Source: a virus | Lineage: Duplodnaviria; Heunggongvirae; Uroviricota; Caudoviricetes | Direction: 5' to 3' (one strand) | DNA length: 16,044 bases | IMG/VR virus record: IMGVR_UViG_2718217897_000010 | Location: 1 to 16,044 of that record | Shown here: piece after piece, positions 1-16,044 of the stretch | How the letters are laid out: each line of letters begins with the position of its first letter | How positions within the stretch are numbered: the first letter of the stretch is position 1 | Translations under genes and position numbers: made by a program | The notes under the pieces: generated by a model | Seen by the model: only the letters and a program-made list of their open reading frames with translations | Database searches by the model: none | What the model was told of the DNA's origin: nothing

Positions 1-642
1 TTATGTTTTTGCAATAGTTAAACCAGATCGTTTAATATACTCATCTAACGTGCCAGAGGTGTCATGTATTTTCGCAACATGATAATTGAGTAAGCTAATT
101 TCTTTAGTTTGTAATTTTGGTGGAGGAATATCCGCTCTACCGCCATCCACAGATACCAATAAAAACCTGTCTAGGAATGCTCCGTCGTAATAAAGCTCAT
201 ACCAATATCCAGTTGCTCTGGGATCTGGATAATTGTTAGCCCAATCTTCTATAAAATTTTCACATTGAATTCCTTCATCAATGAACTTGGCTCGAAAACG
301 AAGACGTGGGTCTTCTTTAAGGAATCGTTCGCTAGCCCATTCCCTTGAAATCCCATGCCAATCTTGAGATGGTTCAGTTTTGGGTATGAAATTTAAGATT
401 TCCTCATATGTCATATCTCTGACAGGTTTACGTTCTGGTAAAAAATATTCTGCTACCGATGGGCTGGCTAAGAACAATGAACTAAGCATTCCCAGAGCGA
501 ATGCGATAGGTTCTATATCAAATCCTGATATCCAAAAAAAAGCTGCTATCAAAGCGGCCCCGAAAAAAATCCCCCCCAATACTCTAAGGGGATGTTGATA
601 TTGTTTTATCCATAACCAGATTGGTGTTAACTTAATTTTCAT
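1..642 (-). CDS. hypothetical membrane protein (213 aa): two predicted N-terminal TM helices, then ~150-aa soluble domain
   Basis: Complete ORF with stop codon at 1-3 and ATG at 642. Hydrophobic stretches VLGGIFFGAALIAAFFWISGF and IAFALGMLSSLFLASPSV near the N-terminus. AT-rich coding sequence. No family recognised. Confidence 0.5.
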   Translation of the reverse strand: MKIKLTPIWLWIKQYQHPLRVLGGIFFGAALIAAFFWISGFDIEPIAFALGMLSSLFLASPSVAEYFLPERKPVRDMTYEEILNFIPKTEPSQDWHGISREWASERFLKEDPRLRFRAKFIDEGIQCENFIEDWANNYPDPRATGYWYELYYDGAFLDRFLLVSVDGGRADIPPPKLQTKEISLLNYHVAKIHDTSGTLDEYIKRSGLTIAKT

Positions 643-1153
643 CTGCCATTCCGATTTGTCTAACTTATTTAGAATTAAGAGGTTGAAATTAAGAATAGAT
701 AATCATACTCACTACGGGCTTTGAATTTTGATATTACAATTATTTCATTTTATTTTCAATTAATTATACGTTATTTATTGAACAAGTTTCCATGCCCTCA
801 GTTAACCAAAATGTCCGTTTCTAGCACACAGCAGCCCTATAGACAGTGGAGTAAAGTCATGGAGGATCGGTGGGAGGAGATGCAAATCCTCTCATACAAA
901 AAATACGTAAAATCTATAACAGCTGGAAATCATTCAATACTCGCACTATTGGAAGTTCACCAGCCAACCGCAGCACGTTCTTGCATACGACGTGCCTGCG
1001 GTTTCAACTCCCGCCAGCTCCACCAATCATGATTGGGTGGCGTAAGGATAATACCAACAAAAACAGCAAGTTATCAGTCCAAGCAGGACACCAACCAGAC
1101 GGTGAGGATACAAAAAAAGATACGCAAAGGAGCCGCGGTGCCCTAGTGACTTG

Positions 1154-1176
1154 AAAGCCCACAGATGTGGGCTTTT
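1154..1176 (+). terminator. putative rho-independent terminator (stem AAAGCCCAC / GTGGGCTTT, loop AGAT, followed by TTTTAT)
   Basis: Perfect 9-bp inverted repeat with GC core read directly from sequence; T-run on the plus strand. Not attached to any convincing upstream gene. Confidence 0.4.
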
Positions 1177-1368
1177 ATGGAATAAAGTACTTGAACCAAC
1201 AGCAAGAAATCAGTCTTGATGCTAAGTACTAGTGATGAAGCCACAACAACTGCTCTCATAAAAACGAAGACACTTATCGTGCCACCATCAAAATCTTTGT
1301 GAGTGTATCCATTTCTTTTTACTTGAACAGAGAAAACAATAATGCTGCTTATTTGCACAGTAAAATAA

Positions 1369-1388
1369 TACTGTATACAAACACAGTG
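1369..1388. promoter_or_regulatory. LexA (SOS) box-like operator TACTGTATACAAACACAGTG
   Basis: Matches the CTGT-N8-ACAG core and 16 of 20 positions of the E. coli LexA consensus TACTGTATATATATACAGTA. Overlaps plausible -35/-10 hexamers on both strands (plus strand TTGCAC-17-TACAAA). Confidence 0.5.
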
Positions 1389-1587
1389 TAGAGGAAGTTT
1401 TATGCATATTCCAACTAGCATGAATGTCTTTCTGTCATAAAATTAATGTCTGTTATAAGCAGTGAGCCCAACCGATGCATGCAGCACATAGCGAACCCAA
1501 ATTACAGCCTTTACAGCCACTATTGTTCACCATTAGACAGATGCGAACATTTTCCTGTATGAAGATATTTAGACTGCTTTTATTTGT

Positions 1588-2685
1588 CTAAAAATTCTCT
1601 CTCTTGTGCTGCATTTTACTCTTATTTTCAAGCATAAGAAACATTGCTGCATTTTGCTCCCAAGATATTTTAGATAAAAACATTTTTTTAGAAAATGATT
1701 GTTCCAATTCTCCCAAAAACGAATCAAGCCACCAATAATATTCCCATCCCTTAGTTGTTAATAAAGACTTGGCATTAAAATCCACTGTAACTACCAAACC
1801 TACTGAATAAATTGAAAATGAATTAAACTCTCTACCCAAATAAAGATTTCCAAATTTCATTGGTAGATTAGCCCCGAATCCCTCGAACACAGGGCGATAA
1901 TTAATCTTAAATCTTTTAGTAACAATACTTATACTAGAGTCGCTCTCTCTTGTGAGCGAACTACTTTTGGGAAGAACTATTTCAAAATGGTCAAAAATTG
2001 CGCCTCCATTGCCATATGCATATACAACTTTACCTATAGATGGTAAAGAACTATAATCCATAAATTGCTCACGTTCATCCATAGCTCTAGAAAAAGTATC
2101 AATAAATCTATTCCCCATAAGAACATCAGGAATACTTTTCCTATCTAGTTTAACCAAATAATCATCGGAAAAAGTTTCATCATCATTAAAATAGCTACTT
2201 AAATGAAGAGCAAGTTTTCTTAAAACATAATACTCAATCGCCTCAATAAATAGTGCATTTGCTTTCATTTTTTTGCTATTTATCCCCTTCCCTTTAAAAT
2301 CAAAAGCATAACCAATTGGCCCCTCAGTCCATGATTTATGAATAGCCTTATTTTCCGCGCATAATCCTTTTAGGTAACGGCTAACCTCTTCGGAAAAATC
2401 GTAGCCTTCAATTGATATCAACTCTTTTTTTTCATTGTCTAAACACACAACCCCCTCAAAATCATATTTCCCATTATTCATAGGATAGGCGTTACGCAGA
2501 AAGATTGTGGCACCTAAAATTATTAGTAGCGCACCAACAACAATCATTTTCAAAAATGACAAGTTAAAATAACCAACAACGCCTGATGACAGTATATTTA
2601 CGCCCAAGGCAATTAACACCGCAACAATGAACACTTCGAATATATTTGTTTTAACGGCTAGTAGATCTGCTATTTTTTTCTTCAT
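1588..2685 (-). CDS. hypothetical membrane-anchored protein (365 aa): two N-terminal TM helices plus ~300-aa soluble domain
   Basis: Long ORF in an AT-rich block. N-terminus MKKKIADLL followed by hydrophobic segments FIVAVLIALGVNILSSGVVGYF and MIVVGALLIILGATIFL. No recognisable catalytic motif. Confidence 0.6.
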   Translation of the reverse strand: MKKKIADLLAVKTNIFEVFIVAVLIALGVNILSSGVVGYFNLSFLKMIVVGALLIILGATIFLRNAYPMNNGKYDFEGVVCLDNEKKELISIEGYDFSEEVSRYLKGLCAENKAIHKSWTEGPIGYAFDFKGKGINSKKMKANALFIEAIEYYVLRKLALHLSSYFNDDETFSDDYLVKLDRKSIPDVLMGNRFIDTFSRAMDEREQFMDYSSLPSIGKVVYAYGNGGAIFDHFEIVLPKSSSLTRESDSSISIVTKRFKINYRPVFEGFGANLPMKFGNLYLGREFNSFSIYSVGLVVTVDFNAKSLLTTKGWEYYWWLDSFLGELEQSFSKKMFLSKISWEQNAAMFLMLENKSKMQHKRENF

Positions 2686-2739
2686 AGTGCACCCAATCCA
2701 ACTTATACTCTCATCATTAGCCTACGGCCAAACTCAAAT

Positions 2740-2757
2740 TTGCACTCTTATGTGCAA
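2740..2757. promoter_or_regulatory. inverted repeat TTGCAC-N6-GTGCAA in the upstream region of the 365-aa gene (possible operator)
   Basis: Palindromic hexamers read directly, 55-70 bp upstream of the ATG at 2685 (minus strand). Function is inferred only. Confidence 0.2.
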
Positions 2758-3085
2758 TTGGACCCTCAACACTACAACTTTTATATCTTTATTACAATGC
2801 ATTAAATATAGAGTAGTTAGCTAAGTGCAACGATAGGACAGAATTGTACCCGAAGCACAATATCTACAAACGGTTTAACATTAGTTGCAAGTGCGGACCA
2901 CTTTTTCTATCTGCCTATATTTTCAGGCTGCTGCTGGTCGGTAGTTTCTATGTATAGCCGCTTTCACCGTCAATGACGCATAAAGTCTATCTTTCCCTAC
3001 TTACTGATGAATCAGAACGCGACATTCCACTCATCCTCAGAATCCCTCAGAAGGTTCAATATAACGCCAAGCACCGAAGTTCCGC

Positions 3086-3424
3086 TTATGAGTGAACATG
3101 ATGAACAACTATATCTTGCCCTGTTCTATGGGGATACCAACCACAATAGTGGGACAAACCGCCATTAATTAACTCATGCTCTAAATCTTCGTCCACCAGC
3201 ACGACAAGATGCCGCATACTGCGCCCCAGTCGGTCCAGTTTCCAGACCACCAGCGTATCACCTGCCGATAATGTCCTGAGCAGTTTTTTCAGTCCAGGCC
3301 TTTCGGACTTTGTACCGCTTATCTTGTCTTCAAAAATCAGCTCGCATCCTGCACAGTTCAGCGCATTACGTTGTAGATCTGTGTTCTGGTCATTTGTTGA
3401 CACACGTACATAGCCAATAAGCAT
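3086..3424 (-). pseudogene. DNA invertase (serine recombinase, Hin/Gin/Pin family), 3'-truncated
   Basis: Translation from the ATG at 3424: MLIGYVRVSTNDQNTDLQRNAL...GDTLVVWKLDRLGRSM, the classic invertase N-terminus including the catalytic Ser in RVSTNDQ. The ORF stops after ~112 codons and the C-terminal HTH DNA-binding domain is missing in all frames. The track ORF start at 3460 adds 12 non-homologous residues. Confidence 0.75.
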
Positions 3425-3450
3425 GGTAGATCTCCCTGACAAAAGCAGGA

Positions 3451-3843
3451 ATGATGCCATTTGCTCGTTATTTCTGCATTTTCATAAACGTTGGTTTGGG
3501 AGAAGCGGCCAAATTGCCTGCGATTAGTGGCTCTTTATCATCATCTGGCTGGATAAAAATCCCTGTTATAGAGGGGAAGTCTTTTATTATCCAATGGGGA
3601 AGAATCGGACCTTCTGATAGTAAAACTGGTGTTGCAACAGGAAGTTATCCTATTGCTTTTCCAAATTCTGCATTTATGGCATTTATTGCTGAAAAAACCG
3701 CAGTATCCACAGGCCCAATAGGTATTAATTCCTGGGGAGTATCCGAACTAACAAAAACAGAATTAAAGGCCATTTGTGCTGCAAGGACTATATCAACTTC
3801 AGCCGCAACTGAAACAGGTGATTTTCTGGTACTGGGATATTGA
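3451..3843 (+). pseudogene. side tail fibre C-terminal (variable, receptor-binding) segment; lacks the 5' constant part
   Basis: Contains IIQWG and PIAFPN motifs typical of lambdoid/Mu-type tail-fibre C-termini. Begins at the crossover site. Its stop overlaps the start of the downstream tail-fibre assembly gene (ATGA). No upstream constant tail-fibre region is present on this strand. Confidence 0.6.
3479..3504. other. invertase crossover site-like 26-bp imperfect palindrome (hix/gix/pix-like)
   Basis: TTTTCATAAACG-TT-GGTTTGGGAGAA. The reverse complement TTCTCCCAAACCAACGTTTATGAAAA matches about 20 of 26 positions of hixL as I recall it (TTCTTGAAAACCAAGGTTTTTGATAA). It lies next to the invertase gene and inside the 5' end of the tail-fibre segment, as expected for such switches. 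Confidence 0.45.
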
Positions 3844-4313
3844 GCTTCCATAAGGATTATAAAATGTCGAGCATAATATACTACAGCTCTATAAATAATG
3901 CATTTTACCCTGAGCATTTGAAACAAGAATATATTAAATCTAATTCTTTTCCAGCAGATGCAAAACCCGTTAAATATTCTGTTTTCGAAGAATTTGCACT
4001 TAAACCAGCACCAGAAGGAAAATACAGGTGCGTTGGTGAAGATGGAATGCCATCATGGGCAGATATTCCACCACCAACACATGAGGAACAGATTGCCGCA
4101 GCCGAATTGAAAAAGCAGCAATTGATTAACCAGGTCAACGAATACATGAACAGTAAACAATGGCCCGGTAAAGCGGCTATTGGTCGTCTGAAAGGTGAGG
4201 AACTGGCGCAATATAATCTGTGGCTGGATTACCTGGACGCACTGGAAATGGTCGATACTTCCAGTGCTCCAGATATTGAATGGCCTACGCCTCCGGCAGT
4301 TCAGGCCAGATGA
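3840..4313 (+). CDS. tail fibre assembly protein (Tfa family)
   Basis: 157 aa. N-terminus YYSSINNAFYPEHLKQEY and C-terminus LWLDYLDALEMVDTSSAPDIEWP are typical of Tfa/gpU-type chaperones. Translationally coupled to the fibre segment upstream. Confidence 0.8.
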   Translation: MSFHKDYKMSSIIYYSSINNAFYPEHLKQEYIKSNSFPADAKPVKYSVFEEFALKPAPEGKYRCVGEDGMPSWADIPPPTHEEQIAAAELKKQQLINQVNEYMNSKQWPGKAAIGRLKGEELAQYNLWLDYLDALEMVDTSSAPDIEWPTPPAVQAR

Positions 4314-4722
4314 CATCTGGCGCGGTGCTGGTATCAGTTGCCGTCACCGCGTCAATGTAATCCAGCACAGCGTTAAGGCGGGTTGTTTCTGTCTGCGTCA
4401 GTTTACGTCCGGCCTGCAATTTCAGTTGAATCAGACTGATGGAAGCCATTGCTGCATCAATTAGTAACTGGCGCTGTGCTTCTGCCGCGTCTACTGCGGC
4501 ACTGTGTTGTGCCTCAGTGTCTGTCACCCATTTCTCACCATCCCATTTATCGTATGGCGTTAACGGTGAAAGCGTGACATAACCGTCTTTGATGGCACCG
4601 ATATAATCCACTGTAACAGCTGCGCCATTTTCGATTGAGTAAACAGTCTCATTGCGATGGTCTTCTTCATGGCTCCATCCCTTACCTGTAAATATTGGCA
4701 TGGGGTAAGATTTCCGGCTCAT
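4285..4722 (-). CDS. tail fibre assembly protein (Tfa family), second copy in opposite orientation
   Basis: 145 aa. C-terminus AVLDYIDAVTATDTSTAPDVIWPELPEA is the conserved Tfa motif. Converges on the plus-strand Tfa with a 29-bp 3' overlap, as in Mu G / e14 P invertible segments. Confidence 0.75.
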   Translation of the reverse strand: MSRKSYPMPIFTGKGWSHEEDHRNETVYSIENGAAVTVDYIGAIKDGYVTLSPLTPYDKWDGEKWVTDTEAQHSAAVDAAEAQRQLLIDAAMASISLIQLKLQAGRKLTQTETTRLNAVLDYIDAVTATDTSTAPDVIWPELPEA

Positions 4723-5222
4723 GATTCGTTAATTTTCAGAAACGGGTTAGTGGCTTTCTTCTGCCCCGCCAGGCCAATCAGACGCTGGCGGCTGCTGGGG
4801 TCGAGTCCGAGCATTGCCCCCGTGCTGCTCATCTCGGACTCCTGTTCTTTTTTGGCGGTCAGCTCCGGATTTTTGACCCTGCCGCCCATTGCACCGGTGA
4901 TGGTGTTGCCCTGTATGGCAATATTTTTCACGGCACGTCGCCAGAACTCATAGGCCACGCACCACCGCTCAAGTACCGCCAGGTCAGTCACGCACAGCAG
5001 ACCCTGACCGCAGAGTTCTTTGGTTGTCAGTTGCCACATGATCGTGGCGAGAGGGAGATCTTCTTCAGCGAACCACTCCGGTGGCTCAACACCTTTGATG
5101 GGCGTAAAAACAGGTTCATCTTTGTTCAGGGCTCGCTTGCCGGGGTTTCCGGCCAGCGCCTTGCGCGCCGTTGGCTTGGGGCGACGCCCGGAACGCCCCG
5201 CCGTTCCAGCCATATGCGGCAC
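4719..5222 (-). CDS. phage terminase small subunit (P27-family-like)
   Basis: 167 aa. N-terminus MAGTAGRSGRRPKPTARKALAGNPGKRALNKDEP is characteristic of P27-type TerS. Its stop overlaps the start of the Tfa gene (ATGA), so no large terminase or structural genes follow. Confidence 0.65.
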   Translation of the reverse strand: MPHMAGTAGRSGRRPKPTARKALAGNPGKRALNKDEPVFTPIKGVEPPEWFAEEDLPLATIMWQLTTKELCGQGLLCVTDLAVLERWCVAYEFWRRAVKNIAIQGNTITGAMGGRVKNPELTAKKEQESEMSSTGAMLGLDPSSRQRLIGLAGQKKATNPFLKINES

Positions 5223-5338
5223 TCCTGGTTAAATTTCATTTTTCGCGGGTATAAAAAAACGATGGGGCGGGCAGTCCGGAAGACGTCAGGCCGCAGGGAT
5301 TTGACCCGCCCCTCCCCTCAAGCAGTTGAGAATTATTA
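5223..5338. other. putative cos / packaging-initiation region between HNH and terS
   Basis: Intergenic, with GC-rich inverted repeat GGGGCGGG (5264-5271) ... CCCGCCCC (5305-5312). HNH-cos-terS is the usual order in HK97-like cos phages (from memory). Confidence 0.3.
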
Positions 5339-5689
5339 TCACTTCAACCGTTCACGGGCCGTCTTCGCCTTATGACACGGCCAGCACAGACTCTGCAGAT
5401 TACGGTCGGCATCAGTGCCGCCATGCGCTTTAGGAATGATGTGGTCAACGGTTTTCGCCTCGCGCACCACACCGGCACGCAAACACAACTGACACAGGCC
5501 TTTGTCACGCTTCAGCACACGCGCGCGGATAACGTCCCACTTCGAACCATAACCGCGCTGATGACGGGATTGTCCTGGCTTGTATTGCTTCCAGCCTTCG
5601 CCTTTGTGTTGCTTGCAATAACCTGACGGGTCTGTGGTTGTCGATCGGCAGCCGCGAACACGGCAGGCTTTTGGTGTTCGTGGTGGCAT
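5339..5689 (-). CDS. HNH endonuclease (phage packaging-associated)
   Basis: 116 aa. Cys pairs CRVRGC and CQLC, plus DHIIPKAHGG ... NLQSLCWPCH, make up an HNH/zinc-finger motif. Located immediately upstream of terS. Confidence 0.8.
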   Translation of the reverse strand: MPPRTPKACRVRGCRSTTTDPSGYCKQHKGEGWKQYKPGQSRHQRGYGSKWDVIRARVLKRDKGLCQLCLRAGVVREAKTVDHIIPKAHGGTDADRNLQSLCWPCHKAKTARERLK

Positions 5690-5764
5690 TGAAATATTCT
5701 CTCTGATACTGCTCGCACGATATGCATAAAAACCTCCAACAGGCGGTTTATGTGTAGACGTATC

Positions 5765-6676
5765 TCAGTACTTAAATAAGAATTTGCTATTACTTTGAAA
5801 TTGAGATGGTGTGGTTGCAATCGGACTAGATGTCGCAGCTATCTCTTCAAGTAACTCAGCTTTCCAGACATGCCCTAGTTGCAAAGATTCACTATGCGAC
5901 ACTTTGTATTCTGCAGCACTAACGACTTGTTCTAAGAAAAGATCACTGTTTAGCATTTGCATACTTGCATAAACGCCAAGGAAATGAATTTTCATTCCCA
6001 TATCCATGATCATATTCCCTTCTTTTGTAAGATAACCACTGTGCGTGACATAGAATGCCGGAGAGCCTGACATTCCAGGGAAAGCAGAAATATCGACAAC
6101 TATTAATTTCTTCCCATCGAAATCGATATCTGGCTCACTCGCTAAGCTTCCTGTTTTCCATATTGGAAGGTAGTGAGTCGTGTCATGATAACCATGAGGA
6201 TATCCAATCATTACAACAGGAGATGAGGGGTTTATCTGGACATTAGGCAGTGTCGTTGTTTTTGAGACTACTTTTACTCCTGTGTTTACAAACAACTCTT
6301 GAGGCAAAGGCATCAAGATAATGTCTGCCTCTTTATCTGTGGGGTGCTCCAACCACAGCGGTGAACCATCTTTAAACAGAGGCATCGTATGTTTGAATAG
6401 TTTTCCGGTTTTATCTCTCAGCTGAATATCAATACTATCGCCTATAAATGGCTTTACACCCCTTTCGGATGGGCTGATTCCAGTTATTACATGATAGTTA
6501 GTTGCAAGGAAAATGAAACCATTGCTATGTTGATAAAAGAACCCAGTACCTAACGACTTTGACTCTCCATTAGACCTCAAAATTACTAAAGTAGTTACCA
6601 GAGATAGCGGCTGTACGTTTTGCATAAAATTCATCCAACATGAACTTCGATATAGGTTGTAAAAGCATACAATCAT
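5765..6676 (-). CDS. trypsin-like (chymotrypsin-fold) serine protease, cytoplasmic; start codon uncertain
   Basis: Candidate catalytic triad in the canonical order: His in ATNYHVITG, Asp in EADIILMPL, Ser in GMSGSPAF (GDSGGP-like). No signal peptide. AT-rich. Alternative starts at internal Met15 or Met18 (MNFMQNV). Confidence 0.6.
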   Translation of the reverse strand: MIVCFYNLYRSSCWMNFMQNVQPLSLVTTLVILRSNGESKSLGTGFFYQHSNGFIFLATNYHVITGISPSERGVKPFIGDSIDIQLRDKTGKLFKHTMPLFKDGSPLWLEHPTDKEADIILMPLPQELFVNTGVKVVSKTTTLPNVQINPSSPVVMIGYPHGYHDTTHYLPIWKTGSLASEPDIDFDGKKLIVVDISAFPGMSGSPAFYVTHSGYLTKEGNMIMDMGMKIHFLGVYASMQMLNSDLFLEQVVSAAEYKVSHSESLQLGHVWKAELLEEIAATSSPIATTPSQFQSNSKFLFKY

Positions 6677-6742
6677 TCCAGAAAATTCTTAACCAACTAT
6701 TTCCAATATATGAATCGCCAATTCCGATCTAGCTATATAACC

Positions 6743-7015
6743 TCACTTTTCAGCAGAGTTTTTCTCCGAAAGCAGGTGCTCACTCTTTCTAATGTCTAAC
6801 TTATCCCTATTACAAGACGCCAGCGCCGACAACAGGCTTACGTTCAAATCCAGGCTCCCACTCCATGTCAGCGGGTCGGGGATAGCTGGTTGCGGAGTTT
6901 CAGCGGTCAGATTCGCTAGTAGTGGTACCGCCGAAACTGGTACGTAAACTGTCCGCGTACCGGCGCAGCCGTTCAGCTGCACGAGCAGGAACAGGACGGG
7001 CAGCGCAATCATCAT
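6743..7015 (-). CDS. Rz1-like o-spanin (outer-membrane lipoprotein), overlapping the 3' end of Rz in a different frame
   Basis: MMIALPVLFLLVQLNGC followed by a proline-rich mature region (VPVSAVP, TPQPAIPDP). Starts inside Rz and runs past its stop. Lipobox LNGC is non-ideal and the signal peptide lacks a basic residue; the start may instead be the in-frame ATG at 7081. Confidence 0.4.
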   Translation of the reverse strand: MMIALPVLFLLVQLNGCAGTRTVYVPVSAVPLLANLTAETPQPAIPDPLTWSGSLDLNVSLLSALASCNRDKLDIRKSEHLLSEKNSAEK

Positions 7016-7292
7016 TCGCAAAAGCCATTTTGATATCAGCCTGGGTTCTCTGTGACTCCAGTGCGATCTGCTGTTTTGCATGCTGGTTAGCCTCCAGTAC
7101 TGTATTGACGATTTGTAGTGATTGCAGGACGTTATTAGTAATGGCAGTTGCCGATTTGGCATTTTGTACAGCCTCATCAGCACGTTTCTTTTCGTGCTGA
7201 TATTTGCTGTAGTAGTGGTTGGTTGACCAGATGAAAGAACAGACGACAGTTAAAAGGAAAGCAGCGATAATCAGCTTATAGCTCAACTTCAT
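6900..7292 (-). CDS. Rz-like i-spanin
   Basis: 130 aa with one N-terminal TM helix (LIIAAFLLTVVCSFIW) and a charged, probably coiled-coil periplasmic domain. Immediately downstream of the endolysin and overlapping it. Confidence 0.55.
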   Translation of the reverse strand: MKLSYKLIIAAFLLTVVCSFIWSTNHYYSKYQHEKKRADEAVQNAKSATAITNNVLQSLQIVNTVLEANQHAKQQIALESQRTQADIKMAFANDDCAARPVPARAAERLRRYADSLRTSFGGTTTSESDR

Positions 7293-7752
7293 TTACCACC
7301 CCACCAGCCTCTTTAAACCTGGCAATCAGGTCACCGATTTTATGTTCATACTGACCATAACCAGCGCCCGGCAGTGAAGCCCAGATATTGCTGCAACGGT
7401 CGATTGCCTGACGGATATCACCGCGATCAATCATCGGTAAAGCGCCACGCTCTTTAATCTGCTGTAATGCCACGGAGTCCTGGCTTCTGGGAGAGAAGTC
7501 TTTCAGCCCTAGCTGCTTGCGGTAGGCATCCCACCAACGGGAAAGAAGCTGGTAACGTCCGGCTGCTGTTGATTTGAGTTTCGGGTTTAGCGTGACAAGT
7601 TTGCGAGGATGATCGGAGTAATCAGTAAACAGTTCACCACCGACAATGACATCATAACCGTGGTTACGTGTCGGTTGTCGCCCGTTATCCGTTCCTTCTG
7701 ACCATGCAACCATATCCAAGAAAGCTTTACGCTGGGAATTTAGTGCCTGCAT
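7276..7752 (-). CDS. R: endolysin, lambda R-like lytic transglycosylase
   Basis: 158 aa. NSQRKAFLDMVAWSEGTDNGRQPTRNHGYDVIVGGELFTDYSDHPRKLVTLNPKLKS ... is near-identical along its length to lambda R as I recall it, including the catalytic Glu in WSEGT. Confidence 0.9.
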   Translation of the reverse strand: MQALNSQRKAFLDMVAWSEGTDNGRQPTRNHGYDVIVGGELFTDYSDHPRKLVTLNPKLKSTAAGRYQLLSRWWDAYRKQLGLKDFSPRSQDSVALQQIKERGALPMIDRGDIRQAIDRCSNIWASLPGAGYGQYEHKIGDLIARFKEAGGVVNEVEL

Positions 7753-7755
7753 AAA

Positions 7756-8082
7756 TTACTCCTTCGAGCTACCAAATTTGTTACCGATTACTCGCATTGC
7801 AGCCCCACGAATTGCATCGACACCAATCAGCCCAACACCGCCACCAATGGCAACAGAAAGAGATTTAGGCCATCCGACATACTCAAGAGCGGATGCAAAA
7901 GTCAGCGTCAGAGCACCACAGAGCAAAATCTCGAGCGTTTTTCGTTTCCAGCCACCACCACCGCCAAAATAGGCAATGCGCAAGCCAGCCATAACGATCG
8001 ACATAATCACTGCGCCCAGCGGTGTGTCTCCACGCCACCAGCTCTGGAACAACTCCAGCCAGGTATTTGGGTTATGAGGCAT
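7756..8082 (-). CDS. holin (class I, three TM segments, lambda S-like size)
   Basis: 108 aa with three hydrophobic segments and a charged C-terminus (NKFGSSKE). Sits directly upstream of the endolysin with 3-bp spacing. Confidence 0.7.
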   Translation of the reverse strand: MPHNPNTWLELFQSWWRGDTPLGAVIMSIVMAGLRIAYFGGGGGWKRKTLEILLCGALTLTFASALEYVGWPKSLSVAIGGGVGLIGVDAIRGAAMRVIGNKFGSSKE

Positions 8083-8234
8083 TTGTAGTTATCTCTCACC
8101 TCGCTGATACAGCAGGTGCAAATTGAGGGAACATCATGTACAGCAAATTAGAAGCGGAAACGTCAAAGAAGCCGAACCAATGGATAACTGCGGAATAGAC
8201 CAGGACCAACGAATCCCCAGCCCCAGAAACGACA

Positions 8235-8256
8235 AAACCCGCTCGACGGCGGGTTT
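8235..8256 (-). terminator. putative intrinsic terminator on the minus strand upstream of the holin (tR'-like position)
   Basis: Hairpin AAACCCGC-TCGACG-GCGGGTTT. On the minus strand the GC stem is followed by TTTTGTCGTTTCT. Confidence 0.35.
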
Positions 8257-8367
8257 AAGCTGTGTGGCGAAGTAACCACTCTTAACACGATACAATAATT
8301 TTTGCGTACGCGTTAGCGTTTTTGTAAGATTAACAAATAAATCGAAAAATCATAATCGGATGATTTC

Positions 8368-9390
8368 ATGGCAAAATTAAATGCTAGCGAAAGACTCGTT
8401 ACTCATCATAGTCTGACCATTGACACAAAGTTTAGAACCAAGGCAACACAAGAGGTAAAAGCCCAGTGTATATGTCCTGTTCCGGAAATGTACATGCTTG
8501 CCCCATTGATTGTTAAACAAAAGGGACTCGTTCATTCATATGATTCTGGGAATATTGTAGTTACTCTCCAAGATGTACAACTTTATCCTTTACTTCCAGA
8601 TAACTCACCCACGCATATTGTCCTTCTTATTAATAGTGTTGATAAAAATGGAAGTACTACCGTTGTAAAAAATATAAATACTAATGAACGCGTTGAAATC
8701 CAACCAAAATATGAACAAGGTGAAGGCTATGAAGTTTCTACCTATGTTGTCATATCATTAAATGGAAATAAAAGAACCTATGATATGATTTGTACATCTA
8801 CCCCAGGTGTATCTACGGCCCGGTTAAATAGTTTTTTAGACAAAATTCTCTTTGAAGTGGCGAAAGACAATGAAGACTTATTTACCGCAAAACATCCAAC
8901 TAACGTTATTTCTGCAACATCAAAAAAAGAAGTAAAAATACGATACAAACCAATATTTGAATTTACAGGAATGTTAGACAAGGAGCTTTTTAATAAAATA
9001 AGCCAAAAAGGATTATCAGATGTCATATTAGTCAAGGATCAATTCGGAACAATTAATGCTCCTGATGTTAACTCACCTTACATTCCGACTGAAAGTACAT
9101 TAAAATTACTTCCAAATCATGGTGACAATGTTATTGGATGGATTAAAAATGTAGCATCTCATTTCAATAAAAAAATGAATGGTGGTTATGATAAATTAAA
9201 GGTTAAATTCCAAGATCCTGAAACAAATAAACCAAGGCAGGTTGATTTCAAAACCTCAAACATCAATCTTAATAATTTAGAAAAAACATTTATTAAGAAA
9301 AGCATTATCGATAACTTTAATTCGCGCCTGAAGGATTCATATGTTAAAATTGAGCTAGAGTTTGTTGTGAAAATGATAGATTTGATGTGA
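8368..9390 (+). CDS. hypothetical soluble protein (340 aa), first gene of an AT-rich two-gene cargo operon
   Basis: ORF with ATG at 8368. Strongly AT-rich, Asn/Lys/Ser/Thr-rich, no TM segment, no recognisable NTPase, nuclease or NTase motif. 7-bp gap to the downstream gene, which has its own SD (GTGAGG). Confidence 0.6.
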   Translation: MAKLNASERLVTHHSLTIDTKFRTKATQEVKAQCICPVPEMYMLAPLIVKQKGLVHSYDSGNIVVTLQDVQLYPLLPDNSPTHIVLLINSVDKNGSTTVVKNINTNERVEIQPKYEQGEGYEVSTYVVISLNGNKRTYDMICTSTPGVSTARLNSFLDKILFEVAKDNEDLFTAKHPTNVISATSKKEVKIRYKPIFEFTGMLDKELFNKISQKGLSDVILVKDQFGTINAPDVNSPYIPTESTLKLLPNHGDNVIGWIKNVASHFNKKMNGGYDKLKVKFQDPETNKPRQVDFKTSNINLNNLEKTFIKKSIIDNFNSRLKDSYVKIELEFVVKMIDLM

Positions 9391-9397
9391 GGTTATT

Positions 9398-9982
9398 ATG
9401 CCAATACTTTCAGTTTTCTCTCATCTAGGCAAGCCGTTTGGATATCTTTTTATTAAAGGTATTAGCGGCAAAGCTGCATATGATTGGGTAGCGCCAATTC
9501 TACTTACTTCTATCACAGCAGTACTTTTCATTCTATTAAAAATCCCTGTCAAAGATTTATTTGATGACAATGGTTTCATTAAATCAATCGTTTCATTTAT
9601 CTCTAACCTACCAGGGTTTTATATTGCCGCTCTGGCCGCCATAGCAACTTTCAATAGAGCTGAGATTGATTTACCATTGATTAGCAATGAAAGAAATGCC
9701 TCTATTGAAATAAAAGTAACAAAAGAAAATGGAAAAGTAGTAAATTCAGAGGAGGTTCTGACCAGACGATTATTTCTTTGCATGCTATTCTCTTTTTTAA
9801 CAGCATTAAGCATTGTTATAATAATACTTAATGCTATATTTTCACCATTAATCAATGTCTATCAAAACAGTTTTGTTTTAATGGTTTATACTGTTGTATT
9901 TACTTTCCTCGTTTGGCAACTCTTAGTATCAACTTTCTTTGGATTATATTATCTCGGAAACAGAATTCATATGAATTATTAA
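9398..9982 (+). CDS. hypothetical integral membrane protein (194 aa, four predicted TM helices)
   Basis: Hydrophobic segments at about residues 30-49, 64-85, 125-148 and 159-186, with a ~40-residue charged loop between TM2 and TM3. Coupled to the upstream 340-aa gene. Confidence 0.6.
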   Translation: MPILSVFSHLGKPFGYLFIKGISGKAAYDWVAPILLTSITAVLFILLKIPVKDLFDDNGFIKSIVSFISNLPGFYIAALAAIATFNRAEIDLPLISNERNASIEIKVTKENGKVVNSEEVLTRRLFLCMLFSFLTALSIVIIILNAIFSPLINVYQNSFVLMVYTVVFTFLVWQLLVSTFFGLYYLGNRIHMNY

Positions 9983-10002
9983 GCCCTACAGGGGCTTAAT
10001 AA
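9976..10002. repeat. 11-bp perfect inverted repeat TTATTAAGCCC-TACAG-GGGCTTAATAA spanning the stop codons of two convergent genes
   Basis: Read directly. The left arm contains the TAA stop of the 194-aa gene (9980-9982) and the spacer/right arm contains the TAG stop of the Q-like gene (9986-9988). Confidence 0.6.
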
Positions 10003-10378
10003 TCAACAAAATACCTTCAATCACTCCTATTGCTGCTTGAAGTTGTTTTCTGATTGACCCGTCAGAGCATTTCCGTTTCTTTGCTATTGAACGGAGTGAA
10101 ATACCGATAACAAAGTGAGCAATGATCAGTTCATATTCTTCTGGCTTATATTTCCGCATTCGCGCAACACAGCTGTCAATCATGATTCCTTCATCATCAT
10201 CGCATTGTTGGCGTGTTTTCTTTCCATGAGGTAGTAAACCTTTAAACCCTGCAGCAACAGGCTGCCAGTCCACACCACTGTTAACCGCGGGAAAATTTCC
10301 GAAGAAGACACCACCGAAACGCCGATGTATGTCAATCGCGGTGGTCGCCTGACTATTCTGCAGGAAGACCAGGGACAA
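9986..10378 (-). CDS. Q-like late antiterminator (phage 21/QuuD-type); non-ATG (TTG) start, possibly defective
   Basis: 130 aa containing AAGFKGL, CDDDEGIMIDSCVARM and CSDGSIRKQLQAAIGVIEGIL, which resemble phage-21-type Q proteins as I recall them. The ORF begins with TTG directly after an in-frame TAA; the first internal ATG is at codon ~66. Confidence 0.5.
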   Translation of the reverse strand: MSLVFLQNSQATTAIDIHRRFGGVFFGNFPAVNSGVDWQPVAAGFKGLLPHGKKTRQQCDDDEGIMIDSCVARMRKYKPEEYELIIAHFVIGISLRSIAKKRKCSDGSIRKQLQAAIGVIEGILLIIKPL

Positions 10379-10497
10379 TTACTGACTCTTGCCGGTGAGC
10401 CTGACGGAAAATTACGCGCAGCAGGTCATTAATATCGTTCTTAATTAACTGATTATTTATCTCATCACTGAATATCTTTATATAGTGAGGACTTATT

Positions 10498-11322
10498 ATG
10501 TCTCAGAACTTAGACGCAACCGCAATTAATCAAATCCATGCCCTTATTTCTGCTCAGGGTGTTAATGAAATTATCAGTAAGATTGGTGCCGATGCTGTGG
10601 CATTGCCTGAGAATTTCCGCATTCATGATCTGGAAAAATTTAATTTAAATCGCTTCCGTTTCCGTGGTGCGCTTTCCACTGCCAGCATCGATGACTTTAC
10701 CCGTTATTCTAAAGATCTTGCAGATGAAGGCACCCGCTGCTTTATCGATGCTGATAATATGCGTGCCGTCAGTGTACTTAACCTGGGTACTATTGATGAA
10801 CCAGGTCACGCAGATAACACCGCCACTCTCAAACTGAAAAAGACAGCACCGTTCTCTGCCCTGTTGTCTGTTAACGGCGAGCGTAACTCCCAGAAGTCAC
10901 TGGCAGAATGGATCGAAGACTGGGCCGACTACCTTGTGGGCTTTGATGCTAATGGTGATGCCATTCAGGCAACAAAAGCGGCTGCGGCAGTCCGTAAAAT
11001 CACGATTGAAGCAAACCAGACCGCTGATTTTGAAGACAATGACTTCAGCGGCAAACGCTCCCTGATGGAGTCTGTCGAAGCGAAGACCAAAGATATTATG
11101 CCTGTGGCATTTGAATTTAAATGCGTTCCGTTTGAAGGCCTGAAAGAACGTCCGTTTAAATTACGCCTCAGCATTATCACTGGCGATCGTCCTGTACTGG
11201 TTCTGCGCATTATTCAGCTGGAAGCAGTGCAGGAAGAAATGGCTAACGAATTTCGTGATCTGCTTGTTGAGAAATTCAAGGACAGCAAAGTAGAAACCTT
11301 TATTGGTACTTTCACCGCCTGA
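10498..11322 (+). CDS. DUF2303 / YfdQ-like prophage early-region protein
   Basis: 274 aa with good SD (GTGAGGA). Sequence resembles the CPS-53 prophage YfdQ family (from memory). Confidence 0.7.
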
Positions 11323-11334
11323 TTTCATTACTGC

Positions 11335-11356
11335 AAATGCCCCTGCGGGGGCATTT
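11335..11356 (+). terminator. putative terminator hairpin AAATGCCCC-TGCG-GGGGCATTT after the YfdQ-like gene
   Basis: 9-bp perfect inverted repeat 13 bp past the stop. The T-run is short and partly inside the stem, so strength is uncertain. Confidence 0.35.
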
Positions 11357-11449
11357 ATGGAAACGTAATTGACTCAATAATCGCCGGATGGTGAGGGCTT
11401 CCTTTTACCAGAATTCAGCGCGGTGCAGCGCATATACGTGGAGAACAAA

Positions 11450-11986
11450 ATGTCATTTATTAAAACTTTTTCCGGGAAGCATTTTTATTATGACAGGATA
11501 AATAAAGACGACATCGTTATTAACGATATCGCGGTTTCTCTTTCAAATATCTGTCGCTTTGCAGGGCATCTTTCACATTTCTACAGCGTTGCCCAACATG
11601 CGGTGCTTTGCAGCCAACTGGTACCGCAGGAATTTGCTTTTGAAGCGTTAATGCATGATGCAACAGAAGCGTATTGCCAGGACATCCCGGCGCCACTGAA
11701 ACGCCTTCTTCCTGACTATAAACGGATGGAAGAAAAAATAGATGCAGTAATCCGTGAGAAATACGAGTTGCCCCCGGTTATGAGCACGCCTGTGAAATAT
11801 GCCGATCTAATCATGCTGGCAACCGAACGCCGTGATCTCGGGCTTGATGATGGCTCTTTATGGCCTGTACTGGAAGGTATCCCGGCAACAGAGATGTTCA
11901 AAGTTATTCCACTGGCACCGGGCCATGCCTACGGGATGTTTATGGAACGCTTCAACGAGTTATCGGAATTACGCAAATGTGCATAA
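11450..11986 (+). CDS. HD-domain metal-dependent phosphohydrolase (YfdR-like 5'-deoxynucleotidase family)
   Basis: 178 aa from the ATG at 11450, preceded by GGAGA. Contains the HD motif in ALMHDATEAY. The track ORF start at 11423 is GTG and adds 9 residues. Confidence 0.75.
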   Translation: MSFIKTFSGKHFYYDRINKDDIVINDIAVSLSNICRFAGHLSHFYSVAQHAVLCSQLVPQEFAFEALMHDATEAYCQDIPAPLKRLLPDYKRMEEKIDAVIREKYELPPVMSTPVKYADLIMLATERRDLGLDDGSLWPVLEGIPATEMFKVIPLAPGHAYGMFMERFNELSELRKCA

Positions 11987-12855
11987 CTCATGTAGTTAGT
12001 TTTTCTGGCGGGAGAACATCCGCATATCTTGTTCACCTGATGGAAGAACAAAGAAAGGCTGGCAATAACGTCTGCTACATCTTTATGGATACCGGTTGCG
12101 AACATCCGCTGACATACCGCTTTATCCGGGAGGTTGTGAAGTTCTGGGACATACCACTAACTGTGTTACAGGTCGATATAAATCCTGAGCTTGGGCAGCC
12201 AAATGGTTATACAGAATGGGAGCCAAAGGATATTCAGACACGAATGCCGGTGCTTAAACCGTTTATGGACATGGTTAAAAAGTACGGCACGCCATACATC
12301 GGCGGCGCGTTCTGTACTGATAGGCTAAAACTCATCCCTTTCACGAAATACTGCGATAACCATTTCGGGCGAGGTAATTACATCACATGGCTGGGTATTC
12401 GTGCAGACGAACCCCGTAGGCTGAAACCGAAATCGGGCGTCCGGTATCTTGCCGAGCTGTCAGATTTTGATAAGTCGGATGTTATCCGGTGGTGGCGAAA
12501 ACAACCTTTTGATTTGCAAATCCCGGAGCATCTCGGGAACTGTGTTTTCTGCATCAAAAAGTCAACGCAAAAGCTGGGGCTTGCATGTAAAGACGAACCA
12601 GGTCTGATGCGAGTTTTTAATGAGCTGGTTACAGGCAAACACGTCAGGGATGGTCATCGCAGAACAGGTAAAGACATTATGTACCGTGGTCACCTGACGC
12701 TTGACGGAATTGCCAGAATGTCTGCCAACAGCGACTACAGAAATTTGTATCAGGCGATGGTACAGGCCAGGCGATTCGATACCGGCTCGTGTTCAGAGTC
12801 ATGTGAAATCTGGGGTGATCAATTGGAATTGGAATTCAAAGAGGTAGGGGTATGA
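11977..12855 (+). CDS. PAPS-reductase-like (PP-loop ATP pyrophosphatase superfamily) protein
   Basis: PP-loop motif SFSGGRTS near the N-terminus. Start MCITHVVSFSGG at 11977 overlaps the upstream stop. C-terminal cysteines (CVFC, CSESC). Confidence 0.7.
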   Translation: MCITHVVSFSGGRTSAYLVHLMEEQRKAGNNVCYIFMDTGCEHPLTYRFIREVVKFWDIPLTVLQVDINPELGQPNGYTEWEPKDIQTRMPVLKPFMDMVKKYGTPYIGGAFCTDRLKLIPFTKYCDNHFGRGNYITWLGIRADEPRRLKPKSGVRYLAELSDFDKSDVIRWWRKQPFDLQIPEHLGNCVFCIKKSTQKLGLACKDEPGLMRVFNELVTGKHVRDGHRRTGKDIMYRGHLTLDGIARMSANSDYRNLYQAMVQARRFDTGSCSESCEIWGDQLELEFKEVGV

Positions 12856-13196
12856 CAACCGAAATTAACTACCATGCACTGCTTGAGCGCGCACGGAATA
12901 AAGTGCAGAGCATTGAGTTCGCCTTAACACAGAGTGCATTCGCTGAGATTCGCGCTGAGCTTGAAAATGATTTAGAACTGGCACGGATTGCACTGGCATC
13001 TCTGGAAGTTGAGCCAGATGAACGCGCAGCCTATGAATTATTTATGGAAAAGCGTTTCGGTAAAACAGTCGATCGTCGGAGAGCAAAAAACGGCGATAAC
13101 GAATACATGGCATGGGATATGACTCTCGGTTGGATCGTCTGGCAGCAACGAGCTGGTATCCATTTTTCAACAATGTCACAGCAAGAGGTGAAATAA
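12852..13196 (+). CDS. hypothetical early-region protein (114 aa)
   Basis: Translationally coupled on both sides: ATGA overlap with the upstream gene and TAATG overlap with xis. Confidence 0.55.
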   Translation: MTTEINYHALLERARNKVQSIEFALTQSAFAEIRAELENDLELARIALASLEVEPDERAAYELFMEKRFGKTVDRRRAKNGDNEYMAWDMTLGWIVWQQRAGIHFSTMSQQEVK

Positions 13197-13546
13197 TGGA
13201 GCCATACAGCCTCACACTCGATGAGGCCTGTCATTTTCTCAAGATATCCAGACCGACTGCCATTAACTGGATACGCACAGGGCGTCTTCAGGCAACACGC
13301 AAAGATCCCACTAAGAATAAATCTCCTTACCTCACAACACGACAAGCCTGCATTGCGGCTCTTCAGTCTCCGCTGCATACTGTCCAGGTGAGCGCGGGTG
13401 ATGGCATAACAGAGGAAAGAAAATGTCACTCTTCCGCAGAGGTGAAATATGGTACGCCAGTTTCACATTGCCGAACGGTAAAAGATTTAAACAGTCTCTT
13501 GGAACAAAGGACAAAAGGCAGGCGACAGAACTCCATGACAAGCTAA
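13196..13546 (+). CDS. xis: excisionase (P22 Xis-like)
   Basis: [38 protein letters not shown] is an HTH excisionase N-terminus. About 116 aa, overlapping the 5' end of int in another frame, as in P22. Confidence 0.7.
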
Positions 13547-14586
13547 AGGCTGAAGCATGGCGGGTCAGCAAACTTGGTGAAATACCTGATATAACGTTCG
13601 AGGAAGCGTGTGTCAGGTGGCTTGAAGAGAAAGCACATAAAAAATCACTGGACGATGACAAAAGCCGGATCGGATTCTGGCTTCAACATTTCGCAGGAAT
13701 GCAACTAAGAGACATTACTGAATCAAAAATTTATTCAGCAATGCAGAAAATGACGAACCGGCGTCATGAGGAAAACTGGAAACTCAGGGCAGAAGCATGC
13801 AGAAAAAAAGGGAAACCTGTTCCAGAATACACGCCAAAACCAGCGTCCGTTGCAACGAAGGCTACGCATCTTTCATTTATAAAGGCCCTACTAAGAGCCG
13901 CAGAGCGTGAATGGAAAATGCTGGATAAGGCACCAATTATTAAAGTGCCTCAACCAAAGAATAAACGGATCCGCTGGCTGGAGCCCCATGAAGCACAAAG
14001 GCTGATTGATGAATGTCCGGAGCCATTAAAGTCTGTTGTTGAATTTGCACTGGCAACAGGCTTAAGACGCTCGAACATCATCAACCTTGAATGGCAACAA
14101 ATAGACATGCAGCGCCGGGTGGCATGGATAAACCCGGAAGAGAGTAAATCAAACCGCGCAATTGGCGTTGCGCTGAATGATACTGCATGTCGCGTATTGA
14201 AAAAACAAATCGGGAATCATCACCGTTGGGTATTTGTGTACAAGGAAAGCTGTACCAAACCAGACGGAACGAAAGCGCCAACGGTCAGGAAGATGCGGTA
14301 TGACGCAAACACAGCCTGGAAAGCGGCGCTGAGACGGGCTGGTATTGATGATTTCAGATTTCACGACTTGAGACACACCTGGGCAAGCTGGCTGGTTCAA
14401 GCCGGAGTCCCGTTGTCAGTGTTACAGGAAATGGGAGGCTGGGAGTCTATCGAAATGGTTCGTCGATATGCTCACCTTGCACCTAATCACCTTACCGAAC
14501 ACGCACGGCAAATAGACTCGATCCTGAACCCATCGGTCCCAAATTTGTCCCAGTCAAAAAATAAGGAAGGTACTAATGATGTGTAA
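13423..14586 (+). CDS. int: tyrosine site-specific integrase (P22 Int-like, 387 aa)
   Basis: N-terminus [49 protein letters not shown]-terminal catalytic region [39 protein letters not shown] carries the conserved H-x-x-R and Tyr. Ends 14 bp from the tRNA 3' end. Confidence 0.9.
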
Positions 14587-14600
14587 CTTATTGATTTAAA

Positions 14601-14676
14601 TGGTGCCGATAATAGGAGTCGAACCTACGACCTTCGCATTACGAATGCGCTGCTCTACCAACTGAGCTATATCGGC
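14601..14676 (-). tRNA. thrW: tRNA-Thr (anticodon CGU)
   Basis: The reverse complement folds as a canonical cloverleaf: acceptor stem GCCGATA/TATCGGC, anticodon loop TTCGTAA, T-arm GGTTCGACTCC, 3' CCA encoded. Confidence 0.95.
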
Positions 14677-14790
14677 CCTGAAAGGACATGTTCACGAACG
14701 TGAATCACGGTGGACAAGGTTAAAACTAACCGGGCGATGCGTCAATGGCCTTGTGAATCAAATGGCTACTTTTGCATCACCCGGTTTTAT

Positions 14791-16044
14791 TTACGCACGA
14801 ATGGTGTAATCACCAATGCCGATCCACTTGTAAGTGGTCAGTGCTTCCAGCCCCATTGGGCCACGTGCGTGCAGTTTTTGTGTGCTTACCGCCACTTCCG
14901 CACCCAGTCCAAACTGGCCGCCGTCGGTAAAACGCGTAGAGGCGTTAACGTAAACAGCGGACGAATCCACTTCGTTAACAAAACGCTGGGCGTTGCGCAT
15001 ATCGCGGGTCAGGATCGCATCGGAGTGTTGCGTGCCGTGTTCACGAATATGGGCGATGGCATCGTCAAGATCGCTGACGATTTTGACGTTCAAATCTAAT
15101 GACAGAAACTCATCGTCATACTCTTCGGCTTTAACCGCCACCACCTTCGCGGGGCCTGCCTGCAACTGTGTCAGCGCAGCTGCATCTGCGTGTAATGTCA
15201 CGCCGCTTTCCGCCATTTGTTTGCTTAATACGGGCAGGAAGCTATCGGCGATGTTTTTATTCACCAGCAACGTTTCTACCGTATTACATGTGCTCGGACG
15301 CTGAGTTTTGGCGTTGACGATCACTTTTAATGCTTCAGCGATCTCTGCACTTTCATCAACGTAAATATGGCATACGCCTATACCACCTGTGATCACCGGG
15401 ATCGTCGACTGTTCGCGGCACAGTTTATGCAAACCAGCGCCACCACGCGGGATCAGCATGTCGATGTATTTATCCATACGCAGCATTTCACTGACCAGCG
15501 CACGGTCAGGATTATCAATCGCCTGCACGGCACCCGCCGGTAAGCCGCAGGATTTCAGGGCGTCCTGAATCACCGCCACCGTTGCAGCGTTAGTGCGACA
15601 CGTTTCTTTGCCACCGCGCAGGATCACCGCATTACCGGTTTTCAGGCACAGCGAAGCGACATCAACCGTCACGTTCGGGCGCGCTTCATAAATCACGCCA
15701 ATAACCCCCAGCGGTACGCGACGACGCTCAAGACGCAGGCCGCTGTCCAGTACGCCGCCATCGATTACCTGCCCCACCGGATCGGCGAGGTTGCACACCT
15801 GACGTACATCGTCGGCAATGCCTTTCAGCCGTGCGGGCGTCAGTGCCAGACGGTCAAGCATCGCTTCGCTAAGGCCATTGGCTCGCGCGTCAGCAACATC
15901 CTGGGCGTTAGCGTTGAGGATGATTTCGCTTTGTGCTTCCAGTTCATCGGCGATTTTTTCCAGCACGCGATTTTTTTCGCGGCTGGAGAGTTGCGCTAAT
16001 TTATACGAGGCTTGCTTCGCGGCAATGCCCATTTGTTCCAGCAT
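14791..16044 (-). CDS. proA: gamma-glutamyl phosphate reductase
   Basis: 417-aa [41 protein letters not shown] ... matches E. coli ProA along its full length (from memory). The ATG is at the window edge (16042-16044). Confidence 0.95.

Follow-up and report, generated by a model that had tools for sequence, protein, structure and literature searches.

A small membrane-hairpin protein at the ends of Escherichia coli prophages as a candidate single-gene anti-phage protein built on an undescribed domain

The established mode of action of transmembrane (TM) effectors in bacterial immunity is ligand- or trigger-controlled membrane disruption or depolarisation, which leads to abortive infection (PMC9122126). 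Cargo slots of prophages and satellites are known reservoirs of defence genes (PMC9122126). Small TM proteins in hotspot systems, such as the TIR + TM system of the P2-like phage AC1, presumably act as suicide effectors (Rousset et al. 2022, PMC9122126). SEFIR proteins are enriched in defence islands, and one of them protects against phi29 (Millman et al. 2022). In addition, PADLOC includes 145 candidate systems, the PDC systems, which were chosen for their embedding in BREX, DISARM, or type I RM loci (Payne et al., bioRxiv 10.1101/2024.01.29.577857). Here I describe a gene for a 213-aa protein which lies at the left end of the window, that is, the whole 16,044-nucleotide stretch of the virus record IMGVR_UViG_2718217897_000010 analysed in this study. 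The protein shares one domain with one of these candidates, PDC-S50. In a full-text search of the literature, it was found that WP_001542678, the E. coli version of the protein, and PDC-S50 are mentioned in no paper.

The gene is a complete CDS on the minus strand (1..642), with the ATG codon at 640-642 and the stop codon at 1-3, as judged from the ORF listing and the homologues. Since the stop codon occupies positions 1-3, the edge of the window is the 3′ end of the gene. The GC content of the gene is 39% versus ~50% in the chromosomal flank of the window. The E. coli protein, which differs by one residue, is annotated as a hypothetical protein (WP_001542678.1). I found 137 homologue clusters, nearly all of them 204-254 aa in length, with 46-93% identity and 16 invariant residues. 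Thus, the ORF is genuine and not a chance ORF. The motif GYWYELYYDGAFLDRFLLVSVDGGRADIPPP, quoted in an earlier note on this DNA, corresponds to residues 145-175 of the protein.

A consensus scan revealed two sigma-70 promoter-like sites on the minus strand, TGGAAA-18-TATAAT at 792-763 (10/12) and TTGAAA-17-TAATAT at 759-731 (9/12). Both sites (731..792) lie 90-150 nt 5′ of the ATG codon and might constitute the gene's own promoter. Two terminator-like hairpins (1137-1123 and 1283-1269, minus strand) are located between these sites and the neighbouring gene, which encodes a 365-aa protein. The placement of the hairpins before the promoter-like sites suggests that the 365-aa and 213-aa genes are separate transcription units, the sites and the hairpins being consensus matches only.

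It was revealed that the protein consists of a short tail, a membrane hairpin, a linker, and a soluble domain, all encoded on the minus strand. The basic N-terminal tail (residues 1-19; 586..642) has a short helix at residues 3-14 and is assigned to the cytoplasm by charge count and the structural model. The TM hairpin (residues 20-66; 445..585), which is the proposed effector part, was delimited by hydrophobicity, charges, conservation, and AlphaFold2. It comprises TM1 (~20-39), an acidic periplasmic loop SGFDIEP (~40-45), and TM2 (~46-66). The conserved basic linker LPxRKPVRxM (residues 67-79; 406..444) contains the invariant K72 and M77 and the near-invariant P69 and R71. The remaining part (residues 80-213; 4..405) is a cytoplasmic alpha/beta domain of ~135 aa, the proposed sensor/regulatory part, with the motifs DW, FLKEDPRLR, WAN, LVSVDGGRAxLPxP, and LDEYxxRSGL. 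The Kyte-Doolittle maxima lie in the windows starting at residues 21 and 46. The AlphaFold2 model of the full-length protein (pLDDT 92.2, pTM 0.78) has helices at residues 3-14, 16-38, and 44-67 followed by the alpha/beta domain, and the pLDDT exceeds 90 in the helices 16-38 and 44-67.

Residues 1-20 contain four K/R and no D/E residues. In 69 homologues, the mean K+R/D+E counts are 3.3/0.8 before TM1, 0.5/1.8 in the loop, and 3.0/1.9 after TM2. Thus, the basic flanks of the hairpin and the acidic six-residue loop indicate an N-in/C-in topology, and the soluble part (~68-213) is therefore cytoplasmic. Within the hairpin, W37, P61, and A64 are invariant, and G40 and E44 are near-invariant. The mean column identity is 0.64-0.74 in the hairpin and 0.68 in the soluble domain. 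Conservation as strong as that of the soluble domain is as expected if the hairpin has an active role beyond anchoring. The hairpin could also be a membrane anchor and nothing more. The residues conserved throughout the superfamily are mostly aromatic or proline residues with one Asp (W95, W134, Y202, P173, P175, and D166), a pattern which looks binding-site-like rather than catalytic.

The sequence-only reading had described a complete AT-rich ORF at the left edge, with two N-terminal TM helices, a ~150-aa soluble domain, and no family in which it could be placed. The ORF and the helices are as described, with a hydrophilic remainder of ~146 residues, and the searches lead to the same view of the family. 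The 213-aa protein has no family match in Pfam-A, NCBIfam, or PHROGs and no match in a profile search of PDB sequences, which rules out identity with a known family in these collections. The C-terminal domain region had no family match in 10 diverse fusion proteins either, and no solved structural relative of the ~135-aa domain was found. When the C-terminal domain was compared with the sensor folds of the SAVED, CARF, cNMP-binding, and Cap15 beta-barrel types, it matched none of them. In a PADLOC scan, the protein matched no validated system. Its sole profile match is PDC-S50, in which residues 92-183 align to positions 184-272 (E 8e-4, 16.6 bits). Eight carriers of the domain, namely the 213-aa protein and seven diverse relatives, align to PDC-S50 at positions ~182-283 with E values down to 4e-10.

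How widespread is this domain, and to what is it attached? When 1.84 billion cluster representatives were searched exhaustively with the profile, 889 clusters were found at E ≤1e-3 and 330 at 1e-10 (clusters at 50% identity), most of which match profile positions ~80-216 only. Among the best 150 of the 889 clusters, the free-standing ~135-aa domain is the commonest class (66/150), followed by the 2TM hairpin plus the domain (37/150), a ~185-aa N-terminal domain plus the domain (19/150), and a single N-terminal TM helix plus the domain (~10/150). One cluster in the same sample has a SIR2 module and two have a TIR_2 or SEFIR module, and the other architectures are tandem duplications (P0156, with two matched stretches) and rarer large proteins. 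In nearly all fusions, the shared domain is on the C-terminal side.

The ~185-aa N-terminal domain, which defines the commonest fusion class, has the consensus FYSWQSD...PNPNVLIELGYA...LPFDLRH. It gives sub-threshold Pfam matches to the CAP12/Pycsar TIR domain and a profile match to the solved bacterial SEFIR domain 5y8f (E 4e-4), and on these sub-threshold matches it may be called TIR-like. Clearer modules are found in single proteins. P0167 (959 aa) has a SIR2_2 module (PF13289, 3.5e-23; LmuA/ThsA-like in PADLOC) ahead of the shared domain, P0260 has a TIR_2 module (4.5e-18) N-terminal to it, and P0252 has a bSEFIR match (1.8e-76) followed by the shared domain. In summary, 2TM, 1TM, TIR-like, TIR_2, SEFIR, and SIR2 modules are interchangeable on one C-terminal domain.

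The 2TM family is rare and scattered, with members in at least eight phyla at 45-93% identity. A scan of 185,579 species, one genome each, found 27 loci with 37-72% identity in Gammaproteobacteria, Planctomycetota (Scalindua), Acidobacteriota, Bacteroidota, Chloroflexota, Nitrospirota, Verrucomicrobiota, and Thermodesulfobacteriota. Among 5426 complete E. coli genomes, six have the gene, with at least 99.6% DNA identity. The rarity, the wide phyletic spread, and the high identity indicate horizontal transfer. Integrase or IS genes lie within 8 kb at 10 of 32 loci of the 2TM family. A Proteus homologue directly follows the integrase of an element inserted at ssrA, which also encodes AlpA, an Ash-family protein, and a DUF927 primase. 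This element is satellite-like, and P4-like satellites have a defence hotspot (PMC9122126) which its integrase-proximal slot resembles.

Roughly two thirds of the loci lie among ordinary metabolic or regulatory genes. Of the 130 ORFs that are no more than three genes away from 26 family members, ~10 match PADLOC at 1e-5, some of them dubiously. The defence enrichment around the family is thus modest and only suggestive, since the family loci were counted alone with no control set. Among the matches listed for the best 25 families (130 neighbours, three genes on either side), there were no BREX, DISARM, or type I RM models. The defence-like neighbours include PDC-S20 located 13 bp 5′ of the family gene on the same strand (L023), a patatin-like phospholipase 36 bp 3′ of it (L025), an adjacent ABC-ATPase of the mad3/AriA/HEC-01 type (L030), an adjacent LeoA-like GTPase pair (L018), and, at one of the loci, a ThsB-like protein directly beside the family gene. 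At a further locus (L012), an adjacent 196-aa ORF corresponds to PDC-S50 positions 6-190 (2.7e-72). A split PDC-S50 architecture was considered here and rejected, since the ORF stops 20 bp before an IS110 gene and an IS-truncated PDC-S50-type neighbour is the simpler explanation. For the 196-aa ORF, no match among PDB sequences and no resemblance to the TIR/SEFIR-like N-terminal domains was found. This PDC-S50 N-terminal domain may be AlbA_2/Schlafen-like.

Since the domain is fused elsewhere to TIR, SIR2, and SEFIR modules, the 213-aa protein is most likely a sense-and-kill anti-phage candidate, a view that I hold tentatively. The sequence-only reading had recognised a 2TM-plus-domain format of defence effectors, and this idea gains support from the domain shared with TIR-like, TIR_2, SEFIR, SIR2, and PDC-S50 proteins and from the location in cargo slots. 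In its full form, the proposal is that the gene may be a self-contained, single-polypeptide, abortive-infection-type anti-phage candidate carried as cargo by prophages, satellites, and islands; this comparative evidence makes it plausible but leaves it short of probable. The swapping of N-terminal modules among relatives, the genomic autonomy described below, the mobility, the cargo location, and the defence-like genes adjacent in about five loci speak for defence. On the other side, the PDC-S50 match of the 213-aa protein itself is weak (16.6 bits), and the main weakness is that the free-standing form of the domain is not readily explained by a sensor-effector model.

The protein would work as follows. 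In the resting state, it would be inert. The C-terminal domain would be the sensing/regulatory part, and the interchangeable N-terminal parts would be the killing parts. The domain would recognise an infection cue, either a phage protein or possibly a small nucleotide-like ligand, and recognition would change the oligomeric state of the protein. The conserved hairpins might then compromise the inner membrane by depolarisation or leakage, and the damage would stop both the infected cell and the phage.

A broader version of this proposal, which I regard as doubtful, is that the ~135-aa domain represents a new widespread class of immune sensor. It would have a role like those of SAVED, CARF, and SLOG with a fold unrelated to any solved structure, and it would be wired to at least five killing modules (the membrane hairpin, TIR-like, SEFIR, SIR2, and the PDC-S50 N-terminal domain) with no linked synthase. 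The cue would be a phage component or a host- or phage-derived metabolite, and the free copies would be decoys, sponges, or regulators. If so, defence and counter-defence would be a matched pair made from one fold.

Could the protein instead be an orphan effector that responds to a signal made elsewhere? In that case, the domain would bind a diffusible small molecule from an unlinked system or from the phage, for example, a nucleotide second messenger or an NAD-derived product, and the hairpin would disrupt the membrane in the manner of the CBASS, Pycsar, type III CRISPR, and Panoptes TM effectors, though with no synthase encoded beside it. The format is that of TM effectors with a cytosolic ligand-binding domain. 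The set of TM, TIR, and SIR2 effectors accompanies this domain as it accompanies the SAVED, CARF, SLOG, and cNMP sensors. The conserved Trp, Trp, Tyr, and Asp residues could form a base-stacking pocket, and the domain-only proteins could be ligand sponges or regulators. I consider this explanation unlikely.

The domain-only proteins deserve attention of their own, since the failure of the sensor-effector model to explain free-standing domains is the basis of the ideas that the domain serves the mobile element or acts as a sponge. The domain-only genes are found on ~4.8-kb mobilizable plasmids of Enterobacter and Klebsiella and also adjoin ParAB, Tn3, and integrase genes; they are always free-standing and have no adjacent effector. 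One example of a domain-only protein is the product of the 163-aa ORF of plasmid NZ_CP030346.1. A toxin-antitoxin reading of the plasmid genes was rejected, since they form no operon with their neighbours. As a separate observation, one domain-only gene adjoins a Gabija-like OLD-TOPRIM/UvrD pair.

These genes make it conceivable that the family has a non-defence function for mobile elements, as an anti- or counter-defence binder, an establishment or maintenance factor, or a regulator, the 2TM form being the membrane-tethered one. The predominance of the domain-only class and its plasmid locations fit this idea, as do the lack of PHROGs matches and the lack of homologues in 50,697 phage genomes. 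These two results place the gene in integrated or plasmid elements and not in the core genomes of phages; phage-borne homologues are ruled out among those records. In contrast, the NADase-type fusions to TIR, SIR2, and SEFIR are typical of defence proteins and not of known anti-defence proteins, the domain is shared with PDC-S50, a defence candidate found by guilt-by-embedding, and the 2TM family also occurs in chromosomal settings without recognisable element genes. An element-serving function is improbable for the 213-aa protein.

In E. coli, the gene is the cargo of prophages. The window is an E. coli prophage region beside thrW (tRNA-Thr, 14601-14676) and proA. Its left part, up to position ~4700, matches the end of a prophage whose tail module is Mu/P2-like, and positions 4701-16044 match a lambdoid prophage at thrW. 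The same arrangement was found in no complete genome. The prophage of the window carries PDC-S45 (5765-6676) and PDC-M53A/B (8368-9982), as detected by PADLOC. In five of the six E. coli carriers, the order is the chromosome (paoD and a LysR fragment), a gene for a 252-aa protein (plus strand), the 213-aa gene (minus strand), the 365-aa gene (minus strand), a truncated pinE, and tail-fibre genes. In the sixth carrier, the pair of 252-aa and 213-aa genes ends a lambdoid prophage, and a gene for a 517-aa HNH protein replaces the 365-aa gene as the neighbour. Thus, the gene occupies the terminal cargo position in two different prophages. It is flanked in E. coli by a 1TM gene and another 2TM gene.

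In several classical cases, superinfection exclusion is brought about by a small membrane protein. The 213-aa protein, which is small, lies in the inner membrane, and is encoded at a prophage end with its own promoter-like sites, might likewise block DNA injection or another membrane step of an incoming phage, and the host would survive. This explanation is very unlikely because only a loop of ~6 residues is periplasmic, the large conserved part being in the cytoplasm. Moreover, the family is found in at least eight phyla and in non-prophage settings, and a domain that is also paired with soluble TIR or SIR2 modules or stands alone fits poorly with a block of injection at the membrane.

It was also assessed whether the gene has a partner. 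The sequence-only reading had placed possible partner genes left of the window and had named the 365-aa gene as one to check for co-occurrence. Leftward extension in the six E. coli carriers brought to light one further cargo gene, the convergent 252-aa gene, and beyond it the chromosome. Only five of the 11 E. coli genomes that carry the 365-aa gene also have the 213-aa gene, and in another genome the 213-aa gene occurs while the 365-aa gene is missing. Thus, the 365-aa gene was rejected as a partner.

The 252-aa protein has one TM helix and a coiled coil, and no family was found for it in NCBIfam, PHROGs, or PADLOC. Since its gene converges on the 213-aa gene, the two do not form an operon. 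The 252-aa gene is absent beside relatives at ≤75% identity (27 GTDB loci, Proteus, and L045), and a 251-aa neighbour in Proteus is unrelated to it (E 3.1). Members of the 252-aa family (54 clusters) lie away from any copy of the domain in 28 E. coli genomes and in other genera; they were found at the ends of Klebsiella prophages, next to AbiH in a P4-like satellite, and next to an AbiU2-like HEPN gene in a Yersinia island. The two genes might form a sensor-effector or toxin-antitoxin-like pair, as suggested by their spacing of ~72 bp in 6/6 E. coli carriers and by the presence of the 252-aa gene beside a diverged copy (93% and 91% identity) between ordinary chromosomal genes. Such a pair is most improbable, given that the linkage is confined to the closest relatives, that the 252-aa family occurs without the domain, and that the 252-aa gene carries a frameshift in one E. 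coli genome whose 213-aa gene is intact. The 252-aa gene was therefore rejected as a partner, and the idea of partners to the left gained no support.

A search for neighbours of any kind gave the same picture. BLASTP clustering of the ORFs at 30 and then 38 loci revealed no conserved neighbour, and no family was common to more than six loci. The recurrent families across the 38 loci are integrases, IS3 and IS110 transposases, and LysR regulators, and so any conserved partner was rejected. With no conserved neighbour and with separable 365-aa and 252-aa genes, the 213-aa gene behaves as a self-contained unit. The sequence-only reading had counted the absence of a conserved neighbourhood against defence. 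The neighbourhood is indeed not conserved, and this is better read as the sign of a self-contained single gene than as an argument against defence.

If the defence proposal is true, the 213-aa protein would be the simplest member of an undescribed superfamily (889 clusters) in which one compact domain is wired to membrane, TIR, SEFIR, and SIR2 killers. Bacterial immunity would gain a new recognition domain, and the PADLOC candidate PDC-S50, like hundreds of 'hypothetical proteins', would receive a function. A very small, E. coli-native, single-gene model of how a cytoplasmic signal leads to membrane damage would also become available. The domain stands alone on tiny plasmids as well, and a further question is whether mobile elements turn this fold against defence or use it alongside. 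If the proposal is wrong, the gene is one more uncharacterised prophage cargo gene. Many comparable defence candidates exist, and the effector swapping in this superfamily is a directly testable lead in a tractable host.

How, then, does the protein compare with known systems? PDC-S50 is also a single-gene candidate and shares the C-terminal domain (positions ~182-283 of 387). In contrast, the 213-aa protein covers about one quarter of the 387-position profile and does not match it as a whole, and the N-terminal half of PDC-S50 (6-190) is soluble and unrelated to the hairpin. As judged from the profile alignments, the common domain does not make the protein a member of PDC-S50.

The CBASS effectors Cap15 and 2TM-SAVED (Cap14), Pycsar PycTM, CARF-TM, and Panoptes OptE also have N-terminal TM helices and a C-terminal cytosolic domain. 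In CBASS, Pycsar, type III CRISPR, and Panoptes, the TM effector gene adjoins that of a signal synthase (CD-NTase, pyrimidine cyclase, Cas10, or mCpol), whereas the 213-aa gene has no conserved neighbour, and no such synthase family was found among the Pfam or PADLOC matches of its neighbours. Their SAVED, CARF, cNMP-binding, and beta-barrel sensor folds are also unlike the domain described here.

The logic of N-terminal killing and C-terminal recognition is shared with the single-protein NADase defence proteins (bSEFIR; the DSR, ThsA, or LmuA-like SIR2 proteins; TIR), to which the domain relatives P0252, P0167, and P0260 form a link. The 213-aa protein differs from them in having a membrane hairpin instead of an NADase domain, and its C-terminal domain is not among their described sensor domains. 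As in the hotspot systems of Rousset et al. (2022), the gene is a cargo of temperate enterobacterial elements and encodes a small TM protein. Unlike those systems, the TM genes that neighbour the 213-aa gene move independently of it, and the protein matches no validated system in the PADLOC scan. From these comparisons, the 213-aa protein seems best described as a single-chain sensor-effector defence candidate built on an undescribed domain.

The window is a mosaic or a deletion derivative. A truncated pinE invertase gene (window 3086-3460) and fragments of tail-fibre-assembly genes, which lie in both orientations (3840-4722), abut the small terminase subunit gene (4719-5222), and there are no head or tail structural genes between these fragments and the terminase gene. 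The junction as a whole (3086-5222) was present in no complete E. coli genome, the best coverage being 64%. An intergenic-looking stretch at window 824-1270 is matched, at ~84% identity, by DNA of over 4700 E. coli genomes. Because an "AbiTii domain-containing protein" is annotated across the match in a subset of these genomes, the stretch may be a remnant or a conserved boundary of a prophage cargo slot.

The 365-aa gene (1588-2685, minus strand; GC 33-35%) encodes two N-terminal hydrophobic helices followed by a domain of ~300 aa, and its product had zero matches in Pfam, PADLOC, NCBIfam, and PHROGs. It was found in 11 of the 5426 E. coli genomes, each time at a prophage end adjoining a truncated pinE. 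It is a further cargo gene of the "2TM plus domain" kind, independent of the 213-aa gene.

Outside the window, the last gene of the prophage encodes a protein of 252 aa that has a single TM helix and a coiled coil. It lies left of the window (plus strand; 7170-7928 in the E. coli lambdoid-prophage locus L002 and 3170-3928 in L046, another locus) and is convergent to the 213-aa gene. I found 54 clusters of this family in Enterobacterales and Aeromonas, with no known domain in the family. The family turns up repeatedly in cargo slots of satellites and at prophage ends, with AbiH, an AbiU2-like HEPN gene, and DinI among its neighbours, which makes the 252-aa gene a separate cargo gene, itself uncharacterised. 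In the lambdoid prophage, the 213-aa gene is flanked on its right by a gene (L002 9096-10649, minus strand) for a 517-aa protein with a sigma-70 region-4-like HTH at the N-terminus (weak MzaA/RpoD matches) and an HNH-like C-terminus (phrog_14240; the HNH PHROG match is weak). This protein may be another defence-type nuclease.

Within the 213-aa gene, window 557-577 contains adjoining homopolymers, A7 then C7 on the plus strand, equivalent to G7 and T7 in the coding direction. The stretch encodes the conserved GGIFFG of TM1 and was also flagged by a scan as a terminator-like hairpin within the gene. Such runs can be slippage-prone; no variation in them was found among the six E. coli copies.

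The C-terminal domain of the 213-aa protein also occurs free-standing (about 131-163 aa, ~33% identity to the target) on plasmid NZ_CP030346.1 (L031 339-830, plus strand) and on 46 others. Mobilizable Enterobacter/Klebsiella plasmids of ~4.8-5.1 kb carry few cargo genes, the free-standing domain among them. Other copies are on a Persephonella plasmid and on a Haematospirillum plasmid, where the copy adjoins a RelE/HigA pair.

Several genes resemble PADLOC phage defence candidates. A 303-aa trypsin-like serine protease (window 5765-6676, minus strand; Pfam Trypsin_2, 3.7e-8), encoded with HNH/terS genes on one side and lysis genes on the other, matches the single-gene candidate PDC-S45 (5.8e-42) and phrog_7688. 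Two adjacent plus-strand genes of 340 and 194 aa (8368-9390 and 9398-9982; GC 31-34%), with the lysis cassette to one side and the Q antiterminator to the other, match the two-gene candidate PDC-M53A/B (E 2.1e-32 and 2.8e-54) as well as PHROGs 9879 and 8257 of unknown function; the product of 194 aa seems to span the membrane several times. In L012, another locus of the family, the target homologue is immediately followed by a 196-aa ORF (8727-9317, plus strand), and an IS110 transposase gene begins 20 bp past its end. The match of this ORF to PDC-S50 is confined to the N-terminal half of the candidate (positions 6-190, 2.7e-72), and its sequence (E..WDFK...ANxxxxGxxYIVFGVxD) may be reminiscent of AlbA_2/Schlafen-type domains.

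Follow-up and report, generated by a model that had tools for sequence, protein, structure and literature searches.

A strong predicted LexA box in the cargo region of a defective Escherichia coli prophage is probably the relic of a dinI-like promoter

The stretch of DNA analyzed here (16,044 nucleotides, hereafter the window) is a piece of the E. coli chromosome with an SfII/SfV-like prophage at thrW. The tRNA-Thr(CGT) gene occupies positions 14601–14676 on the minus strand and the integrase gene positions 13423–14586, and the best phage match was Shigella phage SfII, over 5339–14646. The gene for the terminase small subunit (4719–5222, minus strand, PF05119) abuts a tail-fibre-assembly gene (4285–4722, minus strand, PF02413); therefore, all head, tail and baseplate genes have been deleted, and the prophage is defective. 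Two close relatives (L001 and L085) retain baseplate and tail genes. A Pin-type invertase gene at 3086–3460 (minus strand) is truncated to 124 aa and keeps only the N-terminal resolvase domain, and the switch for tail-fibre inversion is probably no longer functional; in relatives, this gene is annotated as a partial pinE pseudogene. The site under study is located at the distal end of the prophage, on the tail-fibre side, where the order is pin, a 365-aa gene, a 945-bp gap and a 213-aa gene. E. coli FDAARGOS_1337 has the same prophage end, with 99% identity over this region, beside the pao genes. Elsewhere in the window, a two-gene pair at 8368–9982 (plus strand) matched the PADLOC candidate defence families PDC-M53A (E = 2e-32) and PDC-M53B (E = 3e-54). 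This pair has a low GC content (~0.32) and is located between a Q-like antiterminator gene (9986–10378, minus strand, phrog_79) and the holin/lysis genes. A position downstream of Q is the classic position for a moron.

The 365-aa cargo gene (1588–2685, minus strand) encodes a predicted membrane protein with two N-terminal transmembrane helices. The protein matched no Pfam, PHROG, PADLOC or NCBIfam family; its AF2 model (pLDDT 82) contains a confidently modelled domain, with no significant fold match when compared with the PDB. We found 47 homologues, and the one in Citrobacter is also located at a degraded prophage end, adjoining a putAbiC gene. A defence role for the 365-aa protein is plausible. 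The gene and its 3΄ flank (1411–1587, minus strand) are carried together as a cassette by the same 11 E. coli genomes. The 213-aa cargo gene, at 1–642 on the minus strand, encodes a protein with no Pfam, PHROG or NCBIfam family and a marginal PADLOC match to PDC-S50 (E = 8e-4).

The 945-bp gap between these two genes contains no intact gene and, as judged by homology, is a patchwork of relics comprising an ssrA-type att core, a segment otherwise found after dinI-like genes and the frameshifted 5΄ end of an AbiTii gene. The element at 810–1270 (plus strand) was identified as a repeated element of prophage and island ends by local BLAST to four other loci (L003, L005, L006 and L007) and to K-12 ssrA. 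Part or all of it was present in 4,757 of 5,426 E. coli genomes, and a query covering 700–1700 matched a median of two places per E. coli genome. Local BLAST also located a copy of the ssrA 3΄ end (its last 28–29 nt), representing an att core, at 998–1026, and a segment that follows the stop codon of dinI-like genes in other phages at 902–1004. The ssrA copy resembles the att-site remnant of ssrA-integrating elements, although the window prophage sits at thrW; a sub-threshold Rfam match to CssrB (969–1038, minus strand, 24.6 bits) overlaps this copy. A hairpin followed by a T-run can be read from the sequence at 1154–1178 (hairpin, 1154–1175), and the frameshifted 5΄ remnant of an AbiTii-domain gene lies at 1191–1296 on the plus strand (tblastn, 15 of 27 identities over 1213–1293). 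Over 810–1270, the DNA of the window is 83.6% identical to that of L007, in which the homologous point is the start of an AbiTii coding sequence (PF18864, E = 3.7e-34). The intact AbiTii homologue of L007 is found among genes for SMEK-domain proteins and STM2766/2767 helicases. We considered positions 824–1270 as a possible dinI 3΄ UTR or small RNA and rejected this reading, the segment being the repeated island-end element with its ssrA att core and AbiTii 5΄ remnant.

The original prediction of a strong LexA box in this non-coding gap was borne out. The 20-mer at 1369–1388 (plus strand), TACTGTATACAAACACAGTG, hereafter box 2, agrees with the consensus TACTGTATATATATACAGTA at 16 of 20 positions, the mismatches being at positions 10, 12, 14 and 20. 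Its palindromic core, CTGTATACAAACACAG (1371–1386), has the form CTGT-N8-ACAG with an AT-rich spacer and is the single occurrence of this pattern in the window. By itself, the bare core is weak evidence: 0.2 occurrences were expected per window, and at least one was present in 35 of 200 shuffled windows. The full site was scored with a symmetrised, heterology-index-like (HI-like) matrix that was constructed from 24 E. coli LexA boxes and is approximate; its values, compared with the published heterology indices, were 2.2 and 2.1 for umuD, 5.3 and 5.0 for recA, 6.3 and 6.3 for yebG, and 12.5 and 13 for polB, respectively. On this approximate scale, box 2 scored 6.3, a value that none of the 200 shuffled windows reached (best shuffle, 8.5), and the scores for comparison were 6.0 for dinI, 6.3 for yebG, 5.6 for sulA and 12.5 for polB. 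LexA-binding sites have heterology indices below about 12–15, and the value for box 2 falls within the span of proven SOS boxes of E. coli. Chance does not account for the 20-mer as a whole, and we predict that positions 1369–1388 are a real and strong LexA operator.

To place this operator, we used window positions 1330–1440 as a blastn query against 5,426 complete E. coli genomes. The segment 1342–1410 was matched in 1,809 of these genomes, with the homology stopping at 1410, and every sampled match lay at the 5΄ end of a coding sequence annotated as a DinI-like family protein (82–89% identity). In other words, the box and about 70 bp containing it are homologous to the promoter, Shine-Dalgarno (SD) sequence and first three codons of DinI-like genes. 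The whole query was recovered from only 11 of the 5,426 genomes, and these 11 are also the genomes with the 365-aa gene. The genome of E. coli TUM12357 contains the 20-mer in two copies. One is identical to that of the window, has aaaataa on its 5΄ side and tagagg on its 3΄ side, and directly precedes an intact 82-aa DinI-like coding sequence that matches PF06183 (E = 1.2e-19); the other, at a distance of about 750 bp, is orthologous to the window site. Phage records with the 1342–1410 segment before dinI included mEp460, cdtI, CP-1639, and Stx1a- and Stx2c-converting phages, and the GenBank record of mEp460 annotates a promoter, TTGACA-N17-TAAAAA, at the homologous place. An exact 22-mer, TAATACTGTATACAAACACAGT, was found at 64 loci in IMG/VR, of which 58 precede an 82-aa DinI-like ORF (MRIEICIAKEKM...) and five a truncated one. 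The remaining locus precedes the peptide MHIPTSMNVFLS and its stop codon, and its element is that of the window, with 99.5% identity over 1–3505. The exact 22-mer had no match in the GTDB species-representative genomes.

We then aligned 10 copies, which occur in four unrelated upstream contexts (the prfC side, the ssrA side, the int side in mEp460 and the AbiTii remnant). Among the intact copies, which represent at least three unrelated upstream contexts, homology begins exactly at the –35 hexamer, and it spans both CTGT...ACAG boxes, the SD sequence and ATGC.TATT. The intact layout consists of the –35 hexamer TTGAC/TA, LexA box 1, the –10 hexamer TAAAAA, LexA box 2, GAGGGA and ATGCGTATTGAG. 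Box 1 (.ACTGTTTAT...TACAGTT) fills the spacer between the –35 and –10 hexamers, and box 2 begins 2 nt past the –10 hexamer. Box 2 of the window is identical at 20 of 20 positions to the box located directly 5΄ of intact DinI-like genes. The carriers of these genes are the ends of lambdoid and SfII-like prophages. The DinI-like genes are often pseudogenes, with a frameshift or an internal stop codon, that keep both LexA boxes (L004 2563–2780; L024 1548–1796). Because the pseudogenes keep their boxes, orphaned or decaying dinI-like SOS promoters are not rare at E. coli prophage ends.

Compared with this layout, the window copy is part preserved and part decayed. Positions 1339–1344, the former –35 position, read ATAATG and agree with TTGACA at two of six positions, whereas the other copies have TTGACA or TTGATA; a plus-strand promoter scan of the region gave no score for the window dinI-like copy. 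Box 1 (TGCTGCTTATTTGCACAGTA, 1343–1362, plus strand), the second-best LexA-like site in the window and immediately 5΄ of box 2, has changed from CTGT to CTGC, and on the approximate matrix its HI-like score is 11.6, compared with 5.2–7.5 for box 1 of the other dinI-like copies scored. The spacing from CTGT to CTGT is 26 nt, owing to a 2-nt deletion evident in the alignment, instead of the 28 nt that separate the two strong boxes of intact copies. The –10 hexamer TAAAAT (1361–1366) aligns with the TAAAAA of intact promoters, and box 2 should cover the likely transcription start because it sits 2 nt 3΄ of this hexamer. The SD sequence GAGGAAG (1391–1397) aligns with GAGGGA and was inherited from the dinI-like gene. 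It is followed by a stub ORF of 12 codons, MHIPTSMNVFLS, at 1402–1440 (plus strand), in which ATGC.TATT (1402–1410) is homologous to the dinI-like start (ATGCGTATT) and everything past codon 3 is unrelated to dinI. The recombination junction (TTTTATGCATATTCCAACTAGC) is located after position 1410, and past it the stub continues into the 3΄ flank of the cassette with the 365-aa gene. A tblastn search with the DinI-like protein found no coding remnant anywhere in the window, and the DinI-family ORF (PF06183, ~82 aa) that lies downstream of the homologous promoters is absent here.

The stub junction was found in three arrangements. In arrangement A (L019–L023, prophage at prfC), the stub and the 365-aa gene are joined directly to a two-box promoter of full strength; for example, at L019 6667–7071, the –35 hexamer is TTGACA, and the approximate HI-like scores are 5.3 for box 1 and 6.3 for box 2. 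Arrangement B (TUM12357) consists of an intact dinI-like gene, the 810–1270 element, the decayed promoter and the stub, and arrangement C (the window, FDAARGOS_1337 and L085) is without the dinI-like gene. The stub copies of all three are mutually 99–100% identical, which argues that the junction arose once and was later reshuffled by recombination within the promoter repeat. The arrangements may have been derived either by deletion between two promoter copies or by promoter swapping through recombination. In E. coli O18 (L004), the promoter of a dinI-like pseudogene is joined to DNA homologous to window positions 1271–1341, and because this pseudogene shares the upstream junction with the window, that junction would predate the loss of dinI.

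We also scanned the loci of six homologues of the 365-aa protein, 99–59% identical, for linkage to LexA boxes. A LexA box next to the gene was found only in the near-identical E. coli copies (P0001), and no LexA-like site occurred in the vicinity of the gene at the other five loci (Serratia, 77%; Yersinia, 65%; Citrobacter, 59%; and two metagenome contigs, 84–85%). A near-consensus LexA box, TACTGTATATAAAAACAGTA, is present in the Yersinia nurmii locus (L015 7296–7315) beside the integrase of a P2/186-like prophage, which has a CI-type repressor and Fil genes. As a box linked to the 365-aa gene it was rejected, since it lies 2.2 kb from the homologue, adjoins the integrase and is unrelated.

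These observations bear on what, if anything, the operator controls. That it is an accidental LexA-like palindrome in AT-rich non-coding DNA, unconnected with LexA, is hardly credible: the bare core does turn up in 35 of 200 shuffles, but the full-site score was attained in none, and ~70 bp of homology ties the site to dinI-like promoters in 1,809 genomes. A different proposal was that LexA controls a minus-strand promoter for a 38-codon hydrophobic ORF (1259 to 1143), and perhaps for the 213-aa gene, in the manner of a type I toxin locus. Promoter hexamers had been predicted on both strands of the box, and on the minus strand TCTACA-N16-TATTAT was indeed scored, with 9 of 12 matches; on the plus strand, the –10 hexamer TAAAAT is good and a –35 hexamer is lacking. 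The ORF is moderately hydrophobic and is intact in L001. However, the promoter-like matches in the region were at expectation (11, compared with 9.2 ± 3.1 in shuffles), and the AT-rich palindrome yields the same minus-strand hexamers as a by-product in all intact dinI-like promoters. Moreover, the ORF has no SD sequence, crosses the hairpin at 1154–1175, is antisense to the AbiTii remnant and extends for only 14 codons in the homologous region of L007. Two minus-strand terminator-like hairpins (1283–1269 and 1137–1123) intervene before the 213-aa gene, which has promoter-like sites of its own that are better than the one over the box. The plus-strand ORF proposed as a second target, with 44 codons from 1458, in fact starts at ATG 1475 and has 38 codons (1475–1591); it likewise has no SD sequence, and an in-frame TAG at codon 30 was present in seven of seven close relatives. 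Neither ORF is thus a conserved hydrophobic toxin ORF with translation signals. An Rfam search of 600–1700 returned no antitoxin or other small RNA at the gathering score (best, CssrB with 24.6 bits against 76); at E ≤ 1, the same interval gave just the sub-threshold CssrB and ssnA, and tRNA-Thr was matched elsewhere. The analogy with tisB/istR finds no footing in these ORFs, and a minus-strand or type I toxin-like SOS unit is disfavoured, to the point that we regard it as very improbable.

The plus-strand direction, antisense to the 365-aa gene, fared better, because it is the polarity of the dinI-like promoter that holds the box. The promoter is convergent with the 365-aa gene, with a likely start ~215 nt from the stop codon of the gene, and no plus-strand terminator-like site was scored before 1940–1959, inside the gene; this polarity and the lack of an earlier terminator-like site make it conceivable that DNA damage induces an antisense RNA, above all in arrangement A. 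The captured promoter might be an exapted SOS switch. At the onset of the SOS response or of prophage induction, it would produce a damage-induced RNA from the plus strand, converging on the 365-aa gene and antisense to it, and expression of the gene would drop through transcriptional interference or RNA pairing. In its favour, the promoter aims into the 3΄ end of the gene, arrangements A, B and C all retain box 2, the SD sequence and the stub beside the gene, and the two-box promoter of arrangement A is of full strength, which makes strong SOS-induced convergent transcription into the gene likely there and a regulatory role conceivable. The perfect preservation of box 2, the SD sequence and the ATG in the window, while the –35 hexamer and box 1 decayed, could also hint at retained function. 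However, since all stub copies are 99–100% identical, this preservation is uninformative about selection, and recent common descent from the one shared junction explains the retention. Furthermore, the 365-aa homologues in four other lineages have no LexA-like site nearby, the –35 hexamer is destroyed in the window copy, and the plus-strand RNA (1372–1600) was without notable structure (z = +0.71). We therefore consider such an exapted switch unlikely, and it is slightly more doubtful still that the captured promoter serves as a damage-triggered antisense shutdown of the 365-aa protein, a possible abortive-infection or membrane effector, being active in arrangement A and weakened in the window copy. 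A residual SOS-induced antisense transcript from the window copy is possible but unsupported.

The site is probably an ordinary fossil, the operator and promoter relic that a dinI-like prophage gene left behind when recombination removed its coding sequence. As the box, the SD sequence and three codons make up a truncated dinI-like promoter, the SOS-induced transcript originally predicted for the cargo region is most simply read as the trace of a lost gene: the LexA box stood, and the promoter it belongs to appears to be a truncated remnant. According to this relic reading, a dinI-like promoter would have lost its gene by cassette exchange at the prophage end. LexA would still bind box 2 in uninduced cells, as expected from its identity to the box of intact copies and from a score comparable to those of proven SOS boxes. 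Under SOS conditions, the crippled promoter ATAATG-N16-TAAAAT would give at most weak plus-strand transcription, and the transcript would encode only the 12-codon stub before reaching the 3΄ end of the 365-aa gene in antisense orientation. There is no need to invoke any dedicated function to explain the site.

These results mainly serve to correct annotation: even a LexA box with a high score may, in prophage cargo, signal neither a novel SOS gene nor a toxin locus, and LexA-box scans, whether for regulon prediction or in SOS-dependent prophage predictors, will catch such orphans. The locus also shows how relics are stacked at prophage ends (here an att core, an Abi 5΄ end and a promoter stub) beside live cargo genes. 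If exaptation were true, promoter capture would create SOS-dependent antisense control of a prophage cargo gene.

Among known systems, loci of the tisB/istR-1 type resemble the window in having an intergenic LexA box with short hydrophobic ORFs nearby; the ORFs of the window, however, are unconserved and without SD sequences, no antisense small RNA family was matched, and homology assigns the box to another promoter that is already known. The chromosomal dinI gene of E. coli has one LexA box, ACCTGTATAAATAACCAGTA, which is similar to box 2 in predicted strength (6.0 and 6.3 on the approximate matrix, respectively) and likewise precedes a DinI-family gene in the intact case. The sequence of this chromosomal box is different, the prophage promoters have two boxes, one on each side of the –10 hexamer, and the window copy is without the gene. 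[quoted passage not shown] Their dinI-antirepressor-irsA operons follow the same logic, with a LexA box by the ATG of a prophage dinI homologue and an induction by damage that was demonstrated in experiments, although no antirepressor gene follows in the window; no DNA similarity to the Gifsy promoters was detected, the phage search having returned only E. coli phages. Compared with the dinI-like promoters of E. coli phages, the window has lost the –35 hexamer, its box 1 has decayed, and a 12-codon stub and foreign DNA stand in place of a DinI-like ORF, but it shares with them the same layout, an identical box 2, and a homologous SD sequence and start codon.

Follow-up and report, generated by a model that had tools for sequence, protein, structure and literature searches.

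The window, which is the whole stretch of 16,044 nucleotides analyzed here and belongs to a Caudoviricetes record of IMG/VR, contains an AT-rich cargo segment located between a remnant of ssrA (tmRNA) and a remnant of a serine invertase gene. The segment carries a single gene, which encodes a predicted membrane protein of 365 aa. The following features are present:

998 to 1,176, plus strand: copy of the ssrA (tmRNA) 3' end together with its downstream sequence, with about 87% identity to the 3' end region of ssrA in thousands of E. coli genomes
1,177 to 3,186, no strand: AT-rich cargo segment of unique sequence, GC 0.358, with the 365-aa gene as its only gene; the gene and its downstream spacer match in 11 E. 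coli genomes
1,588 to 2,685, minus strand: uninterrupted coding sequence of 365 aa plus stop, from the open reading frame call and translation; founding member of an undescribed family with two transmembrane helices and a predicted cytoplasmic domain
1,651 to 2,481, minus strand: predicted cytoplasmic domain, residues 69-345 (~280-300 aa)
2,497 to 2,553, minus strand: transmembrane helix 2 (TM2), residues 45-63, hydropathy peak 2.54, with conserved G51
2,587 to 2,643, minus strand: transmembrane helix 1 (TM1), residues 15-33, Kyte-Doolittle hydropathy peak 2.48, with E17 conserved just inside its start
2,740 to 2,757, no strand: inverted repeat TTGCAC-N6-GTGCAA in the 5' leader
2,769 to 2,797, minus strand: promoter-like element TTGTAA-N17-TAGTGT, located upstream of the gene and also conserved ahead of the Serratia ortholog
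3,187 to 3,423, minus strand: 5' remnant of the serine invertase gene pinE, about 79 of 184 codons, matching the Pfam Resolvase N-terminal domain (E 3.5e-26)

The GC content of the gene is 0.334 and that of the segment 0.358, compared with 0.546 for proA in the same window, which bears out the AT-rich surroundings described in the initial annotation. The flanks of the segment match thousands of E. coli genomes, versus 11 for the segment itself. The neighboring invertase, described earlier as truncated, indeed retains only its N-terminal part, and in RefSeq an identical sequence is labeled as a pseudogene of pinE that lacks the C-terminus. Whereas pin has been destroyed by the insertion here, a full pinE of 555 nt is present at the same site in sister strains, and the gene is intact in the sister strain DP051 as well as in K-12. 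All 11 E. coli genomes that carry the segment have the same pin truncation. The suggestion that the segment was acquired independently, taking the place of the distal prophage end and of the 3' portion of pin, is supported by its presence in 11 of the 5,426 complete E. coli genomes (0.2%) with one and the same truncation of pin. The ssrA-like sequence includes the 25-mer GTTTCAACTCCCGCCAGCTCCACCA at 1,001 to 1,025, which was matched by none of 200 shuffles, and judged by its sequence it is an att-type vestige of an element that targets ssrA, and it bounds the cargo module on the distal side. A search of positions 1 to 4,000 against Rfam gave sub-threshold matches only, to CssrB, overlapping the ssrA-like remnant, and to ssnA.

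Upstream of the gene, the element at 2,769 to 2,797 is a putative promoter; a scan with a stricter promoter consensus did not pick it up. The inverted repeat, which had been proposed to be operator-like, is present exactly as described, but the operator role is not borne out. The window contains 11 perfect repeats of the 6-N6-6 type, this one among them, and 56 perfect repeats with 6-nt arms and spacers of 3-10 nt, compared with 35 +/- 8 in shuffled sequences, so that its occurrence is at chance level. In addition, the repeat is not conserved in the Serratia ortholog, even though the surrounding upstream sequence aligns, and it is probably not functional. The downstream spacers of the E. coli and Serratia genes are unrelated.

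Reading frame, constraint and family

The open reading frame noted in the initial annotation is real and intact, with an uninterrupted translation and full-length copies in all 11 E. coli genomes, where it is annotated as 'hypothetical protein'. The dN/dS ratio relative to the Serratia ortholog is 0.18 (overall range 0.13-0.25), and by this comparison the gene is under purifying selection. A profile search recovered 931 family representatives at 50% identity, and the close relatives fall into 47 clusters at 90% identity. Family members are scattered over Proteobacteria, Bacteroidota, Firmicutes, Acidobacteriota, Planctomycetota, Verrucomicrobiota, Actinobacteria and archaea, where they reach methanogens and Asgard archaea, and they are mostly found outside recognizable prophages. 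Judging from these searches, the family is large, widespread and so far undescribed. A fortuitous open reading frame, or a pseudogene decaying among the debris of prophage degradation, would suit the heavily degraded prophage around the gene, in which pin and the tail and head modules are truncated. This explanation is refuted by the 931 representatives of the same length and architecture, by the dN/dS of about 0.18, by residues that are invariant although the mean column identity is only about 25%, by a confident AlphaFold model and by the intact state of all E. coli copies, and its probability is negligible.

Scans of the protein against Pfam, NCBIfam, PHROGs and PADLOC gave no family match, and neither did PADLOC-DB v2 including the PDC candidates at E <=1. 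Profile searches against PDB sequences, performed with profiles of 41 and 143 sequences, returned only insignificant matches driven by the transmembrane helices, in line with the earlier description of a protein of unknown family. When the protein and 41 close relatives were scanned against Pfam at E <=10, no member of the SRPBCC/START/Bet v 1 clan was among the matches listed, beyond which any single-member match would have E >0.27. Saf_2TM weakly matched one of the 41 (E 0.001). UniRef labels the members from Yersinia nurmii and Citrobacter youngae as 'DUF3137 domain-containing protein'; this label was not reproduced, DUF3137 (PF11335) being absent from the 25 most frequent families listed in the same scan. 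DUF3137 is itself uncharacterized, with no function reported in the literature. Precomputed Pfam annotation is empty for every relative, the nine longest members (431-593 aa) have no informative fused domain, and a second large-database search with a broad profile added no annotated relatives. A literature search by protein accession found nothing, and the protein is absent from the DefensePredictor supplementary accessions.

No relative was detected by tblastn in 50,697 sequenced phage genome records, or in the 72,556 plasmids searched. In a scan of viral contigs with a profile of the close-relative alignment, a relative was found in four IMG/VR proviral contigs, and in three of these it lies within 1.6 kb of the contig end.

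Membrane hairpin and predicted cytoplasmic domain

The two N-terminal transmembrane helices recognized in the initial annotation correspond to residues 15-33 and 45-63 in the Kyte-Doolittle profile, and the AlphaFold2 model of the protein also contains a helical hairpin. Four K/R residues precede TM1, the loop of ~10 aa between the helices is uncharged and R64 follows TM2, with positions 64-65 being mostly R/K family-wide. Because this charge distribution fits the positive-inside rule, the topology is predicted to be N-in/C-in, and the topology prediction suggested earlier therefore resulted in an N-in two-helix hairpin with the soluble domain placed in the cytoplasm. Among 181 aligned sequences, TM1 conserves E17 in 131, A22 in 146, A26 in 121, G28 in 148 and N30 in 132, and G51 of TM2 is conserved in 157. 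The conserved face of TM1 follows the pattern A22-x3-A26-x3-N30-x3-S34, and on a helical wheel A22, A26, N30, S33 and S34 all lie no more than about 80 degrees from N30. The conservation of TM1 equals that of the soluble core, which argues that the hairpin is more than an anchor.

The soluble domain has the order beta-alpha-alpha-(helical insert)-beta sheet-long C-terminal helix over residues 69-345. E111, N192, R205, P239 and W319 are invariant, and Y95, W119, E148, E151, R182, R246 and D321 are nearly so. The conserved core is rich in aromatic residues (Y95, W119, F166, F208, F234, W319 and W342) and also contains conserved Glu, Arg and Asn. The domain had been described as lacking a recognizable motif; this holds for family matches, but a confident predicted fold and invariant residues were found. 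Remote-homology and structure searches had also been suggested. The profile searches and Foldseek against the PDB gave nothing significant, with no Foldseek match below E 0.08. The core of the predicted domain has a weak resemblance to the helix-grip (START/Bet v1) ligand-binding fold. The helix-grip fold is characterized by the order beta-alpha-alpha-beta6-alpha, in which an antiparallel sheet encloses a long C-terminal helix, and by an internal cavity for a hydrophobic ligand.

Mobile contexts and neighboring genes

In E. coli, the module consisting of the pin remnant, the gene and the ssrA remnant ends tail modules at paoD/thrW, prfC and torT. As seen from these sequences, the gene, the truncated pinE and the ssrA-like att remnant travel together as terminal prophage cargo at the three sites. 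The slot distal to pinE holds McrA in e14 of K-12, which occupies the same physical position between the tail-fiber invertase and the prophage end, and at the identical chromosomal site in DP051 it holds a type II restriction-modification (R-M) system with a GIY-YIG nuclease. In Pectobacterium, a relative is carried by a P4-like satellite with HipBA and an MqsA-like gene, and another relative is located at the int end of a P2/186-like prophage, adjoining DUF4145; the positions of these two are comparable to the P2/P4 defense hotspots. Relatives were also observed in a degraded prophage of Citrobacter, adjoining putAbiC, and in a small integrase/resolvase island of Pseudomonas. McrA, the R-M enzymes and the catalogued hotspot systems have no sequence relationship to the 365-aa protein. 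The GC content of the gene is below that of its flanks in 44 of 44 loci with usable flanks, with a mean deficit of 12.9 points. These contexts characterize the gene as an accessory gene that stands alone, moves horizontally and is carried as terminal cargo by prophages, satellites and small integrative islands.

Within three genes on either side of the relatives in 48 loci, full-strength PADLOC matches were found to GajA (2e-203), GajB (2e-175), SduA (1.5e-124), Drt4 (9e-204), Drt6 (7e-169), MTase_II (1e-136) and PDC-M01A (1.5e-115), as well as two SoFic matches. Genes of Gabija, Shedu, DRT and R-M systems adjoin some relatives in this way, and most neighbors across the phyla are ordinary housekeeping genes. 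Two near-neighbor sets matched 86 and 128 PADLOC models, against 4 in a size-matched far-flank control. When proteins are counted instead of models, defense genes are enriched only about 2-4 fold in the vicinity of the gene (p 0.03-0.35, depending on the treatment of overlapping matches).

All-vs-all BLASTP of the five genes on either side in the 48 loci identified no conserved partner, with no neighbor family occurring in more than three loci, and no conserved partner was found among small open reading frames within 700 bp of the gene. Because neither a conserved partner gene nor a conserved small open reading frame is present, the gene probably acts alone. The Pfam lists of the neighbors contain no CD-NTase or pyrimidine cyclase, and a metabolic or transport partner is never conserved beside the gene in the 48 loci. 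A 213-aa neighbor was rejected as a partner, since neither the prfC and torT copies nor any non-E. coli locus contains it. The neighborhood comparison advised in the initial annotation has therefore given a mixed outcome, with defense genes nearby, a statistically borderline enrichment and no partner gene.

Candidate functions

It is tentatively proposed, with a likelihood somewhat short of an even chance, that the 365-aa protein is a single-gene membrane effector of phage defense, most likely of the abortive-infection or exclusion type. This candidate role is suggested by a constrained, foreign and mobile gene, by its location in a slot of restriction systems, by its defense neighbors and by the conserved TM1. 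A membrane-tethered exclusion or abortive effector had been put forward in the initial annotation; the slot and the neighbors give this contextual support, while homology to a validated defense protein is lacking, with no sequence or profile similarity to the validated or candidate defense proteins of PADLOC. The protein would be located in the inner membrane, with an N-in two-helix hairpin that has a small-xxx-small/Asn packing face. The cytoplasmic domain of ~280 aa, with its helix-grip-like core, would sense an infection cue, which could be a phage protein or else a small ligand that is hydrophobic or bears a phosphate. Next, the hairpins would come together via the Ala22/Ala26/Asn30/Ser34 face and damage the inner membrane. 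We infer the whole of this step from sensing to the membrane, and both the defense role and the helix-grip fold class are likewise deduced, from context and from the model, respectively.

The predicted architecture, in which a compact soluble domain follows an N-terminal hairpin of two helices, is similar to that of CBASS Cap15, Cap14/Saf-2TM and Pycsar PycTM, and the proposed logic of ligand binding, oligomerization and membrane damage would be that of the CBASS/Pycsar 2TM effectors. Unlike these effectors, the family gene has no cyclase or other conserved partner beside it, and none of their PADLOC models matches the protein. Their soluble domains are SAVED, cNMP-binding or lipocalin-like barrel domains, whereas the one predicted here is helix-grip-like. 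In a further-reaching form of the defense proposal, which is considered unlikely, the protein would be the founding member of a new and phylogenetically broad class of single-protein immune sensor-effectors. Its START-like domain would detect an infection-derived ligand and its own hairpin would permeabilize the membrane, as a one-gene equivalent of the two-component CBASS/Pycsar effector logic, and the fold class would be new to prokaryotic immunity. A literature search for SRPBCC in combination with anti-phage activity found no paper that combines both.

The main rival to the defense proposal is the handling of lipids or other ligands by an accessory membrane protein without a defense role, which is rather unlikely but fits a membrane-tethered, aromatic-rich START-like domain equally well. 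On the cytoplasmic side of the inner membrane, the tethered helix-grip domain would bind, transfer or modify a hydrophobic compound, be it a phospholipid, an isoprenoid, a quinone or a xenobiotic, and the gene would spread through a benefit under envelope or chemical stress. The aromatic residues of the conserved core are consistent with this, the core also offers Glu, Arg and Asn as possible contacts for a head group, and the neighbors in non-enterobacterial genomes are mostly housekeeping genes. The SRPBCC/START/Bet v 1 superfamily, which includes the membrane-anchored lipid-transfer proteins Aster/GRAMD1 and Lam/Ysp2, is a close known system, although a sequence-profile match to it is absent. 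Lipid handling is, however, less easily reconciled with the very patchy distribution (0.2% of E. coli genomes), the universal GC deficit and the repeated use of cargo slots in prophages, satellites and islands, where restriction systems are found in sister strains. The nearby Gabija, Shedu, DRT and R-M genes and the lack of a conserved metabolic or transport partner also argue against it.

Two other functions were weighed against the same evidence. Superinfection-exclusion proteins such as P22 SieA, T4 Imm and HK97 gp15 block the entry of an incoming phage genome without killing the cell; such proteins are small and narrowly distributed, and entry is usually blocked in the periplasm. The 365-aa protein could be a moron of this kind, since like these three it is an inner-membrane protein carried by a prophage, with its gene close to tail genes, it has its own conserved promoter-like element, and its location is terminal and moron-like beside tail-fiber genes at three E. 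coli prophage sites and at proviral contig ends. This is improbable, as the protein is much larger than these examples, its bulk is predicted to be cytoplasmic rather than periplasmic, and the family extends across many phyla and into archaea, for the most part outside recognizable prophages, with no PHROGs match and no relative in the sequenced phage genomes. A different conflict or selfish function, namely an anti-defense factor, a protein that confers immunity to a membrane-targeting toxin, or a membrane toxin that is silenced (e.g., by H-NS) and stabilizes the element, is likewise improbable. The AT-rich foreign DNA on mobile elements, the adjoining toxin-antitoxin genes in Pectobacterium (HipBA, MqsA-like) and the conserved polar residue in the transmembrane hairpin would agree with it, but no antitoxin, toxin or small open reading frame is conserved as a partner in the 48 loci, and the lone gene is kept by purifying selection in very different hosts.

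If the protein protects against phage, a widespread one-gene system (~930 clusters in bacteria and archaea) would be added to the defense catalogue. It would then be the first link of a helix-grip (START/Bet v1-like) sensor domain to prokaryotic immunity and a compact, partner-free model of 365 aa for ligand sensing coupled to membrane disruption. If lipid handling applies instead, the protein would be a mobile, membrane-tethered START-like bacterial protein, which is also undescribed. Regardless of the function, the pin-distal end of e14-like prophages is documented as an exchangeable cargo slot.

The gene, its family and the predicted protein

The open reading frame (ORF) at 1588-2685, which encodes a protein of 365 aa, is a real gene, and its family is large and undescribed. 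A word-indexed search retrieved 47 related clusters at 90% identity from E. coli, E. albertii, Serratia, Yersinia, Pectobacterium, Citrobacter, Pseudomonas, Photobacterium and metagenomes, all with members of ~365-380 aa and none with a Pfam domain. A profile built from 41 relatives and scored against 1.84 billion representatives matched 931 proteins at E <= 1e-3 and 609 at E <= 1e-30, and nearly all of the 931 are equal in length and match along the entire profile. In a one-genome-per-species scan, 45 family loci were found in Proteobacteria, Bacteroidota, Firmicutes, Acidobacteriota, Planctomycetota, Verrucomicrobiota, Gemmatimonadota, Actinobacteria and Spirochaetia, and also in archaea, including Methanobrevibacter and Promethearchaeum. 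For the E. coli/Serratia gene pair, dN/dS is 0.18, and other pairs give 0.13-0.25. In 143 sequences with a mean column identity of 25%, E111, N192, R205, P239 and W319 are invariant, while Y95, W119, E148, E151, R182, R246, D321 and W342 are conserved in at least 90%. The gene and its upstream elements are:

1588-2685, minus strand, uninterrupted coding sequence of the 365-aa protein from ATG to stop
2740-2757, inverted repeat TTGCAC-N6-GTGCAA, upstream of the ORF
2769-2797, minus strand, promoter-like TTGTAA-N17-TAGTGT, conserved in the E. coli/Serratia upstream alignment

The last ~180 nt before the start codon can be aligned between E. coli and the Serratia orthologue. The initial annotation had described the inverted repeat as operator-like; the sequence is present, but an operator role did not hold up, as the window has 11 perfect 6-N6-6 repeats, this one included, and the complementarity of its arms is absent in the aligned Serratia sequence. 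Repeats with spacers of 3-10 nt number 56 in the window versus 35 +/- 8 in shuffles. The repeat is thus best read as a chance occurrence, and TTGTAA-N17-TAGTGT is plausibly the gene's own promoter.

Two hydrophobic helices, TM1 (residues 15-33) and TM2 (residues 45-63), are seen in a hydropathy scan, in agreement with the two N-terminal helices and ~300-aa soluble domain described initially. Four K/R residues stand in the N-terminus, a short loop without charges joins the helices, and R64 directly follows TM2, with positions 64-65 being mostly R/K throughout the family. The positive-inside rule then predicts an N-in/C-in orientation, which would place the remaining ~300 residues in the cytoplasm. 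In 181 sequences, TM1 equals the soluble core in conservation (E17 in 131, A22 in 146, A26 in 121, G28 in 148 and N30 in 132), and G51 of TM2 is present in 157. On a helical wheel, A22, A26, N30 and S33/S34 share one face of TM1. A central Asn in a small-xxx-small face is a well-known signature of association between transmembrane helices, and because TM1 has such a face, the hairpin is probably more than an anchor.

No family for the protein exists in Pfam, NCBIfam, PHROGs or PADLOC v2, and the family accessions were found neither in the DefensePredictor supplements nor in the literature searched. A Pfam scan of 41 relatives gave only scattered TM-driven noise, with Saf_2TM matched once (E 0.001). 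The DUF3137 label that UniRef gives to two members was not reproduced by the domain scan and was rejected. Profiles of 41 and of 143 sequences matched no solved structure at the sequence level. AlphaFold2 modelled the full protein with a pLDDT of 82.7 and residues 69-345 alone with a pLDDT of 90.9 and a pTM of 0.89; a Foldseek search of the PDB with the predicted structure gave no significant match. The predicted order of a strand (72-83), helices (96-121), a helical insert (141-200), a seven-stranded region (222-303) and a long helix (311-331) fits a beta-alpha-alpha-sheet-alpha arrangement with an insertion. The soluble domain is therefore described as weakly helix-grip-like in its predicted fold, with homology unproven. 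The earlier statement that this domain has no recognisable motif stands with regard to profile matches, but not with regard to its conserved residues and predicted fold. What is new is the family itself and the combination of two TM helices with a helix-grip-like domain, and the already familiar kind to which it belongs is that of membrane-anchored single-protein candidate effectors in prophage hotspots.

The cargo slot, mobility and neighbours

The window is part of the E. coli chromosome, running from proA and thrW towards paoD, with a heavily degraded prophage between the thrW end and the paoD side:

14791-16044, proA, at the window edge
14601-14676, thrW, tRNA-Thr(CGT)
13423-14586, integrase of the prophage remnant
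998-1176, plus strand, copy of the ssrA (tmRNA) 3' end and downstream sequence, ~87% identical

The remnant also holds PAPS-reductase-like, YfdR-like, DUF2303/YfdQ and trypsin-like peptidase genes, a lysis and packaging part (holin, lysis, HNH and small-terminase genes), and a tail-fibre gene with two tail-fibre-assembly genes, followed by a resolvase fragment. The identical fragment in other strains is annotated in RefSeq as a pseudogene of the tail-fibre invertase pinE without its C-terminus, and in sister strains that carry this degraded prophage at this site, pinE is full-length. The initial placement of the gene next to a truncated invertase, where its 3' half and the distal prophage end belong, is thereby confirmed. 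In K-12 e14, pinE is followed at the prophage end by mcrA, a type IV restriction enzyme. DP051 shares the paoD-thrW remnant, and there genes for a LEM-3-like GIY-YIG protein, a cytosine methyltransferase and a type II restriction endonuclease come after an intact pinE; in MEI7BO1-21, an intact pinE precedes the gene for a 502-aa hypothetical protein.

Of 5,426 complete E. coli genomes, 11 carry the gene, in copies that are all intact and share at least 99.4% identity; it has no match in 50,697 phage records or 72,556 plasmid records. The unique segment spans ~1177-3186. The adjoining ssrA copy contains a 25-mer (1001-1025, the core) and a hairpin (~1150-1175), and is distant from thrW, the integration site of this prophage. 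Because it matches the ssrA 3' end, 25-mer included, it looks like a relic att-type remnant left by an element that integrated at ssrA and supplied the cargo. A weak Rfam CssrB match (969-1038, minus strand) overlaps this copy. The pin remnant, the gene and the ssrA remnant form one module, which ends baseplate/tail-fibre modules at three chromosomal sites:

paoD-thrW: this window, RX24 and FDAARGOS_1337
prfC: TUM12357
torT: SCU-301

Since the same module occupies all three sites, pin would have been truncated once, after which the module spread among prophages by recombination. The E. coli gene is also present on two IMG/VR proviral contigs, at the extreme end of one and ~1.6 kb from the end of the other, and relatives of 34-36% identity on two further ones, once 1 kb from the end. 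The GC content of the gene is 0.334, versus 0.546 for proA, and in all 44 family loci with usable flanks it is below that of the surroundings (mean -12.9 points; more than 5 points in 37). The relatives are found in various settings:

Citrobacter: between a truncated baseplate gene and putAbiC
Yersinia nurmii: adjoining DUF4145 and the integrase of a P2/186-like prophage
Pectobacterium: within a P4-like satellite with HipBA and an MqsA-like gene
Pseudomonas monteilii: at the end of a small integrase/resolvase island
Metagenomic: adjoining a group II intron RT, an S24 peptidase and DUF2971
Metagenomic: between an inovirus Zot module and a Phage_GPA element
Serratia and one metagenomic relative: alone between housekeeping operons

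Across 48 loci, no neighbour family was seen in more than 3, and no small ORF near family members is conserved. Among the 192 proteins within +/-3 genes of these loci, Pfam assigned predominantly unrelated housekeeping functions, and also Fic (twice), SduA_C, NYN, RadC, N6_N4_Mtase (twice), AAA_15/21 (twice), RE_TdeIII, IS200 and P22_AR_N. At E <= 1e-10, 86 and 128 PADLOC models were matched in the two sets of these near proteins, including GajA (2e-203), GajB (2e-175), SduA (1.5e-124), Drt4 (9e-204), Drt6 (7e-169), MTase_II (1e-136) and PDC-M01A (1.5e-115), versus 4 models (best 1.5e-31) in a far control of 96 proteins 6-10 kb away in the same loci. Because one protein can match many models, proteins were counted as well: ~14-21 of 192 near versus 2-5 of 96 far match defence models (p 0.03-0.35, varying with the way of counting), with at least 9 versus 0 strong matches (E < 1e-60; p ~0.03). 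An association of the family with defence genes is suggestive, not proven. In one locus, L036 (6297-9630; Peptostreptococcaceae bacterium VA2), the family member is directly preceded by a co-oriented pair of ORFs (588 and 524 aa) whose sizes would suit the GajA and GajB matches, which come from pooled PADLOC scans without locus labels.

Possible functions

A stand-alone, horizontally mobile conflict gene fits best, because of the extreme patchiness, the foreign composition and the location in just those slots of prophages, satellites and islands that are otherwise occupied by restriction and abortive-infection genes. Ranked first, as a tentative reading, is a single-gene membrane effector of phage defence. 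The cytoplasmic domain of ligand-binding type would sense infection by itself, since a signal-producing partner is absent, and the conserved, probably self-associating hairpin would then act at the membrane; both the sensing and the pore steps are wholly conjectural. The two-TM effectors of CBASS and Pycsar similarly combine a hairpin with a cytoplasmic domain of this type, but unlike the 365-aa protein have a signal-producing partner.

The predicted START-like fold and the core rich in aromatics would also suit a mobile membrane protein that handles a lipid or ligand, a somewhat unlikely reading against which the distribution and context of the gene argue. Superinfection exclusion at the entry step is improbable, as most of the protein would be cytoplasmic, the family is spread across phyla and the gene was not found in phage genomes. 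A toxin, immunity or anti-defence role is improbable too, and a non-functional ORF is excluded. The gene is a well-supported, cheaply testable candidate, and one of many uncharacterised hotspot genes.

Other genes in the window

A second AT-rich block (~8280-10280, GC 0.31-0.32) holds a gene pair (8368-9390 and 9398-9982, both plus strand) that matches the PADLOC candidate system PDC-M53 (M53A, E 2e-32; M53B, E 3e-54) and has no significant Pfam match in either gene. The best-matching E. coli genomes lack the block, their similarity beginning at ~10282. Because sister strains hold different genes at this position, it is read as a second variable cargo slot of the same remnant. The tail-fibre switching cassette (3187-4722) contains a gp53-like C-terminal fragment (3451-3843) and two opposed tail-fibre-assembly genes (3840-4313, plus strand; 4285-4722, minus strand), and should be frozen in one orientation because its invertase was lost. 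Both arrangements of the flanking tail genes occur among carrier genomes.

The conserved block beside the integrase (10498-13196, plus strand) encodes DUF2303/YfdQ (E 2e-92), a YfbR-like 5'-deoxynucleotidase and a PAPS-reductase-family protein that also matches PADLOC SspD (E 2e-14) and DndC (E 4e-3); in RefSeq these are ordinary prophage genes. A gene for a 303-aa trypsin-like (S1) peptidase (5765-6676, minus strand, GC ~0.38-0.41) lies between the tail-fibre and lysis modules, an unusual placement, and may be another moron. WP_001542678.1, a 213-aa neighbour (1-642, minus strand), was rejected as a partner of the 365-aa protein; because the module copies at prfC and torT lack it, it is regarded as an independent orphan. 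Read by eye, its sequence has hydrophobic N-terminal helices and a ~140-aa soluble domain. It has only weak matches, to PADLOC PDC-S50 (E 8e-4) and phrog_29016, and its 90%-identity cluster is found in Klebsiella, Yersinia, Morganella, Citrobacter and Enterobacter.

Follow-up and report, generated by a model that had tools for sequence, protein, structure and literature searches.

The closest described counterpart of the locus analysed here is the invertible P segment of prophage e14 in Escherichia coli K-12 (pinE, stfP/tfaP, tfaE/stfE), for which inversion by PinE has been documented (PMC4272514; PMC12529663). In intact members of this family, the constant part of the tail fibre gene is followed by a first crossover site (pixL), a variable fibre segment (Sv) and a tail fibre assembly gene (tfa) in one direction, and then by a second assembly gene (tfa'), a silent variable segment (S'v), a second crossover site (pixR) and the invertase gene pin. 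Both K-12 e14 and the prophage of E. coli TW10828 show this full layout. In TW10828 pinE is complete, and the two sites stand in inverted orientation at a distance of 1,838 bp, one of them inside the fibre gene. In an intact phage, Pin dimers at the two inverted 26-bp pix sites flip about 1.8 kb with the help of an enhancer that lies at the 5' end of pin and is bound by Fis. The inversion joins one or the other variable fibre end to the constant fibre part, and each of these ends has an assembly chaperone of its own. The pathway requires two sites, four invertase subunits including their DNA-binding domains and the Fis-bound enhancer (PMC3798978).

The stretch of DNA that we analysed (16,044 nt, hereafter the window) retains only a partial tfa, followed by tfa' and S'v, then pixR and codons 1-77 of pin. 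A first-pass annotation had read this region as the frozen remnant of an invertible tail-fibre switch, and both the layout of intact relatives and the requirement for two sites and a full invertase support that reading. We consider it very probable that the region represents a non-functional remnant of an e14-type invertible P segment, the Pin/pix host-range switch, in a heavily deleted e14-family myovirus prophage, and no observation runs counter to this anatomy. The whole structure belongs to the already-described e14 P-segment family and is ordinary, already-known biology and ordinary prophage decay.

The prophage and its host locus

The window holds a defective e14-family prophage of E. 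coli inserted at a tRNA-Thr gene (thrW; 14601-14676), which adjoins proA on one side, with the pao genes on the other. Gene content, synteny and nucleotide identity all place it among the e14-family prophages, which have a P27-type terminase, an HK97 head and a Mu-like tail. In strains TW10828 and SC407 the identical proA-thrW...pao locus is occupied by full-length versions with e14-type ymfR, ymfQ and ymfL, and e14-named genes are present in the annotation of both prophages. SC407 is 99.4% identical to window positions 1-3513, and TW10828 is 99.86% identical to positions 4701-10283, the match starting exactly at 4701. A further prophage, located at prfC in GPEC1035, is 98.6% identical to positions 905-3513. 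The presence of the left part at prfC in GPEC1035 raised inter-prophage recombination with a second prophage as the source of that part, which we rejected because the complete prophage of SC407, at the same thrW-pao locus, has the same left end.

Among the cargo of the remnant are two defence candidates, PDC-M53 and PDC-S45. A cargo gene of 365 aa (1588-2685) is linked to the DNA at 2690-3188 that has replaced the 3' two-thirds of pin.

The truncated invertase and the silent fibre cassette

The invertase gene, pin' (3086-3424, minus strand), encodes 112 aa with a match to the resolvase N-terminal domain. Its residues 1-77 are identical to K-12 PinE, including YVRVS and DRLGRS, and are followed by 35 unrelated codons up to the stop. 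It keeps the catalytic Ser9 together with the D64/R65/R68 region, giving the N-terminal resolvase catalytic domain with a nucleophilic serine that is found in Hin/Gin/Cin/Pin invertases. The Pfam Resolvase match (E 3.5e-26) covers profile positions 2-88 of 145 only, alignment with solved Gin structures is confined to residues 1-82, and tblastn with full PinE against the window and its 20-kb source locus recovered residues 1-79 only and none of the C-terminus. Missing are residues 78-184, which would have completed the catalytic domain and supplied the oligomerisation helix E and the helix-turn-helix DNA-binding domain; invertases of this family have a complete catalytic domain, helix E and a C-terminal helix-turn-helix. 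The first-pass annotation was thus right that the catalytic N-terminus survives and the DNA-binding domain is gone, but the loss is larger than it described, reaching into the catalytic domain and through helix E. We regard pin' as a probable pseudogene of the invertase family and not a working member of it, and the truncated Pin is predicted to be inactive.

Nucleotide homology to pin genes begins at about position 3189 of the window, both in roughly 2,700 E. coli genomes and in all phage matches. The pin fragment is matched in about half of complete E. coli genomes, at up to five places per genome. The non-pin DNA at 2690-3188 is far rarer: among 5,426 complete E. coli genomes exactly 11 have it, every time abutting truncated pinE. 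It is present in SC407 and GPEC1035, both of which have complete tail modules, and the truncation occurs even where this prophage, at this locus, is in other respects complete. Replacement of pin beyond codon 77 by cargo DNA is the first of two lesions in the switch and the older event, separate from the large deletion described below and inherited in common with otherwise complete prophages.

Next to pin' lies the silent variable fibre segment S'v (3451-3843, plus strand), with a Pfam Gp53-like_C domain at residues 45-130. This is the fibre C-terminal segment that had been placed at a palindrome beside the invertase gene, and its frame does read through that site (3479-3504). The segment has two parts, a short pin-proximal leader and the gp53-like C-terminal domain. 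The leader, MMPFARYFCIFINVGLGE, encodes the pix site and is conserved in e14 StfE, TW10828, GPEC1035 and SC407; the segment is 37% identical to K-12 StfP in a multiple alignment. An intact tail fibre assembly gene, its cognate chaperone, follows at 3840/3864-4313 on the plus strand (Caudo_TAP, E 1.9e-35; 149 aa from 3864), with 51-65% identity to TfaP-position proteins of e14-family prophages. The silent cassette is probably not made into fibre. Both of its genes nevertheless remain intact open reading frames, which fits recent decay and equally fits retention by selection.

Retention by selection is the basis of the rival reading that survives best, though we consider it unlikely: that the remnant was kept as useful, the frame at 3451-3843 and the chaperone at 3864-4313 serving as a locked-ON counterpart of K-12 StfE2. 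This chimeric e14 fibre fragment reportedly keeps T2 and other phages from adsorbing (Kirigo et al. 2025; PMC12529663). The architecture agrees, since in the frame at 3451-3843, as in StfE2-type proteins, the pin-proximal leader is joined at pix with a gp53-like C-terminal domain, which spans residues 45-130 in the window and 47-125 in StfE2 (PMC12529663). By BLASTP, S'v is 45% identical to in-silico K-12 StfE2 over 117 residues (E 9e-22), but for a receptor-binding-type domain specificity cannot be carried over from identity at this level, and StfE2 activity itself came from plasmid over-production (PMC12529663). A promoter/terminator scan of positions 2700-5300 found two promoter-like sites, fewer than in shuffles (mean 4.1) and neither upstream of the S'v start, which counts against a locked-ON gene while being uninformative on expression. 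The independent remnants e14, GF31 and O157 CDC#03-98 lost morphogenesis genes yet kept the segment, and the present remnant carries the candidate cargo PDC-M53 and PDC-S45; PADLOC, however, returned no match for the fibre segment or the tfa protein, nor for the 365-aa cargo protein. The cassette is intact and 98-100% identical in 10 other complete E. coli genomes, but a recent deletion alone predicts intact frames, and the flanks are 99.4-99.9% identical to complete prophages. We find it improbable that the half-switch would be a selected, permanently locked StfE2-like module that shields the host by occupying or masking phage receptors, its recurrent survival (e14, GF31, O157 and here) reflecting domestication, and favour a decaying, non-functional remnant.

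The lone crossover site and the large deletion

The single surviving crossover site of this remnant is the pin-proximal pix, or pixR (3479-3504; 26 bp, TTTTCATAAACGTTGGTTTGGGAGAA), which the first-pass annotation had described as a hix/gix-like imperfect palindrome beside an invertase gene. It is built of two 12-bp imperfect inverted half-sites, TTCTCCCAAACC and TTTTCATAAACG, which agree at 8 of 12 positions, with a 2-bp AA/TT core between them. The site is identical at 26/26 positions to that adjoining pinE in MG1655 e14, TW10828 and GPEC1035, and it matches Mu gixL/gixR (the annotated G-segment boundaries) at 17/26 and P1 cixL at 19/26 (hand count). Of the published 16-nt e14 repeat TTGGTTTGGGAGAAGG (PMC12529663), it contains 15 nt. 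None of 200 shuffles contained a match at ≤3 mismatches. The alignments to Mu gix, P1 cix and e14 pin therefore relate the element to known invertase sites, as had been proposed. Its position is likewise that of a crossover site, inside the fibre frame at the constant/variable junction and beside the invertase gene: it encodes FINVGLGE, and the pin start codon is 55 bp off.

DNA equivalent to the recombinational enhancer is retained as well. The P1 Cin enhancer is annotated at nt 19-90 of cin, and nt 19-90 of the invertase gene here (3335-3406, minus strand) are nearly identical to K-12 pinE, within a 5' region of pin' that aligns without gaps to cin, gin and pinE. This DNA may still be functional. 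A scan of the pin 5' region with a degenerate Fis consensus gave one match at a conserved position and others that were not conserved; we treated this as weak evidence and dropped calling the enhancer from it, the matches being too weak.

No second pix site was detected at ≤8 mismatches in the window and none in the 20-kb locus, the next-best candidate in the window having 9/26 mismatches and lying inside proA. Searches of the window and the 20-kb source locus by tblastn (queries: fibre constant part, PinE, TerL, YmfQ and Mu S) recovered no constant fibre part, TerL body or YmfQ, the pin fragment and the silent fibre segment being the only matches. With StfP, only residues 96-197 matched, on the silent segment, and the TW10828 fibre and Mu S gave no constant part. 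These empty searches and site scans bear out the earlier statement that the constant part, the second variable segment and the second site are missing. A functional switch has two inverted crossover sites and, upstream of the distal one, the constant N-terminal part of the fibre; the remnant has neither. With one site, a truncated Pin and a pathway that needs more than either, the switch therefore cannot operate in cis.

It is very unlikely that the lone pix is still an active partner, recombined by an invertase supplied in trans from another prophage with a distant pix-like site to produce large inversions. Identity to the functional e14 site at every position and the retained enhancer-equivalent DNA are compatible with this reading, as are the action of PinQ in trans on e14 (PMC12529663) and the commonness of Pin-family genes, given the frequency of the pin fragment among complete E. 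coli genomes. The second site is, however, absent from the window and the 20-kb locus, and the pao-to-proA synteny matches that of SC407 and TW10828, with no sign of rearrangement here. These negatives cover 16-20 kb of the genome, and a pix-like site or an active Pin-family invertase may lie elsewhere in the chromosome.

The remaining part of the remnant records the large deletion. Two convergent tail-fibre assembly genes with a 29-bp overlap had been described, and we detected both Caudo_TAP frames and the overlap (4285-4313), which is annotated also in K-12 e14, TW10828, GPEC1035, GF31 and SC407 and is therefore a family trait. The minus-strand frame at 4285-4722 is not the whole assembly gene that it had been taken for. 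It is instead a terL'-'tfa chimera, an in-frame fusion of the first 22 nt of terL (4701-4722, minus strand; MSRKSYP) with codons ~60-197 of a tfaE-type gene (4285-4700, minus strand), leaving the C-terminal ~138 codons and deleting the N-terminal ~59. The tfa part was established by protein alignment with GPEC1035, GF31, TW10828 and K-12 TfaE together with DNA alignments, and the start of TW10828 TerL, MSRKSYPNVNAAN, supports a terL origin for 4701-4722. The terL ATG overlaps the stop of terS (ATGA), the P27-family small terminase subunit gene (4719-5222, minus strand; Pfam Terminase_4), which forms the right-hand border of the deletion and whose annotation agrees with TW10828, SC407 and GF31; through this overlap the chimera would be coupled to terS in translation.

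At the junction (~4700/4701), terL codons 1-7 give way to tfa. Nine nucleotides there, ATGCCAATA, differ at three positions from every tfa relative examined, all of which carry GTGGCAGTA by BLAST of the flank, and the exact breakpoint lies somewhere in 4692-4701. A search for the parental tfa by exact-match scan of genome contigs with the junction-adjacent 28-mer gave no match. Comparison with homologous prophages, which the first-pass annotation had suggested, was made with TW10828, K-12 e14 and SC407 and allowed the losses to be mapped: in SC407 coordinates the deleted interval is 22007-39312 (L010), about 17.3 kb and 22 genes. Every head and tail gene went with it, as did the constant fibre part, one variable segment and the second crossover site. 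Formation of this deletion by Pin acting at pix sites was rejected because the junction falls in terL and tfa, at no site.

The chimeric protein is found on five contigs, two independent assemblies of which were read: the same junction occurs in an NCBI assembly (3 SNPs from the window over 14.7 kb) and in a Logan read-set assembly (100% over 6.1 kb). There is next to no chance that the junction is an assembly artefact joining two prophages. The likeness of the GPEC1035 prfC prophage to 905-3513 (98.6%) means that similar sequences exist that could mislead an assembler, but the identical junction protein recurs in these separate assemblies, the expected pao genes and att repeat flank the locus, and the left end of SC407 at this locus is the same. 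The terL-tfa junction is spanned by no complete genome. The ~17.3-kb deletion is lineage-specific, private where the pin truncation is shared. As the second lesion, running from terL codon 8 to about codon 60 of the expressed-side tfa, it removed the distal pix site and the expressed variable segment along with the constant fibre part, and the two independent lesions together would have frozen the switch.

Comparison with described switches

We attach little significance to this locus beyond its correct annotation. It offers a clean, fully mapped decay of a host-range switch in a cryptic prophage through two separate lesions, one shared and one private, and it shows that an apparent tail fibre assembly gene beside terS is a terminase-tfa chimera. 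Wider interest comes only through the recent claim that e14 P-segment products defend against phages, a claim that a locked natural variant could test.

The K-12 e14 P segment shares with the window the ymfR/ymfQ/ymfL family, the pix site (26/26), Pin residues 1-77, the leader peptide read through the site and convergent tfa genes with a 29-bp overlap, and e14 is itself a deletion-ridden remnant. In e14, unlike the window, pinE is full-length, both sites and the constant part are present, and inversion still occurs (PMC4272514, PMC12529663). The window has neither the constant part nor the distal site, and it also lacks one variable segment, 59 tfaE codons and pin codons 78-184. The variable cassette also differs from that of e14 (37% identity to K-12 StfP, 45% to in-silico StfE2).

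The G segment of Mu (gin/gix, S/U/U'/S') and the C segment of P1 (cin/cix) resemble the window in their logic and gene order, in the serine invertase beside the segment, in their 26-bp sites (17/26 for gix, 19/26 for cixL) and in the enhancer within the 5' end of the invertase gene; the N-terminus of Mu Gin is 63% identical to pin'. They belong to other phage families, and their fibres and chaperones differ in sequence, identity to Mu U/U' being 24-26%. Mu U and U' lack the overlap of the convergent pair in the window, and P1 cin, unlike pin', reads towards the segment and overlaps cixL. Both switches are functional, unlike that of the window.

The ends of the Qin and Rac prophages in K-12 have gene orders that we take to be pinQ-tfaQ-stfQ-nohQ and stfR-tfaR-pinR. 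They resemble the window in that a Pin-family gene and tail-fibre/tfa fragments survive beside a terminase-small-subunit-like gene, with no local inversion seen. Unlike the window, Qin and Rac presumably keep full-length, active invertases. One study reports inversions in e14 only (PMC12529663).

A single surviving crossover site

The ORF listing and Pfam scans located all of the elements seen by the first-pass annotation, namely convergent tail fibre assembly genes, a fibre segment, a 26-bp site, and an invertase gene. The invertase ORF (listed at 3086–3460, minus strand) matched only the N-terminal part of the Resolvase domain; its start codon is actually the ATG at 3424, which makes it 112 aa long. 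Next comes a 130-aa ORF carrying a Gp53-like_C tail fibre C-terminal domain (3451–3843, plus), followed by two Caudo_TAP assembly ORFs (3864–4313, plus, and 4285–4722, minus) that converge with a 29-bp overlap; directly beyond them lie a P27-family small terminase (4719–5222, minus) and then, in order, an HNH endonuclease, a trypsin-like peptidase, and lysis genes, with proA and tRNA-Thr at the right end of the window. The crossover site, an imperfect palindrome (TTTTCATAAACGTTGGTTTGGGAGAA) whose two 12-bp half-sites flank an AA core, lies at 3479–3504 within the fibre ORF, 55 bp from the invertase start, and none of 200 shuffles produced a match with three or fewer mismatches. Its suspected kinship to invertase sites was borne out by alignment: identity was 26/26 to the pin-proximal site of MG1655 e14, TW10828, and GPEC1035, 19/26 to P1 cixL, and 17/26 to Mu gixL/gixR, taken from the annotated ends of the G segment. 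The distal site of relatives (TTCTCCCAAACCAAGGTTTTCGAGAG) was absent from the window, where the best second candidate had nine mismatches and fell inside proA.

Full-length versions of the same prophage occupy the same locus in two complete E. coli genomes, TW10828 (99.86% identity over window 4701–10283) and SC407 (99.4% over 1–3513), whose annotated P27-type terminase, HK97-type head, Mu-like contractile tail, ymfR, ymfQ, and ymfL place them, by gene content, in the e14 family; the K-12 cryptic prophage e14, too, is a member that has suffered deletion. The intact switch of TW10828 reads ymfQ, tail fibre gene (constant plus variable part), tfaE, convergent tfa, gp53-like segment, and pinE (184 aa), with two inverted repeats 1,838 bp apart, one within the fibre gene and the other separating the gp53-like segment from pinE. 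This layout is shared by K-12 e14, whose segment inverts in culture (PMC4272514), flipped by PinE and also by PinQ in trans (PMC12529663). One complete E. coli assembly includes a "replicon" of 1,878 bp (NZ_CP148330.1) made up of nothing but a P segment (two tfa genes, gp53-like segment, and fibre fragment); it probably arose during assembly from a population in which both segment orientations were mixed.

Two separate lesions

The first-pass annotation held that the invertase keeps its catalytic N-terminus and lacks its DNA-binding domain, which stands, but the loss is larger: the active-site serine and DRLGR motif remain, while the catalytic domain's end and helix E are gone along with the helix-turn-helix domain. 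Residues 1–77 match K-12 PinE at every position and Mu Gin at 63% identity, unrelated sequence runs from there to the stop, solved Gin structures align to residues 1–82 only, and tblastn found no trace of PinE residues 80–184 in the window or its 20-kb source locus. Because the invertasome needs four subunits that bind by way of their DNA-binding domains and become remodelled as a tetramer (PMC3798978), the Pin fragment is presumably inactive. Nucleotide homology to pin genes starts at ~3189 in ~2,700 E. coli genomes and all phage hits, and exactly 11 of 5,426 complete genomes carry the 499 bp at 2690–3188, in every case next to truncated pinE, which PGAP already labels a pseudogene in the 11. 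Two of these, SC407 and GPEC1035, have kept both crossover sites and their tail modules intact, so the pin truncation is an older, inherited lesion linked to gain of a 365-aa cargo gene; the GPEC1035 prophage sits at prfC, unlike the thrW–pao element.

The cargo gene itself (1588–2685, minus) had no Pfam or PADLOC match; like the 499 bp downstream, it was present in exactly the 11 genomes, always joined to pinE truncated at codon ~78, and at least two chromosomal loci (thrW–pao and prfC) carry the two together. Other cargo matched PADLOC candidate defence systems: adjacent ORFs at 8368–9390 and 9398–9982 (both plus), between holin and Q antiterminator, matched PDC-M53A (E 2e-32) and PDC-M53B (E 3e-54), a pair annotated as hypothetical in TW10828, and the trypsin-like (S1) peptidase (5765–6676, minus), between HNH endonuclease and lysis genes, matched the single-gene PDC-S45 (E 6e-42). 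A 213-aa ORF without a Pfam domain at the prophage end (1–642, minus) gave only a weak match, to PDC-S50 (E 8e-4).

The two assembly genes do converge as first described, but 4285–4722 is a chimera rather than a whole tfa: codons 1–7 (MSRKSYP) belong to the large terminase gene terL, whose ATG overlaps the terS stop, and the rest aligns to residues ~60–197 of TfaE-type proteins at 92–93% identity. Homology to TW10828 begins exactly at 4701, and the stretch homologous to tfaE-type genes (GPEC1035, GF31, and O157) stops at 4700. The 9 nt at 4692–4700 (minus strand) read ATGCCAATA in the window and GTGGCAGTA in every tfa relative examined; because three positions differ, the breakpoint can be placed only within 4692–4701, and these bases at the junction may be mutated DNA or filler. 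Comparison with the intact prophages of TW10828 and SC407 mapped the lost parts, and the constant fibre part and second crossover site that had been reported missing fall within ~17.3 kb deleted relative to SC407 (22007–39312 of its locus, L010). This interval holds terL, ymfR, portal, protease, capsid, connector, sheath, tube, tape measure, baseplate genes, ymfQ, the entire fibre gene including the distal site, and tfa codons 1 to ~59. We rejected Pin as the maker of this deletion because the junction lies away from any pix site. A second deletion of ~7.6 kb at window 10282/10283 (TW10828 locus L003, 17583–25194) spans the Q-antiterminator N-terminus, RusA, KilA-N, and replication and immunity genes, to yfdP, leaving a chimeric Q-like ORF (9986–10378, minus).

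The chimeric terL–tfa ORF is present on five public contigs, including an E. coli-like NCBI assembly with 3 SNPs relative to the window over 14.7 kb and an independently assembled read set identical over 6.1 kb. In the NCBI contig the element is bounded by pao genes and by the thrW 3' end, repeated over 64 bp, so it is a prophage remnant of ~15.9 kb, as against ~41 kb in SC407; the whole arrangement was found in none of the complete E. coli genomes. The direct repeats marking the prophage ends (97% identical) lie at window 14583–14646 and at 15956–16019 of the source locus (L005), the left end falling ~1.3 kb outside the window, past a 252-aa ORF.

Rival readings of the surviving cassette

In architecture the fibre ORF at 3451–3843 matches StfE2 exactly, with a pin-proximal leader joined at pix to a gp53-like domain, and it is 45% identical to in-silico StfE2, a product of e14 inversion that reportedly keeps T2 and other phages from adsorbing (PMC12529663). 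The ORF and its chaperone gene are both intact, and ten other genomes carry the cassette at 98–100% identity, so a StfE2-like defence module locked ON would be allowed by our analysis. We consider this very unlikely and not supported, however, as a promoter scan gave no evidence for it, the cassette proteins had no PADLOC match, and recent deletion alone predicts intact ORFs. That an invertase acting in trans pairs the lone pix site with one elsewhere in the genome is more improbable still (16–20 kb of sequence was examined).

A probable frozen remnant of a known family

The reading we favour is thus the one first proposed, a frozen remnant of a switch, now with three refinements: one tfa is chimeric, the lesions are two and separate, and the switch is that of e14. 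With a single site and a truncated invertase the segment cannot invert locally, and with the constant part gone the silent fibre end could not be joined to a shaft. DNA equivalent in position to the annotated P1 Cin enhancer (gene nt 19–90) is kept at 3335–3406, nearly identical to K-12 pinE, and a Fis consensus scan of the pin 5' region gave a weak signal. Analogous decay was seen in independent remnants in GF31 (L001, 3835–7149), O157 CDC#03-98 (L011, 1754–4803), and K-12 e14 (L008), where terminase or replication gene fragments are joined directly to tail fibre genes and the P segment is kept together with a pin gene or pseudogene. This element has no second site, no constant fibre part, and no full-length invertase, and so falls short of a working switch; the crossover site, N-terminal invertase domain, and family synteny it retains indicate that it formerly belonged to the Gin/Cin/Pin tail fibre inversion systems, specifically as the e14 P segment, and that a well-known system has here undergone ordinary prophage decay.

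Follow-up and report, generated by a model that had tools for sequence, protein, structure and literature searches.

The question raised by this locus is where, and by what kind of event, a prophage lost its large terminase together with all of its head and tail genes, leaving a small terminase gene that appears to run directly into a tail-fibre assembly gene. The stretch of DNA analysed, here called the window, comprises the 16,044 nucleotides of the IMG/VR record IMGVR_UViG_2718217897_000010. An earlier note on this DNA had observed that the terS ORF ends in ATGA overlapping the start of a minus-strand ORF, which is correct at 4722–4719, and that a 12-mer at 4733–4744 matches 11 of 12 bases of a recombination half-site at 3479–3490, which is also true. 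The overlap was taken there as the deletion junction and the 12-mer as a possible relic of a lost second site. Our comparison leads to a different reading, which is very probably the right one: the locus carries the scar of an illegitimate deletion, the ATGA overlap is native, the ORF behind it is chimeric and the 12-mer is a chance match.

Judged from its relatives, the window is a defective SfV/e14-like prophage of E. coli, integrated at thrW beside proA and decayed. Positions 1–3513 are 99.4% identical to the right end of the near-intact prophage of FDAARGOS_1337, and 12998–16044 correspond to the int–thrW–proA end of the same prophage, with the same insertion site and the same flanks. The interval 4701–16044 matches a prophage found between thrW and proA in numerous strains of E. 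coli, TW10828 among them. The thrW gene itself (tRNA-Thr CGU) occupies 14601–14676. The gene order in FDAARGOS_1337 runs from integrase, lambdoid early region, Q and lysis genes to HNH, terS (P27 family), terL, ymfR, portal and HK97-type head genes, followed by sheath, tube, tape measure and baseplate, and it ends with a tail protein, tfa, a convergent tfa, a gp53-like tail-fibre cassette and a truncated pinE. The phage type combines a lambdoid early region and HNH–TerS(P27)–TerL packaging with a head of the HK97 type, a contractile tail like that of Mu and a tail-fibre tip invertible by Pin. The same tail and Pin module is present in E. coli e14. An origin of the left and right halves of the window from different chromosomal sites was considered, as GPEC1035 has the left-hand module beside prfC; it was discarded, since in FDAARGOS_1337 a single prophage at thrW–proA is bordered by both flanks.

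The outer limits of the element can be seen in a 64-bp repeat of the thrW 3′ end (att repeat), found at 14583–14646 of the window and at 11956–12019 of the near-identical contig L047. The latter copy is situated ~1.24 kb to the left of the window's first base, and the ORFs at 1–642 and 1588–2685, which are unannotated and have no Pfam match, are therefore prophage cargo inside the element.

The small terminase gene was compared with that of intact phages. The terS gene (4719–5213, minus strand) encodes a P27-family small terminase subunit (Pfam Terminase_4, 72.5 bits against a cut-off of 24.7). It is full length, 164 aa, and has its native stop; length and stop are the same in SfV orf1, SfII_01 and TW10828 WP_000929168. 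In the phages TerS ends in ...ATNPFLKIIES and in the window in ...KINES, the sole C-terminal difference being I162N. The suggestion that the last terS codons are derived from a tail fibre is contradicted by this comparison, as TerS of intact phages ends at the same stop with that one substitution. The stop codon TGA occupies 4721–4719 and the ATG at 4722–4720 opens a 145-aa ORF, the two overlapping in ATGA at 4719–4722 (TCAT on the plus strand). The annotated terS and terL genes share the same 4-nt overlap in TW10828 (3019–3022 of record L002), FDAARGOS_1337, SfII and SfV, and base-by-base alignment gives identical ATGA bases across the aligned relatives. The terS–terL region as a whole is 97–99% identical in the isolated Shigella phages SfII (99.1%), SfIV, SfV and SfI. 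Hence the overlap that had been read as a deletion junction is the native translational-coupling overlap of terS and terL. Of the large-terminase partner that should follow, only 22 nt are left in the window; the terS gene is intact, the packaging module non-functional. The genome records of SfI, SfV and SfII start with bases that map to ~5262–5338, between HNH and terS. This interval is presumably the cos region, in which case the remnant keeps HNH, cos and terS without terL.

The real position of the joint emerged from the alignment with intact relatives that the earlier note had proposed. Relatives carrying terS–terL, both E. coli records and isolated phages, are homologous to the window from 5400 down to exactly 4701 and no further. 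In the E. coli search all 25 matches listed begin at query position 102, with 1112 records holding at least 80% of the query, and in the phage search all matches listed (SfV, SfII, SfIV, SfI and others) begin at query position 417; local BLAST and alignments place the boundary at 4701 as well. From the other side, tfa relatives match 4300–4694 and reach 4700 with two mismatches. The identity over 4300–4694 to the full-length tfa of GPEC1035 and GF31 is 94.7%. The joint therefore lies at 4694–4701, 18–27 nt inside the ORF and about 20 bases past the ATGA.

The ORF opened by the ATGA (4285–4722, minus strand) is accordingly composed of two genes. The stub at 4701–4722 holds terL codons 1–7 and the first base of codon 8, and the translation begins with MSRKSYP, exactly the first seven residues of TerL. 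Codons 63–197 and the stop of a 197-aa tfa allele occupy 4285–4694. Across the joint the coding strand reads ATG AGC CGG AAA TCT TAC CCC, then ATG CCA ATA, then TTT ACA GGT; MSRKSYP is followed by MPI and FTGKGWSHEEDHRNE..., in which FTGKGW corresponds to residues 63–68 of the full-length 197-aa Tfa. The resulting 145-aa product, TerL(1–7)–MPI–Tfa(63–197), includes the peptide MSRKSYPMPIFTGK. It gives a Caudo_TAP score of 93.4 bits against a cut-off of 22.1, with the whole Pfam profile (2–131 of 131) aligned at residues 24–144. A native tfa N-terminus is missing, for Tfa residues 1–59 are absent, 60–62 are altered and the first seven codons are those of TerL. Since homology extends to 4701 in every relative, the ATG is the own start of terL and not that of tfa. 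The chimera resembles a normal tfa gene abutting terS because the joint is in frame and the terL start has been kept.

Between the two parental sequences lies a short zone, TTGGCA at 4695–4700, which in a three-way alignment agrees with tfa at four of its six bases and with terL at two; no usable microhomology was found at the joint in this alignment. The bases that deviate from tfa are 4695 and 4698 (C>T and C>G on the plus strand). Both positions are C in all 117 tfa copies that a degenerate pattern retrieved from 115 viral contigs. No exact match to a tfa allele with both odd bases was present in the viral contigs, and among 690 E. coli records even the best match differs at 2 positions over 4600–4700. 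A search of the window and its relatives for a template of the junction bases gave only chance 8–11-mers, and neither an IS end nor foreign sequence longer than 6 nt was found at the joint. As 4695 and 4698 match neither sampled parent, the exact break is uncertain by at most 6 nt, and the two bases may be filler, junction-associated mutation or part of an unsampled tfa allele. If the ancestral tfa reads ...ATACTGCCAC..., they are junction-associated changes; if it reads ...ATATTGGCA..., the break falls cleanly between 4700 and 4701.

In FDAARGOS_1337 coordinates the missing interval is 17461–34729 of record L046, or 17,269 bp. The proposal that one joint removed everything from large terminase to tail fibre stands in so far as a single stretch of ~17.3 kb is missing, the 5′ part of tfa included; its placement at the ATGA does not stand. 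We propose that one illegitimate deletion of ~17.3 kb, neither homologous nor site-specific, joined terL base 22 to tfa codon 60–63 on the same strand. Lost with it are terL, the portal, head, tail and baseplate genes, the complete tail-fibre gene including the second crossover site, and ~60 codons from the start of tfa; terS itself is untouched, and the terL start now opens the TerL(1–7)–Tfa(63–197) chimera. Demonstrated are the two homology breaks, the conserved terS end, the identity of the terL stub, the place of the true partner site and, by independent data, the reality of the joint; the single event and the RecA-independent illegitimate joining are inferred. No genome was found that represents the direct undeleted ancestor, with the same tfa allele and the same terS allele; a single event is therefore the parsimonious reading.

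The left part of the window retains what is left of the inversion switch. An invertase crossover site, TTTTCATAAACG TT GGTTTGGGAGAA, lies at 3479–3504 directly beside the truncated pin gene and is an imperfect 12-2-12 dyad scoring 24/24, the same dyad as in the Hin, Gin, Cin and Pin sites (hix, gix, cix and pix). In relatives this site is accompanied by an inverted partner in the tail-protein gene, 1.83–1.85 kb away, with 20-nt arms that are 95% complementary; examples are 34066–34091 of record L046 (CTCTCGAAAACC TT GGTTTGGGAGAA) and, in O157, 9716–9741 of record L049, where pinE is intact. This spacing is consistent with the 1,797 bp of the e14 P segment, and invertible segments of about 1.8 kb have been described for e14 (PMC12529663). 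No partner was found in the window. The true one lies wholly in the deleted interval, ~0.65 kb in from its tfa edge, so that the remaining site is an orphan and inversion is impossible here. The alternative tail-fibre C-terminal cassette at 3451–3843 (plus strand; Gp53-like_C, 37.9 bits) reads across the crossover site, and its homologues carry the same annotation. It is followed by the second, convergent tfa of the invertible segment at 3864–4313 (plus strand; Caudo_TAP, 122 bits), 149 aa from the ATG at 3864, which is called at the same length in L047. The pin gene (3086–3460, minus strand) covers positions 2–88 of the 145 of the Resolvase profile. Its relatives in FDAARGOS_1337 and GPEC1035 are annotated as pinE pseudogenes that lack the C-terminus as well; the same truncation in undeleted relatives means that the pin truncation and the dead inversion switch predate the terL–tfa deletion.

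Could the 12-mer near the end of terS be a trace of the lost partner, with the joint exactly at the ATGA and the last terS codons derived from a tail fibre? The look-alike TTTTCAGAAACG (4733–4744, plus strand) differs from TTTTCATAAACG at one base and sits 10 bp from the stop codon of terS, next to which a match of 11/12 to a genuine half-site does invite the thought. The two are the only matches in the window at one mismatch or fewer. Nevertheless, the earlier note had also allowed that the likeness may be due to chance, and this part of it was borne out. Dinucleotide shuffles give 0.15–0.20 expected matches per window for one half-site, and when either half-site and both strands are allowed, at least one match occurs in 23% of Markov-1 simulated windows. 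Taken as a 12-2-12 site, 4733–4758 scores 11/12 on the left and 3/12, the chance level, on the right; 65 of the 16,019 positions in the window score at least as high as its total of 14/24. Its central dinucleotide is GG, compared with TT in the true site, and it lies on the same strand as the half-site at 3479, in direct orientation. Unlike hix, gix, cix and pix, it thus has one half only, a different centre and no inverted arrangement, and it is located in terS coding sequence. Read antisense, the 12-mer corresponds to terS codons P157-F-L-K-I161, and it is identical in terS of GF31, TW10828, FDAARGOS_1337, SfII and SfV. Moreover, viable SfV and SfII as well as intact prophages carry the same or almost the same 3′ end of terS, with its stop and the 22 nt beyond, and the true partner is found elsewhere, in the tail-protein gene inside the deleted interval. 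Intact phages thus end TerS alike, I162N aside, with the 12-mer inside conserved terS, the outcome that the earlier note itself had named as speaking against its reading. An origin of the 12-mer from the lost site is refuted, and the look-alike is conserved terS coding sequence that matches by chance and is not a site.

A related thought is that an invertase of the Pin type, either the prophage's own enzyme or a paralogue supplied in trans, brought about the deletion by recombining pseudo-sites in the terL and tfa genes. Paralogues of Pin do act in trans on the invertible segment of another prophage (PMC12529663), the joint is ~1.2 kb from a genuine site, and the terL parent has the 7-mer ACGTTGG in common with the core of the true site. 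The likeness ends there: no 26-mer overlapping the terL breakpoint scores 13/24 or more, and only one on the tfa side reaches 13/24, a level that ~1% of all positions of the 40-kb reference reach or surpass. Inspection of the alignment in the register of the terL 7-mer gives the tfa side ~2/12 half-site identity, and the central dinucleotides are AC as against TT. The 2-bp staggered exchange of serine recombinases does not tolerate differing central dinucleotides. Site-specific exchange is also conservative, which does not agree with the two unexplained substitutions at the joint, and the local pin was truncated already before the deletion. A Pin-mediated deletion was rejected because both parental breakpoints score at background as pseudo-sites, and we consider it highly improbable. 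A course of two or more successive rearrangements, for instance a smaller deletion at first, or the insertion of an IS accompanied by loss of neighbouring DNA, is very unlikely, though it draws some support from the prophage itself: at least one other large deletion is present, at 10282/10283, related remnants show different independent deletions, and 4695 and 4698 could be debris of an earlier joint. Against it, homology is seen to break off just once between terL and tfa, and the joint is free of any IS end or foreign insert longer than 6 nt.

For an assembly artefact or a chimeric contig there is no positive evidence, the sole point in its favour being that the joint is absent from the complete RefSeq E. 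coli genomes. The exact fusion protein occurs on five contigs from at least two independent sources; among them, the NCBI assembly GCA_965266795.1 and the Logan assembly of SRR23103688 hold the identical protein and joint, base-identical in the latter. Both flanks also lie at the same chromosomal site as in FDAARGOS_1337. The probability of an artefact is vanishingly small. The terL–tfa joint was found in none of 5,426 complete E. coli genomes, and an exact scan of one-genome-per-species contigs with the 18-mer ending at the joint (4683–4700) gave only chance matches in unrelated bacteria. Given its absence from complete genomes, the joint is a rare, lineage-specific scar.

It may be asked whether the chimera, putatively expressed, has been retained for a function, for example interference with the tail-fibre assembly of superinfecting phages, so that the odd bases would perhaps be adaptive, or otherwise a signature of unusual end joining. 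We regard this as very unlikely. The upstream Q antiterminator is truncated, and no protection was seen with TfaP or TfaE (PMC12529663).

The right part of the window shows further features. A second deletion joint is present at 10282–10283, where 7.6 kb are missing relative to the TW10828 prophage (6583–14194 of record L004). The N-terminus of the Q antiterminator was cut by this deletion, positions 19–112 of the 118 of its Pfam profile being left, and DUF968, KilA-N, RusA, a replication HTH gene, ymfL and cro/cI-like regulators were lost as well. Two genes between Q and holin, 8368–9390 and 9398–9982 (both plus strand, opposite to their neighbours), resemble PADLOC PDC-M53A (2e-32) and PDC-M53B (3e-54), respectively, and form a candidate defence pair that is also present in TW10828; neither reaches the curated threshold of any Pfam family. 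A gene for a trypsin-like S1 peptidase at 5765–6676 (minus strand), between the lysis cassette and HNH, is similar to the PADLOC candidate PDC-S45 (6e-42).

Comparable arrangements are known from other prophages. In K-12 DLP12 the order is nohD, aaaD (a terL pseudogene stub) and tfaD; as in the window, the small terminase is intact, a 5′ stub of terL is joined to tfa, and all head and tail genes are lost. The hallmarks of a DLP12-kind scar are all present in the window, namely an intact terS, a terL 5′ stub, a distal tail-fibre module joined to it and the absence of morphogenesis genes. The differences are that DLP12 has a terminase of the lambda Nu1/A type and the window one of the P27 type, that the stub measures ~300 bp compared with 22 nt, and that the annotated start of tfaD is its own and falls within the stub region, while the chimera of the window uses the terL start. 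In K-12 Qin (nohA, stfQ, tfaQ, pinQ) the small terminase is likewise joined directly to a distal tail-fibre/tfa/pin module, the morphogenesis genes having been lost. Unlike the window, which has neither a tail-fibre gene nor a partner site and whose pin is truncated, Qin retains a portion of its tail-fibre gene, and its pinQ is intact. This pinQ is active in trans (PMC12529663). The phages SfV, SfII, SfIV and SfI have the same ATGA overlap as the window and a terS–terL junction 97–99% identical to it. These phages, which integrate at thrW, are complete and viable, whereas in the window the morphogenesis genes (17.3 kb) are missing together with another 7.6 kb of the early region. Two other remnants show independent deletions in the same style. 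In GF31 (8440–8658 of record L001) 73 codons of terL are followed by the tail-protein gene, and in the thrW remnant of O157:H7 TR01 (10073–10333 of record L049) a replication gene is followed by the tail-protein gene, with pinE intact and both crossover sites present. The scar of the window is a further independent instance of a known pattern of prophage decay.

The terL–tfa scar opens no new biological question, and its meaning lies in annotation and in the course of prophage decay. Where a deletion is in frame and the start codon of the lost gene survives, gene callers and readers label the resulting ORF 'tail fiber assembly protein', and such a chimera appears coupled to terS though its first seven codons are those of TerL. 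Beyond this caution, the locus illustrates a recurrent route of decay in enterobacterial prophages, in which the morphogenesis genes are lost and the terS side is kept together with the distal tail-fibre/tfa/pin module, a pattern also seen in DLP12, Qin, the O157 thrW remnant and GF31.

What the first reader, a model, noticed from the sequence alone, without database searches (positions are those of the whole stretch)
5223..5338. Putative cos site retained between HNH endonuclease and small terminase
The HNH - intergenic - terS arrangement is what is seen at the joined genome ends of HK97-like cos phages. The intergenic region carries a GC-rich inverted repeat (GGGGCGGG ... CCCGCCCC) in an otherwise ordinary stretch. 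Although the element lacks a large terminase, a retained cos could let it be packaged by a related helper phage, in the manner of a satellite.
Basis: partly seen in the sequence, partly recalled or inferred. Interest (0 to 1): 0.35.

Follow-up and report, generated by a model that had tools for sequence, protein, structure and literature searches.

The report
Known cos site in prophage remnant
This short stretch is the DNA cutting-and-packaging signal (cos site) of a well-studied family of Shigella and E. coli phages, left intact in a decayed prophage that has lost the enzyme and capsid genes needed to use it, so it is an ordinary relic and not a new kind of element.

Summary
An intact HNH gene (5339-5689, minus strand), a 125-nt spacer and an intact P27-family small terminase gene (4719-5213, minus strand) are present. 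The spacer holds an 8-bp GC-rich inverted repeat (5264-5271 and 5305-5312). The repeat alone is not beyond chance (9.4% of shuffles) and does not covary in relatives. The cos reading is strongly supported. The arm next to terS is 8 of the 10 bases of TGCCCGCCCC (5273..5264), which exactly matches the cohesive end mapped on virion DNA of Shigella phage SfI. It aligns with the annotated phiP27 cos site and with the physical end of the HK97 record. The other arm belongs to a box (GGGGCGGGTCAAATC) conserved at a fixed 21-nt distance from the cut site in every relative, HK97 included. The host element is a 15.9-kb thrW prophage remnant, 99.9% identical to an intact E. coli prophage. It has lost terL through the tail genes, and also the immunity and replication region. 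It has no replication module, so it is a recent deletion derivative and not a satellite. Packaging by a helper phage is conceivable but untested. E. coli K-12 cryptic prophages DLP12 and Qin decayed the same way. Already known, low interest.

The parts
5339..5689 (-). HNH endonuclease gene (116 aa, intact), the packaging accessory nuclease of HK97-type cos phages
   Evidence: Pfam HNH 5.4e-16 and phrog_144 7.8e-45. It has the same length as SfV orf53 and the TW10828 HNH. It is 45% identical to HK97 gp74 over 42 aa, E 3e-10.
5298..5312 (-). Conserved upstream cos box GGGGCGGGTCAAATC. It includes the arm of the inverted repeat that lies on the HNH side.
   Evidence: TCAAATC and the flanking G residues are invariant in 11 diverged cos regions including HK97. 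The box is always 21 nt upstream of GAC at the cut site, with no gaps in the alignment. The motif occurs once per locus in relatives. Its function is inferred, not shown.
5264..5273 (-). cosN cohesive-end sequence TGCCCGCCCC, a predicted 10-nt 3' overhang. Nicks are inferred at 5274|5273 and 5264|5263.
   Evidence: It exactly matches the 10-nt gap found by run-off sequencing of SfI virion DNA (PMC3636060; SfI record ends). It matches 9 of 10 bases of the annotated phiP27 cos-site CGCCCGCCCC. The last 10 nt of the HK97 record, CGCCGCCAAA, align to the same columns. The 3' polarity is inferred from HK97 and from the fact that SfI showed a gap and not an overlap.
5239..5259 (-). Candidate small-terminase recognition region, a T7 tract followed by ATACCCGCGAAAAA
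   Evidence: HK97 TerS binds +15..+29, CTAACCCGATTTTTT, where the C:G pair at 21 and the A-tract are essential (PMC11331095). The window has ACCCG at +14..+18 and A5 at +21..+25. This block co-varies with the TerS type in relatives, while the cosN side stays constant. This is inferred: the window TerS and HK97 gp1 show no BLASTP similarity.
4719..5213 (-). Small terminase gene (164 aa, P27 family), intact
   Evidence: Terminase_4 4.2e-20 and phrog_83 1.9e-58. It is 99% identical over its full length to 80 viral contigs. The exact protein occurs on 19 contigs, and 8 of the 10 shown have TerL and portal downstream.
4701..4722 (-). Stub of the large terminase gene, the first 7 codons (MSRKSYP), fused in frame to a tail fibre assembly gene (4285-4700)
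   Evidence: Homology to intact prophages stops at 4701. The TW10828 TerL starts MSRKSYPNVN. The window ORF reads MSRKSYPMPIFTGKGW and matches Caudo_TAP at 1.7e-26.
14591..14646 (.). att core of 56 bp, overlapping the 3' part of tRNA-Thr (thrW). The identical second copy lies about 1.2 kb beyond the left end of the window. The two bound a 15,879-bp element.
   Evidence: The source contig GCA_965266795.1 (L095) matched the window exactly at every 50-mer checked across the overlap. The 56-bp repeat is at L095 77-132 and 15956-16011. The tRNA is at 14601-14676.

Best explanation
The spacer is the genuine cos site of an SfV/SfI/phiP27-type temperate phage, which uses HK97-style, HNH-dependent cos packaging. 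It survives unchanged inside a recently decayed prophage at thrW. In an intact relative the site would work as follows. A ring of small terminase binds the ACCCGCG plus A-tract region just inside the terS side. Large terminase and the HNH nuclease then nick the two strands 10 nt apart at GAC|TGCCCGCCCC|ATCG, leaving 10-nt 3' cohesive ends. DNA is packaged from there toward terS, which is toward lower window coordinates. The upstream GGGGCGGGTCAAATC box, at a fixed 21-nt distance, is probably a further recognition element for the cutting complex. In this element the site is an orphan. terL, portal, capsid and tail genes are deleted, the immunity and replication region is deleted, and Q has lost its 5' end. 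The site can therefore do nothing on its own. It is retained because the deletions are recent, not because there is any sign of selection. The location, the sequence identity to mapped cos ends, the conserved architecture and the deletions are shown. The nick positions and polarity, the TerS site and the role of the upstream box are inferred.
For: The 10-nt SfI cohesive end TGCCCGCCCC, mapped on virion DNA, is present exactly at 5273..5264. The phiP27 GenBank cos-site feature, CGCCCGCCCC, aligns to the same position. The HK97 record ends exactly 10 nt after the aligned GAC. The spacer is 95% identical to SfV, and every base from the GACGTC in the spacer through to the terS ATG is identical. 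The motif GGGTCAAATC-N21-GACYGCC is unique in the window, with 0 expected. In viral contigs it has an HNH gene upstream in 74 of 78 cases and a TerS gene downstream in 64 of 68. Among 80 close relatives, variation falls in the spacer and upstream of the G-box, while the part from cosN to the terS start is almost invariant. The remnant status rests on three results. Window 4701-10283 is 99.86% identical to the intact TW10828 prophage, which continues into terL and portal. A 7.6-kb block, from the first 53 nt of Q (about 18 codons) through the replication and cI/cro genes, is missing at window 10283. All 80 viral contigs with this terS keep terL.
Against: No physical ends can be measured here. 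SfV's own record is cut 7 nt upstream of the SfI cos, at 5281|5280, so deposited ends in this family are not all experimental. The TerS-site assignment rests on a short resemblance to HK97, offset by 4 nt, while the two TerS proteins are not detectably similar. The base just after the overhang is A in the window and SfV but G in SfI; its effect is unknown.
Confidence: 0.88

Rival explanations
1. One reading: the remnant acts as a helper-dependent, satellite-like mobile element. A superinfecting or co-resident SfV-type phage supplies Q, TerL, capsids and tails. The element excises using its own int and xis, and its cos lets it be packaged and transferred.
For: The att cores are intact and identical, and int (387 aa) and an HTH_17 excisionase-like gene are intact. 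HNH, cos and terS are all intact. Phages encoding a 100% identical TerS together with TerL and portal circulate in E. coli, and about half of complete E. coli genomes carry this module. A dimer of 31.8 kb would be 0.80-0.86 of the SfV, SfI and SfIV genome lengths. There are precedents. The defective O157 prophage Sp4 is packaged, most likely by the terminase of Sp14, whose cos is nearly identical (PMC2669165). Satellites that carry a helper cos include EcCICFT073 and SaPIbov5. PICI-like contigs carry this same cos cassette without HNH or terS.
Against: None of the ORFs tested matched a replication protein family, so there is no route to the concatemers with two cos sites that cos packaging needs. 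A monomer is 0.38-0.43 of a helper genome and a trimer is 1.15-1.28. Q is truncated and the repressor region is gone, so there is no induction circuit of its own. The element is 99.86% identical to an intact prophage, so it is a deletion product and not a satellite lineage. The deletion junction is absent from 5,426 complete E. coli genomes, and the fused terL'-tfa protein it creates was found on only 5 contigs, so there is no sign of spread.
Confidence: 0.08
2. The inverted repeat is an RNA or DNA hairpin, for example an intrinsic terminator at the end of the lysis-HNH transcript (stem GGGGCGGG/CCCGCCCC followed by AUCGUUUUUUU), and not a packaging signal.
For: On the transcribed (minus) strand the stem forms in the minimum-free-energy fold, and a U7 run follows 4 nt after it.
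Against: The folding energy is ordinary: z = -0.24, and 69 of 200 shuffles fold at least as well. The loop is 33 nt, and the terminator scan found nothing here. There is no covariation. In 6 of 11 relatives the outermost pair and two further pairs of the stem are broken, while both boxes stay conserved as sequence. There is no Rfam match, even at E up to 1. The late operon must read through this point to reach terS.
Confidence: 0.03
3. The GC-rich inverted repeat is a chance feature of an ordinary intergenic spacer, with no function.
For: Repeats of this quality appear in 9.4% of shuffles and 13% of window tiles.
Against: Both arms sit in blocks that are conserved at fixed spacing from E. coli and Shigella phages to Klebsiella phages and HK97. 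One arm is the experimentally mapped cohesive end.
Confidence: 0.01

Closest known systems
cos sites of Shigella flexneri serotype-converting phages SfI, SfV, SfII and SfIV (thrW-integrating lambdoid myoviruses)
   Same: The same integration site next to proA. The same order of lysis genes, HNH, cos, terS and terL. An identical 10-nt cohesive end, TGCCCGCCCC. The spacer is 95% identical to SfV. terS DNA is 97-99% identical.
   Different: Here terL and all structural genes are deleted, and so is the immunity and replication region. The serotype-conversion (gtr) genes are replaced by unrelated cargo. One base after the overhang differs from SfI (A versus G).
cos site of Stx2e phage phiP27 (annotated in NC_003356)
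   Same: The HNH, cos, terS layout. The upstream box GGGGCGGGTCAAATCC is identical. The overhang CGCCCGCCCC matches 9 of 10 bases. ACCCGCGAAA lies downstream.
   Different: The spacer is only about 66% identical overall. phiP27 is a complete phage.
HK97 cos, with gp74 HNH, gp1 TerS and gp2 TerL
   Same: HNH is the last gene and terS the first. The overhang is a 10-nt 3' end. A G-run plus TCAAATC box lies exactly 21 nt upstream of GAC, and the genome end lies 10 nt after GAC. An ACCCG plus A/T tract lies downstream, where HK97 TerS binds.
   Different: The overhang sequence differs (CGCCGCCAAA). TerS proteins are not detectably similar by BLASTP. The ACCCG motif is offset by 4 nt. HK97 has a long non-coding stretch between the HNH gene and cos.
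E. coli K-12 cryptic prophages DLP12 (nohD, aaaD', tfaD) and Qin (nohA, stfQ, tfaQ, pinQ)
   Same: The same pattern of decay. The lysis cassette and small terminase gene are kept, the large terminase is truncated or lost, and terS abuts tail fibre, tail fibre assembly and invertase genes.
   Different: Those are lambda Nu1-type small terminases without an HNH gene. The window element is much younger, with all remaining genes intact and 99.9% identical to a live relative.
cos-carrying phage satellites: P4, SaPIbov5 and Gram-negative PICIs such as EcCICFT073
   Same: A small integrated element of 10-16 kb with int, att sites and a helper-type cos but no large terminase.
   Different: Satellites have their own replication module and a helper-sensing regulator, and they form lineages distinct from phages. 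This element has neither and is a deletion derivative. Real PICI-like contigs with this cos type do exist, and they look quite different.

Membership tests
HK97-type (HNH-dependent) phage cos site | It lies in the spacer between an HNH endonuclease gene and the small terminase gene, all in one orientation. | tested here: met
   HNH is at 5339-5689 and terS at 4719-5213, both on the minus strand.
HK97-type (HNH-dependent) phage cos site | It contains the sequence of an experimentally mapped cohesive end of a close relative. | tested here: met
   TGCCCGCCCC at 5273..5264 is the same as the SfI virion-DNA gap. It also aligns with the phiP27 cos feature and the end of the HK97 record.
HK97-type (HNH-dependent) phage cos site | It has a small-terminase binding site a short distance inside the packaged end. 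| tested here: inconclusive
   ACCCGCG plus an A5 tract at +14..+25 resembles the HK97 site at +15..+29 and co-varies with TerS type. However, the TerS proteins are not detectably similar, and no binding data exist for this family.
HK97-type (HNH-dependent) phage cos site | Terminase and HNH cut it to give 10-nt 3' cohesive ends. | not testable with these tools
   This needs virion DNA or an in vitro cleavage assay.
Self-sufficient phage packaging module | The cognate large terminase, portal and capsid genes lie in cis. | tested here: not met
   Only 7 terL codons remain. Homology to intact prophages ends at 4701.
Phage satellite (PICI, P4-like or cos-SaPI) | Integrase and intact att sites. 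| tested here: met
   int is at 13423-14586, and the 56-bp att cores are identical.
Phage satellite (PICI, P4-like or cos-SaPI) | Its own replication module (primase or replicase plus an origin) that produces concatemers. | tested here: not met
   No ORF tested with Pfam or PHROGs matched a replication family, and the gene calls on the source contig, including the one ORF outside the window, record none. The replication region of the parent prophage is deleted.
Phage satellite (PICI, P4-like or cos-SaPI) | A means of hijacking helper packaging, either the helper's cos or its own terS. | tested here: met
   An intact cos and an intact terS and HNH are present.
Phage satellite (PICI, P4-like or cos-SaPI) | A lineage distinct from phages, not a recent deletion product of one. 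| tested here: not met
   Window 4701-10283 is 99.86% identical to the intact TW10828 prophage. The junction is absent from 5,426 complete E. coli genomes.
Phage satellite (PICI, P4-like or cos-SaPI) | Helper-dependent induction and transfer. | not testable with these tools
   This needs a marker-transfer experiment.
Cryptic (defective) lambdoid prophage | It is bounded by att repeats at a tRNA gene and has lost modules essential for lytic growth. | tested here: met
   It sits at thrW. terL through the tail genes and the cI/cro/replication region are missing, and Q is truncated. The pattern matches DLP12 and Qin.

The most novel reading that the evidence does not exclude
The 15.9-kb remnant may be a nascent helper-dependent element. 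It keeps intact att sites, int, an excisionase-like gene, HNH, cos and terS, and it carries two candidate anti-phage systems (PDC-M53 and PDC-S45). When an SfV-type phage with the same TerS and cos grows in the cell, the remnant could excise, form dimers of about 31.8 kb (0.80-0.86 of a helper genome) by recombination, and be packaged and transferred. That would be a snapshot of a prophage turning into a cos-type satellite that ferries defence genes.
Probability: 0.07. Interest if true: 0.45.

Novelty: already known. Interest (0 to 1): 0.12.

Why it matters
It matters little in itself. The cos site of this phage family has been mapped and annotated, and cryptic prophages that keep cos and the small terminase gene while losing the large terminase are textbook features of E. 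coli K-12. The practical value is for annotation. The motif GGGTCAAATC-N21-GAC followed by a 10-nt C-rich end marks the genome ends of a very common group of enterobacterial prophages; the module is present in about half of complete E. coli genomes. Two side observations may deserve follow-up by specialists. First, the upstream box sits at a fixed distance from the cut site from HK97 to Klebsiella phages, and the HK97 papers read here do not assign it a role. Second, PICI-like contigs carry this HNH-type cos cassette without HNH or terS.

Tried and rejected
(1) I tested the inverted repeat as a significant structure and rejected it. The shuffle test gave 9.4%, and 13% of window tiles have an equal repeat. 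The RNA fold gave z = -0.24. The pair count across 11 relatives shows no real covariation, and slid controls score about as high. (2) I looked for a known RNA family and found none, neither at gathering thresholds over the whole window nor at E up to 1 over 5100-5450. (3) The scan of 4600-6000 found no promoter-like site anywhere, and its single terminator-like hit lies inside the HNH gene, not in the spacer. (4) I compared the small terminase with HK97 gp1 and found no BLASTP similarity. 'HK97-like' therefore holds for the layout, the HNH gene and the cos architecture, but not for TerS sequence. (5) I looked for the attR copy in the window and it is absent. It lies 1.2 kb beyond the left end on the source contig. 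(6) I looked for the terS-tfa deletion junction in 5,426 complete E. coli genomes and found none. All 80 viral contigs with this terS keep terL. (7) I tried to read the original SfV and phiP27 papers, but they are not held. The SfV cos statement is therefore second-hand, through the SfI paper. (8) My first motif search used a spacing of 22 nt and found nothing. The correct spacing is 21 nt. (9) I did not run the large protein-homology, structure-prediction or metagenome searches, because the answer did not depend on them.

Full report
WHAT IS IN THE SEQUENCE. On the minus strand the window encodes, in order:
- a lambda-type holin, an endolysin and Rz (6900-8082);
- an S1-family peptidase (5765-6676);
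- a 116-aa HNH endonuclease (5339-5689; Pfam HNH 5.4e-16, phrog_144 7.8e-45);
- a spacer;
- a P27-family small terminase (Terminase_4 4.2e-20, phrog_83 1.9e-58).

Every relative is annotated or called from the ATG at 5213, giving 164 aa, and AGGAG precedes that ATG at 5222-5226. The spacer is therefore 5214-5338. The inverted repeat is real: GGGGCGGG at 5264-5271 and CCCGCCCC at 5305-5312, with 33 nt between the arms.

IS THE REPEAT MORE THAN CHANCE? Not by itself. A perfect inverted repeat of 8 bp or more with a 3-60 nt spacer appears in 188 of 2000 dinucleotide shuffles of the spacer and in 34 of 266 tiles of 125 nt across the window. Folded as RNA on the transcribed strand, the stem forms, but the energy is ordinary (z = -0.24). 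No Rfam family matches. The scan of 4600-6000 reports no promoter-like site and no terminator-like site in the spacer.

WHAT IT IS. A search of deposited phage genomes with the HNH-to-terS stretch gave 97-99% identity over the terS side of the query to Shigella flexneri phages SfII, SfIV, SfV and SfI. Several of those records begin inside this spacer.

The SfI paper reports direct sequencing of virion DNA ends. Compared with the prophage, 10 nt are missing: 5'-TGCCCGCCCC-3' (PMC3636060). The SfI record ends with exactly those bases. The window carries the same ten bases at 5273..5264 on the minus strand.

The phiP27 record annotates a 10-nt 'cos-site', CGCCCGCCCC, at the aligned position between its HNH and terS genes. 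When the two ends of the HK97 record are joined and aligned, its last 10 nt, CGCCGCCAAA, fall in the same columns and its first base falls just after them.

A gap, and not an overlap, in run-off sequencing implies recessed 5' ends, that is 3' overhangs. HK97 has 10-nt 3' overhangs. For this window the polarity is an inference.

ARCHITECTURE. I aligned 11 spacers: the window, SfV, SfI, a Salmonella phage, phiP27, three Klebsiella phages, two other E. coli phages and HK97. Two blocks are conserved and are separated by variable sequence of constant length.
- The first block is GGG(G/C)GGG(G)TCAAATC.
- The second block is GAC followed by a 10-nt C-rich end.
- There are exactly 21 nt between TCAAATC and GAC in all eleven.

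The other arm of the repeat is part of the first block. The pairing between the arms is not maintained. In the six relatives whose overhang starts CGCCGCC, the upstream box stays the same while its supposed partner changes. Cells paired are 74%, against 69% in shuffles and 70.5% when slid by two columns. The repeat is therefore two independent sequence elements that happen to be complementary in the SfV and P27 subgroup.

Downstream of the cut, the window has T7 and then ATACCCGCGAAAAA (5259..5239). HK97 small terminase binds +15..+29, CTAACCCGATTTTTT. There the C:G pair at position 21 and the A-tract are essential, and the orientation of the A:T pairs matters little (PMC11331095). The window has ACCCG at +14..+18 and A5 at +21..+25. 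This resemblance is suggestive only, because the two TerS proteins show no BLASTP similarity.

Independent support comes from modularity. I scanned viral contigs for GGGTCAAATC-N21-GACYGCC and analysed 80 of the loci.
- 74 of 78 have an HNH gene upstream.
- 64 of 68 have a TerS gene downstream.
- The 45 nt after the cut fall into types that follow the TerS type (window/P27 type or phi467 type), while the upstream box and cut site stay constant.

Among 80 close relatives of the window's terS, variation is confined to the spacer between the blocks and to the region upstream of the G-box. From the spacer to the terS start, the sequence is nearly invariant. The composite motif occurs once in the window, with none expected.

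THE ELEMENT AROUND IT. The window matched the reverse complement of contig CBDHUB010000012.1 of assembly GCA_965266795.1 exactly at every 50-mer checked across the overlap. The element is integrated at thrW next to proA. It is bounded by identical 56-bp att cores 15,879 bp apart, and the second core lies 1.2 kb beyond the left end of the window.

The closest complete relative is a prophage at the same site in E. coli TW10828. Two deletions separate the window from it.
- Window 4701-10283 is 99.86% identical to TW10828, which continues past 4701 into a 577-aa TerL, ymfR and portal. In the window only the first 7 terL codons remain (MSRKSYP), fused in frame to a tail fibre assembly gene.
- At window 10283, a 7.6-kb block is missing. 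It holds the 5' end of Q, DUF968, KilA-N, RusA, a LexA-like gene, replication genes and cI/cro.

What remains is int, an excisionase-like HTH gene, yfdQ/R-like genes, a PAPS-reductase-like gene, a 5'-truncated Q, two cargo genes, the lysis cassette, a peptidase, HNH, cos, terS, tail fibre assembly fragments, a truncated invertase and unknown cargo. None of the ORFs tested matched a replication protein family.

The element is a young deletion derivative of an ordinary prophage. The same end state, with lysis genes and terS kept and terS abutting tail fibre, assembly and invertase genes, is annotated in K-12 cryptic prophages DLP12 (nohD, aaaD', tfaD) and Qin (nohA, stfQ, tfaQ, pinQ).

COULD IT BE PACKAGED BY A HELPER? 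The following points favour it.
- cos, terS, HNH, int and both att sites are intact.
- Phages encoding a 100% identical TerS, followed by TerL and portal, are found on many contigs. The module occurs in about half of complete E. coli genomes.
- Defective O157 prophage Sp4 is packaged, most likely by the terminase of Sp14, whose cos is nearly identical (PMC2669165).
- Satellites that rely on a helper's cos are established.

The following points count against it.
- cos packaging needs two cos sites about a genome length apart, normally supplied by replication into concatemers. This element has no replication genes.
- A monomer is about 0.4 of a helper genome, a dimer 0.77-0.86 and a trimer 1.15-1.28.
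- Its Q is truncated and it has no regulatory region.
- The deletion junction is absent from 5,426 complete E. coli genomes, and the fused terL'-tfa protein it creates occurs on only 5 contigs.

I rate satellite-like transfer as possible but unlikely, at about 0.07-0.08. Retention of cos is fully explained by the youth of the deletions.

COMPARISON AND VERDICT. The site works like, and by every sequence test is a member of, the HK97-type HNH-dependent cos sites. More narrowly, it is the SfI/SfV/phiP27 cos. The element is a cryptic prophage. It fails two defining features of a satellite: its own replication module and independent lineage. Nothing here is new in kind, so novelty is 'already known' and interest is low.

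Two by-products may interest specialists. The first is the fixed-distance upstream box shared with HK97, which the HK97 papers I read do not assign a role. The second is four small PICI-like contigs that carry this cos cassette without HNH or terS. One has a D5-type primase-helicase, a protease-capsid fusion and a DUF1441 protein. Another has a Nu1-like protein and is followed by clpS and clpA, which I take to be host genes.

Noticed in passing
window 8368-9982 (+): Two cargo genes between Q and the holin match the PADLOC candidate defence pair PDC-M53A (2.1e-32) and PDC-M53B (2.8e-54). They have no Pfam assignment. The same pair is present in the intact TW10828 prophage.
   Followed up: partly
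window 5765-6676 (-): The S1/trypsin-like peptidase between Rz and HNH matches the PADLOC candidate single-gene system PDC-S45 (5.8e-42) and phrog_7688 (unknown function). This slot just upstream of HNH is variable in relatives, which carry DUF6979 or other small genes there, or nothing.
   Followed up: partly
window 4285-4722 (-), junction at 4700|4701: The deletion fused the first 7 codons of terL in frame to a tail fibre assembly gene, giving a 145-aa chimeric ORF. This exact protein occurs on 5 contigs in public assemblies. The junction is in none of 5,426 complete E. coli genomes.
   Followed up: yes
window 9986-10378 (-), junction at about 10283: A second deletion of 7.6 kb removed the first 53 nt (about 18 codons) of the Q antiterminator together with the whole immunity and replication region. 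The remaining Q ORF has only a TTG start in foreign sequence, so the late operon (lysis genes, HNH, terS) probably cannot be switched on by the element itself.
   Followed up: partly
window 3086-4722: This is the remains of an invertible tail-fibre segment. It has two convergent tail fibre assembly genes (4285-4722 on the minus strand and 3840-4313 on the plus strand). It also has a tail fibre C-terminal fragment (3451-3843, plus strand) and a truncated Pin/Gin-type invertase with only the N-terminal resolvase domain (3086-3460, minus strand).
   Followed up: no
L153, L166, L186, L136 (IMG/VR contigs): Four small contigs carry the same cos cassette: G-box, TGCC(C/A)GCCCC, then ATCGATTTTTTATACCCGCGAAAAATGAAAA. 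They have no HNH gene upstream and no P27-type terS downstream. L166 has a D5-type primase-helicase, a ClpP-protease/capsid fusion and a DUF1441 protein before the cos. L153 has a Nu1-like protein, then the cos, then clpS and clpA, which look like host genes. They look like Gram-negative PICIs that exploit SfV/P27-type helpers.
   Followed up: partly
window 5298-5312 (-), and the same box in L001, L006, L087-L092: The box GGGGCGGGTCAAATC lies exactly 21 nt upstream of the cut-site GAC in all 11 diverged cos regions aligned, including HK97. The HK97 papers read here define only the downstream TerS site, so the role of this box appears to be unassigned.
   Followed up: partly
window 11860-12855 (+): A PAPS-reductase-like gene (weak SspD/DndC-type PADLOC hits, 1.8e-14) replaces yfdS and yfdT of the TW10828 prophage. 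Homology between the two prophages breaks between window 11984 and 12998.
   Followed up: no
window 1-2685 (-): Two genes of unknown function lie where SfV-type phages carry their O-antigen modification (gtr) genes. They encode 365 aa and 213 aa and have no Pfam match. Near the N-terminus of the 365-aa protein there is a hydrophobic stretch. attR lies about 1.2 kb further left, next to the yagP/paoD-like host genes.
   Followed up: no

Follow-up and report, generated by a model that had tools for sequence, protein, structure and literature searches.

A PDC-S45 serine protease of predicted chymotrypsin fold, carried as a single-gene mobile cassette at the lysis-packaging junction of an SfII-like prophage remnant

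Sequence profiles and a structure model identify the product of one minus-strand gene in the window (the whole stretch of viral DNA analysed here, 16,044 nucleotides) as a soluble, single-domain chymotrypsin-fold (clan PA, S1) serine endopeptidase that has an intact predicted catalytic triad and no export signal. The gene forms a single-gene mobile cassette of roughly 1.05 kb and 39% GC (window about 5690-6742) between Rz1 and HNH/terS. Both its fold and its mobility are solid. Its function is read here tentatively: that the gene benefits the lysogen by acting as a self-contained anti-phage protease is possible, although we would stop short of calling it probable.

The preliminary description had placed an open reading frame at 5765-6676 and had named in it the motifs TNYHV, EADIIL, and GMSGSP. 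The reading frame was recovered at exactly these positions, on the minus strand and with 303 aa, and the motifs were confirmed in it at residues 59-63, 116-121, and 201-206 (303-aa numbering), respectively. However, the third in-frame Met (M18, window 6625) is the start used in homologues and in RefSeq, which corrects the 303-aa reading frame to a protein of 286 aa (Table 1). Since the 17 codons 5' of M18 lack conservation in homologues and are not used by RefSeq, they are probably an untranslated leader. The 285 homologues found at E ≤ 1e-3 in a word-indexed search, the 4,331 clusters found at E ≤ 1e-10 in an exhaustive search, and a Trypsin_2 match above the cut-off indicate that the reading frame is real, far beyond chance. 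Two short plus-strand ORFs (5811-5972 and 6055-6246) overlap the conserved coding region of the protease.

Table 1. Window coordinates of the protease gene, its predicted catalytic codons and putative signals, and the flanking genes.
Feature	Position	Strand	Description
Protease CDS	5765..6625	-	M18 to stop TGA (5765-5767); 286 aa; S1 family peptidase, PDC-S45, PHROG 7688
Upstream in-frame codons (17), MIVCFYNLYRSSCWMNF	6626..6676	-	Without conservation in homologues, unused by RefSeq; probably untranslated
Predicted catalytic His codon	6491..6493	-	H62 (303-aa) / H45 (286-aa), in TNYHV
Predicted catalytic Asp codon	6323..6325	-	D118/D101, in EADIIL
Predicted nucleophile Ser codon	6068..6070	-	S203/S186, in PGMSGSP
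AT-rich spacer, Rz1 stop to protease start	6626..6742	-	In cassette; partly alignable with 50%-identity allele
Degenerate terminator-like hairpin and T-run	5726..5748	-	AACCGCC TGTT GGAGGTT TTTAT
Spanin pair, upstream flank	6743..7292	-	Rz 6900-7292; Rz1 embedded at about 6743-7015; last lysis-cassette genes
Holin and endolysin	7756-8082; 7276-7752		Lysis cassette
Downstream flank	4719..5689	-	HNH endonuclease 5339-5689; P27-family small terminase 4719-5222; packaging genes

The Pfam Trypsin_2 profile (PF13365) matched residues 43-208 with 34.7 bits against a gathering cut-off of 27.6 (E = 3.7e-8) and was the sole Pfam match of the protease, which RefSeq labels 'S1 family peptidase'. The 286-aa protein, modelled by AF2 with pLDDT 79.8 and pTM 0.80, is assigned the double beta-barrel chymotrypsin fold of S1/clan PA and ends in a disordered C-terminal tail. 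The His, Asp, and Ser of the predicted triad follow the S1/clan PA order in canonical motifs. These residues (H45, D101, S186) are invariant across 28 aligned sequences from more than six phyla and at least 90% conserved in a further homologue alignment, and all three triad motifs are kept in 107 of the 120 homologues listed. In profile-to-PDB alignments, exfoliative toxin B and SplE/SplD/SplB line up with the protein at TNxHV, D(I/V)A, and PG(M/N)SGS, and the aligned residues of these enzymes are their catalytic triad. The protease identity put forward in the preliminary description is supported by Pfam, the AF2 model, and both the homologue and the PDB-profile alignments. Neither of the findings that would speak against it was seen: the fold is that of a protease, and the relatives are intact and under purifying selection.

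The protein had also been described as lacking a signal peptide, and simple sequence measures agree, with no Lys or Arg in the first 10 residues, a maximum 19-residue Kyte-Doolittle mean of 1.22, and no transmembrane feature. Furthermore, the N-terminal LSLxTT segment is modelled confidently as a beta-strand, which counts against a signal peptide. On these features, the protein is predicted to be cytoplasmic.

In PADLOC-DB v2, the PDC-S45 HMM aligned with residues 10-282 of the ORF (profile positions 6-282 of 293; E = 5.8e-42, 141.6 bits). By this full-length match, the protein belongs to PDC-S45, with no sequence-level difference, and it is an additional member of an already recognised but uncharacterised family. 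The PDC-S45 label (phage defence candidate) denotes computational candidate status only. PADLOC otherwise gave only a weak PDC-M35A match, the NCBIfam search of the protein returned no match, and the sole PHROGs match was phrog_7688, to which no function is assigned there. PDC-S45 has been reported on Sinorhizobium phiLM21-like prophages (PMC12429752) and, like the protease here, occurs on prophages as an unaccompanied gene of ~290 aa. The searchable literature yielded no experimental test of PDC-S45 or of any stand-alone S1 or trypsin-like protease defence, and no functional study of SfII_57; the Gifsy GiPD474 paper concerns an ATPase and is irrelevant. PF13365 was present in all 120 listed homologues. 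The enterobacterial members share 40-48% identity with those of Nitrospira, Bacteroidota, and Chloroflexota, which would fit a conserved target, and plasmids carry only distant relatives (25-29% identity). Signal-peptide- or anchor-like N-termini were found in about 20 of the 120 listed homologues, and some of the wider family is apparently exported.

The element that hosts the gene is a defective SfII-like prophage remnant, integrated at thrW beside proA. The moron-like position proposed for the gene, as AT-rich cargo between the spanins and HNH/terS, agrees with both its composition and its distribution. The protease ORF has 40.0% GC and the cassette 39.1%, compared with 57.2% for HNH and terS and 49.9% for the lysis genes. 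As in other morons, this deviant composition (39% GC against 50-57% in the flanks) goes together with presence or absence between syntenic genomes. Among 5,426 complete E. coli genomes, this allele occurs in two, and an allele of 50% identity occupies the same slot in three. The flanks occur without the protease in 1,210 E. coli genomes, and a slot that lacks it is either empty (26 bp) or filled by YodC, GrlR-like, or small hypothetical genes. SfV and SfI also lack the protease gene (PMC3772137). In Serratia, Rahnella, Enterobacter, and 16 IMG/VR loci, a relative sits at the same lysis-terminase junction, and at least five terminase types adjoin these protease relatives. The Rz1-HNH/terS junction of SfV/SfII/P27-like prophages is now documented as a cargo slot.

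In the infectious phage SfII, the first 71 codons of the gene, His62 included, are replaced by IS911 (PMC3772137). Since SfII is infectious with this truncated copy, the gene is dispensable for phage growth. SfII was the sole match among 50,697 GenBank phage records, and the remaining part of its copy is 100% identical to the window protein. The alleles were intact in all 18 prophage copies examined, and their dN/dS values of 0.05-0.19 show purifying selection preserving the gene in prophages from several genera of enterobacteria.

A role as a single-gene, Lit-like abortive-infection factor is plausible at most. The anti-phage protease would be a narrow-specificity, latent or substrate-gated endopeptidase, resembling Lit or the viral 3C/TEV-type proteases. 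A superinfecting phage would supply the trigger or the substrate, and the protease would then cleave a specific conserved host or phage protein, blocking phage development. The association with defence is drawn from the PDC-S45 match and from the TIR, toxin-antitoxin, methyltransferase, and HEPN neighbours of some non-phage relatives. TIR, HNH, and caspase-TPR genes adjoin the copy in Nitrospira, ParE/Phd, DUF2726, and methyltransferase genes surround that in Bacteroidota, and HEPN_RiboL-PSP follows the Geothermobacter copy; neighbours elsewhere include integrases, ParE, PDC-S01, PDC-S19, and PDC-S66. A downstream HEPN-type gene is not a general rule, as HEPN_RiboL-PSP (Geothermobacter) and DUF3644 (Desulfobulbus) were each found at only one locus type.

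However, several findings count against a role in defence. The protease has no sensor domain, the other cargo of the slot (YodC, GrlR-like) is not known to be defensive, the gene shares the orientation of the late operon, housekeeping genes are common among the chromosomal neighbours, and the signal- or anchor-like N-termini of some homologues point the same way. We consider it doubtful that a sensor-less, partner-less S1 protease of ~286 aa suffices for immunity by sensing a phage product directly and cutting a conserved essential target. Such a protein would directly recognise a phage-made protein or peptide via substrate-gated or allosteric activation.

The expression signals of the relatives bear on when the protease is made. 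A strong intrinsic terminator lies within 40 nt past the stop codon in 10 of the 14 other alleles. Upstream of the gene, 5 of 14 alleles have an extended -10 element, where 1.08 would be expected (P about 0.004, with alleles that are not independent), and 8 of 14 have either an extended or a good -10 element. These terminators and extended -10 elements would fit the layout of a moron expressed in the lysogen. The Shine-Dalgarno sequence, promoter-like element, and terminator look weaker in the window copy than in its relatives. Its hairpin is one mismatch from the strong terminators that directly follow the stop in those 10 alleles, and the terminator hairpin/3' spacer fold of the window copy does no better than shuffled sequences (z = -0.97). 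Its upstream spacer yielded neither a consensus sigma-70 promoter nor an extended -10 element, and the scan for consensus sigma-70 promoters was likewise negative in three relatives. Together with the late-operon orientation, the lack of a consensus sigma-70 promoter suggests that expression may be confined to the late part of the phage's own lytic cycle.

These last observations would also suit an accessory protease of the late operon, sharing the transcript that runs from the Q-dependent late promoter through the lysis and packaging genes, an explanation that we regard as somewhat unlikely. Such a protease would degrade host proteins or tune the end of infection in a doomed cell, or it would be released by lysis to act outside, as Stx is released by phage lysis, and it would need neither an export signal nor a safety switch. 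Besides the absence of a consensus promoter from the window and three relatives, this explanation gains from the late-gene orientation of the gene directly after Rz/Rz1 in every prophage examined, the co-orientation of the other slot cargo, the family subset that is apparently secreted or anchored, and the fact that the nearest relatives of solved structure are secreted staphylococcal proteases. However, the terminators (10 of 14 alleles) and -10 elements (8 of 14) would match the layout of an independently transcribed moron, the family is nearly absent from phage isolates (one of 50,697 records, and that copy disrupted), and many relatives are chromosomal, with no lysis cassette nearby.

Partner genes were sought in 8 homologue-context look-ups, 54 GTDB loci, and 24 IMG/VR loci, and no conserved neighbour was found across the prophage and non-acidobacterial chromosomal loci. 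HNH/terS and Rz/Rz1 were rejected as partners, being present in about 1,200 E. coli genomes without the protease. In 13-15 Acidobacteriota loci, genes for an ECF sigma factor (PF07638, E = 1e-42) and a Ser/Thr kinase (E = 4e-45) lie downstream of a homologue of 35-39% identity. The view of a stand-alone gene, which the search for co-conserved neighbours bears on, thus holds in prophages and outside Acidobacteria, but fails in Acidobacteria, where the sigma factor and kinase accompany the protease. This operon argues that the family as a whole is not dedicated to defence.

The same operon supports a regulatory or lysogenic-conversion protease unrelated to phages, a cytoplasmic enzyme of narrow specificity which would cleave a host regulator to produce a stress or virulence phenotype. 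DegS and RsgI-type S1 domains act on anti-sigma factors, and a GrlR-family regulator is among the other cargo of the slot. However, no prophage locus holds a sigma factor or kinase partner, the gene moves alone outside Acidobacteria, and it is rare and patchy in E. coli (5 of 5,426 genomes), and we consider such a role quite unlikely.

For the window copy only, the gene may be a silent passenger in a prophage deletion remnant, intact because decay is recent. The immunity/replication region is gone from the prophage, as are nearly all structural genes, the identity of 100% to the surviving part of the SfII copy points to very recent divergence, and the three expression signals named above are all weaker than in the relatives. 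However, the reading frame is complete and keeps every catalytic and invariant residue, and this explanation, which we judge improbable, concerns expression in one strain rather than the nature of the gene. It is most improbable that the protease serves counter-defence by destroying a host immune protein when the prophage or a relative enters a new cell: a dispensable gene carried by phages, with divergent alleles (50-74% identity) in one slot, is what arms-race cargo would look like, but from its place at the far end of the late operon the product would come too late to shield an incoming genome, its dN/dS is low (0.05-0.19) rather than indicative of diversifying selection, its homologues occur in non-phage chromosomal islands, and it is virtually absent from lytic phage genomes.

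If the self-contained anti-phage protease is the correct reading, this would be the first stand-alone trypsin-fold 'Lit-like' abortive-infection enzyme, found in no fewer than six bacterial phyla and taken up time and again at the lysis-packaging junction of temperate phages. It would be a minimal, protease-only immune module in which one small domain both senses and executes, taking immunity by proteases, as known from Lit, gasdermin-activating proteases, trypsin-MBL, and Craspase, to its simplest form and giving the PDC-S45 candidate family a function. Otherwise, the acidobacterial operon of protease, ECF sigma factor, and kinase suggests a family of regulatory proteases borrowed by mobile elements. 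The natural alleles identified here (intact, IS-disrupted, and 50% divergent) make the defence hypothesis cheap to test.

Compared with known systems, the protease differs from HtrA/DegS/DegQ (S1C) in lacking a PDZ domain, a signal sequence, and a membrane anchor, and shares only 16-20% identity with them. Relative to these proteins, it has a conserved insertion of ~25 residues (224-248 of 286 aa, low pLDDT), and the enterobacterial alleles add a C-terminal tail ending in S-F-x-x-K-F. Membership in HtrA/DegS was rejected, as Trypsin_2 was the only domain found, without PDZ, and no signal or transmembrane feature was present. In the trypsin-MBL module of Hachiman, Avs2, and Argonaute systems, a trypsin-like protease activates an effector by specific cleavage (10.1101/2025.09.03.673762; 10.64898/2026.08.25.746987). 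There the protease occurs with a sensor (HamAB, Avs2), either in one fused protein or as its partner, and an MBL-fold nuclease invariably accompanies it. Neither an MBL gene nor a sensor gene turned up in the window or among the called or predicted neighbours of related loci, and the module was rejected.

Lit of e14 is a single cytoplasmic prophage protease, thought to act alone, which cleaves EF-Tu upon encountering the T4 Gol peptide. It is a zinc metallopeptidase whose fold is unrelated to S1, and its likeness to the protease described here would be a functional analogy only. Homology to Lit-type zinc metallopeptidases is ruled out by the serine protease fold, by Trypsin_2 as the only Pfam match, and by the lack of similarity in PADLOC.

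By profile, the closest solved structures are the staphylococcal S1B proteases (SplA-F, V8/glutamyl endopeptidase, and exfoliative toxins; SplE, E = 2e-7), with the TN(x)HV, D(I/L)A(I/V), and PG(N/M)SGS motifs in register with those of the protease here. The staphylococcal enzymes are secretory proteases of narrow specificity that bear signal and pro-peptides and become active through N-terminal processing, whereas the protease here has neither a signal nor a pro-peptide and carries ~80 extra residues. Finally, the window copy departs from the lambdoid morons (lambda bor/lom, HK97) in having no recognisable promoter and only a degenerate terminator. However, the protease gene is likewise an optional, compositionally distinct single-gene cargo at the lysis-packaging junction, and most of its alleles share with those morons a terminator directly 3' of the gene.

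The protease gene very probably encodes an active-looking, cytoplasmic S1 protease that travels as mobile single-gene cargo, is dispensable for the phage, is under purifying selection and belongs to PDC-S45, a PADLOC candidate phage-defence family. Its product may be a lysogen-benefit anti-phage enzyme of narrow specificity. The 303-aa ORF of the preliminary description was recovered at its exact coordinates in a six-frame ORF list, together with the three motifs proposed there: TNYHV (residues 59-63), EADIIL (116-121) and GMSGSP (201-206). We took the shorter coding sequence in the table because all homologues start at the equivalent of M18 (MQNV...) rather than at the first ATG, as does RefSeq WP_228178886.1 (286 aa, 'S1 family peptidase'), the identical gene in E. 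coli MS1679.

Features of the window and of homologous loci
Feature	Positions	Strand	Remark
213-aa ORF	1-642	-	
365-aa ORF	1588-2685	-	
Pin/Hin-like invertase	3086-3460		truncated
Tail-fibre-assembly ORF	4285-4722		
Small terminase	4719-5222	-	P27 family
Degenerate hairpin	5726-5748		past protease stop
Protease ORF	5765-6676	-	303 aa
Protease coding sequence	5765-6625	-	286 aa, from M18
C-terminal tail	5768-5830	-	
Candidate Ser codon	6068-6070	-	within GMSGSP
Candidate Asp codon	6323-6325	-	within EADIIL
Candidate His codon	6491-6493	-	within TNYHV
Q-holin insert, gene 1	8368-9390	+	
Q-holin insert, gene 2	9398-9982	+	
Q antiterminator	9986-10378	-	
YfdQ-like early gene	10498-11322		
YfdR-like gene	11423-11986	+	
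PAPS-reductase-like gene	11860-12855	+	
Integrase	13423-14586		
tRNA-Thr(CGU)	14601-14676		
proA	14791-16044		
SfII protease gene	L010 (NC_021857), 4147-5102		IS911 at 5' end
Desulfobulbus locus	L007:6929-7918		
Geothermobacter locus	L023:6939-7655		
Acidobacteriota operon	L041:5929-8874		example

The Pfam Trypsin_2 model matched the protease at 34.7 bits (curated cut-off, 27.6). When 28 homologues (Enterobacterales, Nitrospira, Bacteroidota, Chloroflexota, Desulfobacterota and other groups) were aligned, 52 columns proved invariant, among them H45, D101 and S186 (286-aa numbering), and all three motifs were kept in 107 of the 120 homologues listed. The AlphaFold2 model built on this alignment (mean pLDDT 79.8, pTM 0.80) showed low confidence only at residues 224-248 and 268-286. 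Searched against the PDB, a 62-sequence profile of the family matched SplE (E = 2e-7), as well as SplA/B/D/F, glutamyl endopeptidases and HTRA1. TNxHV, D(I/V)A and PG(M/N)SGS aligned with the equivalent motifs of the staphylococcal proteases, which hold those enzymes' catalytic residues, and the corresponding motifs of exfoliative toxin B were also in register. The Trypsin_2 match, the model and the motif register are consistent with the predicted chymotrypsin-fold protease.

The first ten residues contain no Lys or Arg, the maximum 19-residue Kyte-Doolittle mean is 1.22 with no more hydrophobic stretch, and the N-terminal LSLxTT segment was confidently modelled as a strand of the first barrel, which argues that the window protease should be cytoplasmic. 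About 20 of the 120 homologues listed, mostly Bacteroidota-like (P0049, P0054, P0066, P0080, P0094, P0099, P0102 and others), carry signal-peptide- or anchor-like N-terminal extensions of 19-31 residues that open with basic residues and have a long hydrophobic core (e.g., MKKQLSKRIVTIFLVIFIICLLIITIGGIAMA). Such N-termini point to a sub-clade that is exported or membrane-anchored; since the consensus start Met is kept at the extension junction, mis-called starts are possible. Location across the family as a whole is predicted not to be uniformly cytoplasmic. At the other end, the enterobacterial prophage alleles have a disordered tail (residues ~268-286 of 286) with a conserved terminus, S/G-F-x-x-K/R-F/Y (FLFKY, SFKF, FVTKF, VIFKF and similar), that is absent in members from other phyla. 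The low-confidence loop before the last strand (224-248) is strongly conserved, with near-invariant L-E and ESLQLGHVWK. Either the tail or this loop could be regulatory.

A slot between the lysis and terminase genes recurs among these phages, and the protease is one of its optional occupants. The exact allele was present in 2 of 5,426 complete E. coli genomes, and P0037, a 50%-identical allele, occupied exactly the same position in three more. The Rz and HNH flanks occurred without the protease in 1,210 E. coli genomes; in strain 730V1, only 26 bp separated the Rz1 stop from the HNH start. In other prophages the slot is taken by a GrlR-family gene, a pair of small hypothetical genes or a gene of the YodC family, in every case in the same orientation as the late genes. 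In other phage types, the protease follows the spanins and precedes a Terminase_2/3 head module in Serratia and a GpA/Nu1-like module in Rahnella, and it again lies between spanins and terminase in Enterobacter and in 16 distinct IMG/VR loci. Among the three genes upstream in the IMG/VR loci were three endolysin families, Rz and holins, and among the three downstream were terminases, small or large, of at least five types. With the slot empty or differently filled elsewhere, the moron position between spanins and HNH/terS proposed earlier holds. So does the description of AT-rich cargo: GC content was 40.0% for the ORF and 39.1% for the 1.05-kb Rz1-HNH stretch, versus 57.2% for HNH plus terS and 49.9% for the lysis genes. 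Overall, the protease was found in 24 of 2.9 million IMG/VR contigs and in one phage among 50,697 GenBank records.

The window comes from an E. coli/Shigella chromosome, and its prophage is a deletion remnant (1-4722 and 9986-11322), lacking the immunity/replication region and nearly all structural genes. On the minus strand, the surviving late order is Q antiterminator, an opposite-strand two-gene insert, holin, GH104 endolysin, Rz/Rz1, protease, HNH endonuclease and small terminase, identical to that of the nearest sequenced phage, Shigella phage SfII, and the lysis genes are all intact. The Q gene directly adjoins the YfdQ-like early gene, with immunity and replication missing between them; the small terminase runs into the tail-fibre-assembly ORF, followed by tail-fibre C-terminal fragments and the invertase. 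Beyond this lie two AT-rich ORFs (33-38% GC), which may be further cargo. Neither matched Pfam, NCBIfam or PHROG; in PADLOC, the 365-aa ORF had no match and the 213-aa ORF matched PDC-S50 weakly (E = 8e-4). The Q-holin insert (32% GC), equivalent to SfII_50/SfII_49, matched the PADLOC candidates PDC-M53A (E = 2e-32) and PDC-M53B (E = 3e-54) and PHROGs 9879 and 8257, which have no assigned function; P0037-type prophages carry a different pair there, a 406-aa protein and an NA37 nucleoid-associated protein. In the early region, adjoining xis/int, a YfdR-like 5'-deoxynucleotidase homologue with an HD domain overlaps the start of a PAPS-reductase-like gene that matched SspD in PADLOC (E = 2e-14) and, weakly, DndC and BrxP.

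In SfII, IS911 has inserted at the 5' end of the protease gene, and its end replaces the first 71 codons, including His62; from Arg72 on, the product and the window protein share 100% identity. What is annotated as SfII_57 (206 aa) is this His-less remnant. The tblastn match to SfII (84% identity, 99% coverage) is misleading because its first ~55 aligned residues are IS sequence. SfII has been induced, propagated and tested for host range, and SfII_57 and SfII_49/50 were reported as unique relative to SfV and SfI (PMC3772137). The protease is dispensable for the phage, yet maintained. All 18 prophage alleles extracted were full length, with pairwise dN/dS of 0.05-0.19 over dS of 0.04-2.6 (Nei-Gojobori), so the decay in most relatives that the preliminary description had considered was not seen. 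Two closer allele pairs gave 0.37 (dS 0.155) and 0.54 (dS 0.005).

A consensus scan for sigma-70 promoters detected none close to the gene, either in the window or in three relatives. In ten of 14 other alleles, a strong GC hairpin (-9.6 to -15 kcal/mol) and T-run lie no more than 40 nt past the stop. An extended -10 lies within 120 nt upstream in 5 of 14 alleles, where Markov resampling predicts 1.08 (P about 0.004, the 14 alleles not being independent), and three more have GATAAT at -33 to -47. The window copy has no such extended -10 element and a weaker Shine-Dalgarno than P0037; its 3' spacer folds no better than shuffles, and its hairpin is a one-mismatch version (AACCGCC TGTT GGAGGTT TTTAT). 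The terminators and -10 elements of the other alleles suggest a moron layout (gene, terminator and probable promoter) for the family; the window copy has only the degenerate hairpin and may well be silent in its strain. The gene's orientation, the missing recognisable promoter and the apparently secreted family members speak for the main alternative, which we consider less likely: that the protease acts as a late-operon product, either while its own phage grows lytically or once lysis has released it.

An exhaustive profile search, counted as clusters at 50% identity, returned 300 clusters at E ≤ 1e-30; with the threshold at E ≤ 1e-10 the number was 4,331. Almost all are proteins with a single domain, 250-310 aa long. 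Their non-phage contexts are heterogeneous. A Nitrospira homologue adjoins TIR, HNH and caspase-TPR proteins, and one in a Bacteroidota MAG lies among ParE/Phd, DUF2726 and a methyltransferase with a 765-aa partner. At 65-69 bp downstream, the Geothermobacter protease is followed by HEPN_RiboL-PSP, with a group II intron reverse transcriptase, and the Desulfobulbus protease by DUF3644, with flanking transposases; the clade concerned may thus pair the protease with an RNase. Across 92 neighbours at 17 loci we found integrases, ParE, MTase_II, TIR and PDC-S01/S19/S66, along with many housekeeping genes. In 13-15 Acidobacteriota loci (L039-L068; Vicinamibacterales/Solibacteraceae), a homologue at 35-39% identity heads a conserved same-strand operon whose other genes encode an ECF sigma factor (PF07638, E = 1e-42) and a Ser/Thr kinase (E = 4e-45), often with an RND efflux pair upstream on the other strand. 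The arrangement resembles a signalling operon passed on by vertical descent and, with structural matches to DegS and RsgI, points to a regulatory role, which is more doubtful still than a lytic one. Counter-defence seems the least likely role.

We tentatively favour a narrow-specificity anti-phage protease benefiting the lysogen, a role we infer because most alleles of the cassette bring a terminator with them, phage isolates almost never carry the family, the gene stands alone in chromosomal islands, sometimes with defence genes, and its strong conservation across phyla points to a conserved target.

The protease matched PDC-S45 end to end in PADLOC-DB (E = 5.8e-42), a computational 'phage defence candidate' label, and corresponds to PHROG 7688, with no assigned function; no NCBIfam model matched. 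In the literature searched, one paper names PDC-S45, listing it on Sinorhizobium prophages (PMC12429752); the main text of the PADLOC 'embedded defences' preprint does not discuss the family. The same literature yielded no work on an S1 protease that acts alone in defence. The Lit-like abortive infection proposed earlier is a reasonable hypothesis, for a family already flagged computationally by others. Characterised trypsin-like defence proteases are fused to or partnered with sensors and MBL nucleases (10.1101/2025.09.03.673762; 10.64898/2026.08.25.746987). Sensor and MBL nuclease genes of this sort are absent at the protease locus. The protease is a further member of an already known, uncharacterised family.

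Follow-up and report, generated by a model that had tools for sequence, protein, structure and literature searches.

An intact lysis cassette in a deletion-reduced SfII-like prophage at thrW is most probably a recent deletion remnant

Why should a prophage that has lost most of its genome still carry a complete set of lysis genes? The question is raised by a stretch of 16,044 nt, the whole of which was analysed (the window; IMG/VR record IMGVR_UViG_2718217897_000010). An initial annotation had placed an apparently intact lysis cassette at 6743-8082, with structural, replication and immunity genes all deleted and the antiterminator gene Q retained. It left two explanations: the cassette is kept under selection, for example for SOS-linked lysis, or it is simply a recent deletion product. 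We favor the latter. With a probability of roughly 85%, the intact cassette is an ordinary, very recent deletion remnant; its genes would be intact as almost no time has elapsed, and their sequence is the same as that of a still-lytic phage.

The cassette consists of four genes:

7756-8082, minus strand: S, predicted lambda-family class I holin, 108 aa (TIGR01594, PF05106, phrog_126)
7276-7752, minus strand: R, predicted lambda-R-type endolysin (lytic transglycosylase), 158 aa (PDB match 1AM7/3D3D, phrog_90)
6900-7292, minus strand: Rz, predicted i-spanin, 130 aa (phrog_214; N-terminal TMD; Cys18 and Cys96)
6743-7015, minus strand: Rz1/LysC, predicted o-spanin lipoprotein, 90 aa from ATG 7015 (PF23793, phrog_456)

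The boundaries given initially were exact, as the S start codon lies at 8082 and 6743 is the final base of the Rz1 stop codon. All four frames are open, with neither frameshifts nor stops, and are backed by family matches and by nucleotide identity to phage SfII. Indeed, the cassette is free of such lesions because the entire block is nucleotide-identical to SfII.

S, 100% identical to SfII S at the nucleotide level, matched TIGR01594 (holin_lambda) over residues 1-106 (1.9e-35, 121.3 bits, cutoff 55.05) and PF05106 (6.6e-25, 87.9 bits, cutoff 23.8). This full-length profile match above the curated cutoff assigns the predicted protein to the lambda-family class I holins. A Kyte-Doolittle hydropathy estimate gave three hydrophobic segments (residues 20-41, 49-69, and 74-91), that is, the predicted three transmembrane segments. 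The dual-start motif typical of lambda S, which holin family membership does not require, is absent from S (N-terminus MPHNPN, next Met at residue 27). The holins of SfII, SfIV, and SfV likewise lack it (PMC3851460). R, identical to SfII R, gave no match at E<=0.01 in Pfam and NCBIfam profile searches. A PDB sequence search resolved its identity: lambda lysozyme 1AM7 was matched over residues 3-157 (5e-96), and the catalytic Glu19 is kept in AWSEGTD. The close relation to lambda R together with Glu19 points to a lambda R-type lytic transglycosylase (GH104).

Rz matched the Rz-like spanin family phrog_214 (4.3e-45), and its score against PF10828 (DUF2570; 23.2 bits) was under the cutoff of 26.6. 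With a TMD predicted at residues 1-25, a periplasmic domain and the Rz-like family match, the protein fits an i-spanin. In E. coli TW10828 the gene has been called by PGAP as a C-terminally incomplete pseudogene. We did not accept this call, which we put down to an annotation error caused by the overlapping lysC: across Rz the TW10828 nucleotide sequence is identical to the window and SfII, the 130-aa frame is open, the length is the same in SfII, SfIV, and SfV, and 80 of 80 IMG/VR relatives extend to residue 126 or beyond. Rz1 lies in the +1 frame relative to Rz, overlaps it at 6900-7015 and runs on past its 3' end; a PGAP-style alternative start is at 7081. It matched PF23793 (LysC; 7.1e-13, 48.7 bits, cutoff 27) and phrog_456 (4e-23). 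Its lipobox, LNGC, has the Cys codon at 6967 and is atypical (Asn at -2) when compared to LLTGC in relatives, and LNGC also occurs in functional SfII. The lipobox Cys is kept in SfIV, SfV, the APEC allele described below and all 80 IMG/VR loci. The lipobox Cys and the +1-frame overlap with the i-spanin gene are those expected of an o-spanin.

Judged by these matches, the cassette is a known, canonical lambda-type lysis operon of an SfII-like temperate phage. In such an operon the S holin builds up in the inner membrane and triggers holes, the R transglycosylase passes through the holes and cleaves the murein, whereupon the Rz/Rz1 spanins, acting as a complex, fuse the inner membrane with the outer.

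Gene content and insertion site indicate that the surrounding element is an SfII-like temperate prophage (lambdoid regulation, Mu-like tail) at thrW, reduced by two illegitimate deletions from approximately 41 kb to approximately 15.9 kb. The junctions and the retained features are as follows:

10282/10283: deletion junction 1, where Q codon 18/19 is joined to the interior of yfdP, with a 2-nt TA microhomology
4285-4722, minus strand: fusion ORF across deletion junction 2 (4700/4701), terL codons 1-7 fused to a Caudo_TAP ORF
4719-6676, minus strand: retained late block (Pfam, PADLOC)
5765-6676, minus strand: S1/trypsin-like peptidase, candidate PDC-S45 (PADLOC 5.8e-42)
5339-5689, minus strand: HNH endonuclease (Pfam)
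about 5214-5280: cos (position mapped from SfII bp 59-125)
4719-5222, minus strand: small terminase gene terS (Pfam)
13423-14586, plus strand: integrase (annotation of the TW10828 prophage locus L001)
14583-14646: att core repeat
14601-14676, minus strand: tRNA-Thr(CGU) gene thrW (ARAGORN, Rfam)
14791-16044, minus strand: proA, adjoining the integrase/att/thrW region

BLAST coordinates and the junction sequences define junction 1 as a clean deletion of 7,612 bp relative to the TW10828 prophage. It removed DUF968, KilA-N, RusA, LexA-like, PerC, O-like replication, cII-like, cro, and cI genes, including the S24-type repressor, along with pR and pL. At junction 2 approximately 17 kb of head and tail genes were lost, between terL codon 7 and a point within a tail-fibre assembly gene. 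The terL-homologous sequence begins at 4701, the fusion ORF matched PF02413 (1.7e-26), and the exact 145-aa fusion product was found in only 5 contigs. The second att repeat lies approximately 1.25 kb past the left end of the window (15956-16019 in sister assembly L004), which gives the remnant its size of approximately 15.9 kb. An Rfam search of the window returned tRNA-Thr only.

The lysis genes sit between both deletions and were simply missed by them. The initial statement that structural, replication and immunity genes are all deleted holds for immunity and replication, which are wholly gone, and not for packaging and structure, of which terS, HNH, cos, a C-terminal tail-fibre fragment, two tail-fibre assembly ORFs, and a truncated pin invertase survive. 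Also surviving are int, xis, both att sites, yfdQ/R-like early-left genes, and three candidate defense genes. The retention of int, xis, att, cos, terS, and HNH might suggest a satellite or PICI-like element. This reading was rejected: the element has no replication module and no capsid-size redirection genes, and its size is unsuited to cos packaging.

From the upstream region to the Rz1 stop (8367-6743, 1,625 nt) we found 0 differences to SfII and to prophage loci L004, L006, L007, L010, and L011, and 1 difference to each of six other prophages. The longer segment 4701-10283 was 99.91-99.95% identical to SfII and 99.857% identical to the TW10828 prophage (7 mismatches in 5,583 nt, one of the seven lying in the cassette and synonymous). 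On this comparison the lysis genes are not specially conserved, as the flanking non-lysis late genes match equally well. A second assembly with both deletions, GCA_965266795.1, differed by 3 SNPs in 14,722 positions (6705, 12320, and 12634), none of them in the cassette. Under neutrality 0.27 substitutions are expected over 1,340 nt, and the probability of observing none is about 0.76. The intactness of the cassette therefore needs no selection. Together with the small number of contigs, these figures bear out the suggestion of a recent deletion product. Zero divergence is compatible with recency, and by itself it does not disprove a benefit. The parent sequence is that of an active phage: SfII was obtained by induction of S. 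flexneri 2a NCTC 4 and is infectious for three serotypes (PMC3772137), from which it follows that its lysis genes work. The identical Rz protein was listed in 574 collection blocks. In the ten contexts displayed it was always accompanied by full-length Q, terS, portal, capsid, and an S24-type repressor, and terL was called in nine of them.

Persistence of the block could also owe something to the genes that flank the cassette, among them a moron between Q and S:

8368-9982, plus strand: two-gene moron, 340 aa and 194 aa, equivalent to SfII_50 and SfII_49

Its proteins match phrog_9879 and phrog_8257 and the PADLOC candidate defense system PDC-M53 (A, 2.1e-32; B, 2.8e-54). In the SfII genome paper, SfII_49/50 and the peptidase downstream had been described as unique hypothetical proteins; they match candidate defense families. 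It is conceivable that 4719-9982 persists as the lysis genes are sandwiched between host-beneficial PDC-M53 A/B and PDC-S45, in which case deletions taking the lysis genes would tend to take the accessory genes too. The three PADLOC matches fit this account, as do the foreign GC of the moron (32% in the GC profile), its position in the Q-S interval, a classical cargo site (PMC3851460), and the two deletion endpoints, which fall just outside the block. However, PDC-M53 and PDC-S45 are candidate systems only, and the PDC-S45 gene is IS-disrupted in SfII, so it is dispensable to the phage and not universally kept. Moreover, endpoints from two deletions carry no statistical weight and recency alone suffices for retention. 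We consider such hitch-hiking improbable.

Whether the cassette can still be expressed depends on the region upstream of S and on Q:

8083-8367, minus strand: late regulatory region of 285 bp from the PDC-M53A start to S, presumed to hold pR' and the Q-loading site
8235-8256, minus strand: tR'-like intrinsic terminator upstream of S (terminator scan), AAACCCGC-CGTCGA-GCGGGTTT followed by TGTCGTTTCT
9986-10283, minus strand: Q', the 3' 98 codons plus stop of a 116-aa PF06530 antiterminator Q (alignment, Pfam)

The regulatory region is 100% identical to SfII and to prophages with a 116-aa Q. Strict and relaxed scans of it found no consensus sigma-70 promoter, only weak candidates in 8257-8367. 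The terminator (8256-8235) had an RNA fold of -16.3 kcal/mol (z = -2.0). It has the same sequence in SfII and TW10828, and in the SfV record a terminator is likewise annotated at the corresponding place before S.

The claim that Q was retained had to be corrected. Aligned to SfII and the TW10828 prophage (whose full 116-aa Q is WP_001205461.1), Q' lacks the RBS, the ATG, and codons 1-18 of 116, with yfdP-derived sequence in their place, and its Pfam match (PF06530, Q21/Q82-type) covers the profile only from position 19 of 118 onward. The complete ORF, own start codon and N-terminal helix of an intact Q are thus absent, and in sister assembly L004 no gene was called at this position. The distant relative Q21, of the same Pfam family, loads at a promoter-proximal pause and blocks terminator hairpins, with Ser29 lining its torus (bioRxiv 10.1101/651190). 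In the alignment with Q21, the deleted residues 1-18 correspond to positions up to about residue 30, and the L-x-x-W-G-A-W motif that they hold corresponds to residues 20-26. A chimeric Q' ORF (9986-10378) that opens with a TTG at 10378 is present, and its translation is conceivable.

Expression of the late operon would need Q to read through the terminator upstream of S, and this Q has lost its start, its first 18 codons, and all promoters that drove it. Because the operon is Q-dependent and Q is truncated and promoterless, the cassette is probably silent unless a related phage provides Q in trans. A weak promoter downstream of the terminator may give low-level constitutive transcription of the cassette.

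This arrangement bears directly on the proposal that the host keeps the cassette by purifying selection, for autolysis under stress or SOS, for release of eDNA or OMVs, or for cell-wall maintenance. There is a precedent in the DLP12 S-R-Rz/Rz1 operon of E. coli K-12: deletion of that lysis module alters OMV production, and its expression is stress-responsive (PMC7918800). In the window all four ORFs are intact, and the dN/dS check proposed initially was positive family-wide, with values below 1 for R (0.04-0.05), Rz (0.32-0.36), and S (0.01-0.19, those against SfV and APEC being inflated by N-terminal length differences in an end-anchored alignment). Frequent inactivating mutations, which would have spoken against selection, were not seen either, as none of the 80 IMG/VR loci held an inactivated copy. 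However, the family set and the 80 loci are mostly full-prophage-like contigs, in which the phage lifestyle explains low dN/dS and intact copies, and these data therefore do not bear on domestication. Within the remnant lineage the dN/dS check has no power: with zero substitutions there is nothing to count and no selection signal is possible. The flanks are conserved to the same degree as the cassette, and the architecture is rare (5 contigs). A DLP12-like module would have persisted in the defective state across enough host divergence for other parts of the element to show neutral decay; here carriers differ by 3 SNPs in 14.7 kb, the architecture is seen in 5 contigs, and the cassette is identical to that of active phages.

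Nothing here supports SOS-linked lysis in particular: the element has only a truncated Q, it has lost the S24-type repressor together with pR and pL, and the terminator still stands before S. LexA boxes were sought and none lies near the cassette, the sole perfect match in the window being far away at 1371-1386. We regard domestication as highly improbable. Finding lysis genes intact in a defective prophage speaks for domestication only where the element has existed long enough for neutral decay to have been possible.

A different function would be that of a trans-activatable module, still answering Q from a co-resident or superinfecting SfII-type phage. The added holin and endolysin dosage in the late phase could advance lysis, and the cos/terS remnant could be mobilised. 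Region 8083-8367 is unaltered, Q proteins work in trans at their own loading site (10.1101/651190), SfII-like prophages with the same Q type are common, and the element still has int, xis, both att sites, cos, terS, and HNH. Against this, a replication module is missing, a size of 15.9 kb falls well short of the cos-packageable length for a 41-kb capsid, and any effect on lysis timing is speculative; as an account of the locus we find it unlikely. Taken further, the remnant would be a Q-responsive "lysis decoy" without its own Q, switched on only by the Q of an SfII-type phage. Its late transcription unit may comprise the unaltered Q-loading/terminator region, the full lysis set, and candidate PDC-M53 and PDC-S45. 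If this were true, increased holin dosage would cause premature lysis and a smaller burst of the incoming or induced phage, and a silent cassette would be an abortive-infection-like defense against the prophage's own relatives. We give this scenario scarcely any credence.

Read as a recent deletion remnant, the element is one more derivative of a common SfII-like thrW prophage and as such matters little. The cassette should nevertheless stay lethal when given a cognate Q, a point that matters for strain engineering and for interactions between prophages.

The closest known system is SfII itself (KC736978; S, R, RZ, and RZ1 are SfII_51-54), in which the four genes and the 285 bp upstream are nucleotide-identical to the window. 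The gene order is the same, with the SfII_49/50 moron between Q and S and peptidase-HNH-terS downstream, and so is the integration site, thrW beside proA. Absent from the window element are the Q 5' end, the immunity and replication genes, the gtr serotype-conversion genes, and the majority of the head and tail genes. The Q remnant belongs to the 116-aa type, and SfII Q, with a 39-nt in-frame gap, has 103 aa. The tail-fibre end of the element has a pin invertase module that SfII lacks.

When compared to lambda S-R-Rz-Rz1, the functional plan and order are the same, the holin belongs to the lambda S family, and R is close to lambda R with Glu19 conserved. In contrast, the holin has no lambda-like Met-Lys-Met dual start, Rz is of the DUF2570/phrog_214 type and not PF03245 as in lambda, and Q is in PF06530 and not in the lambda Q family. 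Rz1 is of the LysC type: instead of lying wholly inside Rz it overlaps and extends past it, an arrangement shared with P2 LysB/LysC.

DLP12 of E. coli K-12 (essD-rrrD-rzpD/rzoD) likewise keeps an intact S-R-Rz/Rz1 operon in a defective lambdoid prophage. It has experimental phenotypes and regulated expression (PMC7918800), whereas in the window Q is truncated and there is almost no divergence from active phages. In the thrW prophage of APEC 102026 (NZ_CP087290.1) Q and the whole early region were lost independently, by an IS5/ISKpn26-associated deletion, and the lysis cassette is intact; structural genes are kept there. Its cassette is a different allele, about 86-93% identical to the window at the nucleotide level across S, R, and Rz, and its holin carries the dual-start MKM motif. 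As this case is independent, loss of the early region with survival of the lysis genes is a recurrent outcome.

The element is a thrW-site prophage, as shown by proA, the tRNA gene thrW and an integrase gene at the right end of the window, and its closest matches were Shigella phage SfII and SfII-like E. coli prophages. The att core at 14583-14646 was found again approximately 1.25 kb past the left window edge; the remnant therefore measures about 15.9 kb, vs. 41.5 kb for SfII. The features below were mapped by BLAST against the E. coli TW10828 prophage, SfII, and other loci.

Features of the remnant element and its flank
1-2685, minus strand: two hypothetical genes, low GC
3086-4722: tail-fibre assembly ORFs, tail-fibre C-terminal fragment, truncated pin invertase
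4700/4701: junction 2, deletion
4719-5222: terS
about 5214-5280: cos
5339-5689: HNH
5765-6676, minus strand: trypsin-like peptidase (PF13365)
6743 to ATG at 7015 (7081 by PGAP convention), minus strand, +1 frame: Rz1 (PF23793 LysC, above cutoff)
6900-7292, minus strand: Rz-like spanin Rz, 130 aa (phrog_214, 4.3e-45; N-terminal TMD)
7276-7752, minus strand: R, lambda-R-type transglycosylase, 158 aa (lambda lysozyme 1AM7, 5e-96)
7756-8082, minus strand: S, lambda-family holin, 108 aa (TIGR01594, 1.9e-35, 121 bits vs. cutoff 55; PF05106, 6.6e-25)
between S and moron: regulatory region, 285 bp
8368-9982, plus strand: two-gene moron, SfII_50 and SfII_49 equivalents, GC 32%
9986-10283: 3' part of Q
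10282/10283: junction 1, deletion
10498-14586: int, xis-like, PAPS-reductase-like, yfdR-like and yfdQ-like genes
13423-14586: integrase
14601-14676: thrW, tRNA-Thr
14791-16044: proA

The initial annotation had called this prophage gutted, which holds for immunity, replication and most morphogenesis functions, but the lysis genes and Q are not the sole survivors: int, a xis-like gene, cos, terS, HNH and tail-fibre pieces are present. Region 3086-4722 is the leftover of an invertible tail-fibre segment, with a pin-family invertase truncated to its Resolvase N-terminal domain, a gp53-like tail-fibre fragment, and two tail-fibre assembly ORFs facing opposite ways, one of them fused to terL codons 1-7.

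The interval first proposed for the lysis cassette, 6743-8082, is filled exactly by four reading frames on the minus strand, and the reported lack of frameshifts and premature stops was borne out. The cassette is real and intact, a known module, already published for SfII (PMC3851460), in a very recent deletion derivative. The S holin has three hydrophobic segments, and no dual-start motif was found in it. R gave no match in Pfam or NCBIfam; its naming as an R-like transglycosylase was nevertheless right, since the lambda lysozyme match spans residues 3-157 and the catalytic Glu19 of the crystal-structure sequence is conserved. Rz1 begins within Rz and extends beyond the Rz stop, and its lipobox Cys (codon 6967) was kept in all relatives examined. 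Close holin relatives differ in the antiholin start: a related cassette in the E. coli APEC 102026 thrW prophage (L016 5559-5900) encodes a holin starting MKMHND, a lambda-like dual-start motif, whereas the SfII and window holin starts MPHNPN, without a second start. In TW10828 the Rz homologue (L001 5320-5592) is flagged as an incomplete pseudogene by RefSeq/PGAP, with the sequence of the functional SfII Rz. This flag is probably an artefact of the handling of overlapping lysC, and many genomes may be affected.

Q is not intact, as alignment to SfII and the TW10828 prophage showed. Homology to the 116-aa Q begins at codon 19 (the Pfam Q match likewise starts at profile position 19), and all that lay upstream, with the RBS, ATG and residues 1-18 (MRDMYEVLDRWGAWAAAD), is replaced by antisense sequence from inside yfdP. 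Junction 1 has a 2-nt TA microhomology and no IS element. Relative to TW10828, 7,612 bp are gone there, comprising DUF968, KilA-N, RusA, a LexA-like gene, PerC, an O-like replication gene, cII-like, cro, cI, and the early promoters. The Q remnant is thus without its native start and without any native promoter, and in a second assembly carrying both deletions (GCA_965266795.1) the gene caller found no gene at its place. In a weak alignment (E 2e-4) the lost segment places an L-x-x-W-G-A-W motif on Q21 residues 20-26, and the deletion extends to the position of Ser29, which in Q21 lines the RNA-threading torus at its narrowest point (bioRxiv 10.1101/651190). We infer that the remnant is non-functional. 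The window fragment is of the 116-aa type found in E. coli SfII-like prophages, and SfII Q (L003 35266-35577) has a 39-nt in-frame gap giving 103 aa, so a close mosaic relative, not SfII itself, was the ancestor.

The cassette activator is truncated and a terminator stands in front of the cassette. This G+C-rich hairpin, which leads into a T-rich tract (8256-8235, minus strand, between moron and S; predicted free energy -16.3 kcal/mol), has the same sequence in SfII and TW10828, and the SfV record annotates a terminator at the equivalent place. Such a layout is expected where a late operon depends on Q (for the mechanism, see 10.1101/651190). Promoter scans of the late regulatory region yielded none assignable. 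The cassette might be switched on in trans by the Q of a related phage, which we regard as unlikely and which is compatible with the other readings. A link to SOS, raised initially as a possibility, has no visible regulatory basis, since no LexA box was found near the cassette and the S24-type repressor gene is deleted.

The 1,625 nt between the beginning of the regulatory region and the end of Rz1 (stop included) show 100% identity to SfII and to five more loci, of which four are full-length prophages; another six prophages have a single-nucleotide difference. SfII, a phage induced from S. flexneri 2a NCTC 4, infected three serotypes (PMC3772137), so this exact sequence belongs to a cell-lysing phage. 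Across 4701-10283, identity is 99.857% to TW10828 (7 mismatches over 5,583 nt, of which a single, synonymous one falls inside the cassette) and 99.91-99.95% to SfII, and the lysis genes are no more conserved than their neighbours. Between the window and the second assembly there are 3 differences over 14,722 positions, all of them outside the cassette; a divergence this low predicts 0.27 substitutions per 1,340 nt (P(0) ~0.76). The 145-aa terL-tail-fibre assembly fusion product, a marker of the architecture, occurred in 5 contigs. The identical Rz protein occurred in 574 blocks of the collection, and all 10 contexts shown had full-length Q, terS, portal, capsid, and S24-type repressor (terL called in 9). 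In APEC 102026 an unrelated, IS5-mediated deletion at this site took out Q together with the early region, and there too the lysis cassette stayed intact. Given this identity, the equally conserved neighbours, the near-identical sister, the rare fusion and the APEC case, recency alone suffices to explain the intactness of the cassette. Of the two explanations initially offered, we thus favour a recent deletion product, probably silent (probability about 85%).

The proposed dN/dS comparison gave values below 1 across the family (vs. SfIV, SfV, and the APEC allele: R 0.04-0.05, S 0.01-0.19, and the non-overlapping part of Rz 0.32-0.36); in the remnant lineage it was not computable because there were zero substitutions. 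Among 80 IMG/VR loci with Rz relatives, mostly full prophage contigs, R was intact, Rz extended to at least residue 126 and the Rz1 lipobox Cys was present in every one, as was an intact holin in all 63 possessing the window type. No inactivated copy was seen in this sample. These values show ordinary purifying selection in mostly full prophages and have no bearing on domestication.

The gap between Q and S is a classical cargo site, the location of stx in Stx phages, and is occupied here by the moron pair (340 aa and a hydrophobic 194 aa). The SfII genome paper lists SfII_49 and SfII_50 as unique hypothetical proteins; the pair has no Pfam domain and matched PADLOC candidate defence system PDC-M53 A/B (2e-32 and 3e-54). 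The peptidase between Rz1 and HNH/terS matched PDC-S45, a PADLOC candidate made up of one gene (6e-42). The window and most SfII-like prophages have an intact copy, and an IS911-type insertion disrupts that of SfII. Retention of the cassette through hitch-hiking with these flanking candidate defence genes is improbable. The pair at 1-2685 (GC 33-39%), at the attR end beside the pin invertase, encodes one product of 213 aa, which the window edge truncates, and another of 365 aa that has a hydrophobic N-terminal region. It had no Pfam match, the 213-aa ORF gave a weak PADLOC match to PDC-S50 (8e-4) and nothing else, and the pair may be cargo. A perfect LexA-box-like palindrome (CTGTATACAAACACAG, 1371-1386) lies in the AT-rich stretch between these genes; no target gene was identified, and an overlapping 92-aa ORF looks non-coding.

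Retention of lysis modules by defective prophages for host benefit has been proposed for DLP12 (PMC7918800). Host domestication of the present cassette is very improbable: of the testable features of such DLP12-like status, the window locus shows none. Functionally the cassette corresponds to the lambda-type S-R-Rz/Rz1 system, with spanin genes that overlap as LysB/LysC do in P2, unlike those of lambda, which are embedded.

Follow-up and report, generated by a model that had tools for sequence, protein, structure and literature searches.

A probable RexAB-type phage-exclusion pair of the PDC-M53 family, carried between Q and the holin gene of a prophage remnant at thrW that resembles SfII

The RexB protein of phage lambda inhibits proteolysis by ClpXP and ClpAP. 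Its partner RexA bears on lambda's own choice between lysis and lysogeny, stabilising the lytic state of the CI/Cro switch (PMC11077077). Another RexAB-type pair, RexABpp, is encoded by PP_5643/PP_5644 in prophage P1 of Pseudomonas putida (Rosendahl et al., Sci Rep 2026; PMC12894663). Protection in P. putida needs both genes, and deleting either one sensitises the host to foreign phages (PMC12894663). RexApp binds DNA, and its overexpression leads to a RexBpp-dependent growth arrest and dye permeability that occur without depolarisation and do not require phage; a construct with both genes could not be cloned in E. coli, where leaky expression of the pair is toxic (PMC12894663). HHpred was reported to give 98% for RexApp against RexA, and RexBpp was described as a four-transmembrane (TM) protein whose homologues were not detectable (PMC12894663). 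Since RexBpp caused no depolarisation and showed no interaction with RexApp in a two-hybrid assay (PMC12894663), the ion-channel model developed for lambda may not transfer to it.

The DNA that we analysed, referred to here as the window, is a stretch of 16,044 nucleotides from a tailed-phage record (IMGVR_UViG_2718217897_000010). It holds a prophage remnant adjoining proA and a tRNA-Thr gene which, according to its RefSeq annotation, is without immunity (no repressor), replication and most structural genes, and its positions 8100-10100 match the chromosome of E. coli H1827/12 at 100%. Between the antiterminator gene Q and the holin gene, the latter followed by lysozyme and Rz in the late lysis cassette, lie the two genes that concern us, A and B (Table 1). 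An earlier note, made from the sequence of the window, had described them as coupled plus-strand genes, the second with its own ribosome-binding site, and this description stands: the gap is 7 nt, and the overlap of B's Shine-Dalgarno sequence with the stop codon of A suggests that their translation is coupled. The placement in the Q-holin slot was also read correctly, and since Q and the holin gene are on the minus strand and A and B on the plus strand, the pair is antisense to the late genes.

Table 1. Positions of the pair, its flanking genes and the signals around it (window coordinates; strand left empty where none applies)
Feature	Position	Strand	Remarks
Lambda-family holin	7756-8082	-	PF05106, 6.6e-25; opens the late lysis cassette; diverges from A
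Holin-A intergenic region	8083-8367		holds the tR'-like terminator, backbone segment and weak promoter candidate
Backbone segment	8100-8336		conserved in ~2,600 E. coli genomes
tR'-like terminator	8256-8235	-	terminator scan
Weak promoter candidate for A	8330-8356	+	TTAACA-15 nt-CATAAT
Gene A	8368-9390	+	340 aa, soluble (ORF listing)
Shine-Dalgarno GAGG for B	9389-9392	+	overlaps TGA stop of A, 5 nt before B's ATG; direct sequence reading
Gene B	9398-9982	+	194 aa, four TM helices (ORF listing)
Perfect 8-bp inverted repeat	9979-9999		TTAAGCCC / GGGCTTAA, 5-nt loop; direct sequence reading
Stop codon of B	9980-9982	+	
Stop codon of Q	9986-9988	-	
Antiterminator Q	9986-10378	-	PF06530, 1.3e-33; RefSeq annotation; convergent with B
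tRNA-Thr (thrW)	14601-14676		

Upstream of A on the plus strand no strong sigma-70 match was found and none above the shuffled background, and the sequence listed in Table 1 is the best of the weak candidates. At the other end of the pair, the stop codons of B and Q are 3 nt apart and the inverted repeat spans that of B; its stem is closed by the first base of the Q stop codon, whose remaining two bases fall within the loop. Neither strand has a T-run after the repeat, and the terminator scan made no call there; at this convergent junction the repeat might possibly serve as an RNA-end hairpin.

The composition and distribution of the pair set it apart from its surroundings. Its GC content is 0.323; the lysis genes stand at 0.499, Q at 0.448 and the window as a whole at 0.441. 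The pair is present in nine of 5,426 E. coli genomes, and a second allele with ~58-64% amino acid identity occupies the same slot in a further 15. With the backbone conserved in about 2,600 genomes and the pair in so few, A and B appear to be cargo inserted into a conserved slot, and the earlier suggestion that this AT-rich block was acquired separately is thereby borne out. Identical copies (100% for both proteins) are found as orf50/orf49 of Shigella phage SfII (KC736978), where they are annotated as hypothetical and again lie between Q and the holin; the SfII phage is complete, whereas the window holds a deleted remnant.

The PDC entries of the PADLOC database are guilt-by-association predictions. 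In PADLOC-DB v2 (2023), A and B match over their full length the two components of one such phage defence candidate, PDC-M53, to which no function is assigned there, and in PHROGs they belong to families phrog_9879 and phrog_8257, whose function is given as unknown. The earlier note had seen no known domain in either protein, which holds for Pfam and NCBIfam, neither of which has a domain in A or B, but not for PADLOC and PHROGs. The same applies to the wider families: when 125 members of the A family were compared with Pfam, the matches were scattered, with none at E <= 1e-3 or at the curated cut-off and RexA not among the families listed, and for 45 members of the B family they were scattered too, with none above the curated cut-off and RexB likewise not among the families listed. 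Because a defence-candidate database had already covered the pair, 'no Pfam domain' should not be taken to mean 'undescribed'.

Protein A is basic (pI 8.9) and matches the PADLOC model PDLC04696 over residues 7-340 (2.1e-32), with four more PDC-M53A models matching as well. A profile made from 125 members of the family matches it at E 2e-84, a value to be read with A itself among the profile's sequences, and a profile search returned 485 representatives at E <= 1e-3, mostly at ~20% identity. The closest structural neighbour of the predicted model is lambda RexA (8TWQ; score 7.9 with 148 residues aligned), followed by E. coli RdgC (7.6), CHL4 (7.2) and CENP-N (7.1), with IML3 at rank 8 (6.1). 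In its model, then, A appears to have a RexA/RdgC-like fold of a DNA-binding type, and by analogy we regard it as a putative DNA-binding sensor and activator.

Protein B is predicted to be made up of four long helices arranged in a membrane bundle (AlphaFold, pLDDT 89), and its hydropathy profile agrees on four TM segments, as the earlier note had it. Residues 102-120 of the model, within the loop between TM2 and TM3, form a beta-hairpin. B matches PADLOC PDLC04699 (PDC-M53B) over its full length (2.8e-54) and has 682 relatives at cluster level; across the family TM2 is the most conserved segment, and the motifs LPGFYIAALAAIATF, TRR and GLYYLG are invariant. Neither the PDB nor BFVD yielded a significant structural neighbour. 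In BFVD the highest TM-score (0.41/0.47, E 3.6, not significant) went to a protein of 165 aa from mycobacteriophage Sbash, which is known to carry a Rex-like system. By analogy with the P. putida protein, B is a putative inner-membrane, membrane-damaging effector.

To describe the linkage of the two genes, we used the 90 B genes obtained from an IMG/VR scan with B together with GenBank phages and genomes. In 89 of these loci B is immediately preceded by an A-family gene in the same orientation, whose reading frame stops 3-48 nt (once 124 nt) short of it, and the lone exception ends at a contig edge. In 97.5% of the locus pairs B is the better conserved of the two, and because the divergences of the two proteins correlate closely (r = 0.94), A and B are inherited as a unit. 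A rapidly changing A joined to a conserved B is consistent with a sensor under selection coupled to a conserved effector.

The contexts in which this unit is found are diverse, and its conservation across them, on which the earlier note had placed weight, extends to lambdoid, P2-like, P4-like and Vinavirales elements. The Q-holin slot of enterobacterial lambdoid prophages accounts for eight of 46 non-redundant loci, and most family members are found away from lysis genes. In Salmonella phage F1055 the pair lies between the early genes and the holin, in a Vibrio Vinavirales element it adjoins the integrase, and in a P2-like prophage hotspot of Halomonas it sits beside an Eco29kI restriction-modification system; it is also carried by Moraxella phage Mcat23 and by a P4-like satellite of Chromobacterium. 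The commonest neighbouring families are Peptidase_S24 and HTH_3, and at least six diverged loci have a CI-like repressor with HTH and S24 domains immediately before the pair in the same orientation, with a seventh (L061) in which two small genes intervene. Among IMG/VR loci, 99 belong to PDC-M53 and nine to the lambda type of RexB.

This seventh locus is RexApp/RexBpp itself. Its source is P. putida KT2440 and its proteins carry the accessions AMM02978.1 and AMM02979.1; of the seven positions mutated in the published work on RexBpp, six have the stated residue, the mass of the A protein with a His6 tag is 37.47 kDa (published, 37.5 kDa), and the repressor and two small genes upstream are those of the published map. 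RexApp matches PDC-M53A at 8e-157 and RexBpp matches PDC-M53B at 3e-72. The B protein of the window is 37% identical to RexBpp (BLASTP, E 1e-32), and W25, S145 and Y181 of RexBpp align to identical residues, W30, S158 and Y185; in RexBpp, W25 was lost to a premature stop (a nonsense suppressor) and S145 and Y181 are sites of inactivating substitutions (PMC12894663). Across the B family W30 is nearly invariant and Y185 is invariant. Window A and RexApp share about 17% identity, and since their pairwise similarity is marginal (BLAST E 0.026), the link between them rests on profiles.

On this evidence from sequence comparison, the window pair and RexABpp are members of the same family, PADLOC PDC-M53. 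PADLOC is not mentioned in the RexABpp paper (PMC12894663), and PDC-M53 is not mentioned in the literature as far as it was searchable; a search with the RefSeq and GenBank accessions of A and B and for other RexAB-type reports returned the P. putida paper as the only relevant one. Because neither side mentions the other, the equivalence of PDC-M53 and RexABpp has apparently not been stated before. The earlier note had proposed a soluble sensor paired with a membrane effector of the RexA/RexB type, and this idea is supported by the RexA/RdgC-like fold modelled for A and by RexABpp, a family member with demonstrated defence. Where the note had called the system undescribed it was mistaken, as the pair has been a PADLOC candidate since 2023 and work on P. 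putida published in January 2026 validated the family (PMC12894663): as far as its sequence tells, the pair is an E. coli/Shigella copy of a known RexAB-type kind of defence and not a new system.

We consider it probable that A and B form a phage-exclusion module of RexAB type (PDC-M53), present as Q-holin cargo in an SfII-like remnant at thrW. By analogy with RexABpp and lambda Rex, A would bind DNA as a dimer, sense some state associated with infection and then switch on an oligomeric B in the inner membrane; B would compromise membrane integrity and halt the growth of the infected cell, leaving the cycle of the superinfecting phage incomplete. For the window copy, DNA binding by A and membrane damage by B are supported by the modelled fold of A, its pI and the retention in B of W30, S158 and Y185. 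The ratio of A to B is probably important, in keeping with the tight coupling of their translation, and sensitivity to this ratio has been reported for both lambda Rex and RexABpp. A more far-reaching proposal, which we offer as speculative and rather doubtful when taken as a whole, is that Rex-type immunity in Proteobacteria mainly takes the form of PDC-M53, which would be widespread there and combine a RexA/RdgC-fold sensor with an effector that is unrelated to RexB and permeabilises without depolarising, and that in the enterobacterial clade the convergent junction with Q and its shared hairpin couple expression of the module, by antisense transcription, to the lytic switch. If this last element were true, the module would be silenced upon induction of its own phage.

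Several other readings of the pair were weighed against exclusion. It might mainly serve the life cycle of the phage that carries it, with exclusion as a by-product, a possibility for which lambda RexA and RexB offer precedents and which has been raised for RexA and its homologues (PMC11077077). The many family members that directly follow a CI-like repressor would suit such a role, as would the convergence with Q and the hairpin across both stop codons, from which some antisense interplay is conceivable in this clade. However, P4-like satellites, P2 hotspots beside restriction-modification genes and the Vinavirales element share no common switch, the pair persists in a remnant that has neither repressor nor replication genes, and in P. 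putida the loss of either gene exposes the host to foreign phages (PMC12894663); we therefore think this account unlikely. It is quite improbable that the prophage is stabilised by the pair as a toxin-activator or addiction-like module, with B as a membrane toxin and A as its regulator and no specific sensing of phage. The toxicity of leaky rexABpp expression in E. coli, which defeated cloning, and the triggering of RexBpp by RexApp overexpression alone would both be expected of such a module (PMC12894663), but phage-specific protection in P. putida depends on the two genes together (PMC12894663), neither PADLOC nor Pfam gave a toxin-antitoxin match for the pair, and the strict transmission of both genes together, with A evolving fast, is more in keeping with sensing than with simple addiction.

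A reversal of the Rex roles, with B as a membrane sensor that tethers A and A as a DNA-binding effector that blocks phage replication, would resemble Kiwa, which also joins a four-TM protein to a soluble partner of DNA-binding type, and in the Rex-like system of mycobacteriophage Butters it is the soluble protein that is the effector (PMC12894663). The earlier note had itself drawn a comparison with Kiwa; it found support in neither sequence nor fold, with no match to KwaA or KwaB, and we rate this reversal as very unlikely. The position beside S-R-Rz would seem to invite the view that the pair adjusts the timing of lysis, with B, a small multi-TM protein encoded next to the holin, acting as a holin- or antiholin-like protein under a cytoplasmic regulator. 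Its transcription opposes the late operon, however, no holin family matched B or the B family, most of its relatives are not near lysis genes, and A is predicted to have a DNA-binding fold, so that a role in lysis is scarcely credible.

The exclusion module that we favour has consequences beyond this locus. Genes annotated as hypothetical in SfII and in ~24 complete E. coli genomes gain a name and a testable mechanism, and by linking PDC-M53 to RexABpp a single Pseudomonas case becomes a family of hundreds of diverged members spread over lambdoid, P2-like, P4-like and tectivirus-like elements. The E. coli/Shigella member would be a tractable model, given the availability of coliphage panels and lambda-Rex genetics, and could be used to approach a question now 70 years old: what it is that sensors of the RexA type detect, and by what means their membrane partner stops an infection. 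The value of the pair lies in this tractable host, and in the joining of a database candidate to a validated system, rather than in categorical novelty.

To understand how the pair relates to the Rex proteins of lambda, we compared family profiles with single Rex sequences and with small Rex alignments assembled from lambda, Hafnia yong1, Salmonella MS2 LVA and relatives in IMG/VR. A showed no significant sequence similarity to lambda RexA (hhalign probability 0.15-0.3%), so that with a shallow RexA alignment the 98% published for RexApp was not reproduced, and for B against RexB the hhalign value was about 1%, while the B-family HMM gave RexB 0.4 bits and shuffled RexB as many as 8.4. Searches of IMG/VR and GenBank phages for more distant relatives of RexA and RexB returned only close ones, at no less than 61% identity, and in PADLOC the two lambda proteins match only their own models, that of RexA being matched by lambda RexA only. 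By eye, collinear motifs can be picked out between RexB and B (IAxLxAxxTF in TM2, TRRL before TM3 and FxLYxL at the C-terminus); they fall below the shuffled controls, and because shuffled RexB scores higher we do not claim them as evidence.

The likeness to lambda Rex lies instead in architecture and in the predicted fold of A. In both, a gene for a soluble protein is followed by one for a four-TM inner-membrane protein; lambda RexA is the top structural neighbour of the model of A, whose set of neighbours is the same as that published for RexA (PMC11077077); and the arrangement of many PDC-M53 family members, with a CI-like repressor directly before A and B, resembles cI-rexA-rexB. The proteins differ in size, A having 340 residues where lambda RexA has 279, and B 194 where RexB has 144; B also has an additional loop of ~35 residues between TM2 and TM3, with the beta-hairpin in it. 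Kiwa, too, is a membrane-associated system that joins a protein with four TM helices to a soluble partner that binds DNA, but KwaB is Rossmann-like with a DUF4868 domain, and the families, folds and gene order are others. By its components the window pair is the PADLOC candidate PDC-M53. With RexABpp it shares the order A-then-B, tight coupling, a four-TM B protein, carriage as prophage cargo and membership in the PDC-M53A and PDC-M53B families, and it differs in its setting, the window pair occupying the Q-holin slot antisense to the late genes in an E. coli/Shigella host, and RexABpp lying downstream of a CI-like repressor.

Among E. coli genomes, the pair formed by gene A (soluble protein) and gene B (four-TM protein) is found as two alleles that share ~58-64% protein identity, and both lie in one common Q-side slot with the same conserved PR'/tR' flank; in NZ_CP035498, for example, this flank occupies 3809043-3809270 and the second allele spans 3809325-3810921. 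The occurrence of two such diverged alleles in a single slot behind the same flank indicates that the slot is a hotspot at which the A-B pair has undergone allelic replacement.

At the other end of the pair, where B and the antiterminator gene Q converge, there is a perfect hairpin (see table) whose left arm contains the stop codon of B, while the stop codon of Q straddles the end of the stem and the loop. No T-run follows it on either strand, and the AB and Q transcripts would collide head-on at this junction.

The prophage at thrW (window 3086-14586) is a remnant that has suffered heavy deletion, and no repressor or replication gene is present in it. Adjoining int/xis are yfdQ/yfdR-like genes, a PAPS-reductase-like gene and a yfdP fragment, and this stretch leads directly into Q; nothing is retained past the small terminase subunit except tail-fibre-assembly fragments and a truncated pinE. 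The candidate defence cargo of the remnant has outlasted its phage. The two AT-rich ORFs lying beyond these fragments may be further cargo: both have hydrophobic N-termini and neither has a match in Pfam, PHROG or NCBIfam, and the sole PADLOC match of the shorter one is weak (PDC-S50 at 8e-4).

Features at the B-Q junction and candidate cargo genes
Feature	Position	Strand	Remarks
Perfect 8-bp hairpin, TTAAGCCC-tacag-GGGCTTAA	window 9979-9999		junction of convergent genes B and Q
Trypsin-like S1 peptidase, 303 aa	window 5765-6676	-	Pfam Trypsin_2 at 3.7e-08
AT-rich ORF, 365 aa	window 1588-2685	-	GC 0.33; beyond tail-fibre and pinE fragments
AT-rich ORF, 213 aa	window 1-642	-	GC 0.38; beyond tail-fibre and pinE fragments
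Ion_trans_2 (potassium-channel) domain protein, 507-518 aa	L006 8596-10149; L007 4231-5754		immediately downstream of A-B pair

In the Chromobacterium P4-like satellite (loci L006 and L007), the Ion_trans_2 gene may be another membrane-acting cargo gene of the A-B hotspot. It is followed by a gene for a 267-aa protein that returned zero matches.

Outside these loci, 24 separate stretches of P0236, a 5,191-aa protein in the representative library, match positions 12-106 of the A-family profile (E 3e-18); P0236 may be a giant repeat protein whose unit resembles the N-terminal beta-rich segment of A; alternatively, composition alone may have produced an artefactual match. For B, the match with the highest TM-score among the BFVD viral models was not significant (0.41/0.47, E 3.6). 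That model, A0A0A7RXT6, is a 165-aa protein from mycobacteriophage Sbash, for which a Rex-like gp30/gp31 system has been described.

The S1 peptidase gene, flanked by Rz on one side and an HNH endonuclease on the other, is a second candidate cargo gene of the remnant that carries A-B. Its product hits PDC-S45 (5.8e-42), which PADLOC lists as a single-gene defence candidate, and also phrog_7688. Shigella phage SfII differs at this position, where it has IS911 and a different hypothetical gene instead.

Follow-up and report, generated by a model that had tools for sequence, protein, structure and literature searches.

Four genes lie directly upstream of xis and int in the window, by which we mean the whole 16,044-nucleotide stretch of viral DNA analyzed here (IMG/VR record IMGVR_UViG_2718217897_000010; Caudoviricetes). 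Two of them encode an HD-domain phosphohydrolase and a protein that resembles PAPS reductases. The question is whether these proteins form a nucleotide-modifying pair that counters host defense, as an earlier note made from the sequence alone had suggested, or whether the genes have a different history and a different role.

The four genes, which are intact ORFs on the + strand between positions 10498 and 13196, are known genes and the cluster has already been described. The gene order in the window is yfdP' (truncated)-yfdQ-yfdR-ninC-yfdT'-xis-int, followed by tRNA-Thr (Table 1). In SfV and in ETEC H10407, which carries an intact relative, the gene set is located between the repressor gene and xis-int and belongs to the leftward early transcript; hence the early-gene position assigned in the earlier note is correct. 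Its family calls (DUF2303, HD and PAPS_reduct-like) were also borne out by Pfam domain searches and by the identity to K-12 proteins. The same holds for its view of the genes as accessory and not core, since lambda ninC is non-essential (PMC10695390) and a yfdQRST deletion has no replication phenotype (PMC4776307). It did not notice that gene 3 is lambda NinC, that gene 4 is a homolog of YfdT and that the operon is beheaded.

We conclude with moderate confidence that the cluster belongs to the early-left operon of a lambdoid prophage of the SfV/CPS-53 type at thrW and forms the promoter-distal end of this operon; it is a mosaic yfdPQRST cluster with a ninC cassette in place of yfdS.

Table 1. 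Features of the cluster and its surroundings. Positions refer to the window.
Feature	Positions	Strand	Product or extent	Basis
yfdP, 3' fragment	10282..10432	+	last ~50 codons	translation matches the C-terminus of K-12 YfdP
yfdQ	10498..11322	+	DUF2303 protein, 274 aa	Pfam PF10065, E 2e-92; 99.3% identical to K-12 YfdQ; phrog_210
GC-rich stem-loop in the yfdQ-yfdR spacer	11335..11356	+	9-bp stem	sequence reading, centroid fold, inverted repeat I2
yfdR	11450..11986	+	HD-domain phosphohydrolase, 178 aa	97.2% identical to K-12 YfdR over all 178 aa; phrog_318, E 2e-108
ninC	11977..12855	+	lambda NinC ortholog, PP-loop protein (PAPS_reduct superfamily), 292 aa	79.4% identical to lambda NinC
Mosaic insert	11985..12986	+	substitute for yfdS and the yfdT 5' end	breakpoints in blastn alignments with K-12 and SfV, 11984/11985 and 12986/12987
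yfdT-like gene (gene 4)	12852..13196	+	114 aa; C-terminal part YfdT, first ~45 aa of other origin	phrog_660
xis	13196..13546	+	excisionase, 116 aa	Pfam HTH_17; phrog_2907, E 1e-50; 98.3% identical to SfV Xis
int	13423..14586	+	tyrosine integrase, 387 aa	Pfam Phage_integrase, E 3e-48; 98.5% identical to SfV Int
tRNA-Thr(CGT), thrW	14601..14676	-	prophage end and attachment site	ARAGORN, Rfam

The two outer genes of the set, yfdQ and gene 4, are identified by their similarity to phage and prophage genes. YfdQ matches PF10065 with 309.7 bits (cutoff 26.6) over residues 7-272 of 274. It also matches the sequence of a 36-chain PDB entry named 'YfdQ protein' (9o7m, E 1e-44); a literature search found no paper that mentions this entry, and apart from the DnaA paper of 2016 a full-text search for DUF2303 and YfdQ found no study of function. 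The AlphaFold2 model of YfdQ is of moderate quality (pLDDT 74.9), and a Foldseek search of the PDB with this model gave nothing below E 0.1. The C-terminal 69 aa of gene 4 are 94% identical to SfV orf28. Compared with K-12 YfdT, the protein is 83% identical over 81 aa, while its N-terminal ~45 aa are unrelated. An identification of gene 4 as YfdS was discarded because the proteins have no similarity.

The earlier note described the four genes as translationally coupled. This applies to three junctions only: yfdR and ninC overlap by 10 nt, ninC and gene 4 share an ATGA overlap, and gene 4 and xis a TAATG overlap. The genes yfdQ and yfdR, in contrast, are separated by a 127-nt spacer, identical in length in K-12, which contains a hairpin. 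This stem-loop is not followed by a T-run and fell short of the criteria of the terminator scan; it could serve as a weak terminator or in mRNA stability.

Upstream of xis-int, the cluster agrees in gene order, spacing and orientation with yfdP-yfdQ-yfdR-yfdS-yfdT in the K-12 prophage CPS-53 (KpLE1) and with orf32-orf28 in SfV. The difference is that ninC and a foreign N-terminus here take the place of yfdS, which encodes a DUF551 protein, and of the first third of yfdT, and that yfdP is truncated. In K-12 and SfV, yfdS overlaps the yfdR stop at the position where ninC does so here. Bases 11975-12864 are 89% identical to ninC of an Stx2 phage. Judged by these alignments, a ninC cassette of about 1 kb has taken the place of yfdS and the yfdT 5' end in a yfdPQRST cluster of the CPS-53/SfV kind. 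The integration sites differ; the prophage in the window is located at thrW and CPS-53 at argW.

By sequence, YfdR is the ortholog of the DnaA-binding protein of K-12, for which RefSeq uses the name 5'-deoxynucleotidase; its high identity to K-12 YfdR confirms the relationship proposed in the earlier note. Translation probably begins at the ATG listed in Table 1, which is preceded by GGAG; a GTG at 11423 in the ORF list is not a likely start. An alignment with the HD protein in PDB entry 2gz4 (E 9e-12) places the H...HD...D residues at H49, H68-D69 and D118. The HD fold, these metal-binding residues and a weak Pfam match are what YfdR has in common with YfbR, the housekeeping HD 5'-deoxynucleotidase of E. 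coli. Its scores are below the cutoffs of the YfbR-like Pfam family (PF12917; 24.8 vs 25.9 bits) and of the NCBIfam YfbR model (NF003009; 20 vs 122 bits). Unlike YfbR, YfdR is phage-borne and binds DnaA. For the K-12 protein it was reported that the binding of purified YfdR to DnaA depends on Phe46 and that YfdR has a moderate inhibitory effect on the binding of DiaA and of DnaB to DnaA; multicopy yfdQRT or yfdQRS inhibited initiation at oriC (PMC4776307). The same study describes YfdR as a weak nucleotidase with nucleotide affinities far below the YfbR values. Its dNMP phosphatase activity and its binding to domain I of DnaA are known from the K-12 protein only, through this study and the work cited in it. 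Its effect was seen on multicopy plasmids only, and the authors allow for an overexpression artefact (PMC4776307). The published K-12 gene sets carried yfdS or yfdT, whereas the cluster in the window has the chimeric YfdT'. A role of YfdR as a scavenger of m6-dAMP, the alarm signal sensed by the PUA-Calcineurin-HAD defense, was also considered and is no more than speculation; the paper on this system reports DNA-mimic inhibitors and no phage nucleotidase.

The product of the third gene is NinC. The identity to lambda NinC covers 98% of its length, and the protein belongs to phrog_424 and phrog_33262 (E ~2e-90). Both NinC proteins have the same size and motifs, and ninC is an accessory gene in both phages. 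The lambda gene is located between ninB and ninD in the nin region, a rightward delayed-early segment that lies downstream of replication genes, whereas ninC in the window is part of a leftward early operon by xis-int. Stx2a phages also have ninC in the early-left region, where it follows DUF2303. The N-terminal part of the protein matches Pfam PAPS_reduct (PF01507; 35.3 bits, cutoff 22.5) and contains the PP-loop motif SFSGGRTS. In an alignment of 40 diverse NinC homologs the family conserves the motifs GNCxxC and CSESCE; the cysteines C113, C189, C272 and C276 are invariant and C192 is conserved in at least 90%. NinC from the window retains all 23 invariant columns, including S10, G12, S15 and these four cysteines. 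The gene is under purifying selection, with a dN/dS of 0.088 relative to the Stx2-phage copy. The AlphaFold2 model has a pLDDT of 90.3. Its structural neighbors are CysH/APS reductase, followed by the [4Fe-4S] sulfur-transferases LarE, TtuA and NcsA, and by MnmA; solved structures are matched with low TM-scores only (0.38-0.5). A profile match to 'PptA' in PDB entry 21fy (E 6e-6) was set aside, as it covers the PP-loop only and a literature search did not identify the entry.

Among the PADLOC defense profiles, NinC matches SspD best (E 1.3e-14), followed by BrxP (3e-4) and DndC (5e-3). The SspD match aligns NinC residues 5-152 with profile positions 2-125 of 277, i.e. the N-terminal PP-loop half only. 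SspD and DndC are ATP pyrophosphatases of the PAPS-reductase family and, like NinC, cysteine-rich. The C-terminal half of NinC is however unaligned, sspABC or dndADE genes are not present nearby, and ninC is phage-borne and outside a host defense island. The Dnd/Ssp partners cysteine desulfurase, DndD/SspC ATPase and DndE/SspB were found neither here nor beside 50 non-redundant NinC loci; with this and the weak profile match, NinC was rejected as DndC proper. A Dnd or Ssp system is not known in the present host.

The fusions of the NinC domain suggest a link to DNA. Its fusion partners are DNA N6-adenine methyltransferases of two families, joined to it independently and in either order. Of 78 viral loci that contain a NinC ORF, 15 have a methyltransferase of the Dam type fused to ninC or near it, and Pfam annotation of the genes flanking the 50 non-redundant loci revealed five C5 methylases and three Dam proteins. 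One of the fusion proteins is p0018 of Vibrio phage 44E38.1, whose PAPS domain is 55% identical to NinC over 96% of NinC, including the PP-loop and cysteine motifs; this alignment is to P0077, which has a methyltransferase domain. Transfer of p0018 together with p0019 enables a phage to infect a Dnd-carrying host (Piel et al.). Because two genes were moved and the domain is fused to Dam, this experiment does not isolate the share of the PAPS domain in the anti-Dnd effect. The Vibrio protein is annotated as 'Dam methyltransferase with PAPS reductase domain' and has its Dam part at the C-terminus; NinC in the window, in contrast, has no methyltransferase domain and stands alone, and the prophage remnant in the window has kept no phage methyltransferase.

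How do these data bear on the proposed pair? On the reading that grew out of the earlier note, the HD phosphohydrolase and the PAPS-reductase-like protein would be co-evolved early enzymes, which reshape the dNMP or the PAPS/APS pool for anti-defense. The 10-nt overlap of their genes suggests that the two are probably co-translated; YfdR carries its nucleotidase annotation, and both proteins belong to nucleotide-handling superfamilies. Nevertheless we consider such a pair very improbable. NinC is found beside YfdR/YfdQ only within one group of E. coli prophages, whose members share at least 85% identity in NinC. This arrangement occurs in 285 of 5,426 genomes, compared with 2,960 genomes that matched a query which included the yfdR 3' end. 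Outside this group, none of the 50 non-redundant NinC loci has an HD or DUF2303 neighbor; elsewhere NinC occupies nin/replication modules. At the junction a cassette was cleanly exchanged along the boundary of a gene, and in K-12 and SfV it is yfdS that overlaps yfdR at the matching position. The pairing of the HD protein with NinC is of recent mosaic origin and not a conserved enzyme pair, and the published function of YfdR is DnaA binding and inhibition of initiation, not dNMP-pool or defense chemistry. Homology, to the Vibrio p0018 domain, supports the anti-defense idea for NinC only. The earlier note named clear orthology to characterized housekeeping-type enzymes without a phage phenotype as a refutation, and half of this applies: the genes are orthologs of characterized proteins, but these are prophage proteins and not housekeeping enzymes. 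A PAPS substrate is in any case unlikely, because NinC has a canonical ATP-type PP-loop and reaches only 20.5 bits with the NCBIfam CysH equivalog PRK02090, which has a cutoff of 154. It is also extremely improbable that NinC is a CysH-like PAPS/APS reductase, i.e. an auxiliary metabolic gene for sulfate assimilation. The PGAP name ('phosphoadenosine phosphosulfate reductase family protein'), the PHROG category ('auxiliary metabolic gene') and the closest solved structures, CysH and APS reductase, would fit this function, but the similarity is restricted to about 65 N-terminal residues (the PDB structures of CysH/APS reductase align over ~4-70). The C-terminal catalytic motif of CysH, of the ECGLH type, is absent from NinC, whose family has GNCxxC and CSESCE instead. 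Furthermore, the genomic context of NinC is replication/recombination and DNA methylation and not sulfur metabolism. The same context speaks against an enzyme that thiolates or modifies RNA (tRNA), comparable to TtuA, NcsA or TtcA, and has no link to DNA defense, an option that we regard as improbable: the recurrent fusions and neighbors are DNA methyltransferases and replication/recombination genes instead of RNA-handling proteins. This option takes its appeal from the combination of PP-loop and conserved cysteines in the family and from significant Foldseek neighbors, among them TtuA (5mkp), NcsA (6scy), MnmA (2der), TilS/MesJ (1ni5) and the [4Fe-4S] enzyme LarE. However, matches of the TtuA/NcsA type rank below CysH/APS reductase and cover only the Rossmann core (TM ~0.3-0.4), and the best profile in the defense library is that of a DNA-phosphorothioation enzyme, SspD.

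A separate issue is whether the cluster is still expressed. Homology to K-12, SfV and ETEC H10407 begins at 10282, inside yfdP, where the truncated gene meets a likewise truncated Q-antiterminator gene of the opposite strand. Compared with an intact prophage, the yfdP 5' part and everything upstream, including the repressor gene and the early-left promoter/immunity region, are absent; the remnant is also devoid of replication genes and of most morphogenesis genes. A search of 5,426 complete E. coli genomes did not find the junction between yfdP and the Q-antiterminator gene, which indicates a recent deletion or possibly a join made in the assembly. At the other end, thrW adjoins proA, and the layout in ETEC H10407 is alike. 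Between 9900 and 14700 the promoter scan detected no sigma-70-like promoter on the + strand; it gave two sites, both on the - strand, compared with 7.8 expected from shuffled sequences. Expression in the source strain is therefore doubtful, and the operon, which has lost its upstream promoter region, is probably a recently stranded and largely silent remnant. Between 9800 and 14800 a search with Rfam found tRNA-Thr alone, and short repeats in this region resemble chance matches. It is quite possible that the cluster is inert cargo, a promoterless piece of a dead prophage without function in the present strain; the truncations, the lost regions, the unique junction and the + strand without a promoter-like site all point in this direction. 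On the other hand, all six ORFs are intact, and positions 10282-16044 are, over the aligned stretch, 99.4% identical to the prophage of ETEC H10407, which is apparently complete. Also, the equally cryptic CPS-53 of K-12 gives deletion phenotypes for yfdQ and yfdS, a sensitivity to H2O2 and MMS (cited in PMC4776307). Inertness would be a matter of present expression and does not conflict with the main explanation of the genes' products.

In an intact phage, the early-left operon that we favor as the origin of the cluster would work as follows. The transcript made after induction or infection would deliver two unrelated accessory functions ahead of xis-int. YfdR, aided somehow by YfdQ and YfdT, would bind domain I of DnaA and compete with DiaA and DnaB; this binding would then damp initiation at the host oriC. 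Both steps are extrapolated from the K-12 orthologs in multicopy. The second function would come from NinC, probably a PP-loop enzyme of the ATP-pyrophosphatase type with an Fe-S cluster ligated by cysteines. This enzyme would probably work on DNA or together with it, in the company of an adenine methyltransferase, and its probable purpose is the escape from phosphorothioate-based restriction of the Dnd/Ssp type. These assignments derive from homology, from the fusions and from one phage-genetics experiment with a homolog. SspD as the nearest profile, the independent methyltransferase fusions in both orders, the methyltransferase neighbors or fusions in a sizeable minority of loci and the 55% identical domain in an anti-Dnd module all point in one direction, a role of NinC against phosphorothioate defense. 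A more specific proposal is put forward tentatively, and we regard it as rather unlikely. Stand-alone NinC, including that of lambda, would be a DNA-directed PP-loop/Fe-S enzyme, which together with a Dam-type methyltransferase from phage or host installs or mimics a sulfur mark on DNA and in this way protects phage DNA from Dnd/Ssp restriction. In the present cluster it would be delivered together with the DnaA inhibitor YfdR on one early transcript.

The window itself matters little, because it contains a decayed copy of a described and partly characterized cluster, for which hundreds of E. coli genomes carry routine annotations. What is useful beyond the window is that the hypothesis for the long-standing orphan gene ninC of lambda has become sharper and can be tested. 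If NinC were an enzyme against phosphorothioate defense, this would provide a mechanism for 'Anti-Dnd', which one paper lists among the anti-defense systems of unknown mechanism, and it would give a function to a classical gene of phage lambda.

An SfV-like integrase and excisionase encoded beside tRNA-Thr(CGT) show that the window includes the integrase end of a lambdoid prophage integrated at thrW (see table). Six plus-strand genes lie to the left of the tRNA gene, namely the four ORFs under study, xis and int. For yfdR, an ATG with an upstream GGAG was preferred to a GTG at 11423. For ninC, the family start was used instead of the 331-aa version in the ORF list, which begins within yfdR.

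Features of the prophage; positions refer to the window, except in the last row, where they refer to the phage named
Feature	Position	Strand	Comment
ORF, 213 aa	1-642	-	low GC; no Pfam match
ORF, 365 aa	1588-2685	-	low GC; no Pfam match
Truncated resolvase/invertase	3086-3460	-	
Tail-fibre-assembly genes (two)	4285-4722; 3840-4313	-; +	
Small terminase	4719-5222	-	
Trypsin-like peptidase (PF13365), 303 aa	5765-6676	-	between lysis genes and HNH/small terminase genes
Low-GC insert (31-33%), two genes	8368-9390; 9398-9982	+	between Q fragment and holin gene
Truncated Q-antiterminator gene	9986-10378	-	head-on to truncated yfdP; junction ~10283
yfdP, C-terminal end	10282-10432	+	coding match to YfdP
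Gene 1, yfdQ, 274 aa	10498-11322	+	intact
Gene 2, yfdR, 178 aa	11450-11986	+	intact; start is ATG after GGAG, agrees with RefSeq
Gene 3, ninC, 292 aa	11977-12855	+	intact; start from family alignment and RefSeq
Gene 4, yfdT', 114 aa	12852-13196	+	intact
xis, excisionase, 116 aa	13196-13546	+	98.3% identity to SfV Xis
int, tyrosine integrase, 387 aa	13423-14586	+	98.5% identity to SfV Int
tRNA-Thr(CGT) (thrW)	14601-14676	-	
proA	14791-16044	-	right-hand end of window
Stx2a example, Escherichia phage Lyz12581Vzw (locus L003)	4552-6879		DUF2303 gene and ninC, after exo and ssb

The earlier note had assigned the first three genes to the DUF2303, HD and PAPS reductase families, and matches in Pfam, PHROG and the PDB bear this out. 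Gene 1 matches DUF2303 along the entire protein (Pfam, E 2e-92) and is 99.3% identical to E. coli K-12 YfdQ. The product of gene 2, 97.2% identical to K-12 YfdR, matches PHROG 318 (E 2e-108) and the HD protein PDB 2gz4 (E 9e-12), with which the H...HD...D residues align; its score against the Pfam YfbR-like model is slightly below threshold. In gene 3 the Pfam PAPS_reduct match is confined to the N-terminal part, and the PP-loop motif SFSGGRTS and conserved cysteines are present. Judged by its sequence, this protein is the orthologue of lambda NinC (79.4% identity across 98% of the length); it shares ~93% identity with the 'NinC' of Stx2a-converting phages. Gene 4 is classified as a YfdT homologue: over the C-terminal 69 residues it shares 94% identity with SfV orf28, it is 83% identical to K-12 YfdT across 81 residues, and its first ~45 residues are unrelated to YfdT. 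The claim that the four genes are coupled holds for yfdR/ninC (10-nt overlap), ninC/gene 4 (ATGA) and gene 4/xis (TAATG), but not for yfdQ and yfdR, which are separated by 127 nt, the same gap as in K-12, containing a 9-bp GC-rich hairpin at 11335-11356.

The DUF2303 protein of the window also matches PDB 9o7m, 'YfdQ protein', which has 36 chains in one entry (E 1e-44). No publication describing this entry was found, and a structure search with the predicted YfdQ model returned no fold relatives. If 9o7m is a large homo-oligomer, it would offer a first structural hint at what DUF2303 proteins do.

Comparison by blastn placed mosaic breakpoints at 11984/11985 and 12986/12987. The insert of ~1 kb, which consists of ninC and ~120 bp of unknown origin, occupies the place that yfdS and the 5' part of yfdT have in CPS-53 and SfV. 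In K-12, yfdS starts over the yfdR stop; in the window, ninC starts at that same position. On this alignment the insert is a typical gene-boundary cassette swap. Of 5,426 complete E. coli genomes, 285 have the arrangement yfdR-ninC-yfdT', while 2,960 match the query in some part; the query takes in the 3' end of yfdR. ETEC H10407 carries this arrangement, 99.4% identical to the window, in an apparently complete prophage with the order repressor gene, two small ORFs, yfdP, yfdQ, yfdR, ninC, yfdT', xis, int, thrW. The gene identities and the mosaic history are in our judgement nearly certain. This accessory cluster of prophages is already known and widely annotated; the prophage that carries it here is degraded. 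A 294-aa NinC homologue (P0021), 86% identical to the window protein over 88% of its length, also has a precomputed match to DUF551 (PF04448), the YfdS domain; this suggests recombinants of ninC with yfdS-type genes at this locus.

Homology to the H10407 prophage ends left of 10282. Here yfdP adjoins the Q-antiterminator gene on the opposite strand (Pfam match to profile positions 19-112 only), and the listed 'Q' ORF begins with ~32 codons that are yfdP sequence read antisense. A search of 5,426 complete E. coli genomes gave no instance of the junction at 10283, which leaves a recent deletion specific to this strain or a join made in assembly. Beyond the Q fragment follow, in order, the low-GC two-gene insert, genes for holin, lysozyme and Rz, the trypsin-like peptidase, an HNH gene and the small terminase, and then directly the tail-fibre assembly genes and the truncated invertase. 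The gene order across 3086-5222 shows that the whole head and tail morphogenesis region is deleted, so the prophage is defective; most morphogenesis genes are missing, and so are the immunity region and the genes for replication. A scan of the plus strand between 9900 and 14700 found no sigma-70-like promoter. The four genes are probably poorly expressed in this copy, whatever their role in an intact phage.

The two-gene insert matches the PADLOC candidate defence system PDC-M53 (M53A, E 2e-32; M53B, E 3e-54), and neither protein has a Pfam match above the family cutoff; in the H10407 prophage the same slot is held by a KAP-family NTPase. The trypsin-like peptidase matches the single-gene defence candidate PDC-S45 (PADLOC, E 6e-42). 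The two low-GC ORFs of 365 and 213 aa may be further prophage cargo, and the shorter one has a marginal PADLOC match to PDC-S50 (E 8e-4).

Clustering at 50% identity divides the NinC family (E up to 1e-3) into ~1,600 groups. Across 40 diverse members the PP-loop (S10, G12, S15), DTGxEHPxT, C113/K118, GIRADEPxR, GNC189xxC192 and C272SESC276E are invariant or nearly so, and the window protein retains all of these motifs. Compared with the Stx2-phage copy, it has a dN/dS of 0.088. AlphaFold2 modelled it with confidence (pLDDT 90.3); the solved structures nearest to this predicted model are CysH and APS reductase, followed by the [4Fe-4S] sulfur-transferases LarE, TtuA and NcsA and by MnmA. TM-scores are only 0.3-0.5, so the shared part is the Rossmann core alone. 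The best match in a defence-system library was SspD (E 1.3e-14, N-terminal half only), ahead of BrxP and DndC. SspD is the PAPS-reductase-family enzyme of Ssp DNA phosphorothioation.

The genomic settings of ninC were surveyed in 80 viral contigs encoding a relative and in 50 non-redundant loci. Three settings recurred among the contigs: yfdP-yfdQ-yfdR-ninC, in close E. coli relatives only; ninB-(dam)-ninC-...-ninG, in lambda-like nin regions; and NinC with a DNA adenine methyltransferase in one polypeptide. Pfam scans of long family members showed Dam-NinC and NinC-Dam (PF05869) as well as NinC joined to a D12-class methyltransferase (PF02086), so fusions arose with either partner first and with methyltransferases of two families. 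In the 50 loci, genes up to two positions away from ninC encode replication and recombination proteins (DnaB, helicases, PolA, NinB, NinG, RusA, SSB) and DNA methylases (C5 in 5, Dam in 3). Counting fusions and nearby Dam genes, ninC has a DNA methyltransferase fused to it or nearby at a minority of loci, but a sizeable one. Outside the E. coli prophage cluster, the same interval showed no neighbour of the HD or DUF2303 families. In Stx2a phages ninC also belongs to the early-left region, where a DUF2303 gene precedes it by two genes; what separates the two is an unrelated ORF of 147 aa, not an HD protein. The idea that the HD and PAPS reductase-like proteins are a co-evolved enzyme pair is contradicted by how narrowly the yfdR-ninC adjacency is distributed and by the clean cassette swap. 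The observation in the earlier note is largely real, and its annotations are correct; the functional pairing it proposed lacks support. NinC as a tRNA thiolase would agree with the fold neighbours but does not agree with the DNA-methylase fusions. The reading of NinC as a genuinely CysH-like metabolic enzyme fails: the protein falls far short of the CysH equivalog cutoff (20.5 bits; cutoff 154), and its genomic context is unlike that of such an enzyme.

The region most likely comprises two accessory modules that act independently and share the early-left transcript. This copy may well be inert, which is compatible with such a mechanism. In the yfdQ-yfdR-yfdT' module, YfdR would bind domain I of DnaA and lower DiaA/DnaB loading, slowing host initiation; this has been shown for near-identical K-12 proteins at high copy and is extended here to the window proteins. 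The cluster yfdQ-yfdR-yfdS-yfdT was isolated as a multicopy suppressor of hda-185 over-initiation (Noguchi and Katayama, PMC4776307). Multicopy yfdQRT or yfdQRS inhibited oriC initiation in several backgrounds, extracts inhibited oriC replication in vitro, and purified YfdR bound DnaA in dependence on Phe46 of domain I; deletion of the yfdQRST genes had no effect (PMC4776307). The authors considered that the effect might be an overexpression artefact and suggested a host-takeover role in the ancestral phage (PMC4776307). With Q, R and a gene resembling T, the window has one of the two sets that sufficed in that study, although T is chimeric here. We give a physiological role of YfdR an even chance.

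In the other module, NinC is probably an ATP-dependent PP-loop enzyme that carries an Fe-S cluster and acts on DNA jointly with an adenine methyltransferase, and its predicted biological role is escape from phosphorothioate-based restriction. Both the activity and the role are suggested by the similarity to the SspD profile, by the fusions and neighbourhoods, and by a single experiment in Vibrio. The homologue P0077 shares 55% identity with the window NinC across 96% of the query length; it corresponds to p0018 of Vibrio phage 44E38.1, which bears the name 'Dam methyltransferase with PAPS reductase domain'. When p0018 and the adjacent p0019 were transferred into a related phage, the recombinants infected a host that otherwise blocks them by Dnd (Piel et al., bioRxiv 10.1101/2021.05.05.442762). 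In a later paper 'Anti-Dnd' is counted with the anti-defence systems of unknown mechanism, and the literature searched gave no link between lambda NinC itself and anti-Dnd. An anti-Dnd/Ssp role of the stand-alone NinC is rather unlikely in our estimate. What still makes the region interesting is NinC, a candidate enzyme for countering phosphorothioate defences.
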